Made by a program: the position numbers and the translations under genes
The notes under the pieces: model-generated
Told to the model about the DNA's origin: nothing
Databases searched by the model: none
Seen by the model: only the letters and a program-made list of their open reading frames with translations
Part shown: positions 1 through 32,000 of the stretch, one piece after another
Position numbering within the stretch: position 1 is the stretch's first letter
How the letters are laid out: each line of letters opens with the position of its first letter
DNA from: Hymenobacter fodinae
GTDB lineage: Bacteria; Bacteroidota; Bacteroidia; Cytophagales; Hymenobacteraceae
Direction: 5' to 3'
Assembly (NCBI RefSeq): GCF_004745825.1
Contig: NZ_SRLA01000005.1
Location: 97,106-129,105, forward strand
DNA length: 32,000 nucleotides

Positions 1-178
1 CTTGAGGCGCCAAGAAGCGCATGTAGCCACGGATGTAGCCCCACAGGGCGCCCGCCATAGTAAGCGGAGTGAGGATCAGCCCGACGATGAACAAAATCAC
101 CTTCGGGAGTAAACTTGGATTAGGTTGATTGGTGAGCAGCGTTCGCACGTCTTGCTCGGTAATGTTGAGGGGCTTCAT
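1..178 (-). CDS. partial small membrane protein (first 59 codons; runs off the window)
   Basis: ATG at 178 on the minus strand reads MKPLNITEQDVRTLLTNQPNPSLLPKVILFIVGLILTPLTMAGALWGYIRGYMRFLAPQ, with one hydrophobic span. No clear SD. Absent from the ORF track because it is truncated. Confidence 0.3.
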   Translation of the reverse strand, partial: MKPLNITEQDVRTLLTNQPNPSLLPKVILFIVGLILTPLTMAGALWGYIRGYMRFLAPQ

Positions 179-281
179 GCTGCAATGGGTTTAAGGTGAA
201 CAGTAAATTGAAGCCCGTCTCAATTACAATTATTTCTTGAGATCACCAAATTCACACGCATGGGGCATCCCCGCCTCAAGT

Positions 282-317
282 GGCGTCGGGAGAGCCTGCC
301 GGTGCGCCCGCGACGCC
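282..317 (+). promoter_or_regulatory. candidate oriT-like element upstream of the mob genes
   Basis: A 7-bp inverted repeat, GGCGTCG (282-288) / CGACGCC (311-317), encloses GTGCGCCC (302-309). That octamer matches, from memory, the nic-region core of RSF1010/R1162-type oriT. It lies about 130 bp upstream of the RHH+relaxase pair and in the same orientation. Confidence 0.3.
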
Positions 318-440
318 CTGTCGAGTTCGCCCAGACGCTAAGCCACGCGGCGCGTTTCCGCAGGTGGCAAAGTGTGTTTTCATGACCATAGAAACGTTTT
401 TATGTCTATGATTATCAGGTGACATACTATAACTTGTGGT

Positions 441-755
441 ATGGCCCGCCCTCCGAAAAAGATTTCCGAAAAATTTTCGCACATCGAGCGCACGCCGATG
501 ACGGAAGCTGCGTGTCGCAAGCTGCAGCGGCAGGCAGACCGGCTTACGGGCGGCAACCGCTCGGCGCTGGTTCGCAGCCGGATTGATGACCCCTACGGCG
601 CGGAGCTGGTGTGTCTGATAAACGAGTTGGCGCTGGCTCGGCAATCGCTGGATAAAGCAGACATCGGCAGCCTGCTGAAAACCGAGGTAGCGCTCGACCT
701 GCAGAAGCTGGCGAAGTATGGAATGGAACTGCTAAGCCATGCTGCTAAAAGGTAA
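441..755 (+). CDS. relaxosome accessory protein, RHH/MobC-like (putative)
   Basis: 104 aa. The N-terminal basic segment followed by a helix (KFSHIERTPMTEAACRKLQRQADRLTGGNRSALVRSRI) resembles a ribbon-helix-helix. It overlaps the start of the downstream relaxase gene by 17 nt. Confidence 0.45.
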   Translation: MARPPKKISEKFSHIERTPMTEAACRKLQRQADRLTGGNRSALVRSRIDDPYGAELVCLINELALARQSLDKADIGSLLKTEVALDLQKLAKYGMELLSHAAKR

Positions 756-1485
756 CACCCGTGGGGCAGGGAGTTGGGCCGAGTACCTGTTCAAGAACAC
801 GAACGACCGCGCCCAGGTGCTGGACATTCGCGGCACCAGTTTTCCTGACAGCCTCGCGCAGTCCATCTTGGAAATGTCCTTAACCGGCGCGCAGGCGGGC
901 AGCACCAAACCCTTTATGTCGGTGTCGATCAATCCGTCGCCGGGAGAGGACCGGACCATGACCTATGAGCAGTGGCTACGCAGCGCCGACATTGCTGAAA
1001 AGTGGTTGGGGCTGGAAGGCCAGCGGCGCTTTGTCGTGCTGCACGAGAAGAAGGGCAAGGACGGCGAGCCGCGTACCCACATTCACGTCGGCTGGGAGCG
1101 CTACAGCCGTGAGGATGGCAAGCTGATCTCGGATAGCCATATGCGGCACAGGCTGGTGCAGGCCAAAATCCAGATGGAGCTGGAGTTCGGCCACAAGCGC
1201 ACGAAGGACTATGACCGGCAGCACTATGCCATAGCCAAACGCATCGAGGCCGAGTTAGAGGCTCAAGGCCGCATGGCCAAGCGGGAGGTGGCTGACCGGT
1301 TTGCCGAGAACAGCCCGGACATCAGCAAGCGGGAAACGACCCGGCAGGAGCGGGTTGACCGGGTAGCCAGGCTATTTTCTGACAACGTGCCTGATCCAGC
1401 TGACAAGGAAAGCAACCTGCGCCGGATACTGGAAGATCAGGAGAAGCGGGACCGGGAGCGCGATCAGGGCCAGGAACCTGATTAG
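739..1485 (+). CDS. minimal MobA/VirD2-family relaxase (mobilisation nuclease domain)
   Basis: 248 aa. The N-terminus LLKGNTRGAGSWAEYLF has the G-rich loop plus Tyr typical of Pfam Relaxase (PF03432)-type proteins. A histidine cluster EPRTHIHVGWERY is present, followed by a charged C-terminal tail. Confidence 0.6.
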   Translation: MLLKGNTRGAGSWAEYLFKNTNDRAQVLDIRGTSFPDSLAQSILEMSLTGAQAGSTKPFMSVSINPSPGEDRTMTYEQWLRSADIAEKWLGLEGQRRFVVLHEKKGKDGEPRTHIHVGWERYSREDGKLISDSHMRHRLVQAKIQMELEFGHKRTKDYDRQHYAIAKRIEAELEAQGRMAKREVADRFAENSPDISKRETTRQERVDRVARLFSDNVPDPADKESNLRRILEDQEKRDRERDQGQEPD

Positions 1486-1850
1486 CGGTAATCGTGGGTA
1501 TGCCGGTTCGACTTGCCCCGGTTGCAGTCGTTGCAGAGCAGTTGGAGGTTATCGGTATCGAGGGCCAGATGCGGGTAACGGCTGACGGGGTAGATGTGAT
1601 CGACCACCAGCCTCACCGCATCCCCGGCCTCGTTACGGTCGCCGCGTTGGCGCCGGCACAGCCAGCACCGCAGCCGATTCTTACAGGAGCGCAGGAAGTC
1701 ATAGCGCACCTCGTGCCATTCCCACGAGCGGTAAAACTCGGCGGTGACGCGGCCCGAGGGTTCGCGGTACTGATCCACCAACGCGGTGACGTGGCGCAGC
1801 TCATATCGCCGGAAATAGGCTTTCCACCACAGGCGCAGGCGGCGGATCAC
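1482..1850 (-). CDS. HNH endonuclease
   Basis: 122 aa with CWLC...VVDHIYPVS...NLQLLCNDCNRGKSN, a classic HNH/zinc-finger signature. It overlaps the Rz stop by 4 nt and is the last gene of the minus-strand late operon. Confidence 0.8.
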   Translation of the reverse strand: MIRRLRLWWKAYFRRYELRHVTALVDQYREPSGRVTAEFYRSWEWHEVRYDFLRSCKNRLRCWLCRRQRGDRNEAGDAVRLVVDHIYPVSRYPHLALDTDNLQLLCNDCNRGKSNRHTHDYR

Positions 1851-2299
1851 TGGCCGAGAGCCTTATAGATGTCGCGGATAGACTGCTGCAGCCCAATTAC
1901 TTTGAGGCGGTCGGTTTCGCATTGCCCAGCGAAGCGGGTGAGGGTTGCAGAATTGACTGCATTTCCTTGACGCGGCTGTTTTGGCTGGTGGGCTGCATCA
2001 GGCTGGCCGAGGCTCGCGGGATGATCGGTGATGAGCAGGCAGGATTGTTCGCGCATTGCGTCAGCAAGATCGCGGTCACGGGCAGCAAGGCCAGCTTGGT
2101 AAGCATTGTCAGTCCTTTCGGTTGTCAGTTGGGCTGCGAGGGATTGGCCGGTAAGCTGGGCGGTAAGGGCTTTCTTTTCGGTTTCGCACCGGGTAGCCGC
2201 TCGCTCCGAGCCGATATTGCAGCCAAATAAAAACGCGGCCACTGCGGCGGCGAAAACAGCGGATAACCAGAATTTCCATGACAGCCCCTTAAGAAACAT
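1847..2299 (-). CDS. Rz-like i-spanin
   Basis: 150 aa with an N-terminal hydrophobic anchor (FWLSAVFAAAVAAFLFGC) and a coiled-coil-like periplasmic region (ETEKKALTAQLTGQSLAAQLTTER...). It sits at the end of the lysis cassette and contains an embedded out-of-frame ORF. Confidence 0.6.
   Translation of the reverse strand: MFLKGLSWKFWLSAVFAAAVAAFLFGCNIGSERAATRCETEKKALTAQLTGQSLAAQLTTERTDNAYQAGLAARDRDLADAMREQSCLLITDHPASLGQPDAAHQPKQPRQGNAVNSATLTRFAGQCETDRLKVIGLQQSIRDIYKALGQ
1897..2106 (-). CDS. Rz1-like o-spanin embedded in Rz (putative)
   Basis: 69-aa ORF wholly inside the Rz gene in another frame. It has a signal-like N-terminus MLTKLALLPVTAILLTQC, then a Pro/Ser-rich mature part (CANNPACSSPIIPRAS...). 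The lipobox is non-canonical (Q at -1), which lowers confidence. Confidence 0.4.
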   Translation of the reverse strand: MLTKLALLPVTAILLTQCANNPACSSPIIPRASASLMQPTSQNSRVKEMQSILQPSPASLGNAKPTASK

Positions 2300-2609
2300 T
2301 CACGTTCTCCGCAGCGACGTTGACAGTATCGACCTTGGCAGCGGGCGCAACCGTGCGCGTCGTGGTCACGGTTTCTTCGACTGGTTCACGCGGGCGGGCA
2401 AAGGTTGAATTGATGAAACCGCCGCCCAGCACCAAGAGGCCGTGCGTTGCGCCAATGGCTGTCAGGATGGCTTTCAGGGTTTCGACGGTGTTGGTAGTCG
2501 CGCCCGTTATCAGAATGCGGCATACGACGACCGTTGCCATGATGAGCAAAGCCTTGGAGCCAGTGCGGACGGTGGGGAAGTCGTATTCGCCGCTTACACC
2601 GTTTGCCAC
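2289..2609 (-). CDS. holin-like membrane protein (two predicted TM segments)
   Basis: 106 aa with two hydrophobic spans (ALLIMATVVVCRILITGA and AILTAIGATHGLLVLGGGFI). It overlaps the endolysin stop and the Rz start. Confidence 0.5.
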   Translation of the reverse strand: MANGVSGEYDFPTVRTGSKALLIMATVVVCRILITGATTNTVETLKAILTAIGATHGLLVLGGGFINSTFARPREPVEETVTTTRTVAPAAKVDTVNVAAENVNVS

Positions 2610-3055
2610 AAGTCAATCTCCGCGTTTCGTCGGTTTGTCAGGCCAGGTATGACCACCAGTTTACCACCGACGCGGCCTTTGTTCCAGCGCAATAATTGGC
2701 GCGGCACCTGATTGTAATGGCCCTGATTGAGCATCCGCAGCAAGGTGCTGGACTTGAAAGAACCCACGCCAACGTTGAAGGCGAAGATCACCAGCGCGGC
2801 AAACTGGTTATCGGTCAGCCGCACCTTGACGCCGGTTTCCACGGTATGAATGGCGTCGGCCAGGTCCTGCTGCAACCACGCCTCGGCCTGCTCGATCGTG
2901 CAGGTCAATCCGGCGCAGACGCCCTTGGTATGGCCCCAGCCGATGGTCCACACGCCAACGCTGTCGAGGTAGGCTTTCAGAACGGGTTTACCGCCGCTAA
3001 TACCTTCCCATTGCTTCAGGACCGACAGCCCAAGGGAGTTGACGCGCCGGGTCAG
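2594..3055 (-). CDS. GH24 phage lysozyme (endolysin); start codon unresolved
   Basis: The translation contains LKQWEG...LKAYLDSVGVWTIGWGHTKG...FAFNVGVGSFKSSTLLRMLN, which aligns with P22 gp19 / T4 lysozyme-type GH24 motifs. The frame is open from 3058. The first canonical start (GTG at 2953) would delete the catalytic-Glu motif. CTG at 3055 overlaps the upstream stop as CTGA. Confidence 0.75.
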   Translation of the reverse strand: MTRRVNSLGLSVLKQWEGISGGKPVLKAYLDSVGVWTIGWGHTKGVCAGLTCTIEQAEAWLQQDLADAIHTVETGVKVRLTDNQFAALVIFAFNVGVGSFKSSTLLRMLNQGHYNQVPRQLLRWNKGRVGGKLVVIPGLTNRRNAEIDLWQTV

Positions 3056-3411
3056 TTGCTACCGCCAGTCTGATACACAGCGGGGCGGGCACGCTCGGAC
3101 AGTAACAGATCCTCAATCTTGTCGAGCTTCTTGAAAATCGCGCCCTGGTTGCTTTGCGAAACAGCCATGTCCATCCGCAGCTTGTTGATGTTCTCGTTGA
3201 CGTCAGAGAATTTCTGATCGACGTAGGCGGAGCGCGCGACCTGCCGATCGCTGATTTCCTCAATGCGCTCGGCGCTTTCTTCGATGCTGTGCTGCATCCC
3301 CGCGTAAACGATGGCGCAGGTCATTAAGACGGCAACAATGCCGATGACCTCTTTCCAGCCGAAAACAAGAGCATTTTTAAACTTGATTTTCATGCTCTGA
3401 TTATCGGTCAT
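3052..3411 (-). CDS. single-pass membrane, coiled-coil protein at the head of the lysis cassette (holin/antiholin or other; unknown)
   Basis: 119 aa with one TM segment (VIGIVAVLMTCAIVYAG) and then a heptad-like charged region. It lies immediately upstream of the endolysin. Confidence 0.5.
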   Translation of the reverse strand: MTDNQSMKIKFKNALVFGWKEVIGIVAVLMTCAIVYAGMQHSIEESAERIEEISDRQVARSAYVDQKFSDVNENINKLRMDMAVSQSNQGAIFKKLDKIEDLLLSERARPAVYQTGGSN

Positions 3412-3477
3412 CGGCTGTAATCTATCCTTGGGGTATTGCGGGCTGCTCTATAAGTTTTGAGTAAGTAGCGGCGTTTG

Positions 3478-3636
3478 TCAAGACTGTGGCTGGGCTTCAG
3501 CAGGCGGCGCCACGAACTCTTTTCCCTGCTGGACCATGCCGCACACGACATCATCGGGAGCCTTGATGAACCCCTTTTGCTTGTTCGGCTGCTTTTGTAC
3601 GATCACGCCGTCCTTGTCCAGTAAAACATACGCCAT
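3478..3636 (-). CDS. small protein coupled to the tail fibre gene (possible fibre assembly or accessory protein)
   Basis: 52-aa ORF, below the ORF-track cutoff: MAYVLLDKDGVIVQKQPNKQKGFIKAPDDVVCGMVQQGKEFVAPPAEAQPQS. Its ATG overlaps the tail fibre stop as TAATG (3638-3634). Confidence 0.4.
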   Translation of the reverse strand: MAYVLLDKDGVIVQKQPNKQKGFIKAPDDVVCGMVQQGKEFVAPPAEAQPQS

Positions 3637-4760
3637 TATGCGACCTTTCTGATTTCAACATCGGTGTATACTTCGGTCCCGAAAGCTCCCGCAATGCCGT
3701 ATCCAATATTGATCTGACCGCCTGAGCAGCGGTGTCTGATTTCAAACACCTTCTGTGCGTTGATCGTGAAACGGCCATTTACGTTGCTGTTAGAGGTGGC
3801 ATAGCCCGAAGCTGCCCCGGAATAAGCGGCCTGACCTACCAGCACATCGGCCCCATCGGTTACGTTATACAGCTTGGCCCGGTGAGCATCGACACGGAAG
3901 GCGGGAACCAACCCTCTAACATCATAGGTGCCGGCTGGCAATGTAATCTGGTTACCGGCCAACGATGCGCCCGAAATTGAGTTCGTGATGATGGTATTGA
4001 GTGTGCGCGTCTGATCACTGCCCGATGAGAATGTGCCGCCGTTGGTGCCGGAAGTCTTTTGATCCTGCATGTGCAGCAACGGGGCAGAGTTGGCCTGGCC
4101 CGGCTGAACCGCCGTCGCCGCCAGCGCCAAATTAGCCGCGGTGTACGACGAGCTGGTAATCTCAAACTGTCCCGTGCTTTCCTTGTAGACCGCCCGGACG
4201 ATGGACCCCACCGCTACGGCGCCAGGCGGCACCTGCACGCCGTTCATGCGGGCGCTCTTGGCCCCGAGGCCGTTCACGTTGATCGACATATTGCCCGTGG
4301 TGGTATAGGGCGCGAAATAGTAGATGGTCATGCCATCCGAGTAGCCCAGCGGAGCAGTCGGCAGCGTGACGGTATGCACGTTGACCGTGCCGGCACCCAC
4401 GCCGAAGCCCTCCATGAAATTCAGCTTCTCGTCGCGCGTGACCAGGGCGCTGGCCGGAATGGACCCGATGACGTTTTTCACCCCGCTTCCGAAGTTGACC
4501 GCTGCGTTGCCGTTGCTCGACGCCAGCACCGCGTCACGGCTCAACGTGTTGGAGCCAGCGACTGCAACTGTCCCAATGCCGACTTCCCAATTCTGGACCA
4601 GGCCGGAGGCGTCCCCGTCGTTGATCTGGTACAACACCTTGCCGCCGTTGCCAGCTAAGGCAAAGGACTGAAAGCCCGCCTGCGCGCCCTGCAGGATGAT
4701 CGGCCCGGGGCCGGTGGATTGTGTCGTCTCGAAGGCCCGATCGAGGATTTTCAGGGTCAT
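3636..4760 (-). CDS. tail fibre / receptor-binding protein (putative)
   Basis: 374 aa, rich in Gly/Ser/Thr/Asn/Ala with beta-rich composition. It is the last large gene of the tail module, before the lysis genes. Confidence 0.6.
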   Translation of the reverse strand: MTLKILDRAFETTQSTGPGPIILQGAQAGFQSFALAGNGGKVLYQINDGDASGLVQNWEVGIGTVAVAGSNTLSRDAVLASSNGNAAVNFGSGVKNVIGSIPASALVTRDEKLNFMEGFGVGAGTVNVHTVTLPTAPLGYSDGMTIYYFAPYTTTGNMSINVNGLGAKSARMNGVQVPPGAVAVGSIVRAVYKESTGQFEITSSSYTAANLALAATAVQPGQANSAPLLHMQDQKTSGTNGGTFSSGSDQTRTLNTIITNSISGASLAGNQITLPAGTYDVRGLVPAFRVDAHRAKLYNVTDGADVLVGQAAYSGAASGYATSNSNVNGRFTINAQKVFEIRHRCSGGQINIGYGIAGAFGTEVYTDVEIRKVA

Positions 4761-5164
4761 GGTTTGATCTCCTTGCGGGTACGCATCACGGCGAGAATTT
4801 TATTGATGGTTTGTGCTTGACTGGTCATGCCGCCCGTCAGCGCCTGCATGTTGAGGACGCCACCCAAGCTGAGTGAAAGGGCTTCATTGACATTGGTAAT
4901 AGCGTCAGCCGGCGCAATTTCCAGTGCCGTGACGCGGCCGGTCAAGGTGTTCAATTGGTTGAAAAAGGTGTTTTGAGCACTCACAATCGCCGTCAATTGC
5001 GTGTTGATTGCGGCAACGGTCGCCGCCGTCGCCACAGTACCGAGCGCATCAATGACCTCATCGACCTTGTTGACGATCATCATGATCCGGTTGGAGGCGT
5101 TGCCGTTTTGTGCCGCGCGGGCGGCAGGGGTCACGAAGACTTTCTTGTCCAGCTTATCAATCAC
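4757..5164 (-). CDS. tail fibre-associated protein (hypothetical)
   Basis: 135 aa with an Ala/Thr/Asn-rich predicted helical repeat (TVATAATVAAINTQLTAIVSAQNTFFNQLNTLTGRVTALE). It overlaps its neighbours by 4 nt on both sides. Confidence 0.45.
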   Translation of the reverse strand: MIDKLDKKVFVTPAARAAQNGNASNRIMMIVNKVDEVIDALGTVATAATVAAINTQLTAIVSAQNTFFNQLNTLTGRVTALEIAPADAITNVNEALSLSLGGVLNMQALTGGMTSQAQTINKILAVMRTRKEIKP

Positions 5165-5928
5165 GGCAGCAACTCCCTGACCCGAAACTGGCGGGTAAAG
5201 CGGTTGAAGCTGGTGTTCACGTTCGGCTGCATGGCCTCGATCTTGCCATAGATCGCGCTGAATTGTAAGTGGGTATCATCGGGCTTGGGCACCAGCAGCA
5301 CGTCACCCGTCGCCCCGACGAGCTGATCCAGCGGGTACAGCTCGGCAAATACCTCGTCCTCGCTCAGATCTTCCAGCATCAGGTCAGCAAAGCGGCGCTT
5401 TTTGCGCTTCAGGCTGATGCTGTCGCCGCTGCTCGTTTCAAATTCCTGGCTGCCATCGGTGAAGCCATGCTGGAAGCCGTACACCATATTAAAGCTGGGC
5501 TGAAAGGCCTTGGCGATATAGAGCCGTCCCAGGTCGAGGTAGGCCGCGCCCGGATTGCTGATCTCGATGCGCCAGTACCGATAGCTGACCGGCTGGAAAA
5601 ACAGGAAGAACAGGCTTTTGTCGAAGTGTTTTGTGCCCGTAATGAACGGCACGGCACCGCTGTCGTAGTCCGCGCCGCCCGGCGTGTTCGAGGCCGTAAC
5701 GCGCGCCGTCGATCCGCTCAGGCCGCTGTGGCCCATGATTGCCACCACGTTGACCAGCTGCGCCGCGCCCAGGTCAATATTCAGCTCGGCTGCATCGCCC
5801 AGGACCCGGTACACTTCCTGAAGCGACTGACGCTTCAGGTTGCCCAGCACCAGATCCCCGGCGCCAGTCGGCCCCGTAATTGTCGCCTGATCGGACAGCG
5901 CGCCCGTAGCCAGCAGCATCCGTTCCAT
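5161..5928 (-). CDS. tail tip / baseplate protein (hypothetical)
   Basis: 255 aa. The call rests on position between the large tail-tip protein and the fibre genes. I recognise no diagnostic motif. Confidence 0.45.
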   Translation of the reverse strand: MERMLLATGALSDQATITGPTGAGDLVLGNLKRQSLQEVYRVLGDAAELNIDLGAAQLVNVVAIMGHSGLSGSTARVTASNTPGGADYDSGAVPFITGTKHFDKSLFFLFFQPVSYRYWRIEISNPGAAYLDLGRLYIAKAFQPSFNMVYGFQHGFTDGSQEFETSSGDSISLKRKKRRFADLMLEDLSEDEVFAELYPLDQLVGATGDVLLVPKPDDTHLQFSAIYGKIEAMQPNVNTSFNRFTRQFRVRELLP

Positions 5929-5929
5929 G

Positions 5930-7603
5930 TTACCCCCACAAAGTCAGCACGGTTTGCCCCGTGGCCGCGTTATCCGACACGCCGACAACGAGGAAATCCT
6001 TGCCCTCGTCCAAGCCATAGCGGTCGTACCGCAAGCGTACCACGTCGCCGAGGAAATAGCGATACAGGGTTTTATACACCGGCACTTGAAAGACCATGCG
6101 CTTGGTACTGTAGATGTCCACGAGCCGGTGCAACAGCGCCTCTGCATCGGCCTTGGTCGCCAGATTGGTTTCAAACACCCGCTCGGAGGCCAGGTTGTTT
6201 TTCTGCCGTACCGTTTCGTTGGCATAGGTCACGTAGCGGTATGGCTCGGTGACGAACGCCTGCACGTTTCCGTCCACGCCGCCCGCCAGATCGTTTTCGC
6301 TCTGCACGACCACGGCGGGCGCGTAACCGACCTTGATGCGCCAGGCGGGCGGGATGGTTTGCTGCAGGCGCAGACCAGCCGCGTCGATGTGGCGCACGGC
6401 GCCGGTTGCCTCGGCCGGTGGGGTTACGGCACCCGCGAACAACAGGCCTTGCCGGGTGAAGCTCCAATACGCGCCAGCCGGGTTCAGCAGGGCATCCAAC
6501 ACGTCCGAGCCGGTAATGTCAGCATCAATATACAGCCCCGCGCTGCCGGTCAGCACTTCCGCCAGACGGCCAAAGGAACCCTCGTCAATATCACCGCTGG
6601 ATAGGGAATACACCCCGAGGCGGGTTTTCAGCACCCGCAGGGCAATATCGGTGCAGGACGTGGCGAAGCCGTTCAGGTTGTCGCCCTGCACGTCGGCCGT
6701 CACCTGACCGGCAGGAGTGGAGCCAAGCCGGATCAGACCGGCCGATAGCTGGGTGGCGTATTCGCTGGAGCCGGGGCTGGCCGTGGTGATGTCGGCGAAG
6801 TCGCCCGCGTAATCCAGCACAATGCCCCGATCGCGTACCTGATCCACGGCGGCAATGGAGCCGTCATGCACCTGGTAGACCTGCATGGCGTAATTGACCA
6901 GAACCGGGGCCACATTCTTCACCACCCCGTAGCAGAGCGGTTTTTGCATGCCGGCCAGTGTGGCGTCGCCGTCCAGATTGCCAGTGCCGCCATACACCCC
7001 GGCGCTCACCGGCTTGTCGGTTTTGGCGCGGTTGTCGCGCAGCGTCAAGATGATGCGGCTGTCGTCGCCCTCGATGTTCTCAATGGCGCCTTCAAAGATG
7101 GTGGCGAAGTCATCATAGCCAAAGCCGGGCGCGCCCGCCTTGACCACGACCCGCCGCCCCGACCAGAAATAGGCATAGAAGCGGTCCAGCTCGCCATCGG
7201 CATTGATGATGTCGATGCCGCCGAAAGACTGGCTGCCGCCGCTGAAACCGTCGCCGGAGAGGATGTTGCTGTCGAACTGCAGTGGATTGATCACCCGGCC
7301 GCGCCAAGTGCGGTTCGGGTCGCTGGCATCCGGCGCGCTGATGAAGCCCTGATCGGAGAGGCGTTCTTTCACCTCACCGCCCGCATACCGGACCAGCGTA
7401 TCGCCCAGCGCCGTCACGCCGGGAAATACGCCGATCGACTGCAGCACGCCGCGCACGGTTTCGGTGAAGGGGTACAGCTCGACCAGGTACTGCAGCTGCA
7501 CATCGGCCATTGCCGCCAACGCCGCAAACGGGTCGTGCGTGCCGATATAGAGCCGCTTGTCGAAGTCACCAAGGGCGTAGACGCCGGGAAACAGCCACGT
7601 CAT
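5930..7603 (-). CDS. tail tip / distal tail protein (putative)
   Basis: 557 aa, immediately downstream of the tape measure gene with a 4-nt overlap. The call is from synteny only. Confidence 0.5.
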   Translation of the reverse strand: MTWLFPGVYALGDFDKRLYIGTHDPFAALAAMADVQLQYLVELYPFTETVRGVLQSIGVFPGVTALGDTLVRYAGGEVKERLSDQGFISAPDASDPNRTWRGRVINPLQFDSNILSGDGFSGGSQSFGGIDIINADGELDRFYAYFWSGRRVVVKAGAPGFGYDDFATIFEGAIENIEGDDSRIILTLRDNRAKTDKPVSAGVYGGTGNLDGDATLAGMQKPLCYGVVKNVAPVLVNYAMQVYQVHDGSIAAVDQVRDRGIVLDYAGDFADITTASPGSSEYATQLSAGLIRLGSTPAGQVTADVQGDNLNGFATSCTDIALRVLKTRLGVYSLSSGDIDEGSFGRLAEVLTGSAGLYIDADITGSDVLDALLNPAGAYWSFTRQGLLFAGAVTPPAEATGAVRHIDAAGLRLQQTIPPAWRIKVGYAPAVVVQSENDLAGGVDGNVQAFVTEPYRYVTYANETVRQKNNLASERVFETNLATKADAEALLHRLVDIYSTKRMVFQVPVYKTLYRYFLGDVVRLRYDRYGLDEGKDFLVVGVSDNAATGQTVLTLWG

Positions 7604-10600
7604 GCGCCGACCGCCGCTTTATTGGCGAGGCGATAGAGTTCAGTGCTCTGCTTCTCGTAGGCCGCGCGCAGGGCTTTCAGCTCGGTCACCACCGCCTGAT
7701 TAGTGCTGATGATGCTCGACGCTACGTTCTGGCCGCTGTAGCCCGATTGCTGGGCCACGGACTGCACCGAGGACTTGACGAAGCTTTCCAGCCCCGTGAA
7801 GTTCACGCCCGAGGCATACACGTCGCGGCCGACGCCGAGCAGGGTATTGGCCGAGGCCAGCAGGTCTTGCGTCACGGATAGGTCGCCGCCCTGCGCCTTC
7901 TTGAGCAGGCCGCCGAAACTGGATTGCGCCACGTCCAGCTTTTGCAGTGGGTTCAGGCTGGAATTGCTGCCCAGCGCCTGGCTGTTGAAGAAATTGTCGA
8001 ACGCGGCCGTCAGCTGCTCGAACGAGGAAAAGCCCGCCTGCTGGGCCTTGATGTTGCCTTCCAGGGCGGTTTTCTGCTTGGCGTACTCGGCGTTGATCTT
8101 TTCCAGCGGGAAGCCCAGCTTGTTCGCCCACTTGAACATGCTGTCAAACTGGTCGTTGAGCGCTTTCATGGGCGCTTCCAGCGGATCGACCACCTTGCCG
8201 AGGCTGTCGTACCACTGGCCGAAGCCGAAAGCGCTGGATAGGTCTTTCAGGTTGCCGGTCCCGACCTTCTTGAGGATGGTGCGGAATGTCTCACTGAGGC
8301 CCGTCGTGCCGGCTTCTGCTTTCTTGAGCGCCGCCGACATGAACGCCGCGAGGTCGTTGCCGAAATTCTGCTCAGTGGCGCCGGTGCCGAGGCGCAGGCC
8401 GTCGCGGCTGCCCACGGTGGCAAACAGGCTGCCTCTGGTTTTACCGCCGACGCTCTTGATGAGCTGCTGATAAGCCGTGACCTGCGTAAACAGGTTGGCG
8501 AGGATCTTCTCGTTTTCGGCATTGCCGCCCTTGAGATTGCCGCGCCCGAACTGCTTGCCGTTGCTCAGGTCGATGCCGCCCCATTCGGCCTTATCGGATG
8601 GGGGAGCGCCACCGAACAGCCCGCCGACGGCCGTGCCGAGGAACGAGCCAGCCGCCGCGCCCAGCGGGCCACCCAAGCCGCCACCGATGATGCCGCCGAT
8701 CGTGCCGGTGGCCGCGTTGACGTAGCCGTTGCGGTTGCCGAGGCCCAACAGGTTCGCCCCGATGCCACCCGCCAGACCGCCCGCGATGCTGCCGAAGGTG
8801 CCGGCACGGGTAATGAAGTTGGCGATGTTGCCACTCGCCTCCGCGCCGAAGCCGAGAGAAGCAGACAGGCCCAGGCTATGCGCACCAAGGCCCGCCGTCA
8901 GGCTTTTGCCTGCCAGAAAGGCTTTGCCCGCGCTCAGCAGTGAGGAACCGGTGCCGAGCAGGCTGAACCCGCCGCCACTGCCGCCCGAGCTGCCGAGCGT
9001 CTGGGCAATCGCTCCCTGCGAAAAGCCCGCCGCGCCCGCGCCGCCGCCGATCAGCGACACGACGATAGGGCGGATAGCGGCCTGATAGGTCAGGTCAGCG
9101 AGGAAGTTGACAAACATGGATTTGAGGCCGTCCAGCATCCGGCTGAACACGCTGCCGTTCTTGTCGAGGCTGAAGGCATTGCGCCACGTATCGGCGAAAC
9201 TGTCGTCAATGCTCTTGGCGAAGCGCTGGAAGGTCTTGCCGGCCGGGCTGTCCAATTCGGCCTGCACCCGCAGCTTGTCCAGCTCGTCGCGGGCGTTGGC
9301 GATGTTCTTGCCGATGGCTTCCGTTTCCTCAGCGGTTTTGGCGAACGGGCGCAGGCGCTCCATCTCGGCAATGGTGTCGTATAGCCGCTCATACTCATTG
9401 CGCGACGACTTAACCGCATCATCCAGCTCGCCCTGCAGCTTCTTTTGCTCTTTCAGGGCTTCACGGGCTGCCTTATCCGCGGCTTTCTTGGCTTCTTTAT
9501 CGACGTTCAGCCCGGCCGCGATCTTGGCGTAATCCTGCGAGATAGCGCGCCGATCGGGCGTGATGGCCTGGGCGAAGTCGTCGCCGAACAGGGCGCGCTC
9601 CCGCTGCTTGCGGGCGGCATTGGCCGCGCTGAACACGCTGCCGACCTCAACAGTAGGCGAGAGGCTGAAATTGGTGCCGTCATAGCCTGGAATGAAGCGA
9701 GATACTTCGTTGATCGACTGCTTGACCTTATTGATGGCAATGTCAATCAGGTTGACGCCTTCCTGAATACCCGCCACTAGGTAGTCAAAGGTGGTGCCGA
9801 GGCCGTCATAGACCATCTTGGCGCCCTCACCAATCCCGCGCAGCGCCATGCCGATGCCATTGGTGGCGCCGCTGGCAGCGTTAGCCTGTGCGATGACCGT
9901 ATCCAGGCTGGCCGTCATCTGCTTGAAGCCCTGCGTCGCCGTGCGTGGGAATTGCTCAAATTCGGCGCGGACCTTCTCGGTCTGGTTCAGGATGGCCGCG
10001 AATACGTCGCTCGACAGCAGCTTGCCTTCAACCACAAGCAGGCGCATTTGCCCGGTGGTCACGCCCAGCTCATCGGCAATGGCTTTGCCCACGGCCGGGA
10101 TGTTCTCCATAATGGAGTTGAATTCTTCGGCGCGGGTGTACTGGCTGGACAAGGCCTGACCCAGCTGCGTCAAACCGGCTTTCATGGCCTCGGGCAGCGC
10201 GCCGGAGGTCACGCCCAGCTTGGTCACCGTTTCGGTGAAGGCCAGCATGTCGTTATTGGTGGCCTTGATTTCCTCCCGCACGAAGGACAAGCGCTGCAGA
10301 ATGGAAAGGCTGGTTTCCATCTCGCTGCCTGTGGCGGCCGAAATCTTCCGCAGCTCACCCATGACGCGGGTGGTTTCCTGCCCACTCTTGGCGATGCTGC
10401 GAATACGGGCTTCCATAACGGTGTATTCATCAGCCGCCTTTATGACGTACCGTGCCGCAAATCCAGCCACCAGATATTGATAAGCAGTTCTGGCCGCATC
10501 AATCGTTTTAGTAATTCGGCCTAGGTTTTCGTTAAGCTTCTCCTGCTGATCAGCCAAACGCTTCGCTTGCATCTCTGCTGCCCGCATGGCGTTGTCTGCC

Positions 10601-10953
10601 CGTTGCTGCGCTGCCGCTGCTGCTGCTGTAGCGGTTGCTGTCTTTTGTGCCTCAAGGCCAAGCCGTTTTTCTGCTTCAGCCAGTTTTGCCGCCCCCAGCG
10701 TAGCGCCCCGCATGGCATTATCGGCTTTGTTCTGTGCCGCCGCTGCCGCCGTCGTAGCAGCATTGACTTTTTGCGTTTCAGCGGCCAGGGCCTTATCGGC
10801 ATTAGCTTTCTTGATGGCCGCTGTTTCAGCAGCTCTGGTCGATGCCTCGACATCCTTATTGGCTTTGCTGACATCATCCAGTGACCGCTTGATGACCCGT
10901 GCGCCGCTGTCATCGGCCTTGATCCCAACTACAATCCCGACATCGGTGGTCAC
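7600..10953 (-). CDS. tail tape measure protein
   Basis: 1117 aa. It has an Ala/Gln/Lys-rich coiled-coil N-terminus, a central helical region and a long Gly-rich hydrophobic segment (GGLAGGIGANLLGLG...GGIIGGGLGGPLGAAAG). It follows the G/GT chaperone genes. Confidence 0.9.
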   Translation of the reverse strand: MTTDVGIVVGIKADDSGARVIKRSLDDVSKANKDVEASTRAAETAAIKKANADKALAAETQKVNAATTAAAAAQNKADNAMRGATLGAAKLAEAEKRLGLEAQKTATATAAAAAAQQRADNAMRAAEMQAKRLADQQEKLNENLGRITKTIDAARTAYQYLVAGFAARYVIKAADEYTVMEARIRSIAKSGQETTRVMGELRKISAATGSEMETSLSILQRLSFVREEIKATNNDMLAFTETVTKLGVTSGALPEAMKAGLTQLGQALSSQYTRAEEFNSIMENIPAVGKAIADELGVTTGQMRLLVVEGKLLSSDVFAAILNQTEKVRAEFEQFPRTATQGFKQMTASLDTVIAQANAASGATNGIGMALRGIGEGAKMVYDGLGTTFDYLVAGIQEGVNLIDIAINKVKQSINEVSRFIPGYDGTNFSLSPTVEVGSVFSAANAARKQRERALFGDDFAQAITPDRRAISQDYAKIAAGLNVDKEAKKAADKAAREALKEQKKLQGELDDAVKSSRNEYERLYDTIAEMERLRPFAKTAEETEAIGKNIANARDELDKLRVQAELDSPAGKTFQRFAKSIDDSFADTWRNAFSLDKNGSVFSRMLDGLKSMFVNFLADLTYQAAIRPIVVSLIGGGAGAAGFSQGAIAQTLGSSGGSGGGFSLLGTGSSLLSAGKAFLAGKSLTAGLGAHSLGLSASLGFGAEASGNIANFITRAGTFGSIAGGLAGGIGANLLGLGNRNGYVNAATGTIGGIIGGGLGGPLGAAAGSFLGTAVGGLFGGAPPSDKAEWGGIDLSNGKQFGRGNLKGGNAENEKILANLFTQVTAYQQLIKSVGGKTRGSLFATVGSRDGLRLGTGATEQNFGNDLAAFMSAALKKAEAGTTGLSETFRTILKKVGTGNLKDLSSAFGFGQWYDSLGKVVDPLEAPMKALNDQFDSMFKWANKLGFPLEKINAEYAKQKTALEGNIKAQQAGFSSFEQLTAAFDNFFNSQALGSNSSLNPLQKLDVAQSSFGGLLKKAQGGDLSVTQDLLASANTLLGVGRDVYASGVNFTGLESFVKSSVQSVAQQSGYSGQNVASSIISTNQAVVTELKALRAAYEKQSTELYRLANKAAVGA

Positions 10954-11743
10954 TTCGGCGCATCCTTCGCTTCATGTTGCAGCAGCACGTTTTCCAGGGC
11001 GCGGATGTGGCTCTCGAACACGTCGAAGTCGCCGACATCGTAGCGCTGGGCGTACCGATCGAGGGAGGACCACGGTATCGGGCCGGCGACCATCCCTATC
11101 GGCCTATCATAGCGCAGCGAGTTGAAGGCGTCCAGATAAAAGCCGAGATGCGGCATGAGGCGCGGCTGATCGTCCAGCGCCTTTACCGTCTGGCCCTTGG
11201 CCCTGACAGCCAGTAGATGTTCGAGGTGCGGCCCCCAGCGCAGGTTCCACGCTAGGGCCTCGGTTAGTTTTTTTCCTCAGCCTCGTAGCGCTTGCGGAAA
11301 TTGGCGGCATTGGCTGCCTCGGTGTCAAGCAGCTCGTACAGGTCAGGCGCGTCGATCAACAGCTGCTTGACTTCCTGTTTCGCGGCATCGTCGTAGGGGA
11401 TAGCCTGGCCGTCTTGGGTTTTCAGGCCGACAATGATGGCTTCCGCGAACACCTGCCGGTTGCGGGCGATAAGCTCCGGATCGGGCTGGTCCTTCGGCTT
11501 TTCCTTGGCTTCCTTGCTTTCCATGTATGGCACAACGGTTTCGCGGAATGCCTTGATGAATTTCTGGTTCCGGCTGTGGCCGCGCAGAATGGTGAAGGTG
11601 CCGTAACCCTCAACCTCAATGTCCACGCCCTTTTCGGTTTCCAGCACGGGATCGGTTTCAAACTTGTCGCGCAGGCCGGAAATAAACGAGCCGAGCAGAT
11701 CTTGCGCGGCTTGGGGACTGGCTTTGTTTTTCTTGGTGGTCAT
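10950..11743 (-). CDS. tail assembly chaperone G-T fusion made by -1 programmed ribosomal frameshift
   Basis: The -1 frame is open from the slippery heptamer (11273-11267) through the annotated 68-aa ORF to the stop at 10950. It reads ...EEKKLTEALAWNLRWGPHLEHLLAVRAKGQTVKALDDQPRLMPHLGFYLDAF... and the T part overlaps the tape measure start by 4 nt. Confidence 0.65.
11264..11743 (-). CDS. tail assembly chaperone (gpG analogue)
   Basis: 159 aa from ATG 11743, with SD GAGAGG upstream; the ORF-track start at 11797 is less likely. The protein is acidic, lies between the tail tube and tape measure genes, and ends in the slippery sequence A AAA AAC. Confidence 0.7.
   Translation of the reverse strand: MTTKKNKASPQAAQDLLGSFISGLRDKFETDPVLETEKGVDIEVEGYGTFTILRGHSRNQKFIKAFRETVVPYMESKEAKEKPKDQPDPELIARNRQVFAEAIIVGLKTQDGQAIPYDDAAKQEVKQLLIDAPDLYELLDTEAANAANFRKRYEAEEKN
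11267..11273 (-). promoter_or_regulatory. -1 frameshift slippery heptamer A AAA AAC
   Basis: The minus strand reads GAG GAA AAA AAC TAA. The X XXY YYZ heptamer sits one codon before the G stop, and the -1 frame is open downstream. Confidence 0.65.
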
Positions 11744-11824
11744 GGTGTGCCTCTCGGGTAAAGGGTGGCGCTTCCCGACCCGATCAGGAAGCGCCATAGA
11801 AGTGGCGTCGGGTCGCCATTCGGT

Positions 11825-12748
11825 TTAGGCGGGGTCGCGCGTGATCTTCATGGCGCAGTCTTCCGTGGTGTCCACTGTAGCCGTCCAGCTCATGTTGGCC
11901 ATCACGTCGCTGTTGTTGCCGCCCGCGACCACCTGGCCCGCCGTGAACTTGATGCGCGGGAAGTAGATGGTGTAGCTACCGGTTTCAGGATCGTTGAAGG
12001 TCAGCGTCAGGCTGGTGTATTCATCGGCCAGGAACTTGTCGTACAGGGCGCTATTGTTGAAATAAGCGTTCAATTCGCCGGTGACCTCGAAGCGGCCCAG
12101 GCCGATACCGTCCGTGAAGCCGGAGCCGACGACGGGACGCAGGCGGTTATTGTTGGTGCCGCTGAGGGACACGCTCATCACCGATACCGCGCCGATGCCG
12201 CCGCCCAGCTGGATCGTAACATCATCCGTGGCGCGGAAGAAATCGCCGTTGTCTGGGTCGGCATAGGTAGCGCCCGCAACGGCGGCGTTAGCCGACGTGC
12301 CCTGCTTGCCCATGAAGCCAAAGCTGCCTTCGGCCTTGCCGTTGGCCGTCAGGTTCAGGCTGAAGGTGTTGACGACCGCACCGGTGATGCGGTGGTAGCG
12401 AAGCCCAGCGCTGGTGATAAACTTGTTCTCGAAGGTGAAGGACTGCAGGGCCGTACCGTTTTTCAGCACGTCGCTGGCCCAGGTGCTGCACATGAAGCCT
12501 TCCAGCAGATCATCAAAGCTGCCATAGGAAAACTCGATGGGCAGGTCAAAGCTGGCGTTCTGGCCCGAGGAAACGGCTGCCGGCACGTTACGGTCGGGGC
12601 GCATCTCGTCGCTGATGAGGAATTGCTTTTCCGGCGTCAGGGTCGGGACACCCGTGGTACGTACTTTCTTGAAGCCCGGAGTGGCAGGCGTGACGCCGTA
12701 GCTCGCTTCCTTGACGTAGGCGGTCTGGGTTTGGGAACTGTCGGTCAT
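11825..12748 (-). CDS. major tail tube protein
   Basis: 307 aa, beta-rich, placed directly upstream of the chaperone genes and downstream of the tail terminator-like gene. The N-terminus is MTDSSQTQTAYVKEASYGVTPATPGFKKVRTTG. Confidence 0.65.
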   Translation of the reverse strand: MTDSSQTQTAYVKEASYGVTPATPGFKKVRTTGVPTLTPEKQFLISDEMRPDRNVPAAVSSGQNASFDLPIEFSYGSFDDLLEGFMCSTWASDVLKNGTALQSFTFENKFITSAGLRYHRITGAVVNTFSLNLTANGKAEGSFGFMGKQGTSANAAVAGATYADPDNGDFFRATDDVTIQLGGGIGAVSVMSVSLSGTNNNRLRPVVGSGFTDGIGLGRFEVTGELNAYFNNSALYDKFLADEYTSLTLTFNDPETGSYTIYFPRIKFTAGQVVAGGNNSDVMANMSWTATVDTTEDCAMKITRDPA

Positions 12749-12757
12749 CGCTTGCTC

Positions 12758-13165
12758 CTATGCAATGGTGTCGTATTCAAATTCAGCCTTGACGTTGACA
12801 TGATACCAGCCCGTCGAGGCGTTGCCAACCTCATTTAGGCGCACGTCGCGGAAGGAAATGCCCTCGACACGGCCGAGACGCTGGAAAATCGCTGTTACCT
12901 GATCGGCCAGCTGCATGGACTTGATCTTGCCATTGCCGAAAGGGGTGAGTATCTGGACGGTGACCAGCCCTTCCCGGCGAAACTGATTGCTGCCGGGGCT
13001 GCCGACGCTGGCCTGATAGCCCATGCTGTGTTGCACAGTCAGGCGAACCCAGGGCACATCGTTTGGCGTGGTAAATTCCACATCGTCATAGGCGACCGGC
13101 GTGCGCTCGTTCCACTCATTGGCAAAATGGGCATTGATCGCGGCGGCGGCGGCTTCGTAGCTCAC
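12758..13165 (-). CDS. tail terminator / tail completion protein (DUF4128-like)
   Basis: 135 aa with the pattern ...FTTPNDVPWVRLTVQHS...REGLVTVQILTPFGNGK...LADQVTAIFQ, which is typical of that family. Synteny is consistent. Confidence 0.55.
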   Translation of the reverse strand: MSYEAAAAAINAHFANEWNERTPVAYDDVEFTTPNDVPWVRLTVQHSMGYQASVGSPGSNQFRREGLVTVQILTPFGNGKIKSMQLADQVTAIFQRLGRVEGISFRDVRLNEVGNASTGWYHVNVKAEFEYDTIA

Positions 13166-13545
13166 TTCGTCCCTCGTTTCGCGGCAGCTTCAGCTTGTCG
13201 TTTCGCAAGCATGACGCCGATTTCCACGAAGTTGACCGGGGCTTGCTGGGAGCTGCCTTCATTCAGGCGCTCGATGTATGGTAGGCCGTTAGAGACATAC
13301 AGCACCTTTTCCTTGCCGGTGACGGGGCTGTCCTTGTAATCCTGCCGCGTAGTGCTTTCGGTCGTGGTCAGGTCTGGCGTATCGGCACTCAAGTTCCAGT
13401 TGGCGCGCGCCGTCCCTTCAGCGACCGGCGTGGCGGTGGCGATGTTGTCGGCGGCACGAATAGCGGTTTGACGCATCAAATAGGCCTGCACGTCATAGAC
13501 CTTGTGCTTCATGGCGGCGGCGATCTGTTGCTCGACGGAGGTCAT
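13162..13545 (-). CDS. HK97 gp10-like head-tail joining protein
   Basis: 127 aa with PVAEGTARANWNLS...YVSNGLPYIERLNEGSSQQAP, which resembles the HK97 gp10 family. Synteny is consistent. Confidence 0.55.
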   Translation of the reverse strand: MTSVEQQIAAAMKHKVYDVQAYLMRQTAIRAADNIATATPVAEGTARANWNLSADTPDLTTTESTTRQDYKDSPVTGKEKVLYVSNGLPYIERLNEGSSQQAPVNFVEIGVMLAKRQAEAAAKRGTK

Positions 13546-13820
13546 TTCAGTGTATCCATCAGCCGACGCTTAAGCAAGTCGCAGCCAACCATCCCAGTGA
13601 ATGTATCATGGCTCATTCCCTCACTAAAGGCAGTCTCAAGAAAGCCATCTGACCTGATTGCGATGATCCCAATAGCGACAAATTCACCGCTTTTGGCTCG
13701 GTTAAGCCCGCTGGAAAGCATGGCAGTTTCGTCAGAGTATTTTTCCTGACGAGATGAAAACAGGTAGACCGGCGCTCCGCCATTTTTCATCGTGATCTTG
13801 CCGATCCTGCATCCCGTCAT
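13542..13820 (-). CDS. hypothetical protein (lower-GC insert among connector genes)
   Basis: 92-aa ORF whose start and stop each overlap a neighbour by 4 nt. By eye it is near 50% GC against about 60% in the neighbours. No motif recognised. Confidence 0.4.
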   Translation of the reverse strand: MTGCRIGKITMKNGGAPVYLFSSRQEKYSDETAMLSSGLNRAKSGEFVAIGIIAIRSDGFLETAFSEGMSHDTFTGMVGCDLLKRRLMDTLK

Positions 13821-14167
13821 CGCCGCACCTGCACCTTGCTCAAAATCAGCGTGTCGCCCGGCTGGACGACCTCAATGGTGACGATAGCATATTGGTCGTC
13901 GCCATCAACAATGATTTCCTTGGGACTGACCGCGCCGGCCACCAGGCAGCGCTTGTCGCCGCGTCGGATGATCTCACCGTCAATCTCGCTGTCCTTGTAA
14001 TCGGTAAACACGGCCTTGACTGTGCGCGATGTGTCCACGGCATCGGCCATCGTGTGCGTCCGAGGATCGTAAGCCCCCAGCTGACGGTTTAGCAGCGTGA
14101 TGTCGCGGCCAAACTCGGCAATCATTTCCTGGGCGTCGGTGACAAAATCGTTGTAAAACTCGCTCAT
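13817..14167 (-). CDS. head closure / head-tail adaptor protein (putative)
   Basis: 116 aa. The call rests on size and position between the connector protein and the gp10-like gene. Confidence 0.5.
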   Translation of the reverse strand: MSEFYNDFVTDAQEMIAEFGRDITLLNRQLGAYDPRTHTMADAVDTSRTVKAVFTDYKDSEIDGEIIRRGDKRCLVAGAVSPKEIIVDGDDQYAIVTIEVVQPGDTLILSKVQVRR

Positions 14168-14643
14168 ACCCGCACCACGGGCACATTCAGGCCGTTGGAG
14201 GCCAGCAGCGGGGCCAGGTAGCCGGACACGGCGGGGCGGATCGTCGGGCGCTGTCGGGCCTCGAAAAACTCGGTTTCCAGCACGTCAACCTTCTTACGCT
14301 TGACTTGCGGGGTGCTGCCTATGTTCGGATTGAGGTTGCCTGATAGCGCATCAAGGGCCAGCTCGGCGACGGCGCGCTTCAGGGCATCGGGAATGGTTGT
14401 GCTGTCGTAGGCCAGCGAATAGCGCGGCCACGAGAGCAGGGTAGAGGGGATGGTTTTGCCAACGAAGCGCGGCCCATACACCTGCTCGATATAATCCGTG
14501 GCGCGGACGATGGCGGCTTGCTTTACCACATCATCGCCCGTCCAGGAGCCGTTGCCGCGCAAGGAATGATAGTCGTCGGCGTAGTCCACGCTGATCAGCG
14601 CGTTCGCCTCATCCCCATTCAGACCCGTCGCGGCAATGAACAT
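14164..14643 (-). CDS. head-tail connector protein (gp6-like, putative)
   Basis: 159 aa, the first connector-sized gene downstream of the capsid gene. It has the helical pattern ...DYADDYH...AIVRATDYIEQ... typical of phage connector/DnaT-like adaptors. Confidence 0.5.
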   Translation of the reverse strand: MFIAATGLNGDEANALISVDYADDYHSLRGNGSWTGDDVVKQAAIVRATDYIEQVYGPRFVGKTIPSTLLSWPRYSLAYDSTTIPDALKRAVAELALDALSGNLNPNIGSTPQVKRKKVDVLETEFFEARQRPTIRPAVSGYLAPLLASNGLNVPVVRV

Positions 14644-14648
14644 GGATA

Positions 14649-15023
14649 TTATTCCTGTGGGACCAGAGCAAGAAAATCGGCTTTCTTGGTCACGCCATCG
14701 TAACCAATGCCTTTCTCGTCCAAGTAAGCTTTGATCTGCGGAATGGTGCTTTCATTGGTCGGAACGCCATCAGCAGCTTCTCCGTCTGCGCCCTGGTCGT
14801 CACCTTCCAGCTCAGCCGCGACTGCCAGCGGGTTGCGCTCTTTCGTGCCAGGTTCGCCGCCATCGGTGGCACGAACGGCAGGCGGATTAGCGTATTGTGA
14901 TTTCAAGGTGCCGCGTTCGCTGCCATCTGCGCCGCCTTGATTTTCAGCCGCGTCCAGTTTGGCTTGTCGTTGGTTCAGGAACTTTGCGCGTTCAGCACGC
15001 ACATCGACTTGATTGGTGGTCAT
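14649..15023 (-). CDS. hypothetical head-associated protein with a C-terminal HeH/SAP-like motif
   Basis: 124 aa, acidic and Gly-rich in the middle. The C-terminus TIPQIKAYLDEKGIGYDGVTKKADFLALV resembles a helix-extended-helix (Rho-N/SAP-like) motif. Confidence 0.45.
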   Translation of the reverse strand: MTTNQVDVRAERAKFLNQRQAKLDAAENQGGADGSERGTLKSQYANPPAVRATDGGEPGTKERNPLAVAAELEGDDQGADGEAADGVPTNESTIPQIKAYLDEKGIGYDGVTKKADFLALVPQE

Positions 15024-15044
15024 GGTACTTACTCCATAATGAAA

Positions 15045-15076
15045 GAGGAAAAGGAAGCCGGGCGCACCGGCTTCCC
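15045..15076 (-). terminator. rho-independent terminator directly after the major capsid gene
   Basis: The minus strand reads GGAAGCCGG-tgcgc-CCGGCTTCC followed by TTTTCCTCTTTC: a 9-bp perfect GC-rich stem (15075-15053) starting 2 nt after the capsid stop. Confidence 0.7.
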
Positions 15077-15077
15077 A

Positions 15078-16058
15078 TTAAGCGATTTTGTGGATGAACT
15101 TGACGATACCGATGTTTTTCTGGTTCGTCTTTGGGGTCCACTTGTTGATGGTGGCCAGTTCGGCGTTGGTCGCGTTCGGCGGGCTGGTCGTAGCAACCGA
15201 ACCCGTGAAGGAAACGCCGGTTGGCACGAACATGAAGCGCTTGCGCGATACCAGGTATTCCTGACCGCCATTGATCAACGCGTTGCGCTCAACTTCCTGC
15301 GGGGTTTTAACACCGCCCTCACCGAACAGAACCGAGCCTTCCGCAAACAGGTAGGACGTGTAGATGCCCGTGCCGGCATCGTAGGTCATGGTATCGTCTT
15401 CGATGATGCGCAGGCTGCCGTAGTAGTCGCCGGCAAAGGCTACACCGTCTTGAGGCGGGATTGTGCTGATCAAGCCCTGCTTGCGGAGGGCGGCAACCGT
15501 TTTGCTGTGCATACCGACAGCCGTCAGTTTCTTGCGACGGTCGCCCAGCAGTGTTTCGGCGTCAATGAAGCTGTCGGCATCAATGACGGCAGCGGCACCC
15601 GAGAGGCTGGAAATGTCCAACACGTTGGCCGTAACTGCGCCAACAGCACCCGCCATAACCGAGAGCAAGGCAGACGAATAATGACGGTCCCAGAAGGCGG
15701 CCACGCGGTCGGCAATCAGGCGCATCGGGTCGTTACCCAGGAAGTCGGCGACCAAATCCGTCGAACCCCAGCTTTCGGCGCGCTCAAGCACTGGCGCCTT
15801 ACCCGAGCCGGTAGTGACTTTACCGACGGTCAGGTTAGTGCCTTCCTGCATAATCTGACCAGAGCCAGTCAGGTCATTGAAGAACGGGAAAATGACCTCA
15901 AAACCGCCTGCATCCAGCATAGCTTGCACGGCGGGGTCAGTGTTGCGGCGAATAATGCCGGACTGATAAAAGGCATTCGTCTCGATCGACTGTTGGGTGA
16001 TGTAATTGGAAACATTGGTCGGAAAAACGCCAATGTCGGACAGTTGGGTGATAGCCAT
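15078..16058 (-). CDS. major capsid protein
   Basis: 326 aa from ATG 16058, with GGAG 7 nt upstream; the ORF-track start at 16070 is a TTG. It follows the scaffold gene and is flanked by hairpin terminators, as expected for a highly expressed structural gene. Confidence 0.75.
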   Translation of the reverse strand: MAITQLSDIGVFPTNVSNYITQQSIETNAFYQSGIIRRNTDPAVQAMLDAGGFEVIFPFFNDLTGSGQIMQEGTNLTVGKVTTGSGKAPVLERAESWGSTDLVADFLGNDPMRLIADRVAAFWDRHYSSALLSVMAGAVGAVTANVLDISSLSGAAAVIDADSFIDAETLLGDRRKKLTAVGMHSKTVAALRKQGLISTIPPQDGVAFAGDYYGSLRIIEDDTMTYDAGTGIYTSYLFAEGSVLFGEGGVKTPQEVERNALINGGQEYLVSRKRFMFVPTGVSFTGSVATTSPPNATNAELATINKWTPKTNQKNIGIVKFIHKIA

Positions 16059-16250
16059 GGAAAACTCCAATAGAGGGAAGTGTAATGTGAGCCGCTTCCT
16101 TATTGGCGTCGCATCCCGCTATCCAATGCCGCAACGGCCATGAAACCGTGTCATTCAGCAGCATCCCGCTGTCCGAAAAGGCGCTGTGATCATCCCGATC
16201 AGGCGCAACATGCGGCTATGATGACATGAAAGCCAATGACGTGCAAGCAT

Positions 16251-16275
16251 TAAAAAAGCCCCGGTGAAGGGGCTT
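16251..16275 (-). terminator. rho-independent terminator after the scaffold gene
   Basis: The minus strand reads AAGCCCC-ttcacc-GGGGCTT followed by TTTTAATG, beginning 3 nt after the scaffold stop codon. Confidence 0.65.
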
Positions 16276-16278
16276 AAT

Positions 16279-17028
16279 CTATTTTCCGGCAGCCGCTTTA
16301 AGCTGCGCCGCTTTGCCCGGGTCGCTTATCTCGATCTCGGTTTGCTTGGTCAGGTTAAACCCTTCTTTCGACCACGGATTGTCCTTGTTGCTGTGGGGCG
16401 CACCGCCCGGACCACCTGATCCACCGCCGCCATTGCCCGGCGCCGCCACGTAGTGCTTGCCCATTTCAGTGCCAGCCCAAGCTTTCAAATGATCGGTGAC
16501 CGGCATGTTTTCGATGGTGACAATGGCCTCGTCGCCTTCGTAATCAACCTTTACCTTTTCCTTGAGCATGGCGCGCACGGCAGGTGCAAACGGGGCAGCA
16601 ATGCCAGCGTCGGCGATAGCGGCATTGAGAGCAGCGTCACTGTACTGACGGTCCAGCTTGGCCTTCAATCCGTCCCGTTCGCCGGTTACTTTATCCAGCG
16701 ATTTTTTGTGAGCATCTTCTAGACGGGCGCGCTGGTCGGCAAGTCGCTGATCAACATTCCCACTGCCACCGTCTTTGAGGCGGTTATATTCCTCAACCGT
16801 GAAATCATCCGGCAGACCAGCCAGGCGATCTTCTGCCGCTGCCGCACGGGCATCAGCCGCCTTTTTCTCGTCGCGCACTGTGGTAAGCGACTTCTTCAAC
16901 CCGACCACCTCAGGGTGACTGTCGATGCCCTCGACGTTCAGGTAAAACTTGCCGTCCTTTTCGGTGTAGGCGGCTTTCAGGGCTTCATCGACGCCATCGA
17001 GCGTGTCGATTACAGATTTCAATTTCAT
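16279..17028 (-). CDS. capsid scaffolding protein
   Basis: 249 aa, highly charged and helical (KKAADARAAAAEDRLAGL..., RLADQRARLEDAHKKSLDKVTGERDGLKAKLDRQ). It lies immediately upstream of the capsid gene. Confidence 0.65.
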   Translation of the reverse strand: MKLKSVIDTLDGVDEALKAAYTEKDGKFYLNVEGIDSHPEVVGLKKSLTTVRDEKKAADARAAAAEDRLAGLPDDFTVEEYNRLKDGGSGNVDQRLADQRARLEDAHKKSLDKVTGERDGLKAKLDRQYSDAALNAAIADAGIAAPFAPAVRAMLKEKVKVDYEGDEAIVTIENMPVTDHLKAWAGTEMGKHYVAAPGNGGGGSGGPGGAPHSNKDNPWSKEGFNLTKQTEIEISDPGKAAQLKAAAGK

Positions 17029-17043
17029 TCATCACCTCTCGGG

Positions 17044-18069
17044 TTAGGTTTCGCGTTTCCGCAGTTCTGCCAGTGTATAGGTGCGGCCGGATTTGTCAAC
17101 GAACTTGTCCAGCGGCGTCCCAGCGCGGAACAGGCGGGCGCGCTCGACACCCAGCACATCCTCCTGAAACGCGATGGACTGCTTTTTCAAGAAGTCGGCA
17201 AAGGTGGTCTGCGACGGAACGGGGCCTATAATTGAAGCCCGGTCGCCGCGCTCATCATCCTCGAAATATGCCACCAGGATCGACCGGCAGCGGAAATGCG
17301 CCGGCAGCACGGGGGCCTTGCCCAGCACGTACACCTTGCCGTCGCGGCTGGCACAAATAAGCGTCGTGCGGCTGTCCAGCGTCGCCACGTACTGCACCTG
17401 ATCAACGATGTCGGCGTTGGCCTGGTACACTTCCATTCGGGCGCGGTTTTGCACATGCGCCACGGCGGTACGGGTCACAGCCTCGGCATCGCGTCGGCTG
17501 ATCTCCAAGATGCCGTCCTGGTACTGCCGCGCTCTGGTGCCCCGGATGCGGCGCACAATCTGGTCGGTGGTTTCGTTCTGCGTGATGCCCAGCCGGATGG
17601 CTGAGTGGATGCGCTTCACTTCGTCCTGTCCAAGGCTCTGGGCGAAGTCGCGCAGCAAACGGCCCTGGAACGGTTGGCTCGTCACGATGGCCTTAAGCTG
17701 CGCATTGCTCGGCAGGGCCAGCGTGTGCGTCACGCCCGCGTTGGCGGCCAAGCGAACCTGAAAATCAGCCTCGTACTGGCTGAACTCTGTCAGCTCATCG
17801 GTCATACGGCTTTCCAGCACCGAATACACCTCGCCGCGCTTGGCGACGATCTCATCCAGCAGTTTCTGCAGGCGCTTGGTAGAGGCGGGTCCAAGATCAA
17901 AGCCGCGTTGCTCAATCCCCGCCAGCCGACCAGCAATCAGCTCGATCAGATCAGCTTCGCTGTCATTGAGCAGGCCGATGATCTTGCGCAGTACGCCGCC
18001 CTTGTAGCGCTCCAAGAACACGGAATGCTTGATCTGGGCTTCCAGGATGCGTTCATTGATGGTGGTCAT
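17044..18069 (-). CDS. head morphogenesis protein, SPP1 gp7 / Mu F-like
   Basis: 341 aa with ...ITQNETTDQIVRRIRG...ISRRDAEAVTRTAVAHVQNRARMEVYQAN...ATLDSRTTLICASRDGKVY, the characteristic Phage_Mu_F pattern. It lies downstream of the portal gene. Confidence 0.8.
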   Translation of the reverse strand: MTTINERILEAQIKHSVFLERYKGGVLRKIIGLLNDSEADLIELIAGRLAGIEQRGFDLGPASTKRLQKLLDEIVAKRGEVYSVLESRMTDELTEFSQYEADFQVRLAANAGVTHTLALPSNAQLKAIVTSQPFQGRLLRDFAQSLGQDEVKRIHSAIRLGITQNETTDQIVRRIRGTRARQYQDGILEISRRDAEAVTRTAVAHVQNRARMEVYQANADIVDQVQYVATLDSRTTLICASRDGKVYVLGKAPVLPAHFRCRSILVAYFEDDERGDRASIIGPVPSQTTFADFLKKQSIAFQEDVLGVERARLFRAGTPLDKFVDKSGRTYTLAELRKRET

Positions 18070-18260
18070 TTCCTGCGCCTTTTGCCTTTGCGGTCCGGCG
18101 CGTCATGACGCTGTGAGGTCAGATGGAAATAGTCGCAATTCGGACACAGATACACGACCGCGATTTTATGGCTGCGACGCATGATGCCATTGGCCCGCTT
18201 TTGCGCCTGCTGACGGGTTTCATAGCTGATTTTCGTGCAGATGGGCGCTTCTGACATCAA
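18066..18260 (-). CDS. small basic protein with a zinc-ribbon-like motif (hypothetical)
   Basis: 64 aa with Cys8 ... CPNC-x3-H and a Lys/Arg-rich tail. It overlaps the MuF-like start by 4 nt. Confidence 0.4.
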   Translation of the reverse strand: MMSEAPICTKISYETRQQAQKRANGIMRRSHKIAVVYLCPNCDYFHLTSQRHDAPDRKGKRRRK

Positions 18261-18264
18261 GCCC

Positions 18265-19689
18265 TCACTCGGCAGGAGGTTTATCGGTCAGCGTCCCCAG
18301 CGGTGGCCCATCTTCCTTGATAGCGTCTTGCTCTTGCTCAAACGTGCGATCGTCTGGCAACCACTCGGCCGCTTTTAACACCCCAAACAGTGTCTCCTTG
18401 GAGATTTCGCCCGCTTGCCGCGCCGCGACCCAGGCCGTCAAATCCGCGCCCGTGAAATTGGGTGGGAAGAAGTCCCGGTTCAGCTCTACGGAAATTTCCC
18501 CGGCAATGCCCATCCACTCCGCGGCGAACTGCAGCGCCTTTTCCAACTGACGCTCGACCACCCCACAGGTGGCCGACAAGATGCTGCTTTCCCCGCCGCG
18601 CTTGATCTCGTGTGTTTGTGCGGCCTCTGCGTCTTTCTTCTCCGGCGCCAACATGCGTGCGCCCAGCGCCGCCATCTGCTCCTGCTTGCGATCCATGAGC
18701 TTTTCCAGCGTCGCAAAGCCCTCGGAGCCGCACTGCAGGAAGCCTACTTTGGTATTGGGGTCGGCGAACGTCAGGAACGTGGAACTGCCAATGTAAATCG
18801 CCTTTTCCACTGCGTTGCCGCTTTGATCAAACTCGGCCTGCAGGCCGGCGACCCACGGCGTCGGCTGCCCGGCGATGTGCGCGCCGTTTTCCAGGTCGGC
18901 GCTGTTTTGGTAATGCGCGATGTTGACATCAACCAGCGCTTCGATCGGCGGGGTGACGACATCCATCGTCGGTTTGCGGGCCGAAAGCGCATAAAATGGG
19001 ATTTCCGAGAAGGGTGTGCCAGCCTTCAGAGGCGTGATCGACTGAACAACCGCCCATTCTGCGCCATCCGTCGGACGTTGCCAGATGGCCTGCGAATAGA
19101 TCCCATCGCTCAACAGCAGCTGACGCACCTGCTGGGCCTTCTCTCCATCCGGGCGCTCGTACCATTCGGACAGACGGACCTCAATGAGTTGATACCGGTT
19201 ATTGATCCGGCCCATTTTCCAATAGAGGATGCTTTCGGCTTGGTACTGCACGAGATAGGGCCTAATGTTCTGGGCCTCGACCTGCGCGACCGTTACCCCA
19301 TCGCTCGCCTCCGGCATATCCACAAAGATGCCTCCTCGTGCCACTGTCAGCACTTCGGCCAGGCAGCCTTCGGCGAAATCGGTCAGCGTCTCATCGGAGA
19401 GCGTGATGTCATTCATCCACGGTTCCATTATTGGCGGCACCGTCACGGTCATTGGCTTGCGCATCACGAGGCCGATCATGGCCTCGATCGTGCGGCCAGT
19501 GGCGTTGAAGAAATTGCCGCGCTTGACGTATTTCAGGTAATTGGCATCTTCCTGACCGGCAAGCTTCGGCAGATAGAGCGGACCGCCCTTGTGAATGGCG
19601 CGCTGCCCTTGCTTGGCGTCTCGGCATTTCTTCCAGACGGGTTGGTACTCGATGTAATCGGGGTGCTGGACGGTCGGATCAAGGGCCAT
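18265..19689 (-). CDS. portal protein
   Basis: 474 aa, between the terminase region and the MuF-like gene. The N-terminus YIEYQPVWKKCRDAKQGQRAIHKGGPLYLPKL...YLKYVKRGNFFNATGRT matches my memory of the DUF4055-type portal family. Confidence 0.8.
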   Translation of the reverse strand: MALDPTVQHPDYIEYQPVWKKCRDAKQGQRAIHKGGPLYLPKLAGQEDANYLKYVKRGNFFNATGRTIEAMIGLVMRKPMTVTVPPIMEPWMNDITLSDETLTDFAEGCLAEVLTVARGGIFVDMPEASDGVTVAQVEAQNIRPYLVQYQAESILYWKMGRINNRYQLIEVRLSEWYERPDGEKAQQVRQLLLSDGIYSQAIWQRPTDGAEWAVVQSITPLKAGTPFSEIPFYALSARKPTMDVVTPPIEALVDVNIAHYQNSADLENGAHIAGQPTPWVAGLQAEFDQSGNAVEKAIYIGSSTFLTFADPNTKVGFLQCGSEGFATLEKLMDRKQEQMAALGARMLAPEKKDAEAAQTHEIKRGGESSILSATCGVVERQLEKALQFAAEWMGIAGEISVELNRDFFPPNFTGADLTAWVAARQAGEISKETLFGVLKAAEWLPDDRTFEQEQDAIKEDGPPLGTLTDKPPAE

Positions 19690-21332
19690 TAGGCGACACT
19701 CACTTTGCCACGACGCATGGGAAGCGTGTAGGCGCTGTTATCCCGGATGACGTTAGCCAACGTCACGGGCTGGTTGTCATAGATGTAATACAGCGTCCCC
19801 GCCACAGCGGATGCCAGGGTCATGGTGATCTGGCTGCCGTTTACCTTGGTAAAGCCGCTCAAGGCGACCTGCTGCCCATTGGCGCCCATGTAATAGAACC
19901 CCTCGCCGTTGCCGGTAAAATCTGTGGCGCCATCGTGGGTCAGGTTGATCGTCAGCGTTGCGCCCGAGCGTGTGGCTGAGAAGCGCGGGCCGCTGGTTGC
20001 CGTAATTGCCGCGCCCATGTGCCGGTCGCGTTGGCGCGCCGCACGTTGGGCCATGATTTCGTATTGGGCTTTCGGGTAGTGAACGCCATCGCTGAACAGC
20101 GGCAGGTCATAGCGCTCATGCGACATGCGGCACCACACGTTTTCGGCGATGACCTCATTTTGAATGTCAACGATGGCTTGAATACCTCCGATGTTGGTGT
20201 AGGTGCCATCCGTCCGGATACCCAACTTACCGATGCTGATCTCGGCAGTCGGGCTAAGCGACAACAGGTAGCGGAACAACCGCATCAAGCAGTCTTTGTA
20301 GGTCGCCGAGGTAATCAGCGGACGTGAGGGGTTATTGATCGCGTGACCTTCTCCCTCACCCTGATCCCAGATAAACTCATCAACCTGACGGCCATAACGG
20401 ACAATGATCTCGGACAAGGCCAGGGCGTTCGGGCCGGGCGTGTGGGTGGTGTCATCCCACCAGTAGTTGGTTTCGCCCGCCGATACGGTCGATTTCATAA
20501 GCGCCGCGCCACCGATAGCGCCGCCCAGATAGGTCACGATACGCGTTGCGCTATTGGCGCAGGCCGCGAGATACGCATTACGTCCATCGGGATTGCCGCC
20601 ATTATCGGTGCCGCCCACGACCCACTTGCCGATATTGGATTGCCCTGCCGTGGCCACGGTCGTTACCTGTGGCCTCGTACATAACAGGCTCAACTGCGCA
20701 GGCGTCAGGAACGCGCCCGAGCCTAGCTGGAACGAGGCCACCCGGCCTTGCAATGGGTCAGAGCCGCTGTTACGCGCCCCGATCCGCAGCGAGGTGAACG
20801 CGGCCGAGAAGGCCGGCAGCGTCGTCGTGATCTCGTACACCTGACCGTGCCAGTAGACCCGCAGGGTCAGCGCCGAGCCATTGACCTGCCAGGTGACACC
20901 ATACGCCTGAGCGATATTGGCGACGATCGGCAGCGTAATATTCGGCGTGGCAAACTGCGCGGTCGAGATGTCCACGTTGTTGGCGCGCACATAGAACAGG
21001 GGTCGGTTGGTGGTGTTCGAGAAGCGCACACCGAACACGTTGTTGCCATTGCCGCTGTGCAGGGCAAACAGCGCCTGCAGCGTCGAGATGGTCGTAATGG
21101 CAAAGCGCTGCACGATCCAGCCGGACGACGGAAAAGACGCAAACCCAGCCGGGATTGCGTAATCAGCGCTATTTGTCGGGTAATTGTAATCGGCGGACGG
21201 CTTGAGGTCCAGCGCCGCAAGCTGTTCCGCTGACAACCCCGACGATCCGGCATTATCGGACGAGGCAGCCTTACCCTTGGCAGGAAAGAGGACGAACGGA
21301 AAGTATCGACTGCGTGCCAAGATGGACCTCAT
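19689..21332 (-). CDS. LamG-like lectin domain + SASA/SGNH-type carbohydrate O-acetylesterase (putative)
   Basis: About 547 aa from ATG 21332; the ORF-track start at 21440 would overlap TerL by 80 nt. It has the GQSN nucleophile motif (VATAGQSNIGKW) and a distal DGVH (DxxH) block typical of sialate O-acetylesterase-like SGNH hydrolases. The N-terminal region looks like a beta-sandwich (FALHSGNGNNVFGVRF...LRIGARNSG...GRVASFQL). Its stop overlaps the portal ATG as TAATG. Confidence 0.55.
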   Translation of the reverse strand: MRSILARSRYFPFVLFPAKGKAASSDNAGSSGLSAEQLAALDLKPSADYNYPTNSADYAIPAGFASFPSSGWIVQRFAITTISTLQALFALHSGNGNNVFGVRFSNTTNRPLFYVRANNVDISTAQFATPNITLPIVANIAQAYGVTWQVNGSALTLRVYWHGQVYEITTTLPAFSAAFTSLRIGARNSGSDPLQGRVASFQLGSGAFLTPAQLSLLCTRPQVTTVATAGQSNIGKWVVGGTDNGGNPDGRNAYLAACANSATRIVTYLGGAIGGAALMKSTVSAGETNYWWDDTTHTPGPNALALSEIIVRYGRQVDEFIWDQGEGEGHAINNPSRPLITSATYKDCLMRLFRYLLSLSPTAEISIGKLGIRTDGTYTNIGGIQAIVDIQNEVIAENVWCRMSHERYDLPLFSDGVHYPKAQYEIMAQRAARQRDRHMGAAITATSGPRFSATRSGATLTINLTHDGATDFTGNGEGFYYMGANGQQVALSGFTKVNGSQITMTLASAVAGTLYYIYDNQPVTLANVIRDNSAYTLPMRRGKVSVA

Positions 21333-21360
21333 GCTGTTATGCGGCCAGTATGCCCCAGTT

Positions 21361-22632
21361 TTAAACCCCGTGCAAGACGGCTCTTTGGACGCCACGCCCA
21401 CGGATCGGGTACCGCTGATTGATGAAATAGCCCTGGGCATCAGGCGGGTGGTCGTGGCCGGTGCTTTTGTCCGGCTCGCCGTTCTTGTCGTAGGCCTGCT
21501 GCTCCAACGCCTCCGTCAGGCGCGGGCACTGATCGGTGTTGACCAACCAGCGGCGTTCGCCCTCACCGTTCAGGATCATAGCGTTCATAGCGTTGACCCG
21601 ATCCTTTACGGCCGGATTGGTGCTGTTGACGATGACGGTGAACCGGTTCTGGCGCAGGATGGACAGGTCGCTTTCCGAGGCGTTCACCGACTTATGCGCC
21701 TGGCCGCTGGCGTCGGGGTACACGGTCATGCTGTGGTCCGGGTAGCGCTCCCGCAGCATCCGCGCCATTGTTGGCGTATCGCGCACGCCGGTCAATTCGC
21801 CTACGGTGCGAGGCCAGCCGTCGCGGATCACGTTGATGATGGCCGTCATGTTCAGCACGTTGAAGTCCATGCCTATGTGCAGCGGCTCACGCGGGCGCAT
21901 GGTGTCGTTGGTATGGTTCAGGCGCCGGTCGAAGCTGGCATATACCGAGCCGGAAGCCAGGTTGACGAATTGGCCGCGCAGGTAGGCATCGATCAGCTGT
22001 GGCGGGTAGGAGGCGAACAGCGAGGAAATGTAATCGTCCGGCAGGTTGATGGCGTTGTCGTAGGTGCTGGCCTGCACCATGCCGTACAGGTCACGAAGCG
22101 CTGGCTTTTCGCGCAGCTGCTTGACGAACTGGTTGTAGACGAATTTGAAGCCCTCGGGCGTCGTGGTGACGGAAATGCCGTTGACCAGCCCTGGCACATT
22201 GTAGCGCATCCGGGCGATGATCTTGCGCCAGGCGGTTTCCGCCTTGTCGATCTTCATCACGTCCAGCTCGTCAATCAGCGCCTTGCCGATCTTGAAGCCC
22301 ACGATGTCGCCGGGCTTTTCCATCGACCGGCACAGAATGGTGCCGCGGTACTTCTTGCCCGAGTACAGGGCGACTTCCTTGTTGCTGAGGTGGATTTTGG
22401 TGGTCAGGCCCCACTCGGCGGCGACTTCCTCGATCGTCGGGTAGAAGATGTCCCGGATCTGGCCGTAGGTCGGCGCGAAATAGCCGGAGTTGATGCCGGG
22501 GAACTCCATCGCGTGCTTGCACAGGTCGGTGCAGCCCACCCACGTTTTGCCCGAGCCGAAGCCTGCCACGAAAGCCTTGAACTTGTGCGGCAGGCGGATG
22601 AACTCGAATTGCGGCCTATTGAGGTTCGGCAC
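21361..22632 (-). CDS. terL: terminase large subunit
   Basis: 423 aa with a Walker A-like motif (FVAGFGSGKTW) near the N-terminus and a downstream nuclease-domain-sized region. It overlaps the TerS gene by 17 nt. Confidence 0.9.
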   Translation of the reverse strand: MPNLNRPQFEFIRLPHKFKAFVAGFGSGKTWVGCTDLCKHAMEFPGINSGYFAPTYGQIRDIFYPTIEEVAAEWGLTTKIHLSNKEVALYSGKKYRGTILCRSMEKPGDIVGFKIGKALIDELDVMKIDKAETAWRKIIARMRYNVPGLVNGISVTTTPEGFKFVYNQFVKQLREKPALRDLYGMVQASTYDNAINLPDDYISSLFASYPPQLIDAYLRGQFVNLASGSVYASFDRRLNHTNDTMRPREPLHIGMDFNVLNMTAIINVIRDGWPRTVGELTGVRDTPTMARMLRERYPDHSMTVYPDASGQAHKSVNASESDLSILRQNRFTVIVNSTNPAVKDRVNAMNAMILNGEGERRWLVNTDQCPRLTEALEQQAYDKNGEPDKSTGHDHPPDAQGYFINQRYPIRGRGVQRAVLHGV

Positions 22633-23152
22633 CCGGCTTCCTTCCGTCCACCTCTTTCAGCGTCACGGGCTCGGGTTGGGCCTTGTTGTCATCATCGGCC
22701 GGCTCCGGTTTGTCGCGCCACTTGGCCGGCTGACGGTTGCGCAGCCACAGCGACAGGGCGGGGGTATCGGGTGGCGCCGCACGGCGCACGGGCACGACCT
22801 GAATTTCTTCTCTCTCGCTGATTTTGCGACCGTTGCCTGCATATTCGACGGTCTTGATCTTGAACGCCTGGTCCTCGACCCATTCCGCGCCCATCGCTCG
22901 TTCGTGGAGCTTGGCGGCCACGTCGGCGTCAGCTTTGAGCTTGCCCGCACATATGGCGTCGGAAAAATCTTGGTGACGCTTCTTCCACTCGTGGATGGTA
23001 TCGACGTTGACGCCGAAGAACTCGGCCAGCTCGTCATTGGTCAGGCCCAGCAGACACAGCTTGCGGGCTTGCTCAGCGTACTCAGGCAGATACAGGCTTG
23101 GCCGACCGCGTTTCAGTTTGCTTTTCGCTGGCTTTTTCTTCTTGGCCGGCAC
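22616..23152 (-). CDS. terS: terminase small subunit
   Basis: 178 aa with a basic N-terminus (MPAKKKKPAKSKLKRGRPSLY) and an HTH (LTNDELAEFFGVNVDTIHEWKKRH), a pattern typical of phage small terminases. Confidence 0.8.
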   Translation of the reverse strand: MPAKKKKPAKSKLKRGRPSLYLPEYAEQARKLCLLGLTNDELAEFFGVNVDTIHEWKKRHQDFSDAICAGKLKADADVAAKLHERAMGAEWVEDQAFKIKTVEYAGNGRKISEREEIQVVPVRRAAPPDTPALSLWLRNRQPAKWRDKPEPADDDNKAQPEPVTLKEVDGRKPGAEPQ

Positions 23153-23322
23153 ATATCACCTCAAAAAACTGCCTATTCGTCCCTATTGCTCCGTGTCATT
23201 GGCGGCCACGACCGGCCTTGTCGATAGGGACTTGGTATGCCGGGTCGATAGGCGCGACCCCCAAGACGGGCGGCGTGGCACGCTTTGATGATACCACAGC
23301 CACCAGGCAGTGCAAGGGGATT

Positions 23323-23535
23323 TTACCGACGCAGCCGACCGTATGGGATCGGCAGCTGCTTGCCGGCCTCGTGCCGGTCGGTAACAGCGAACAAGTTGCG
23401 CAGGAAGCGCTGATTGCTGGCCGTGTCATTCGGATTGCGTGCGGCCTCGACCTGTTCGAGCTGATCGGCGATAGGGGAGTAGTCCAGGCCCGTGAGGTGC
23501 TGACGGTTGTTGAGCCAGTTGGCGGTGATGGACAT
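23323..23535 (-). CDS. hypothetical protein, first gene of the packaging operon
   Basis: 70 aa. SD AAAGGA lies 8 nt upstream of the ATG. GC content is backbone-like. Confidence 0.45.
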   Translation of the reverse strand: MSITANWLNNRQHLTGLDYSPIADQLEQVEAARNPNDTASNQRFLRNLFAVTDRHEAGKQLPIPYGRLRR

Positions 23536-23567
23536 GCATGATCCTTTCTGTGAGGACGGAAAGCATC

Positions 23568-23598
23568 AGCATAGCAAGTGAACGGCGGGATATGTCAA
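23568..23598 (-). promoter_or_regulatory. candidate sigma70-type promoter for the packaging/late operon
   Basis: The minus strand has TTGACA (23598-23593), a 19-nt spacer, then TATGCT (23573-23568), about 30 nt upstream of the 70-aa ORF. The -35 is perfect but the spacer is long. Confidence 0.35.
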
Positions 23599-23713
23599 GG
23601 GATAATTTGCTGAAAACAAACACAATGGTCATCATTGTGTCTGCGTTCTAGGCAGTTAGCGCCTATTACATCCACTATTGCCGTATAAGGTTTAATTAAT
23701 AGATTGCGCGTCA

Positions 23714-24475
23714 ATGGAACCCCAGGCACACATCATCGAGCTGAAATTCGAGGGCAATGGCATCAAGCCCTCGAAAGTGAAAGCCAGCGAAGTGGCAGAG
23801 CTTATCATGAGCTTTGAAGGGGCCATCATGTCGGTGATGAAGCAGCAGCACGCCAGTGTCAGTGACACGGAGGTGTTTATCAGCTTCGAGGAAATCAAGG
23901 ATCAAAGCCTTAGCCTCAAGTGCCTGGCCAATAAGGCGAGGGAATATGTGTTCCCGGCGTTGCTGGCTATCACAACCTCGTTTTCCAACAATGCTTACTC
24001 GGGTCTGCCTTCGGGCGCGATCGAGGACCTAAAGAAGATTACCAAGTTCGCTCGGCGCCATGAGTGCGATGGGGTATGGATCCAGGATGGCGAACGCGTT
24101 GCCAGCTTCGACAAGGACACGGAGATCAACATCTCAGAGCAAGAGTTCCTGCGCGGCGATACCACGATTTATGGTCAGGTATTGAAGGCCGGCGGTGACA
24201 ATCCGCGTGTAACGCTCAAGATTGACGACGACTATACTGTCAGCTTTGACGTGCAGCGCGAGATAGCCATCAAGTTGGCTAGCAACCTGTACAAGGAAGT
24301 CGGCATGACAGGAAACGCACGCTGGCACCGGAAAACCTACAAAGTGGTTGATTTTCGCCCAGAGCGTTTGATTTTCATTGAGCAGGCACCCTTGACCGAC
24401 ACATTCAATCAGCTCGGCAAACTGTTTGGCGGCAGTTTAGAGGCAACCAACACTAAAAGCCTTTATCTCGACTAG
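23714..24475 (+). CDS. hypothetical 253-aa protein, partner of the PIN protein (no recognised domain)
   Basis: Clean ORF on the strand opposite to the phage backbone, in a region of intermediate GC. An in-frame TAA lies 7 codons upstream of the ATG, and no SD is present. The stop is 5 nt before the PIN gene ATG. Confidence 0.6.
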   Translation: MEPQAHIIELKFEGNGIKPSKVKASEVAELIMSFEGAIMSVMKQQHASVSDTEVFISFEEIKDQSLSLKCLANKAREYVFPALLAITTSFSNNAYSGLPSGAIEDLKKITKFARRHECDGVWIQDGERVASFDKDTEINISEQEFLRGDTTIYGQVLKAGGDNPRVTLKIDDDYTVSFDVQREIAIKLASNLYKEVGMTGNARWHRKTYKVVDFRPERLIFIEQAPLTDTFNQLGKLFGGSLEATNTKSLYLD

Positions 24476-24480
24476 ACGCT

Positions 24481-25167
24481 ATGGGTAAGCTTGTAATGAT
24501 CGACAGTCAGATCTTCATATGGGGCATCAAGGGCATGGCTTCTGAGGGGCAAGAGTTCCGCATTGGCCCAGCCCAGCGCTTCATACAGTTTCTGGATGAC
24601 GAGAAAAGCAAGCTCCTGTTGCCAGTCCCGCAGATGGCCGAGTTGCTGTCTTGCGTGCCCCCTGATCAGCAGGTAGAGATCAAGCGCTTTTTCGATAAGC
24701 GGTTCCAGGTCCGGCCTTTTGACGAGCTGGCTGCTGAGAAGTGCGCCGAGCTGCTGTATCACTCATTTAACGATCAAGAGCTAATCGAATACCGTAACGA
24801 GCATAAGGTCCCCAAGCAAAAGATCAAGTATGACTGCATGCTGGTGGCGATGGCAATCACTAACCGCGTCAGCAAGATCTACTCCGACGATAAGGACCTG
24901 AAGAAATTCGCAGCTGGGCAGATCGACGTAGTGAAGATGCCCGACATTGCCCCCGCGCCAGTACAGCAGACGTTGCAGTTTGATGGTGATCCGGATACAT
25001 GGCGCAGGAGAGCTGAACACTCAGCCGTACCTGCCACTGAGGGGGAGCCAGGCAAAGGCATTGTTATCGAGCAACGACTGGATAGGTTCATGTCGGAGAT
25101 TGCTGGTAAGCCAATTGTTTCGGGCAATCTAAGGTTTGGGGGCGATCAGGTGCCACCTCAAGCTTAG
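24481..25167 (+). CDS. PIN-domain nuclease with an approximately 80-aa C-terminal extension
   Basis: 228 aa. The N-terminal beta-strand with Asp (LVMIDSQIFIWG), a central acidic helix (VPQMAELLS), YDCMLVAMAI and IYSDDKDL match the acidic residue pattern of PIN/VapC folds. The C-terminal tail has no recognisable motif. Confidence 0.7.
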   Translation: MGKLVMIDSQIFIWGIKGMASEGQEFRIGPAQRFIQFLDDEKSKLLLPVPQMAELLSCVPPDQQVEIKRFFDKRFQVRPFDELAAEKCAELLYHSFNDQELIEYRNEHKVPKQKIKYDCMLVAMAITNRVSKIYSDDKDLKKFAAGQIDVVKMPDIAPAPVQQTLQFDGDPDTWRRRAEHSAVPATEGEPGKGIVIEQRLDRFMSEIAGKPIVSGNLRFGGDQVPPQA

Positions 25168-25422
25168 GAGTAAGAGGGAGGGGAGATCGCGTTTTATTCA
25201 AAGGCCACGTAGGCGGTCTGATTGGCAGCGACGGAGGGGCAAGCCAGATGGATGCCCAGCGAATATAGGTAATGCCTTTGCTGTTGGGGCGTTCCTTCTA
25301 AGGGGGGAATTCGCTGTGCGCTATGCAGTTACGAGCTATTTTCAAAGGGGCTGGATTAGCTACTAAACTATTTAGTAAGTTTGCGATTGTGGCTATGTAG
25401 CCCCAAGGATGGCATATATAAA

Positions 25423-27510
25423 ATGCCATTGTTTTACAAAAAGCAGCTTGCAAAACGCGACATGAGCGAGGATTTAGTTCAATCGGCGACACATCAAATT
25501 GGTCACTACGGATATATCCGGCTCGGCTCAACTCGATTAAGTCAATTAAAGCGCAGTAAATATATTCAAGGCAAACTTGATATTGCTGACGAAGCCCGCA
25601 AACCCGATGGTATTGTTTTTCTTCCCAGCGGTGGGATAAAGGCTGTAATTGAGGTTAAGCAGCCAAAGGAATTAGTGGCAAAAGAACTGCCATCTGTTAT
25701 TGATCATTACAGCCAAATTGCCAAAGCTGTTTGCAATGTGTTGATTATTACGGATGGAAAAAATTCATACTGGATCAATCCACACACAAAAGAATATATA
25801 AAGGATGAGACAGGTCACGATATAAGCTTACTATTTGATCCTAAAGCGATCGAAGGTAAAACGCTTTCGCTAGAGAAGGCGAACAAGATTTCCTCGTTAA
25901 TTGAGCAGGCCGCGTTCTGTATTAACGAAACAAATAATCATATCACCCCGCTCAATGTTATCGATCCGAGCGGATTAGCACGAACTGTTTGGCAAAAAAT
26001 TTGGATTAATACCGGTAAAGAGCCTGAAAAATGTTTGTATAATGTCGTTGAGATATTTCTCTTTAAATTTCTCAGCGATACAGGCGTTTTGATTGGAAAT
26101 TATGGTTTTCAGCGTGTTCTTGATCTGATCATCAAGGATGGTCCGGTCGATGCGCTAAACCACTATGCCAATATTTCAAGGAAGAAGATTAAGGCTCTTT
26201 TCCCTCCAGGCACGGACAATACCACCGTTATCAACGGCACTATCTTCGTCAACGAGCAGGGCGACCCCAACACCTCGCAGGCAAGTCTTTTTGCCGAGGT
26301 CATTCAGCTGTTCCAGAACTTCGATGACAAGCATGGCTCCATGCGCCATATCAACCGGGAGTTTAAGACCCGTCTGTATGAGTCGTTCTTGCGTCAGGAG
26401 GCAGGCGTAAAATCGCTAGGCCAATATTTTACCCCGCGAAATGTTGTGCAGGCAGTCGTTAAAATGTCCAGCGCATCGTCACTCAAGGACGGCGCCAGGA
26501 TCTGCGATCCATTTTGCGGTGTGGGCGGCTTTGTTTTGGAAACAATAGTCGAAAACAAGAATATTTTCAATCAATATACGCCGAGTAACGGCAAAATTGA
26601 GCCTAAAATTATTCTAAAGGGGTACGACAAAGGTTCTGACGAAAAAGAAGATGAGCGTACAATTATATTGGCCAAGGCCAATATGCTCATTTATTTCTCT
26701 GACCTGCTGGCGCAATACAACAGCGAGGCTCACCTCAAGGAGTTTTCTGAAAAAGCATTTAATGCTGTTTTTGAATTGCTGAGGTCTAATCTGGGAACAT
26801 TCGGCCGTCACGACGATGAGCCATATGATCTGATATTGACTAATCCTCCCTATGTAACGAGCGGATCAGCAAGTCTTAAAAATTCAATCGAGTTTGGTGG
26901 TGCAAATAAATTCCTGCCATTAGGTCGTGGTACGGAAGCCTTGGCTATTCAATGGATCGTTAATAACCTGAAAGTAGATGGTGAAGCATTGGTTATTATT
27001 CCTGATGGTTTGCTTAACCAAGCATCTATTCTCAACTACCTGACAGAAAACTGTTTCATTAGAGGGGTCGTCGCTTTGCCAAGCCGTACTTTCTATTCAA
27101 CACCCAAGAAAACATATATTCTTGTTATAAATAAAAAGGAGTCGAAATCCGACATTCAAGAGGAACCTGTATTTACATACTTGGTTTCCGAGATTGGCGA
27201 ATCACGAGATGCTAGACGGGTGCCAATTAAAGACAATGATTTGACGGAAATGGAAATGCTATTCCGACAGTTCAATGCGACACGGAAGACCTTTGTTTCA
27301 TCATCTCCACGTTGCAAAGTTTTCGATTTTGATGTTTTCAAAAACAGCAAAAATTGGCTGATCGACCGTCTCTGGACGAAAGACGAAAAAAAGGCGCTCG
27401 GTATTGTTGATGAGCGGGTCGAGGTTGATGAGGCTGGCTTCCTTGCATTGGCTAAAGAAGCAAATGACGAGATCCAAAAGTTTTTGACGACTTACAATGG
27501 CAACTCTTAA
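25423..27510 (+). CDS. fused restriction endonuclease (PD-ExK) and N6-adenine DNA methyltransferase; BcgI-A-like Type IIB R-M subunit
   Basis: 695 aa from ATG 25423; a TTG at 25381 is also in frame. N-terminus: KPDGIVFL...AVIEVKQ (PD...ExK). Middle: HsdM_N-like EKCLYNVVEIFLFKFLSD. MTase motifs: GQYFTPR (X), DPFCGVGGF (I) and LILTNPPY (IV). GC is low, roughly 40% by eye. Confidence 0.8.
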   Translation: MPLFYKKQLAKRDMSEDLVQSATHQIGHYGYIRLGSTRLSQLKRSKYIQGKLDIADEARKPDGIVFLPSGGIKAVIEVKQPKELVAKELPSVIDHYSQIAKAVCNVLIITDGKNSYWINPHTKEYIKDETGHDISLLFDPKAIEGKTLSLEKANKISSLIEQAAFCINETNNHITPLNVIDPSGLARTVWQKIWINTGKEPEKCLYNVVEIFLFKFLSDTGVLIGNYGFQRVLDLIIKDGPVDALNHYANISRKKIKALFPPGTDNTTVINGTIFVNEQGDPNTSQASLFAEVIQLFQNFDDKHGSMRHINREFKTRLYESFLRQEAGVKSLGQYFTPRNVVQAVVKMSSASSLKDGARICDPFCGVGGFVLETIVENKNIFNQYTPSNGKIEPKIILKGYDKGSDEKEDERTIILAKANMLIYFSDLLAQYNSEAHLKEFSEKAFNAVFELLRSNLGTFGRHDDEPYDLILTNPPYVTSGSASLKNSIEFGGANKFLPLGRGTEALAIQWIVNNLKVDGEALVIIPDGLLNQASILNYLTENCFIRGVVALPSRTFYSTPKKTYILVINKKESKSDIQEEPVFTYLVSEIGESRDARRVPIKDNDLTEMEMLFRQFNATRKTFVSSSPRCKVFDFDVFKNSKNWLIDRLWTKDEKKALGIVDERVEVDEAGFLALAKEANDEIQKFLTTYNGNS

Positions 27511-28585
27511 AAATTTCGCGGTAGAGGAGCTTTTCACCCCAACACGCGGAAAAAGCAAATACACCCGTGGCTATGCAGATAAGCATCCGGGTGAGTACCC
27601 CGTGTATTCTGCAGCCTTAGAGGCGCCACTTTGCTACATCGACCATTACGATTACGATGGGACCTATTTGACATGGACTGCCAATGGCTATGGTGGCCGT
27701 ATTCAGATCAAATCAGGGAAGTTTTCAATCAACGGTGACCGCGGCATTCTTATTCCGGTTAATGAGGATCATCCCAACCTGGATTACATCAAATATTTCC
27801 TGCAACCTGTTCTGATCGGGCAAGCTGTCGGTAGGGTCGTTGACGGTAAAAAGAACGAGTACACTAAGGTCGGCCCAGAGGTTGTGGCCAACTCGATCAT
27901 CACTCTGCCGGTTAATGAAGAGGACAACATAGACCACGACGCCATCCACGAGAAAGGCGAAAAGATCAAGCAGATACTCGCTCTTCAAGACTCGATGAAG
28001 AAGCAAGTCGAGCAACTTGACGACGCAGAAATTGTGATTGAGGTCAATGAGCCTAGCAAAACAATCAACCTTGGAGACACGCAGTATTTCACGCTTTCTA
28101 TCGGCGACCGGGTGCTGATAAAGGATGGATTGGGCGAGGGTGTACCGGCTTATAGCGCCAATGTAAAGGTGCCAATAAGCTACATTGCTGAATCCAACCT
28201 CTCTGATTTTGATAGACCATCAATCCTTTGGGGAATTGATAACACACTCTTTTTTTATAATATAATTCCTGAAAATGTCGTTTTCGCAACGACAGATCAC
28301 TGTGGAAGAGCTTTAATCAATGTTCCCGACTTAGATGCAGAGTACGTTTACTACTACCTGCAAGCTACCAGGCTGGAGTATGGTTTTGATCGCGTGTTTC
28401 GATCAAGCTTGGAAAACATGCGGAGTATCGTAGAAATAAAGGTGCCGCTTGATGAAAAAGGTAATTTTTCATTGAAGCGACAGAAAGAAATTGCTGAACG
28501 TTACAAAAGGGCAAATGCTCTTAAGGAAAGCATCATAGAAAAGCTTGATGTCTTGCAGAGCGTTGCCGTAGACATAAATCAGTAG
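27497..28585 (+). CDS. HsdS-like specificity subunit (BcgI-B-like), two target-recognition domains
   Basis: 362 aa. The start overlaps the upstream gene by 14 nt. There are two TRD-sized halves, each followed by a helical conserved spacer (KIKQILALQDSMKKQVEQL and KRQKEIAERYKRANALKESIIEKLDVL). Confidence 0.8.
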   Translation: MATLKNFAVEELFTPTRGKSKYTRGYADKHPGEYPVYSAALEAPLCYIDHYDYDGTYLTWTANGYGGRIQIKSGKFSINGDRGILIPVNEDHPNLDYIKYFLQPVLIGQAVGRVVDGKKNEYTKVGPEVVANSIITLPVNEEDNIDHDAIHEKGEKIKQILALQDSMKKQVEQLDDAEIVIEVNEPSKTINLGDTQYFTLSIGDRVLIKDGLGEGVPAYSANVKVPISYIAESNLSDFDRPSILWGIDNTLFFYNIIPENVVFATTDHCGRALINVPDLDAEYVYYYLQATRLEYGFDRVFRSSLENMRSIVEIKVPLDEKGNFSLKRQKEIAERYKRANALKESIIEKLDVLQSVAVDINQ

Positions 28586-28601
28586 CCCCACTTGATCTGA
28601 A

Positions 28602-28634
28602 ACAGCCCCAGGACCTGGTCAAGGGGCTGTTTTT
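28602..28634 (+). terminator. rho-independent terminator ending the island operon
   Basis: ACAGCCCC (28602-28609) pairs with GGGGCTGT (28623-28630), followed by TTTTT. It overlaps the last codons of the convergent minus-strand gene. Confidence 0.65.
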
Positions 28635-29164
28635 ATTTGCTGCTGCTCGTACCTGTCCATATAATCCTGCTCGGCCAGAGTAAGCGCAAAAGGGCCCTCC
28701 CTTGATCGTTCAACCAGCCGCTGATACACTCGCCCACACATCGGCTTAACCGAAGGATCCAGTATCTCGACGATGTCGGCCGGCGTCGGTATCTCCTTGC
28801 CGGTTTTCAGGTACTGACGGAAGGCGTTGCGCACCTGGTCGATGTTGTACTCGCCTAGCATCCATTGAAAACCGGCATCACGCACAGCCGTGACGTCGGC
28901 TGCTTCACCGTATTTCCTCAGCATCGTGTAGGTCTGAGTGAGCAAGTCCGATAACTGGTCTTGGCTGGTCAAGCAATTCTTGATCGGGGTTCCTGCCGCC
29001 GTTTGCTTTCCAGCGGGCTGCACGATCGAGCTTGATTTTTTCGGTGATTTCTCGGGCAATATCGGTCTGTGACTTGCGGCCACCATAGCCGTTTCCGTTC
29101 GGTTCTCCGGCAGAGCCGCCAGGTCGGCCAGCACCTTGTTGATAGTGGTTTTGACGGTTTCCAT
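28619..29164 (-). CDS. replication-module protein (helicase-loader position; function unknown)
   Basis: 181 aa from ATG 29164, with a strong SD AAAGGAGG 5 nt upstream. Third-codon-position GC is high in this frame. The C-terminal part is globular (AGFQWMLGEYNIDQVRNAFRQYLKTGKEIPTPADIVEILDP). Confidence 0.55.
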   Translation of the reverse strand: METVKTTINKVLADLAALPENRTETAMVAASHRPILPEKSPKKSSSIVQPAGKQTAAGTPIKNCLTSQDQLSDLLTQTYTMLRKYGEAADVTAVRDAGFQWMLGEYNIDQVRNAFRQYLKTGKEIPTPADIVEILDPSVKPMCGRVYQRLVERSREGPFALTLAEQDYMDRYEQQQIKTAP

Positions 29165-29798
29165 TGTAGCCTCCTTTGATTTCAAATACACCCGTCCAGC
29201 CGCGCTCGATGGATTGCTGCAGCACGGCTGCCGGCTGATGGCCTTGCTGCCGTAGGGTGTCCAGCTTGATGATGATGAGTTGCTTGGCGCGGGCGGTAAA
29301 CTTGGCGCCGCGCATCCGGCAGAAGTCCCGCCAGTCGTCGGCCGGCAGCCACGCGGGTATATCTATAAGGTTCTTAACCTTCTTATCCTTATTACCTTCT
29401 TTATTAGTGCCCTGTCTGCTGCCTGTCTGCTGCTCGTCTGATGTATTATCAGGTGTCTCGTCTGCTGTCTCGCCAGTCTGATATTCTTCGTATTTACAGA
29501 TAGTTATAGTGCTGTTTCTGTTGCTCGTTTCCACGATGATATTTCCATCTTCCTGCAACTCATTTATAAACCGCTCGGTCTTGCCTCTCGACCACTTCCA
29601 GCGCTGAGCGAGCCGGACTTGGGACCAGCCACACTGACCACGCTTCACTGTGATCCGCTGTCCGGCCACCCGGATAAAACCGTCTTTGAAGTTTGCGAGG
29701 AGAATAAGATCGACCCATGCCTGCCCACGGGTAAACGGCTCCGAAAGCCATAAATCGCTTTCAGCCATCTTTCGGTGTAGCTTCAACCAACCTGACAT
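28905..29798 (-). CDS. replication initiator / replisome organiser (lambda O-like architecture)
   Basis: 297 aa. The N-terminal winged-helix-like pattern WLKLHRKMAESDLWLSEPFTRGQAWVDLILLAN...VKRGQCGWSQVRLAQRWKWSRGKTERFINELQEDGNI is common in phage replication organisers. An acidic/Thr-rich linker is encoded by the iterons, and the C-terminal domain ends GWTGVF. The last 90 or so codons overlap the next gene out of frame. Confidence 0.6.
   Translation of the reverse strand: MSGWLKLHRKMAESDLWLSEPFTRGQAWVDLILLANFKDGFIRVAGQRITVKRGQCGWSQVRLAQRWKWSRGKTERFINELQEDGNIIVETSNRNSTITICKYEEYQTGETADETPDNTSDEQQTGSRQGTNKEGNKDKKVKNLIDIPAWLPADDWRDFCRMRGAKFTARAKQLIIIKLDTLRQQGHQPAAVLQQSIERGWTGVFEIKGGYNGNRQNHYQQGAGRPGGSAGEPNGNGYGGRKSQTDIAREITEKIKLDRAARWKANGGRNPDQELLDQPRPVIGLAHSDLHDAEEIR
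29411..29482. repeat. iteron cluster (candidate phage replication origin) inside the replication gene
   Basis: Five copies of an 11-mer with core GTCTG(C/A)T: CCTGTCTGCTG at 29411 and 29422 (perfect tandem), CTCGTCTGATG at 29433, CTCGTCTGCTG at 29457 and GCCAGTCTGAT at 29472. AT-rich tracts flank the cluster (29355-29410 and 29481-29560). Confidence 0.55.
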
Positions 29799-29918
29799 TT
29801 GTACTCGCGCTTTCGCTTCGCACTAGAGAGAAATACGCGTCCAGCCGTGCGAACAACTGATAAAGGGTCTCTTAGGCCCACCGCTCGTTGTCAGCAATGC
29901 ACAGCTGGGCGATGGCTG

Positions 29919-30269
29919 TCAAGAATTATTTTCGGGGTATAGCGTGATCTCGACCCGCGGATTGTGCTTGTCCGCATTCTCGAACACCATCATGGGCCGG
30001 AAGCGGCGGTCATTTACACCCCAGGCATCGGCTATTCCGTCGAACAGTGCCTTGCAGGCGCTCACCTGAGCATCGAAATCCCAGCGGTTGTTCGGCGGGT
30101 AGAATGTGACGCACAGAGCAATGCAACCGGCGGGAAAGCTCACCGGCTGCGCCGCAGCGATCTGGCGGCAGGCCAGCTTCAAAGCGTTTTTATGTGGGTT
30201 TTTCTTAGCCCAATGGCTGCGGTCATTGGGGCGCAGGATGCTCGGCGGGAAGGGGAGGACCAGCTTAAT
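29919..30269 (-). CDS. rusA: RusA-like Holliday junction resolvase; start codon unresolved
   Basis: The open frame reads ...LIKLVLPFPPSILRPNDRSHWAKKN...FYPPNNRWDFDAQVSACKALFDGIADAWGVNDRRF..., which aligns with E. coli RusA (ITLPWPPSNNRYY...RRRDLDNLQKAAFDAL...DD). The first canonical start (TTG at 30182) removes the conserved LPxPPS strand. ATT at 30269 or 30281, or CTG at 30272, are possible starts. Confidence 0.65.
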   Translation of the reverse strand: MKLVLPFPPSILRPNDRSHWAKKNPHKNALKLACRQIAAAQPVSFPAGCIALCVTFYPPNNRWDFDAQVSACKALFDGIADAWGVNDRRFRPMMVFENADKHNPRVEITLYPENNS

Positions 30270-30447
30270 CAGGGTAGAAATCCAGCACCGTCACAGCGTC
30301 GGCGGTGACTTCCTTGATTTTCCTGATCTGCTTCGGATGCGGTACGCAGTCGCCCGACAGCCAGCGGTATGCCGTTGACGGGTGGACGCCGCAATCCTTG
30401 GCGAACGCTTCAATGCTTTTATCCGAGAGCCAGTCTTTCAATTTCAT
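30265..30447 (-). CDS. Cro/YdaS-like helix-turn-helix regulator
   Basis: 60 aa. SIEAFAKDCGVHPSTAYRWLSG is a typical HTH. It is the first gene of the minus-strand early operon, next to the divergent promoter region. Confidence 0.65.
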   Translation of the reverse strand: MKLKDWLSDKSIEAFAKDCGVHPSTAYRWLSGDCVPHPKQIRKIKEVTADAVTVLDFYPD

Positions 30448-30490
30448 GCCTTAATGGTTGGCACAACCAGGCACGGATTGCAAGCAAATA

Positions 30491-30545
30491 ATTATCGTTT
30501 CGTGCGAAAATAGTTGTTGACCCGCGTCGCATTTCGTGCGAATGT
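30491..30545. promoter_or_regulatory. divergent early promoter region with two copies of the operator-like near-palindrome TTCGTGCGAA
   Basis: TTTCGTGCGAA occurs at 30498-30508 and 30532-30542, with TTCG/CGAA as half-sites. Minus-strand promoter: TCAACA, 18 nt, GATAAT (30496-30491). Plus-strand -35 is TTGACC (30517-30522) with a poor -10. The two -35 hexamers overlap back to back. Confidence 0.4.
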
Positions 30546-30574
30546 CAATCATCAACAGCGAACAGGAGCGCGTG

Positions 30575-30739
30575 ATGTCGGGACGATTAGAAGCCATTTA
30601 CGACTGCATCAAAGCAATCGAGGGCAAGGAAGATTGTCAGACAGCTACGGGCTTTTTGAGAACGCTGGCGATGAAAGAGGAAGCAATCATTGCTCGTCAA
30701 GAGCAGGAATTTATCACACAGGTATATGGAGACCGTTGA
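30575..30739 (+). CDS. small hypothetical protein (54 aa)
   Basis: ATG at 30575 with GGAG 7 nt upstream. The stop overlaps the Erf ATG as TGATG. The longer ORF-track versions (30514 and 30536 starts) lack an RBS. Confidence 0.45.
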   Translation: MSGRLEAIYDCIKAIEGKEDCQTATGFLRTLAMKEEAIIARQEQEFITQVYGDR

Positions 30740-31380
30740 TGTCAGGAGAAAATCACGTTTACAAGGCTATTGCCGATGTTACAGCGGAAATGTCCAAGGA
30801 GGGCATTGCCAAAGGGCGTAAAAATCAGCAGCAGGGCTATTCATTCCGAGGCATTGACGAGGTGTTGAATGCCTTGTCTCCGGTATTGTCTAAGCACAAG
30901 TTGGTTATCCTGCCTCGGATGACCGAGCGCGAGTGTGTTGAGCGGCAAAGCAAAAATGGAGGGGTGATTTTTTACGTCACCGTGAAGGCAGAATTCGACT
31001 TTGTCAGCGCCGTCGATGGATCGAAGCATACAGTATCGACCTATGGCGAAGCAATGGACAGCGCTGACAAGGCCACCAACAAAGCTATGAGCGCCGCCTA
31101 TAAATACGCTGCCTTTCAGACATTTTGCATCCCGACTGAGGGCGACAATGATGCCGACGCGACAACACATGATGTCGCTCCGAAGGTGCCGCCCGAGAAG
31201 CTGACAGCTGAGCGCAAGGAGTTCATCGTCAAGATGCTCCTTGAAGCTGATACGCCCGAAAAATTGAAGGCTATCAAGGACCAGGCAAAAGCCGAGTGTC
31301 AAAGGTTTGGTGACGAAGCAGCCTACAAAGAGATCATCAACGCCGTCAAAGCGGCAAAAACCAAGAAAGAGAGCAAATAA
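30739..31380 (+). CDS. erf: ERF-family single-strand annealing recombinase
   Basis: 213 aa from ATG 30739. QQGYSFRGIDEVLNALSPVLSKHKL...YGEAMDSADKATNKAMSAAYKYAAFQTFCIP matches the ERF superfamily pattern. The 288-aa ORF-track version has an implausible N-terminal extension. Confidence 0.75.
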   Translation: MSGENHVYKAIADVTAEMSKEGIAKGRKNQQQGYSFRGIDEVLNALSPVLSKHKLVILPRMTERECVERQSKNGGVIFYVTVKAEFDFVSAVDGSKHTVSTYGEAMDSADKATNKAMSAAYKYAAFQTFCIPTEGDNDADATTHDVAPKVPPEKLTAERKEFIVKMLLEADTPEKLKAIKDQAKAECQRFGDEAAYKEIINAVKAAKTKKESK

Positions 31381-31634
31381 TGTCCACCGCAACCAATATC
31401 GGCGGCGTAGCCGGTGAGCGCTTGCGCCAGTACATCGAGCGCATCGAGCGTCTTGAAGAGGAAAAGTCTGGCATCGCCGAGGACATCCGCGACGTGTATG
31501 CTGAGTGCAATAGCGCTGGGCTTGATACCAAGGCAATACGCCAGGTGATCAAGTTGCGCAAGATGGATCGCCAGAAGCGGCAGGAGCAGGAAGAAATTCT
31601 TGAGTTATATAAATCAGCTATCGGAATGGAGTAA
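31380..31634 (+). CDS. DUF2312 / GapR-like DNA-binding protein
   Basis: 84 aa. LRQYIERIERLEEEKSGIAEDIRDVYAECNSAGLDTKAIRQVIKLRKMDRQKRQEQEEILELY closely follows the UPF0335/DUF2312 (GapR) consensus as I remember it. Confidence 0.75.
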   Translation: MSTATNIGGVAGERLRQYIERIERLEEEKSGIAEDIRDVYAECNSAGLDTKAIRQVIKLRKMDRQKRQEQEEILELYKSAIGME

Positions 31635-31637
31635 CCG

Positions 31638-32000
31638 ATGTCATCAGTCAATAAAGTAACCCTTATCGGGCGGGTCGGCAAAGACCCAGAAATCCGCAGC
31701 TTTCAAAGCGGTGGCCGCTACGCCAATTTCAGCGTAGCCACCTCGGAAAGCTGGAAAGACAAAGCCACCGGCGAGCGCAAGGAAAAGACCGAGTGGCACA
31801 ACGTTTCTGTGACCAATGAGGCGCTGGTCGGCGTGATCGAACGCTTCGTCAAGAAAGGCTCCAAGCTGTATCTCGAAGGCCAGTTGCAGACCCGCAAGTG
31901 GACCGACAACAACGGGGCTGAGCGCTACAGTACCGAGGTGGTTTTAAAGCCTTTTGCCGGCGAGATCGTTTTGCTGGACAGTAGGCAGGACAACGATACG
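31638..32000 (+). CDS. ssb: single-stranded DNA-binding protein (3' end truncated by the window)
   Basis: My own translation from ATG 31638 gives MSSVNKVTLIGRVGKDPEIRSFQSGGRYANFSVATSESWKDKATGERKEKTEWHNVSVTNEALVGVIERFVKKGSKLYLEGQLQTRKWTDNNGAERYSTEVV, the canonical SSB OB-fold. It is absent from the ORF track because it is open at the window end. Confidence 0.85.
   Translation, partial: MSSVNKVTLIGRVGKDPEIRSFQSGGRYANFSVATSESWKDKATGERKEKTEWHNVSVTNEALVGVIERFVKKGSKLYLEGQLQTRKWTDNNGAERYSTEVVLKPFAGEIVLLDSRQDNDT

What the first reader, a model, noticed from the sequence alone, without database searches (positions are those of the whole stretch)
23640..28640. Opposite-strand, compositionally foreign accessory island between the replication and packaging modules
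Four plus-strand genes interrupt an otherwise uniform minus-strand phage. GC drops from about 60% to roughly 50% for the first pair and roughly 40% for the R-M pair (hand counts of a few lines only), which suggests at least two separate acquisitions stacked at one hotspot. Both blocks encode nucleases, so the site looks like a prophage defence hotspot. The island ends in a terminator shared with the convergent replication operon.
Basis: partly seen in the sequence, partly recalled or inferred. Interest (0 to 1): 0.65.

Follow-up and report, generated by a model that had tools for sequence, protein, structure and literature searches.

The report
Two-cassette accessory island in a prophage
A prophage carries, between its replication and DNA-packaging genes, two separately acquired two-gene cassettes: a BcgI-like (type IIB) restriction-modification enzyme and an uncharacterised PIN-nuclease pair. 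This is an ordinary kind of phage accessory island whose only new element is the PIN pair.

Summary
Four + strand genes (23714-28585) sit between minus-strand rep190 and TerS. GC falls from 0.60 to 0.53 (pair A) and 0.44 (pair B).

- **Pair B (R-M).** It is not an R gene plus an M gene. It is a 682-aa fusion of an N-terminal PD-(D/E)xK nuclease (invariant D49, E64, K66) with an HsdM-like N6-adenine methyltransferase. An overlapping two-TRD HsdS-like gene follows, and there is no HsdR. That is the BcgI/type IIB layout.
- **Pair A (PIN).** A 253-aa protein with an OB-like C-terminal domain and no Pfam or PADLOC match is followed 5 bp later by a divergent PIN nuclease (invariant D8, E54, D118, D137). 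The pair is a fixed unit in all eight other loci examined.
- **Separate acquisitions.** Each pair occurs alone elsewhere; pair B is Tn7-like cargo in L042. DNA homology starts exactly at each start codon. Two stacked acquisitions are supported.
- **Caveats.** Only pair B is a true compositional outlier, because pair A matches the phage's own early region. The terminator hairpin is real, but it has a good U-tract only on the island strand.
- **Defence hotspot: not shown.** The nearest relatives (about 70% identity) carry different, unannotatable content at this junction.

Overall this is a new member of a known kind, of modest interest.

The parts
23536..23713 (.). Left boundary: 178-bp AT-rich divergent intergenic region between orf70 (-) and isl1 (+). 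It contains a perfect 8-bp inverted repeat, ACACAATG-N5-CATTGTGT, at 23620-23640, which is a candidate operator.
   Evidence: GC 0.433, against 0.62 for orf70. Sequence read. The fold containing this stem has z = -2.16. Homology to independent pair-A copies begins only at 23714.
23714..24475 (+). isl1: 253-aa partner of the PIN protein. It has an N-terminal alpha/beta domain and a C-terminal OB-like beta-barrel. It belongs to an unnamed family and is the proposed antitoxin or sensor.
   Evidence: No hit in Pfam, NCBIfam or PADLOC. AF2 model has pLDDT 82. PDB Foldseek gives only local OB-fold matches: IF1, eIF1A, LysRS-N, RPA32, ExoVII. BFVD gives near-full-length matches to uncharacterised phage proteins, the best being a DUF6575 protein at E = 2.5e-11. 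Family size is 1200 representative clusters, all about 250-270 aa.
24481..25167 (+). isl2: 228-aa divergent PIN-domain nuclease with a variable, probably disordered C-terminal tail from about residue 155. It is the proposed toxin or effector.
   Evidence: Pfam PIN at 21.6 bits, below the 23.6 cutoff. PF01850 is precomputed for about half the homologues. D8, E54, D118 and D137 are invariant in 19 sequences. phrog_21691 matches at 1.5e-14. A PDB profile search found no relative. DNA homology to L043/L044 ends at 24942.
25168..25461 (.). 294-bp spacer between the two cassettes. It is not homologous to any independent copy of either cassette. It holds the only + strand TAnnTTTG (Bacteroidota -7-like) motif in the window, at 25376-25383, 78 nt upstream of the isl3 ATG.
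   Evidence: The motif count is not above chance (1 observed, 1.4 expected), so the promoter assignment is only a lead. No Rfam family or tandem repeat was found.
25462..27510 (+). isl3: 682-aa RM fusion. It comprises an N-terminal PD-(D/E)xK nuclease (about residues 1-125), a helical connector (about 127-300), and an HsdM-like gamma-class N6-adenine methyltransferase (NPPY at 461-464).
   Evidence: Pfam N6_Mtase at 1.9e-30. R46-K47-P48-D49, E64-x-K66 and T97-D98-G99 are invariant in 20 homologues from four phyla. The N-terminal model has pLDDT 87.8. Top Foldseek hits are BpuSI, DrdV, Hjc, BsaXI and other PD-(D/E)xK nucleases, all at E >= 0.012. The start at 25462 is supported by the collection's own 682-aa call, by homologue lengths of 680-683 aa, and by the onset of homology.
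27497..28585 (+). isl4: 362-aa HsdS-like specificity subunit with two target-recognition domains. It overlaps isl3 by 14 nt.
   Evidence: Pfam Methylase_S at 8e-10 on residues 4-150. PADLOC Specificity_I models hit both halves (5-106 and 215-350). The same overlapping pair occurs in L042, L092/L093 and the contig.
28599..28633 (+). Right boundary: GC-rich hairpin followed by UUUUUAUUU on the + strand, a candidate intrinsic terminator for the island. The stop codon of convergent rep190 (28619-28621) lies in its loop, and its right arm encodes the last residues of rep190.
   Evidence: (I10) and 50: dG -21.8, z -2.56 on +; dG -20.4, z -1.69 on -, followed only by UUUCAGAUC. The L034 rep190 homologue has no such hairpin, and its C-terminus differs.

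Best explanation
The region is a prophage accessory ('moron'-type) island made of two independently mobile two-gene cassettes. They are stacked head-to-tail on the strand opposite the phage's early and late operons and closed by a hairpin terminator at the convergent junction with the replication genes. Cassette B (isl3 + isl4) is a BcgI-like type IIB restriction-modification enzyme. The HsdS-like subunit, with two TRDs, would read a bipartite site and recruit two copies of the fusion protein. The fusion's HsdM-like domain would methylate adenine N6 on host and prophage DNA, and its N-terminal PD-(D/E)xK domain would cut unmethylated incoming DNA at a fixed distance from the site. No ATP-driven HsdR motor is involved. 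Cassette A (isl1 + isl2) is a toxin-antitoxin-like or abortive-infection-like pair. In it, a divergent PIN nuclease is held in check by, or activated through, an upstream 253-aa partner whose OB-like domain probably binds nucleic acid. Shown here: the gene layout, the composition break, the domain and motif content, the fixed pairing, the independent distribution of the cassettes, and the hairpin. Inferred: enzymatic activity, expression from the lysogen, and protection against superinfecting phages or prophage stabilisation.
For: Layout and composition. Cassette B: N6_Mtase at 1.9e-30 and Methylase_S; MTase_I and Specificity_I PADLOC models with no REase model; invariant PD49...E64-x-K66 across four phyla; confident N-terminal model whose best-ranked structural neighbours are the nuclease and connector parts of BpuSI, DrdV and BsaXI, plus Hjc, RecU and HsdR nuclease domains. 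BcgI is defined by a 71.6-kDa A subunit with an N-terminal PD...EXK motif (Glu53) plus MTase, and a 39.2-kDa HsdS-like B subunit (PMC3592470). BsaXI is an (RM)2S assembly (PMC11997821). The pair occurs alone in a housekeeping neighbourhood, as cargo next to Tn7-like tnsA/tnsB/tniB/tniQ, and in other viral contigs. Cassette A: invariant D8/E54/D118/D137; partner first with a 3-9 bp gap in all eight other loci examined (L032, L033, L038-L041, L043, L044), next to a resolvase, an integrase, an IS1595 transposase or housekeeping genes; OB-like fold. Cassette limits: homology to independent copies starts at 23714 and at 25461/2 and does not enter the spacer or the flanks. Terminator. Accessory status: none of about 90 TerS-related loci carries any of the four genes.
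Against: Nothing here is biochemical. Foldseek support for the nuclease fold is weak (best E = 0.012, TM about 0.24). Pair A has no PADLOC hit, no relative among solved PIN structures, and no relative found in 2.9 million viral contigs, so its defence or TA role is purely inferential. Its partner is about three times larger than classical VapB antitoxins and has no recognised DNA-binding antitoxin domain. No promoter could be assigned with confidence. Pair A's GC matches that of the neighbouring early genes, so it may be an old resident rather than a recent import. No close relative exists to show an empty site.
Confidence: 0.7

Rival explanations
1. isl3 + isl4 is a solitary (orphan) M.S methyltransferase, not a restriction enzyme. 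The phage would use it to methylate its own DNA and escape host restriction, and the N-terminal domain would be a non-catalytic relic.
For: All sequence-level hits are to type I HsdM and HsdS. Public annotations call the family 'HsdM family methyltransferase' or 'N-6 DNA methylase'. Phage-borne methyltransferases are common (general knowledge). Structural support for a nuclease is statistically weak.
Against: The PD...ExK triad and flanking residues are invariant across Bacteroidota, Proteobacteria, Actinobacteria and Myxococcota at 57-79% overall identity, and the middle residue of ExK varies as expected for a functional motif. The window copy retains all of them. The opposite-strand, terminator-insulated placement suits lysogenic rather than lytic expression. 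The family also travels as Tn7-like cargo, which is typical of defence genes.
Confidence: 0.15
2. isl1 + isl2 is not a conflict or TA module. It is instead a nucleic-acid-processing enzyme pair (an OB-fold RNA/ssDNA-binding subunit plus a PIN nuclease) used by the phage or the cell for RNA or DNA metabolism.
For: PIN domains and OB folds act together in housekeeping RNA and DNA processing (general knowledge). Several copies lie among housekeeping genes, for example next to dnaE in L040. No defence or TA database match exists. Pair A's GC equals that of the phage early genes.
Against: The distribution is patchy, with unrelated neighbourhoods in every case and adjacency to a resolvase, an integrase or an IS1595 transposase. 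The bicistronic partner-first arrangement is characteristic of TA modules. The pair is absent from the related phages and was not found in the viral collection, so it is not a phage core function.
Confidence: 0.2
3. The four genes form a single functional four-gene system acquired in one event.
For: All four lie on one strand with no predicted terminator between isl2 and isl3 and a single strong hairpin at the end. The best homologues of both pairs are in Hymenobacteraceae (Pontibacter, Sabulibacter, Adhaeribacter).
Against: In all eight pair-A loci examined elsewhere and all four fully resolved pair-B contexts, the other pair is absent. GC3 differs by about 0.2 between the pairs. A 294-bp non-homologous spacer separates them.
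Confidence: 0.05
4. The compositional break is an assembly chimera, or simply normal intra-phage variation, rather than horizontally acquired cargo.
For: Phage early regions are often lower in GC than structural modules. Here the early region is 0.51-0.55 and pair A is 0.53.
Against: Pair B sits at z of about 12 in tetranucleotide distance, with GC3 0.44-0.50. Both flanks belong to the same phage (TerS/TerL on one side, rep190/DnaD-like on the other), as in the L034 prophage. Pair B has 69% DNA identity to a Tn7-associated copy precisely over the genes.
Confidence: 0.03

Closest known systems
BcgI (type IIB restriction-modification, A2B)
   Same: Two genes. The A-like subunit carries PD...ExK near the N-terminus (BcgI Glu53; here D49/E64/K66) followed by a gamma-class N6-adenine MTase. 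The B-like subunit is HsdS-like with two TRDs. Sizes are similar (71.6 + 39.2 kDa for BcgI; 682 + 362 aa here). No HsdR motor is present (PMC3592470).
   Different: No sequence comparison with BcgI itself was possible. The recognition site, cleavage geometry and cofactor needs are unknown. This copy is prophage-borne.
BsaXI (type IIB, (RM)2S; PDB 8W0P, 8W2P)
   Same: Domain order is REase, multi-helical connector, MTase, with a separate S subunit. BsaXI chain A is among the top structural neighbours of the isl3 N-terminal model (PMC11997821).
   Different: The match is weak (E = 0.098). BsaXI's RM subunit is about 914 residues, with extra 'knob' and 'paddle' domains that a 682-aa protein has no room for. 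There is no sequence-level hit.
Type I R-M methyltransferase core (HsdM2-HsdS, e.g. EcoKI, EcoR124I)
   Same: The MTase half and the S subunit are closest in sequence to HsdM and HsdS.
   Different: There is no HsdR gene here or next to homologues. The nuclease is fused to the N-terminus of the MTase, where the N-terminal domain of HsdM would normally be.
VapBC-type type II toxin-antitoxin modules
   Same: The operon is bicistronic with the partner first and a 5-bp gap. The second gene is a PIN domain with the four conserved acidic residues. The distribution is patchy and associated with mobile elements.
   Different: The partner is 253 aa with an OB-like fold and no RHH, AbrB, HTH or Phd antitoxin domain. 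The PIN protein is 170-230 aa with a variable tail and has no detectable relative among solved VapC structures.
Prophage- and MGE-encoded defence cargo (Vassallo et al. 2022, PMC9519451; P2/P4 hotspots, from my own knowledge)
   Same: Accessory genes with nuclease domains sit at a module boundary, transcribed against the phage operons. Content at this junction varies among relatives.
   Different: No recurrence of recognised defence systems at this locus could be shown in relatives.

Membership tests
Type IIB R-M, two-subunit (BcgI-like) | One polypeptide carries both a PD-(D/E)xK endonuclease domain and a gamma-class N6-adenine methyltransferase domain. | tested here: met
   P48-D49, E64-x-K66 are invariant. 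N6_Mtase matches at 1.9e-30, with NPPY present. The N-terminal fold ranks with BpuSI, DrdV, BsaXI and Hjc, although only at E >= 0.012.
Type IIB R-M, two-subunit (BcgI-like) | A separate adjacent HsdS-like specificity subunit with two TRDs. | tested here: met
   Methylase_S matches at 8e-10. PADLOC Specificity_I models hit both halves. The gene overlaps isl3 by 14 nt.
Type IIB R-M, two-subunit (BcgI-like) | No ATP-dependent translocase/HsdR partner. | tested here: met
   No such ORF lies in or next to the island. Homologous pairs stand alone in three other contexts.
Type IIB R-M, two-subunit (BcgI-like) | [quoted passage not shown] | not testable with these tools
   This requires biochemistry.
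Type IIB R-M, two-subunit (BcgI-like) | Sequence homology to a characterised type IIB enzyme. | tested here: inconclusive
   A PDB profile search gives only HsdM and TaqI hits and no BsaXI hit.
Type I R-M | HsdR (SF2 helicase plus nuclease) encoded alongside HsdM and HsdS. | tested here: not met
   No HsdR lies in the island or the window flanks. PADLOC gives MTase_I and Specificity_I hits only.
MADS (methylation-associated defence system) | MAD2 methyltransferase equivalog, plus multiple further mad genes. | tested here: not met
   NCBIfam MAD2 scores 53.6 bits against a cutoff of 720. Only two genes are present.
VapBC-type type II TA | PIN toxin with four conserved acidic active-site residues. 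| tested here: met
   D8, E54, D118 and D137 are invariant in 19 sequences. The Pfam PIN match is weak for this copy, at 21.6 bits against 23.6.
VapBC-type type II TA | Small upstream antitoxin with a DNA-binding domain (RHH, AbrB, HTH or Phd). | tested here: not met
   isl1 is 253 aa, matches no such Pfam domain in any of 21 family members, and has an OB-like fold.
VapBC-type type II TA | Toxicity of the PIN protein that is neutralised by the partner. | not testable with these tools
   This requires expression experiments.
Known anti-phage systems in PADLOC-DB v2 (for pair A) | A match to any component HMM. | tested here: not met
   isl1 and isl2 match 0 families at E <= 0.01.
Prophage defence hotspot | Alternative defence cargo at the same locus in related phages. 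| tested here: inconclusive
   Related prophages L034 and L001/L045 have different genes at this junction, including opposite-strand ORFs abutting TerS, but none can be annotated as defence. The wider family is uninformative. No relative closer than about 71% identity was found.

The most novel reading that the evidence does not exclude
The isl1 + PIN pair is the founding example of an undescribed, widespread two-gene conflict system (about 1200 representative clusters at 50% identity, with no Pfam or PADLOC model). In it, an OB-fold protein senses phage nucleic acid, or acts as an unusually large antitoxin, and controls a divergent PIN RNase. In this prophage it would provide abortive-infection defence alongside a type IIB R-M.
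Probability: 0.3. Interest if true: 0.55.

Novelty: new member of a known kind. Interest (0 to 1): 0.33.

Why it matters
It adds one more case of a temperate phage stacking independently mobile nuclease cassettes at the early/late module boundary, here in a poorly studied Bacteroidota-type phage lineage. Two practical points follow. First, the 680-aa 'HsdM family methyltransferase' proteins, with more than 3000 homologues, appear to be BcgI-like restriction-modification fusions. Public annotation names them plain methylases, and PADLOC's models score them only as a methylase plus a specificity subunit. Second, the 250-aa + PIN pair is a sizeable unnamed family that would be cheap to test for toxicity and anti-phage activity.

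Tried and rejected
- **Exact-protein look-ups** of TerS, isl2, isl4 and P0004 found nothing.
- **Closer phage relatives.** INPHARED megablast gave only 60-110-bp chance-level matches. TerS scans of viral, genome and metagenome collections found nothing closer than 67-71% identity, so no empty site could be defined. The rep190 scan gave one locus.
- **Flanking repeats.** No direct repeats or att-like sequences flank the island, and the window has no tRNA.
- **Promoter and terminator scans.** The sigma-70 consensus scan was at or below shuffle expectation and missed the real hairpin. The Bacteroidota -7 motif occurs once, which is not above chance.
- **Non-coding elements.** Rfam found nothing credible; the mir-15 hit at 23.7 bits, against a gathering score of 57.3, is chance. 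No tandem repeats were found.
- **MADS and type I membership** were rejected.
- **DUF6575 lead.** A structural match to a phage DUF6575 protein, a domain reported in a defence system by Vassallo 2022, could not be confirmed by sequence in any of 21 family members.
- **PIN profile against the PDB** found no relative.
- **Opposite-strand ORFs upstream of TerS** in ten other loci were a primase and a helicase in L012, and otherwise unannotatable or shadow ORFs.
- **The 76-aa ORF at 25136-25366** in the spacer has no family hit and was treated as spurious.

Full report
**Observation.** The window holds a siphovirus-type prophage inside a 496-kb bacterial contig (P0001). Its genes include TerL and TerS, a tape measure, a tail fibre, DnaD-like and RusA-like proteins, and a cro-like/Erf-like divergent switch. 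From about 1.8 to 30.4 kb nearly all genes are on the minus strand. The exceptions are four + strand ORFs:
- isl1, 23714-24475
- isl2, 24481-25167
- isl3, 25381/25462-27510
- isl4, 27497-28585

GC is 0.599 in the 3.5-23 kb backbone, 0.528 in isl1 + isl2 and 0.436 in isl3 + isl4. GC3 is 0.70-0.86, 0.65-0.69 and 0.44-0.50 respectively. Tetranucleotide distance from the backbone peaks at z = 11.9 over isl3/isl4. One qualification applies: pair A is compositionally the same as the phage's own early region at 28.6-32 kb (GC 0.51-0.55), so only pair B is an unambiguous outlier.

**Cassette B (isl3 + isl4).** The protein collection's own call for isl3 is 682 aa and homologues are 680-683 aa, which places the start at the ATG at 25462.
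- Residues of about 304-611 (331-638 in the longer 709-aa ORF that was scanned) match N6_Mtase at 1.9e-30, and isl4 is an HsdS-type subunit with two TRDs.
- No HsdR is present here or beside homologues.
- An alignment of 20 homologues from four phyla shows invariant R46-K47-P48-D49, E64-x-K66 and T97-D98-G99. The middle residue of ExK varies, as expected for a PD-(D/E)xK nuclease motif.
- The N-terminal 310 residues model at pLDDT 87.8 as an alpha/beta domain followed by a helical connector.
- No Foldseek hit reaches E <= 0.001, but the ranking is coherent: BpuSI, DrdV, Hjc, BsaXI, restriction-endonuclease-like proteins, RecU and HsdR.
- By sequence, only HsdM and TaqI are detected in the PDB.

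This is the layout that defines BcgI: an A subunit with an N-terminal PD...EXK motif (Glu53) plus MTase, and an HsdS-like B subunit, assembled as A2B (PMC3592470). It is also the layout of BsaXI, an (RM)2S enzyme (PMC11997821). I therefore read cassette B as a type IIB-like R-M system rather than an 'R-M pair' of separate genes. PADLOC models hit it only as MTase_I plus Specificity_I, and sources name it a methylase.

**Cassette A (isl1 + isl2).**
- *isl2.* It is a divergent PIN protein. The Pfam PIN match is 21.6 bits, below the 23.6 cutoff, PF01850 is recorded for about half of its homologues, and D8/E54/D118/D137 are invariant. No relative exists among solved structures.
- *isl1.* It matches nothing in Pfam, NCBIfam or PADLOC. 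Its model (pLDDT 82) has an N-terminal alpha/beta domain and a C-terminal beta-barrel. The barrel matches OB folds only locally and weakly: IF1, eIF1A, LysRS-N, RPA32 and ExoVII. Against viral models it matches uncharacterised phage proteins over nearly its full length, the best being a DUF6575 protein at E = 2.5e-11. DUF6575 was reported in a defence system (PMC9519451), but no sequence-level link was found.
- *Family size.* A profile search finds 1200 representative clusters, almost all about 250-270 aa. All are unnamed or 'hypothetical', including one from a gammaproteobacterium.
- *Pairing.* In all eight other loci examined, the isl1-like gene is followed after 3-9 bp by the PIN gene (L032, L033, L038-L041, L043, L044). 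The neighbourhoods are unrelated, some next to a resolvase, an integrase or an IS1595 transposase. Eleven of the 20 isl1 homologues share a contig length with a listed PIN homologue.

This is the behaviour of a mobile toxin-antitoxin-like or abortive-infection-like module, although the partner is unlike any classical VapB.

**One acquisition or two.** The pairs occur without each other everywhere else examined. Pair B is found alone among housekeeping genes, directly after a Tn7-like tnsA/tnsB/tniB/tniQ set, and in other viral contigs. DNA homology to independent copies starts at 23714 and at 25461/2, which are the start codons. It does not extend into the 294-bp spacer or the phage flanks. 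Together with the GC3 difference, this supports two stacked cassettes. The best homologues of both pairs are in Hymenobacteraceae. The phage's nearest relatives are a Dyadobacter prophage (L034) and other 43-44% GC elements. The likely host is therefore a high-GC Bacteroidota member, which is an inference.

**Hotspot test.** No relative closer than 67-71% (TerS) exists in the phage, viral, genome or metagenome collections, and none carries any island gene. In L034 the same rep190-to-TerS junction holds about 6 kb of other genes. These comprise an HNH gene and small same-strand ORFs, plus three opposite-strand ORFs, one of them (342 aa) abutting TerS in a lower-GC patch. L001/L045 also has a small opposite-strand ORF at that position. 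None can be annotated as defence. In more distant TerS relatives, the opposite-strand ORFs are replication genes or cannot be annotated. The junction is variable, but a defence hotspot is not demonstrated.

**Boundaries and signals.**
- *Left boundary.* A 178-bp AT-rich (GC 0.43) divergent intergenic region contains a perfect 8-bp inverted repeat at 23620-23640.
- *Right boundary.* A hairpin lies at 28599-28633 (dG -21.8 kcal/mol, z -2.56). It starts 14 nt after the isl4 stop and is followed by U5AU3 on the + strand. The rep190 stop codon lies in its loop, and on the minus strand only UUUCAGAUC follows.
- *Origin of the hairpin.* The L034 homologue lacks this hairpin, and its C-terminus differs in exactly this stretch. 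The hairpin therefore belongs to the island junction rather than to the ancestral replication operon. It terminates the island convincingly and the convergent operon only plausibly.
- *Other elements.* There are no flanking direct repeats, tRNAs, Rfam families or tandem repeats.

**Verdict.** This is a real, well-delimited accessory island of a familiar kind. The R-M cassette is a new member of the BcgI-like type IIB class, membership being architectural rather than biochemical. The PIN pair belongs to a sizeable undescribed family and is the only component with real discovery potential. Interest is modest.

Noticed in passing
window 28905-29191 (- strand); L034 3445-3707; L031 9825-10075: The DnaD-like ORF (28905-29798) and rep190 (28619-29191) overlap out of frame by 287 nt, and the same overlap exists in two related phages. 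Both frames are conserved between the window and L034: the DnaD-frame tail is 57% identical and ends HD[AV]EEIR* in both, and the rep190-frame N-terminus is 60% identical. By contrast, the DnaD-like N-terminal 200 aa are only 27% identical. Nucleotide identity peaks at 0.70-0.82 inside the overlap. This is a candidate conserved dual-coding region or programmed-frameshift product.
   Followed up: partly
window, whole length, compared with L001, L031 and L034: The prophage is about 60% GC in its structural genes. Its closest relatives, at 67-72% amino-acid identity in TerS and TerL, are only 43-44% GC, and one lies in a Dyadobacter genome. One phage lineage therefore spans hosts of very different base composition.
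   Followed up: partly
L042 964-9075: A close homologue of the isl3 + isl4 pair (77% and 56% identity) sits directly downstream of Tn7-like tnsA, tnsB, tniB and tniQ genes. It is probably cargo of a Tn7-like transposon.
   Followed up: partly
L094 6001-8616; P0016 (866 aa): Some members of the fusion family are about 870 aa, with part of the specificity subunit (Methylase_S) fused to the C-terminus. The family therefore spans both RM+S and RMS-like architectures.
   Followed up: no
window 23323-23535 (-) and 23153-23322: orf70, a 70-aa ORF with phage-like composition (GC 0.62, GC3 0.80), is the only gene between TerS and the island and has no family match. In L034 this interval instead holds about 6 kb of small genes. 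The window phage seems to lack the usual set of small genes ahead of the terminase.
   Followed up: no
window 24943-25167: The C-terminal 75 or so residues of the PIN protein are not conserved in any homologue. The tails vary in length and sequence and look disordered, and DNA homology to the closest copies stops at 24942.
   Followed up: no

What the first reader, a model, noticed from the sequence alone, without database searches (positions are those of the whole stretch)
23714..25167. Candidate undescribed two-gene system: 253-aa unknown protein + PIN nuclease with C-terminal extension
The two genes are co-directional and only 5 nt apart, with no SD before the second, which suggests coupling. 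They share intermediate GC and sit in the defence-type island beside an R-M system. Gene B has the acidic PIN pattern (Asp in MIDSQIF, Glu in PQMAELL, Asp in YDCMLVAMA, SDD in IYSDDKD) plus an extra tail of about 80 aa. Gene A is three times the size of a VapB-type antitoxin and shows no RHH, AbrB or HTH signature at its N-terminus. It contains no motif I can place; its C-terminal half (TTIYGQVLKAGGDNPRVTLKIDDDYTVSFDV...VGMTGNARWHRKTYKVVDF) reads like a beta-barrel, possibly OB-like. My hypothesis, which is inference only, is a sensor or regulator (A) controlling a PIN RNase effector (B), acting as an abortive-infection or toxin-antitoxin-like module that protects the lysogen.
Basis: inference. 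Interest (0 to 1): 0.8.

Follow-up and report, generated by a model that had tools for sequence, protein, structure and literature searches.

The report
PIN nuclease with novel OB-fold partner
Two tightly coupled genes in a Hymenobacter prophage encode a VapC-like PIN nuclease and an undescribed 253-residue partner with an OB-fold domain. The same pair recurs across three bacterial phyla, often as cargo of IS1595 transposons, so it is most likely a new toxin-antitoxin-like selfish or defence module whose activity is still untested.

Summary
Gene A (23714-24475, 253 aa) and gene B (24481-25167, 228 aa) are real, co-directional and 5 nt apart. B is a VapC-like PIN nuclease with conserved D8/E54/D118/D137. 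Its ~70-aa tail is disordered and not conserved, apart from a short Q-x-x-L-x-F motif. A matches no Pfam, NCBIfam, PADLOC or PDB sequence. Its AlphaFold model shows an N-terminal alpha/beta domain, a C-terminal OB (S1/IF1-like) barrel and an acidic tail.

A belongs to a large family: 1,200 representatives of 50%-identity clusters in Bacteroidota, Gammaproteobacteria and Cyanobacteria. Every fetched locus with an intact A and sequence downstream has a B-type PIN directly downstream, mostly overlapping by 1 or 4 nt. A and B distances co-vary (r = 0.94). Neighbourhoods otherwise vary: toxin-antitoxin and defence islands, prophages and housekeeping genes.

In Bacteroidota the pair is often cargo of IS1595-family transposons (inverted-repeat pairs in six loci, 8-bp target duplications in four). 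The best reading is a mobile, VapBC-like two-gene module with a new kind of partner protein. Toxicity, neutralisation and anti-phage activity are untested. A replisome-directed function, suggested by the clamp-binding-like motif, is not excluded.

The parts
23620..23640 (.). Perfect 8-bp inverted repeat ACACAATG-N5-CATTGTGT, 74-94 nt upstream of the A start codon. It is a candidate operator or hairpin and may not belong to the module.
   Evidence: No comparable conserved palindrome was found upstream of A in other loci, and the RNA fold is not better than shuffles. Weak evidence.
23714..24475 (+). Gene A: 253-aa protein of an undescribed family, the obligate partner of the PIN gene.
   Evidence: ORF. 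It has a 100% match to a Hymenobacter fodinae hypothetical protein. The family has 1,200 50%-cluster representatives at E<=1e-3. No Pfam, NCBIfam or PADLOC match. 59 of 64 members match phrog_19868, function unknown.
23714..24109 (+). A N-terminal alpha/beta domain (aa 1-132; order b-a-b-b-a-a-b-b), with conserved G14, P19, E35 and S65.
   Evidence: AlphaFold2 model with mean pLDDT 81.9. Conservation. No PDB structural match to this domain in the top Foldseek hits.
24146..24379 (+). A C-terminal OB fold (aa 145-222; b1-b2-b3-helix-b4-b5), S1/IF1-like. It carries the family's most conserved residues (G148, T150, G160, G161, P164, Y193, G200, A202, W204).
   Evidence: Secondary structure. Foldseek PDB hits are mainly OB folds: ExoVII XseA, IF1/eIF1A, the LysRS N-domain, RPA32/14 and Stn1/Ten1, with best E 2.6e-4. 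Conservation.
24392..24472 (+). A C-terminal helix (aa 227-242) and acidic tail. This is a candidate toxin-neutralising segment (inference).
   Evidence: The tail has net negative charge across the family, median -4.2. In the gamma/cyanobacterial group an Arg near the C-terminus (R252 of P0202) is invariant.
24481..25167 (+). Gene B: 228-aa PIN-domain protein, VapC-like.
   Evidence: ORF. Pfam PIN scores E 3.6e-4, 21.6 bits, below the 23.6-bit cut-off. Matches phrog_21691 at 1.5e-14. NCBI names it a VapC family toxin, and many homologues carry PF01850.
24481..24954 (+). PIN core (aa 1-158). The catalytic acidic residues are D8 (24502-24504), E54 (24640-24642), D118 (24832-24834) and D137 (24889-24891).
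   Evidence: AlphaFold2 pLDDT is above 90 over aa 1-160. The best Foldseek PDB matches are VapC toxins: Mtb VapC15 4chg_A (E 1.4e-5, TM 0.73) and Shigella VapC (TM 0.78). Conserved columns.
24964..24981 (+). Conserved short linear motif QQTLQF (aa 162-167; family pattern Q-x-x-[LMF]-x-[LF] or Q-x-x-L-F), lying in a flexible segment just after the PIN core.
   Evidence: The pattern is present in 45 of 58 distinct B proteins, against a mean of 5.1 (maximum 11) in 500 tail shuffles. Alignment. Low pLDDT. It resembles the beta-clamp-binding motifs QLxLF and QLxLxL quoted in PMC4564189. No binding partner has been shown.
24982..25164 (+). Variable, disordered C-terminal tail of B (aa 168-228).
   Evidence: Not alignable among homologues, where tails run from 0 to 72 aa. 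pLDDT 42-63. DNA homology to the nearest relative stops at 24942.

Best explanation
A and B form a self-contained, horizontally mobile two-gene module of the toxin-antitoxin type. B is a VapC-like PIN endonuclease, the effector or toxin. A is a new kind of cognate partner, translated from the same message just before B. A most likely binds B and keeps it inactive. I infer that it does so through its C-terminal half: either the acidic C-terminal helix and tail occlude the acidic PIN active site, or the OB fold holds B's conserved Q-x-x-L-x-F peptide.

If A is lost or titrated, B would be freed to cut nucleic acid and stop growth. Possible causes are loss of the element, failure of host gene expression during phage infection, or a ligand competing for the OB fold. 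RNA is the expected substrate by analogy with VapC. That outcome would stabilise the carrier element (IS1595 transposon or prophage) and might abort phage infection.

Shown here: gene structure, PIN fold and catalytic residues, the OB fold in A, strict synteny and co-evolution, and mobility. Inferred: physical A-B binding, toxicity, neutralisation, substrate and trigger.
For: B has the PIN/VapC fold and a conserved acidic tetrad.

A lies immediately upstream of B in every fetched locus with an intact A and sequence downstream: 46 of 46 entries, plus L052-L060. The loci come from Bacteroidota, Gammaproteobacteria and Cyanobacteria. In 22 of 32 pairs the start and stop overlap by 4 nt or 1 nt.

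A and B pairwise distances correlate at r = 0.94, with 0 of 2000 Mantel permutations reaching that value.

Only truncated A remnants lack B (L010, L047/48).

No third gene recurs apart from an IS1595 transposase.

The module moves as a unit. DNA homology to the nearest relative covers exactly 23714-24942.

The pair lies inside IS1595-family transposons. Six distinct loci have conserved terminal inverted repeats, and four of these have 8-bp target duplications: L002, L005, L007 and L055.

Elsewhere it sits among other toxin-antitoxin and defence genes: Methylomonas L012, Synechococcus L016, Microbulbifer L019.

There is precedent for both key features. PIN toxins pair with many unrelated antitoxin domains (PMC10440598), and toxin-antitoxin pairs occur as transposon passengers (PMC7157771).

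One variant has lost the B start codon (ATG to ATT) while the rest of the gene is intact (L055). This would be expected if B is costly.
Against: A is about three times the size of typical VapB antitoxins and has no recognisable DNA-binding domain, so classical autoregulation is not evident. No conserved operator was found.

The window's B scores below Pfam's PIN cut-off.

Neither protein matches any PADLOC defence model.

Neither was found in GenBank phages, PLSDB plasmids or IMG/VR with the patterns used.

Many neighbourhoods are plain housekeeping genes.

The conserved motif in B's tail, and the SSB-tip-like endings of some tails, are not explained by a simple VapBC model.
Confidence: 0.55

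Rival explanations
1. The pair is a replisome- or ssDNA-directed nuclease system. B would be tethered to the beta sliding clamp through its C-terminal Q-x-x-L-x-F motif, and in some variants to SSB-interacting proteins through an SSB-like acidic ...D-x-P-F tip. A would be an ssDNA-binding or ssDNA-sensing OB-fold subunit. The pair would then act on replicating DNA of invaders, or act as a clamp-directed toxin, rather than as a VapC-type RNase.
For: The motif is conserved at or near the C-terminus across phyla (45 of 58 against about 5 expected). It lies in a flexible segment. It resembles the clamp-binding consensus QLxLF / QLxLxL (PMC4564189). Five of 30 Bacteroidota B tails, plus L056, end in D/E-x-P-F. 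A carries an OB fold whose PDB matches include ssDNA binders (XseA, RPA, Stn1/Ten1). SSB genes lie nearby in L059 and L060, which may be coincidence.
Against: This rests on motif resemblance only. Position 2 of the motif is rarely Leu, unlike the quoted consensus. The motif could equally be the docking peptide for A. B's closest structures are RNA-cleaving VapC toxins. The OB fold also matches RNA binders (IF1, eIF1A, the LysRS anticodon-binding domain). The SSB-tip resemblance comes from memory and applies to a minority of tails, not to the window's B.
Confidence: 0.17
2. The pair is a dedicated anti-phage abortive-infection system. A would be a sensor whose OB fold recognises a phage nucleic acid or protein and then releases or activates the PIN effector.
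For: In the window the pair sits inside a prophage between the terminase genes and a restriction-modification-like M+S pair. In Synechococcus it sits in a dense defence and toxin-antitoxin island next to a type ISP restriction-modification system, and in Microbulbifer near helicase and NERD genes. A's best full-length structural matches are uncharacterised phage proteins, one annotated DUF6575. That domain is listed among new defence domains in PMC9519451.
Against: There is no PADLOC match. Most other contexts are not defence islands. Transposon-cargo status fits selfish maintenance equally well. The DUF6575 link is a single Foldseek hit with 12 A rmsd and no sequence support. No phenotype data exist.
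Confidence: 0.2
3. The pair is a non-toxic two-subunit housekeeping or transposon-accessory nuclease. A would be the substrate-binding subunit and B the catalytic subunit, serving RNA processing or transposition rather than conflict.
For: OB/S1 domains commonly deliver substrates to nucleases. An IS1595 transposase is the only recurrent neighbour.
Against: The distribution is patchy and horizontally transferred, with no conserved chromosomal context. The gammaproteobacterial and cyanobacterial copies and the window copy have no transposase. IS1595 elements do not generally carry these genes. The arrangement is typical of toxin-antitoxin operons.
Confidence: 0.06
4. The pair is an ordinary VapBC module whose antitoxin belongs to an already described family.
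For: NCBI names B a VapC family toxin, and the gene order is antitoxin-like followed by toxin.
Against: A and 63 diverse relatives match no Pfam model for an antitoxin or DNA-binding family; the only Pfam hits are two weak matches to DUF3465. They also match no NCBIfam family, no PADLOC model and no PDB sequence. The papers searched describe no OB-fold partner for PIN toxins.
Confidence: 0.02

Closest known systems
VapBC type II toxin-antitoxin systems (e.g. M. tuberculosis VapBC15, Shigella VapBC/MvpAT)
   Same: The downstream gene is a PIN nuclease with the D-E-D-D acidic site, and its best structural matches are VapC toxins. The operon is bicistronic with overlapping or near-overlapping ORFs and the partner gene upstream. 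The distribution is patchy and mobile.
   Different: The partner is about 255 aa rather than about 70-90 aa. It has no RHH, AbrB, Phd or HTH DNA-binding domain and contains an OB fold. The PIN core is about 25 aa longer than in VapC and is followed by a conserved C-terminal linear motif.
PIN toxins paired with non-canonical antitoxin domains in the NetFlax network (Ernits et al. 2023, PMC10440598)
   Same: This is the same general principle: PIN/VapC-like toxins combine with many unrelated neutralising domains, and some of these systems act in phage defence.
   Different: None of the partners named in the passages read (PanA, PerlF, RHH_6, SpnP2/DUF2080, SynP1) is an OB-fold protein. I could not check the paper's full domain list.
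Toxin-antitoxin passenger genes of Tn3-family transposons (Lima-Mendez et al. 2020, PMC7157771), and transporter ISs of the IS1595 family (Siguier et al. 2009, cited in PMC3129680)
   Same: A toxin-antitoxin-like pair with a PIN effector is carried inside a transposon next to the transposase. The IS1595 family is known to include elements with passenger genes.
   Different: Here the carrier is an IS1595-family element, not Tn3. The partner protein is a new family. The window's own copy is not inside a transposon.
SocAB type VI toxin-antitoxin system of Caulobacter (from memory, not checked here)
   Same: If B's motif binds the clamp, this would be a toxin with a clamp-binding-like motif partnered by a non-DNA-binding protein.
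   Different: SocB is not a nuclease and SocA is a ClpXP adaptor. There is no sequence or fold relation to A or B. This is a resemblance of logic only.
PIN-like nucleases linked to restriction-modification genes (Matelska et al. 2017, PMC5499597)
   Same: In the window B lies 213 nt upstream of, and co-directional with, a methylase plus specificity-subunit pair. In Synechococcus the pair follows a type ISP enzyme.
   Different: The linkage appears in only 2 of about 25 distinct contexts, so it is not a defining feature of this module.

Membership tests
PIN domain / VapC toxin (Pfam PF01850) | PIN fold: a central parallel beta-sheet flanked by helices | tested here: met
   The AlphaFold2 core has pLDDT above 90. 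The top 19 Foldseek PDB hits are VapC/PIN structures, with TM up to 0.78 relative to the target.
PIN domain / VapC toxin (Pfam PF01850) | Four conserved acidic active-site residues | tested here: met
   E54 and D118 are invariant. D8 and D137 are conserved in at least 90% of 30 homologues.
PIN domain / VapC toxin (Pfam PF01850) | Score above the curated family threshold | tested here: inconclusive
   The window protein scores 21.6 bits against a cut-off of 23.6, and NCBIfam VapC scores 13.2 against 80. However, 16 of 31 homologues carry a precomputed PF01850 hit.
PIN domain / VapC toxin (Pfam PF01850) | Mg2+-dependent ribonuclease activity and growth inhibition | not testable with these tools
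   Requires expression and cleavage assays.
VapBC-type type II toxin-antitoxin module | Small upstream antitoxin with an N-terminal DNA-binding domain (RHH, AbrB/SpoVT, Phd/YefM or HTH) | tested here: not met
   A is 253 aa. There is no such Pfam or NCBIfam hit in A or in 63 relatives. The predicted fold is an alpha/beta domain plus an OB fold.
VapBC-type type II toxin-antitoxin module | Two co-directional, translationally coupled genes conserved as a pair | tested here: met
   B follows A in every locus with an intact A and sequence downstream. The overlap is 4 nt or 1 nt in 22 of 32 pairs, and the co-evolution correlation is r = 0.94.
VapBC-type type II toxin-antitoxin module | Antitoxin binds and neutralises the toxin; the antitoxin is labile | not testable with these tools
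This needs co-expression or pull-down experiments.
VapBC-type type II toxin-antitoxin module | Patchy distribution and association with mobile elements | tested here: met
   Prophage in the window; IS1595 transposons; toxin-antitoxin and defence islands; three phyla.
Known anti-phage defence systems (PADLOC-DB v2.0.0) | Match to any component model | tested here: not met
   No hits for A or B at E<=1.
OB-fold (S1/IF1-like) nucleic-acid-binding domains | Five-stranded barrel with a helix between strands 3 and 4 | tested here: met
   Secondary structure of aa 145-222. The Foldseek PDB hits are mainly OB folds, best E 2.6e-4.
OB-fold (S1/IF1-like) nucleic-acid-binding domains | Sequence membership of a curated S1, CSD or tRNA_anti family | tested here: not met
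   No Pfam hit. The only exception is 2 of 64 members matching DUF3465 weakly, at E 1.7e-3.
OB-fold (S1/IF1-like) nucleic-acid-binding domains | Binds RNA or ssDNA | not testable with these tools
   The OB segment is not consistently basic: pI 8.2 in the window and a family median of 6.9. Needs EMSA or similar.
Beta-sliding-clamp-binding proteins | Clamp-binding motif QLxLF or QLxLxL in a flexible terminus | tested here: inconclusive
   A Q-x-x-[LMF]-x-[LF] or Q-x-x-L-F pattern is conserved in 45 of 58 proteins and lies in a flexible segment. Position 2 is usually not Leu. Binding to DnaN has not been tested.
IS1595-family transposon cargo (transporter IS) | Pair enclosed, together with a DDE_Tnp_IS1595 transposase, by terminal inverted repeats and an 8-bp target duplication | tested here: not met
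   Not met for the window copy, which has no transposase or inverted repeat. Met in the related loci L002, L005, L007 and L055 (inverted repeats plus target duplication). Inverted repeats without a target duplication occur in L056, L057/58 and L059.

The most novel reading that the evidence does not exclude
The module is a previously unrecognised class of mobile-element-borne nuclease system. In it a VapC-fold PIN enzyme would be addressed to the replisome hub, using a clamp-binding-like Q-x-x-L-x-F motif and, in some lineages, an SSB-tip-like tail. A dedicated OB-fold protein that reads ssDNA or RNA would gate it. This would be a replication-coupled toxin or defence mechanism not known for PIN/VapC proteins, spread by IS1595 transposons and prophages across at least three phyla.
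Probability: 0.15. Interest if true: 0.85.

Novelty: new variant of a known kind. Interest (0 to 1): 0.55.

Why it matters
If confirmed, this would add a widespread partner family to the VapC/PIN toxin repertoire. The family has about 1,200 sequence clusters, is currently annotated only as 'hypothetical protein', and has no Pfam, NCBIfam or PADLOC model.

It would show a way of controlling a PIN nuclease that does not use a DNA-binding antitoxin. It would also give a clear case of a toxin-antitoxin-like module travelling as cargo of IS1595-family transposons, which bears on how small transposons persist.

The conserved tail motif makes a concrete question testable: is a PIN toxin addressed to the sliding clamp or to its own OB-fold partner? 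For annotation, the pair could be recognised automatically and tested for prophage-encoded phage defence in Bacteroidota, a phylum whose defence systems have been little studied.

Tried and rejected
- **Sequence-family searches for A.** Pfam, PADLOC, PHROGs, NCBIfam and PDB profile searches gave only phrog_19868 (unknown function) and weak noise hits (RimP, LAPAL_fam, CsrA). I rejected these as non-significant.
- **Public collections.** Megablast and tblastn against GenBank phages and PLSDB plasmids found no match. IMG/VR scans with A and B profiles also found nothing.
- **Third gene.** All-against-all BLAST of neighbours and Pfam on 118 neighbours found no recurrent third component or small DNA-binding antitoxin. 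The only recurrent neighbour is the IS1595 transposase.
- **Operator.** No conserved palindrome lies upstream of A across loci. The window's palindrome is not shared and its RNA fold is unremarkable.
- **RNA antitoxin or tRNA.** No Rfam or tRNA hits in the window.
- **IS1595 repeats in the window.** None found flanking the window's copy.
- **Leptospira phage LE1 lead.** The 381-aa protein from the BFVD hit shows no sequence similarity to the A profile, so it remains a structural lead only.
- **Literature.** Searches for PIN plus OB-fold, S1 or clamp partners found nothing describing this pair.
Full report
**1. The observation**

A is 23714-24475 (253 aa, ATG) and B is 24481-25167 (228 aa, ATG), separated by 5 nt. 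A is 100% identical to a hypothetical protein of Hymenobacter fodinae on a 496-kb contig. B is identical to a protein that NCBI names 'type II toxin-antitoxin system VapC family toxin'. Homologue N-termini confirm both start codons.

The pair has about 0.50-0.55 GC. It lies between about 0.60 GC phage late genes on the minus strand and about 0.44 GC genes on the plus strand. The late genes include the large terminase at 21361-22632 (Terminase_6N/6C). The plus-strand genes are a 709-aa N6-methylase-containing protein and a 362-aa specificity subunit. An ERF recombinase at 30514-31380 shows the prophage continues to the right.

**2. Gene B**

Pfam PIN matches just below its cut-off (21.6 against 23.6 bits), but 16 of 31 homologues carry a precomputed PF01850 hit. 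In an alignment of 30 homologues, E54 and D118 are invariant and D8 and D137 are at least 90% conserved.

The AlphaFold2 model has pLDDT above 90 for residues 1-160. Its best PDB matches are VapC toxins: Mtb VapC15 (E 1.4e-5), Shigella VapC (TM 0.78), and VapC20, VapC26 and VapC11.

The 'C-terminal extension' is not a domain. Tails range from 0 to 72 residues, cannot be aligned, and are predicted disordered with pLDDT 42-63. DNA similarity to the nearest relative stops at 24942, which is B residue 154.

What is conserved is a short motif right after the core: Q-x-x-[LMF]-x-[LF] or Q-x-x-L-F. In the window it is QQTLQF, residues 162-167, and in many homologues it is the extreme C-terminus. It occurs in 45 of 58 distinct B proteins, against 5.1 expected from shuffled tails (maximum 11). 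It resembles the clamp-binding motifs QLxLF and QLxLxL quoted in PMC4564189.

Six Bacteroidota tails also end in an acidic ...D/E-x-P-F. From memory, this resembles the C-terminal tip of SSB. Neither resemblance has been tested for binding.

**3. Gene A**

A and 63 diverse relatives match no antitoxin or DNA-binding model in Pfam and no NCBIfam model, and A itself matches no PADLOC model. The only Pfam hits are two weak matches to DUF3465. Profile searches against PDB sequences find nothing. 59 of 64 members match phrog_19868, a phage family of unknown function.

The AlphaFold2 model (mean pLDDT 81.9) has three parts:
- an N-terminal alpha/beta domain (residues 1-132);
- a five-stranded barrel with a helix between strands 3 and 4 (residues 145-222);
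- a C-terminal helix and acidic tail.

Foldseek against the PDB returns mainly OB folds for the barrel: the ExoVII large subunit, IF1/eIF1A, the LysRS N-domain, RPA32/14 and Stn1/Ten1, with best E 2.6e-4. The N-domain finds no solved relative.

Against viral models, the best hits span most of the query's length. They are uncharacterised phage proteins, one of them annotated DUF6575. That domain is listed among new defence domains by Vassallo et al. (PMC9519451). I treat this as a lead, not a classification.

The most conserved residues of the family sit in the OB domain: G148, T150, G160, G161, P164, Y193, G200, A202 and W204.

**4. The pair elsewhere**

A profile search of 1.84 billion cluster representatives finds 1,200 A-family representatives at E<=1e-3 and 816 at E<=1e-10. 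Nearly all are 250-270 aa. Named members come from Hymenobacteraceae, Chitinophagaceae and Sphingobacteriaceae. Others come from Methylomonas, Microbulbifer, Teredinibacter, Zhongshania, Thiodiazotropha, Kentrum and Synechococcus.

All 46 locus entries with a full-length A and sequence downstream have a B-family PIN immediately downstream on the same strand. The B profile HMM scores there range from E 1e-35 to 1e-83. All later loci show the same arrangement. Only truncated A remnants or contig ends lack B.

The stop and start codons overlap by 4 nt or 1 nt in 22 of 32 pairs. A-A and B-B distances correlate at r = 0.94 (0.90 within one clade), and none of 2000 Mantel permutations reaches this.

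**5. Context and mobility**

No third gene recurs. Contexts differ widely:
- a toxin-antitoxin islet between alaS and lysC in Methylomonas;
- a dense toxin-antitoxin and defence island next to a type ISP enzyme in Synechococcus;
- helicase, NERD and transposase genes in Microbulbifer;
- a resolvase-bearing remnant in Sabulibacter;
- plain housekeeping neighbours elsewhere.

The one recurrent neighbour is an IS1595-family transposase, divergently upstream of A in eight Bacteroidota loci.

In six distinct loci, conserved terminal inverted repeats (GGTAAC/T-n-ATATA-nn-AGTTGGGACAAA) enclose the transposase, A and B. In four of them an 8-bp target duplication flanks the element:

| Locus | Coordinates | Target duplication |
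|---|---|---|
| L002 | 7812-11372 | ATAATTTT |
| L005 | 4456-7451 | GACGCAAC (perfect 50-nt repeats) |
| L007 | 3958-7323 | TTATTTTA |
| L055 | 5187-8696 | TAAAATTA |

The pair is therefore cargo of 3.0-3.6-kb transporter ISs. The IS1595 family is known to include elements with passenger genes (PMC3129680, citing Siguier 2009). PIN toxin-antitoxin pairs are known passengers of Tn3-family transposons (PMC7157771).

The window's own copy has no transposase or inverted repeat. Its similarity to the nearest relative covers just the two ORFs. It therefore sits in the prophage as a bare two-gene insert of distinct GC content.

**6. Mechanism**

The best-supported reading is a toxin-antitoxin-like module: a VapC-fold nuclease held in check by a new, large partner translated just before it.

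Three observations hint at how A works:
- A's C-terminal tail is acidic across the family (median charge -4.2).
- An Arg near A's C-terminus is invariant in the gammaproteobacterial and cyanobacterial group.
- A natural variant keeps only residues about 97-253 of A (OB fold plus tail) next to an intact B, and it is seen on 22 contigs.

Together these suggest that the C-terminal half of A carries the neutralising function. This is inference.

One variant has lost B's start codon while the rest of the gene is intact, as expected if B is costly.

The trigger, the substrate, toxicity and any anti-phage effect are not shown. No operator is evident, and A lacks a DNA-binding domain. Regulation therefore probably differs from classical VapBC.

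**7. Rivals**

- **Replisome- or ssDNA-directed system.** It rests on the clamp-binding-like motif, the SSB-tip-like tails and the OB fold. It is attractive but depends on motif resemblance alone.
It fits the prophage and some island contexts. It is not favoured over selfish maintenance, given the transposon cargo status and the many non-defence contexts.
- **Housekeeping or transposition-accessory nuclease.** It is unlikely given the patchy, mobile distribution.
- **Ordinary VapBC with a known antitoxin.** It is rejected by the family searches.

**8. Novelty and verdict**

I found no description of this pair in Pfam, NCBIfam, PADLOC or the searchable literature. PIN toxins are known to pair with many unrelated antitoxin domains (PMC10440598). 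I therefore rate this a new variant of a known kind rather than a new category.

It is a solid, testable lead. The gene pair, the folds, the synteny and the mobility are established. The biology is inferred. Interest 0.55.

Noticed in passing
window 25381-27510 (+) and 27497-28585 (+): A 709-aa protein has an N6_Mtase domain (aa 331-638) and an N-terminal region of about 330 aa containing a PD...EVK-like motif (PDGIVF...VIEVKQP). It is followed by an overlapping 362-aa Methylase_S specificity subunit. No separate HsdR is present in the window. From memory this looks like a BcgI-like type IIB restriction-modification system. GC is about 0.44, far below the phage's 0.60.
   Followed up: partly
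window 30514-31380 (+); 21361-22632 (-); 739-1485 (+): An ERF-family recombinase lies to the right of the pair and a large terminase (Terminase_6N/6C) to the left, so the pair sits inside the prophage between the late and early regions. A MobA/VirD2-like relaxase domain protein lies at the left end of the window, possibly from a second mobile element.
   Followed up: partly
window 23620-23640: A perfect inverted repeat ACACAATG-N5-CATTGTGT lies 74-94 nt upstream of A, in the AT-rich gap where GC drops from 0.6 to 0.45. It is not shared by other loci.
   Followed up: partly
L002 7812-11372; L005 4456-7451; L007 3958-7323; L055 5187-8696; also L056, L057/58, L059: IS1595-family transposons of 3.0-3.6 kb carry the A-B pair as cargo. 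They have conserved terminal inverted repeats, and four have 8-bp target duplications. L002, L007 and L055 carry extra unannotated ORFs of 223-248 aa. L059 also carries small HTH_3 and RHH_5 genes.
   Followed up: yes
L055 about 7770 versus L056 about 4700: The two copies of the same element differ by one base in B's start codon (ATG in L056, ATT in L055), while the rest of B is intact. This may be toxin silencing.
   Followed up: partly
L057/L058 3508-3993: A is truncated to 161 aa (profile positions 97-253, that is the OB fold plus tail) next to a truncated transposase and an intact B. The arrangement is seen on 22 contigs, suggesting the C-terminal half of A may be enough.
   Followed up: partly
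B homologues P0028, P0030, P0039, P0044, P0047; L056 B: These otherwise unalignable acidic tails end in ...D/E-x-P-F (DDLPF, DEDLPF, DDTPF, EESPF, GEAPF, EETPF). From memory this resembles the SSB C-terminal tip. The window's B lacks this ending.
   Followed up: partly
L024, L026-L029, L031 (also L019, L030, L036), about 10-35 nt upstream of A: A conserved non-coding motif GTTAGCT...TCGAGA...ATG lies upstream of A in gammaproteobacteria-type loci whose proteins are only about 50% identical. It may be a promoter or regulatory site.
   Followed up: no
L051 (Leptospira phage LE1) 38735-39880 (-), 39883-40413 (-), 40635-43418 (-): The 381-aa protein that is probably the BFVD structural match of A lies directly downstream of a DUF4365 (nuclease-like) gene and next to an MmeI-type restriction-modification enzyme. 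The arrangement is analogous, but no sequence similarity to A was detected.
   Followed up: partly
L016 (Synechococcus sp. CS-1325) 1-16774: A dense island surrounds the pair. It contains HicB-like, MNT-HEPN (several copies), PLD-helicase-DUF3427, type ISP restriction-modification, HNH, MazEF, HigBA and BrnT genes.
   Followed up: no
A-family members (alignment A3): Eight of 64 members give weak NCBIfam hits (best E 1.3e-3) to 'LAPAL motif-containing putative phage structural protein', and three to CsrA. These are probably noise and were not examined.
   Followed up: no
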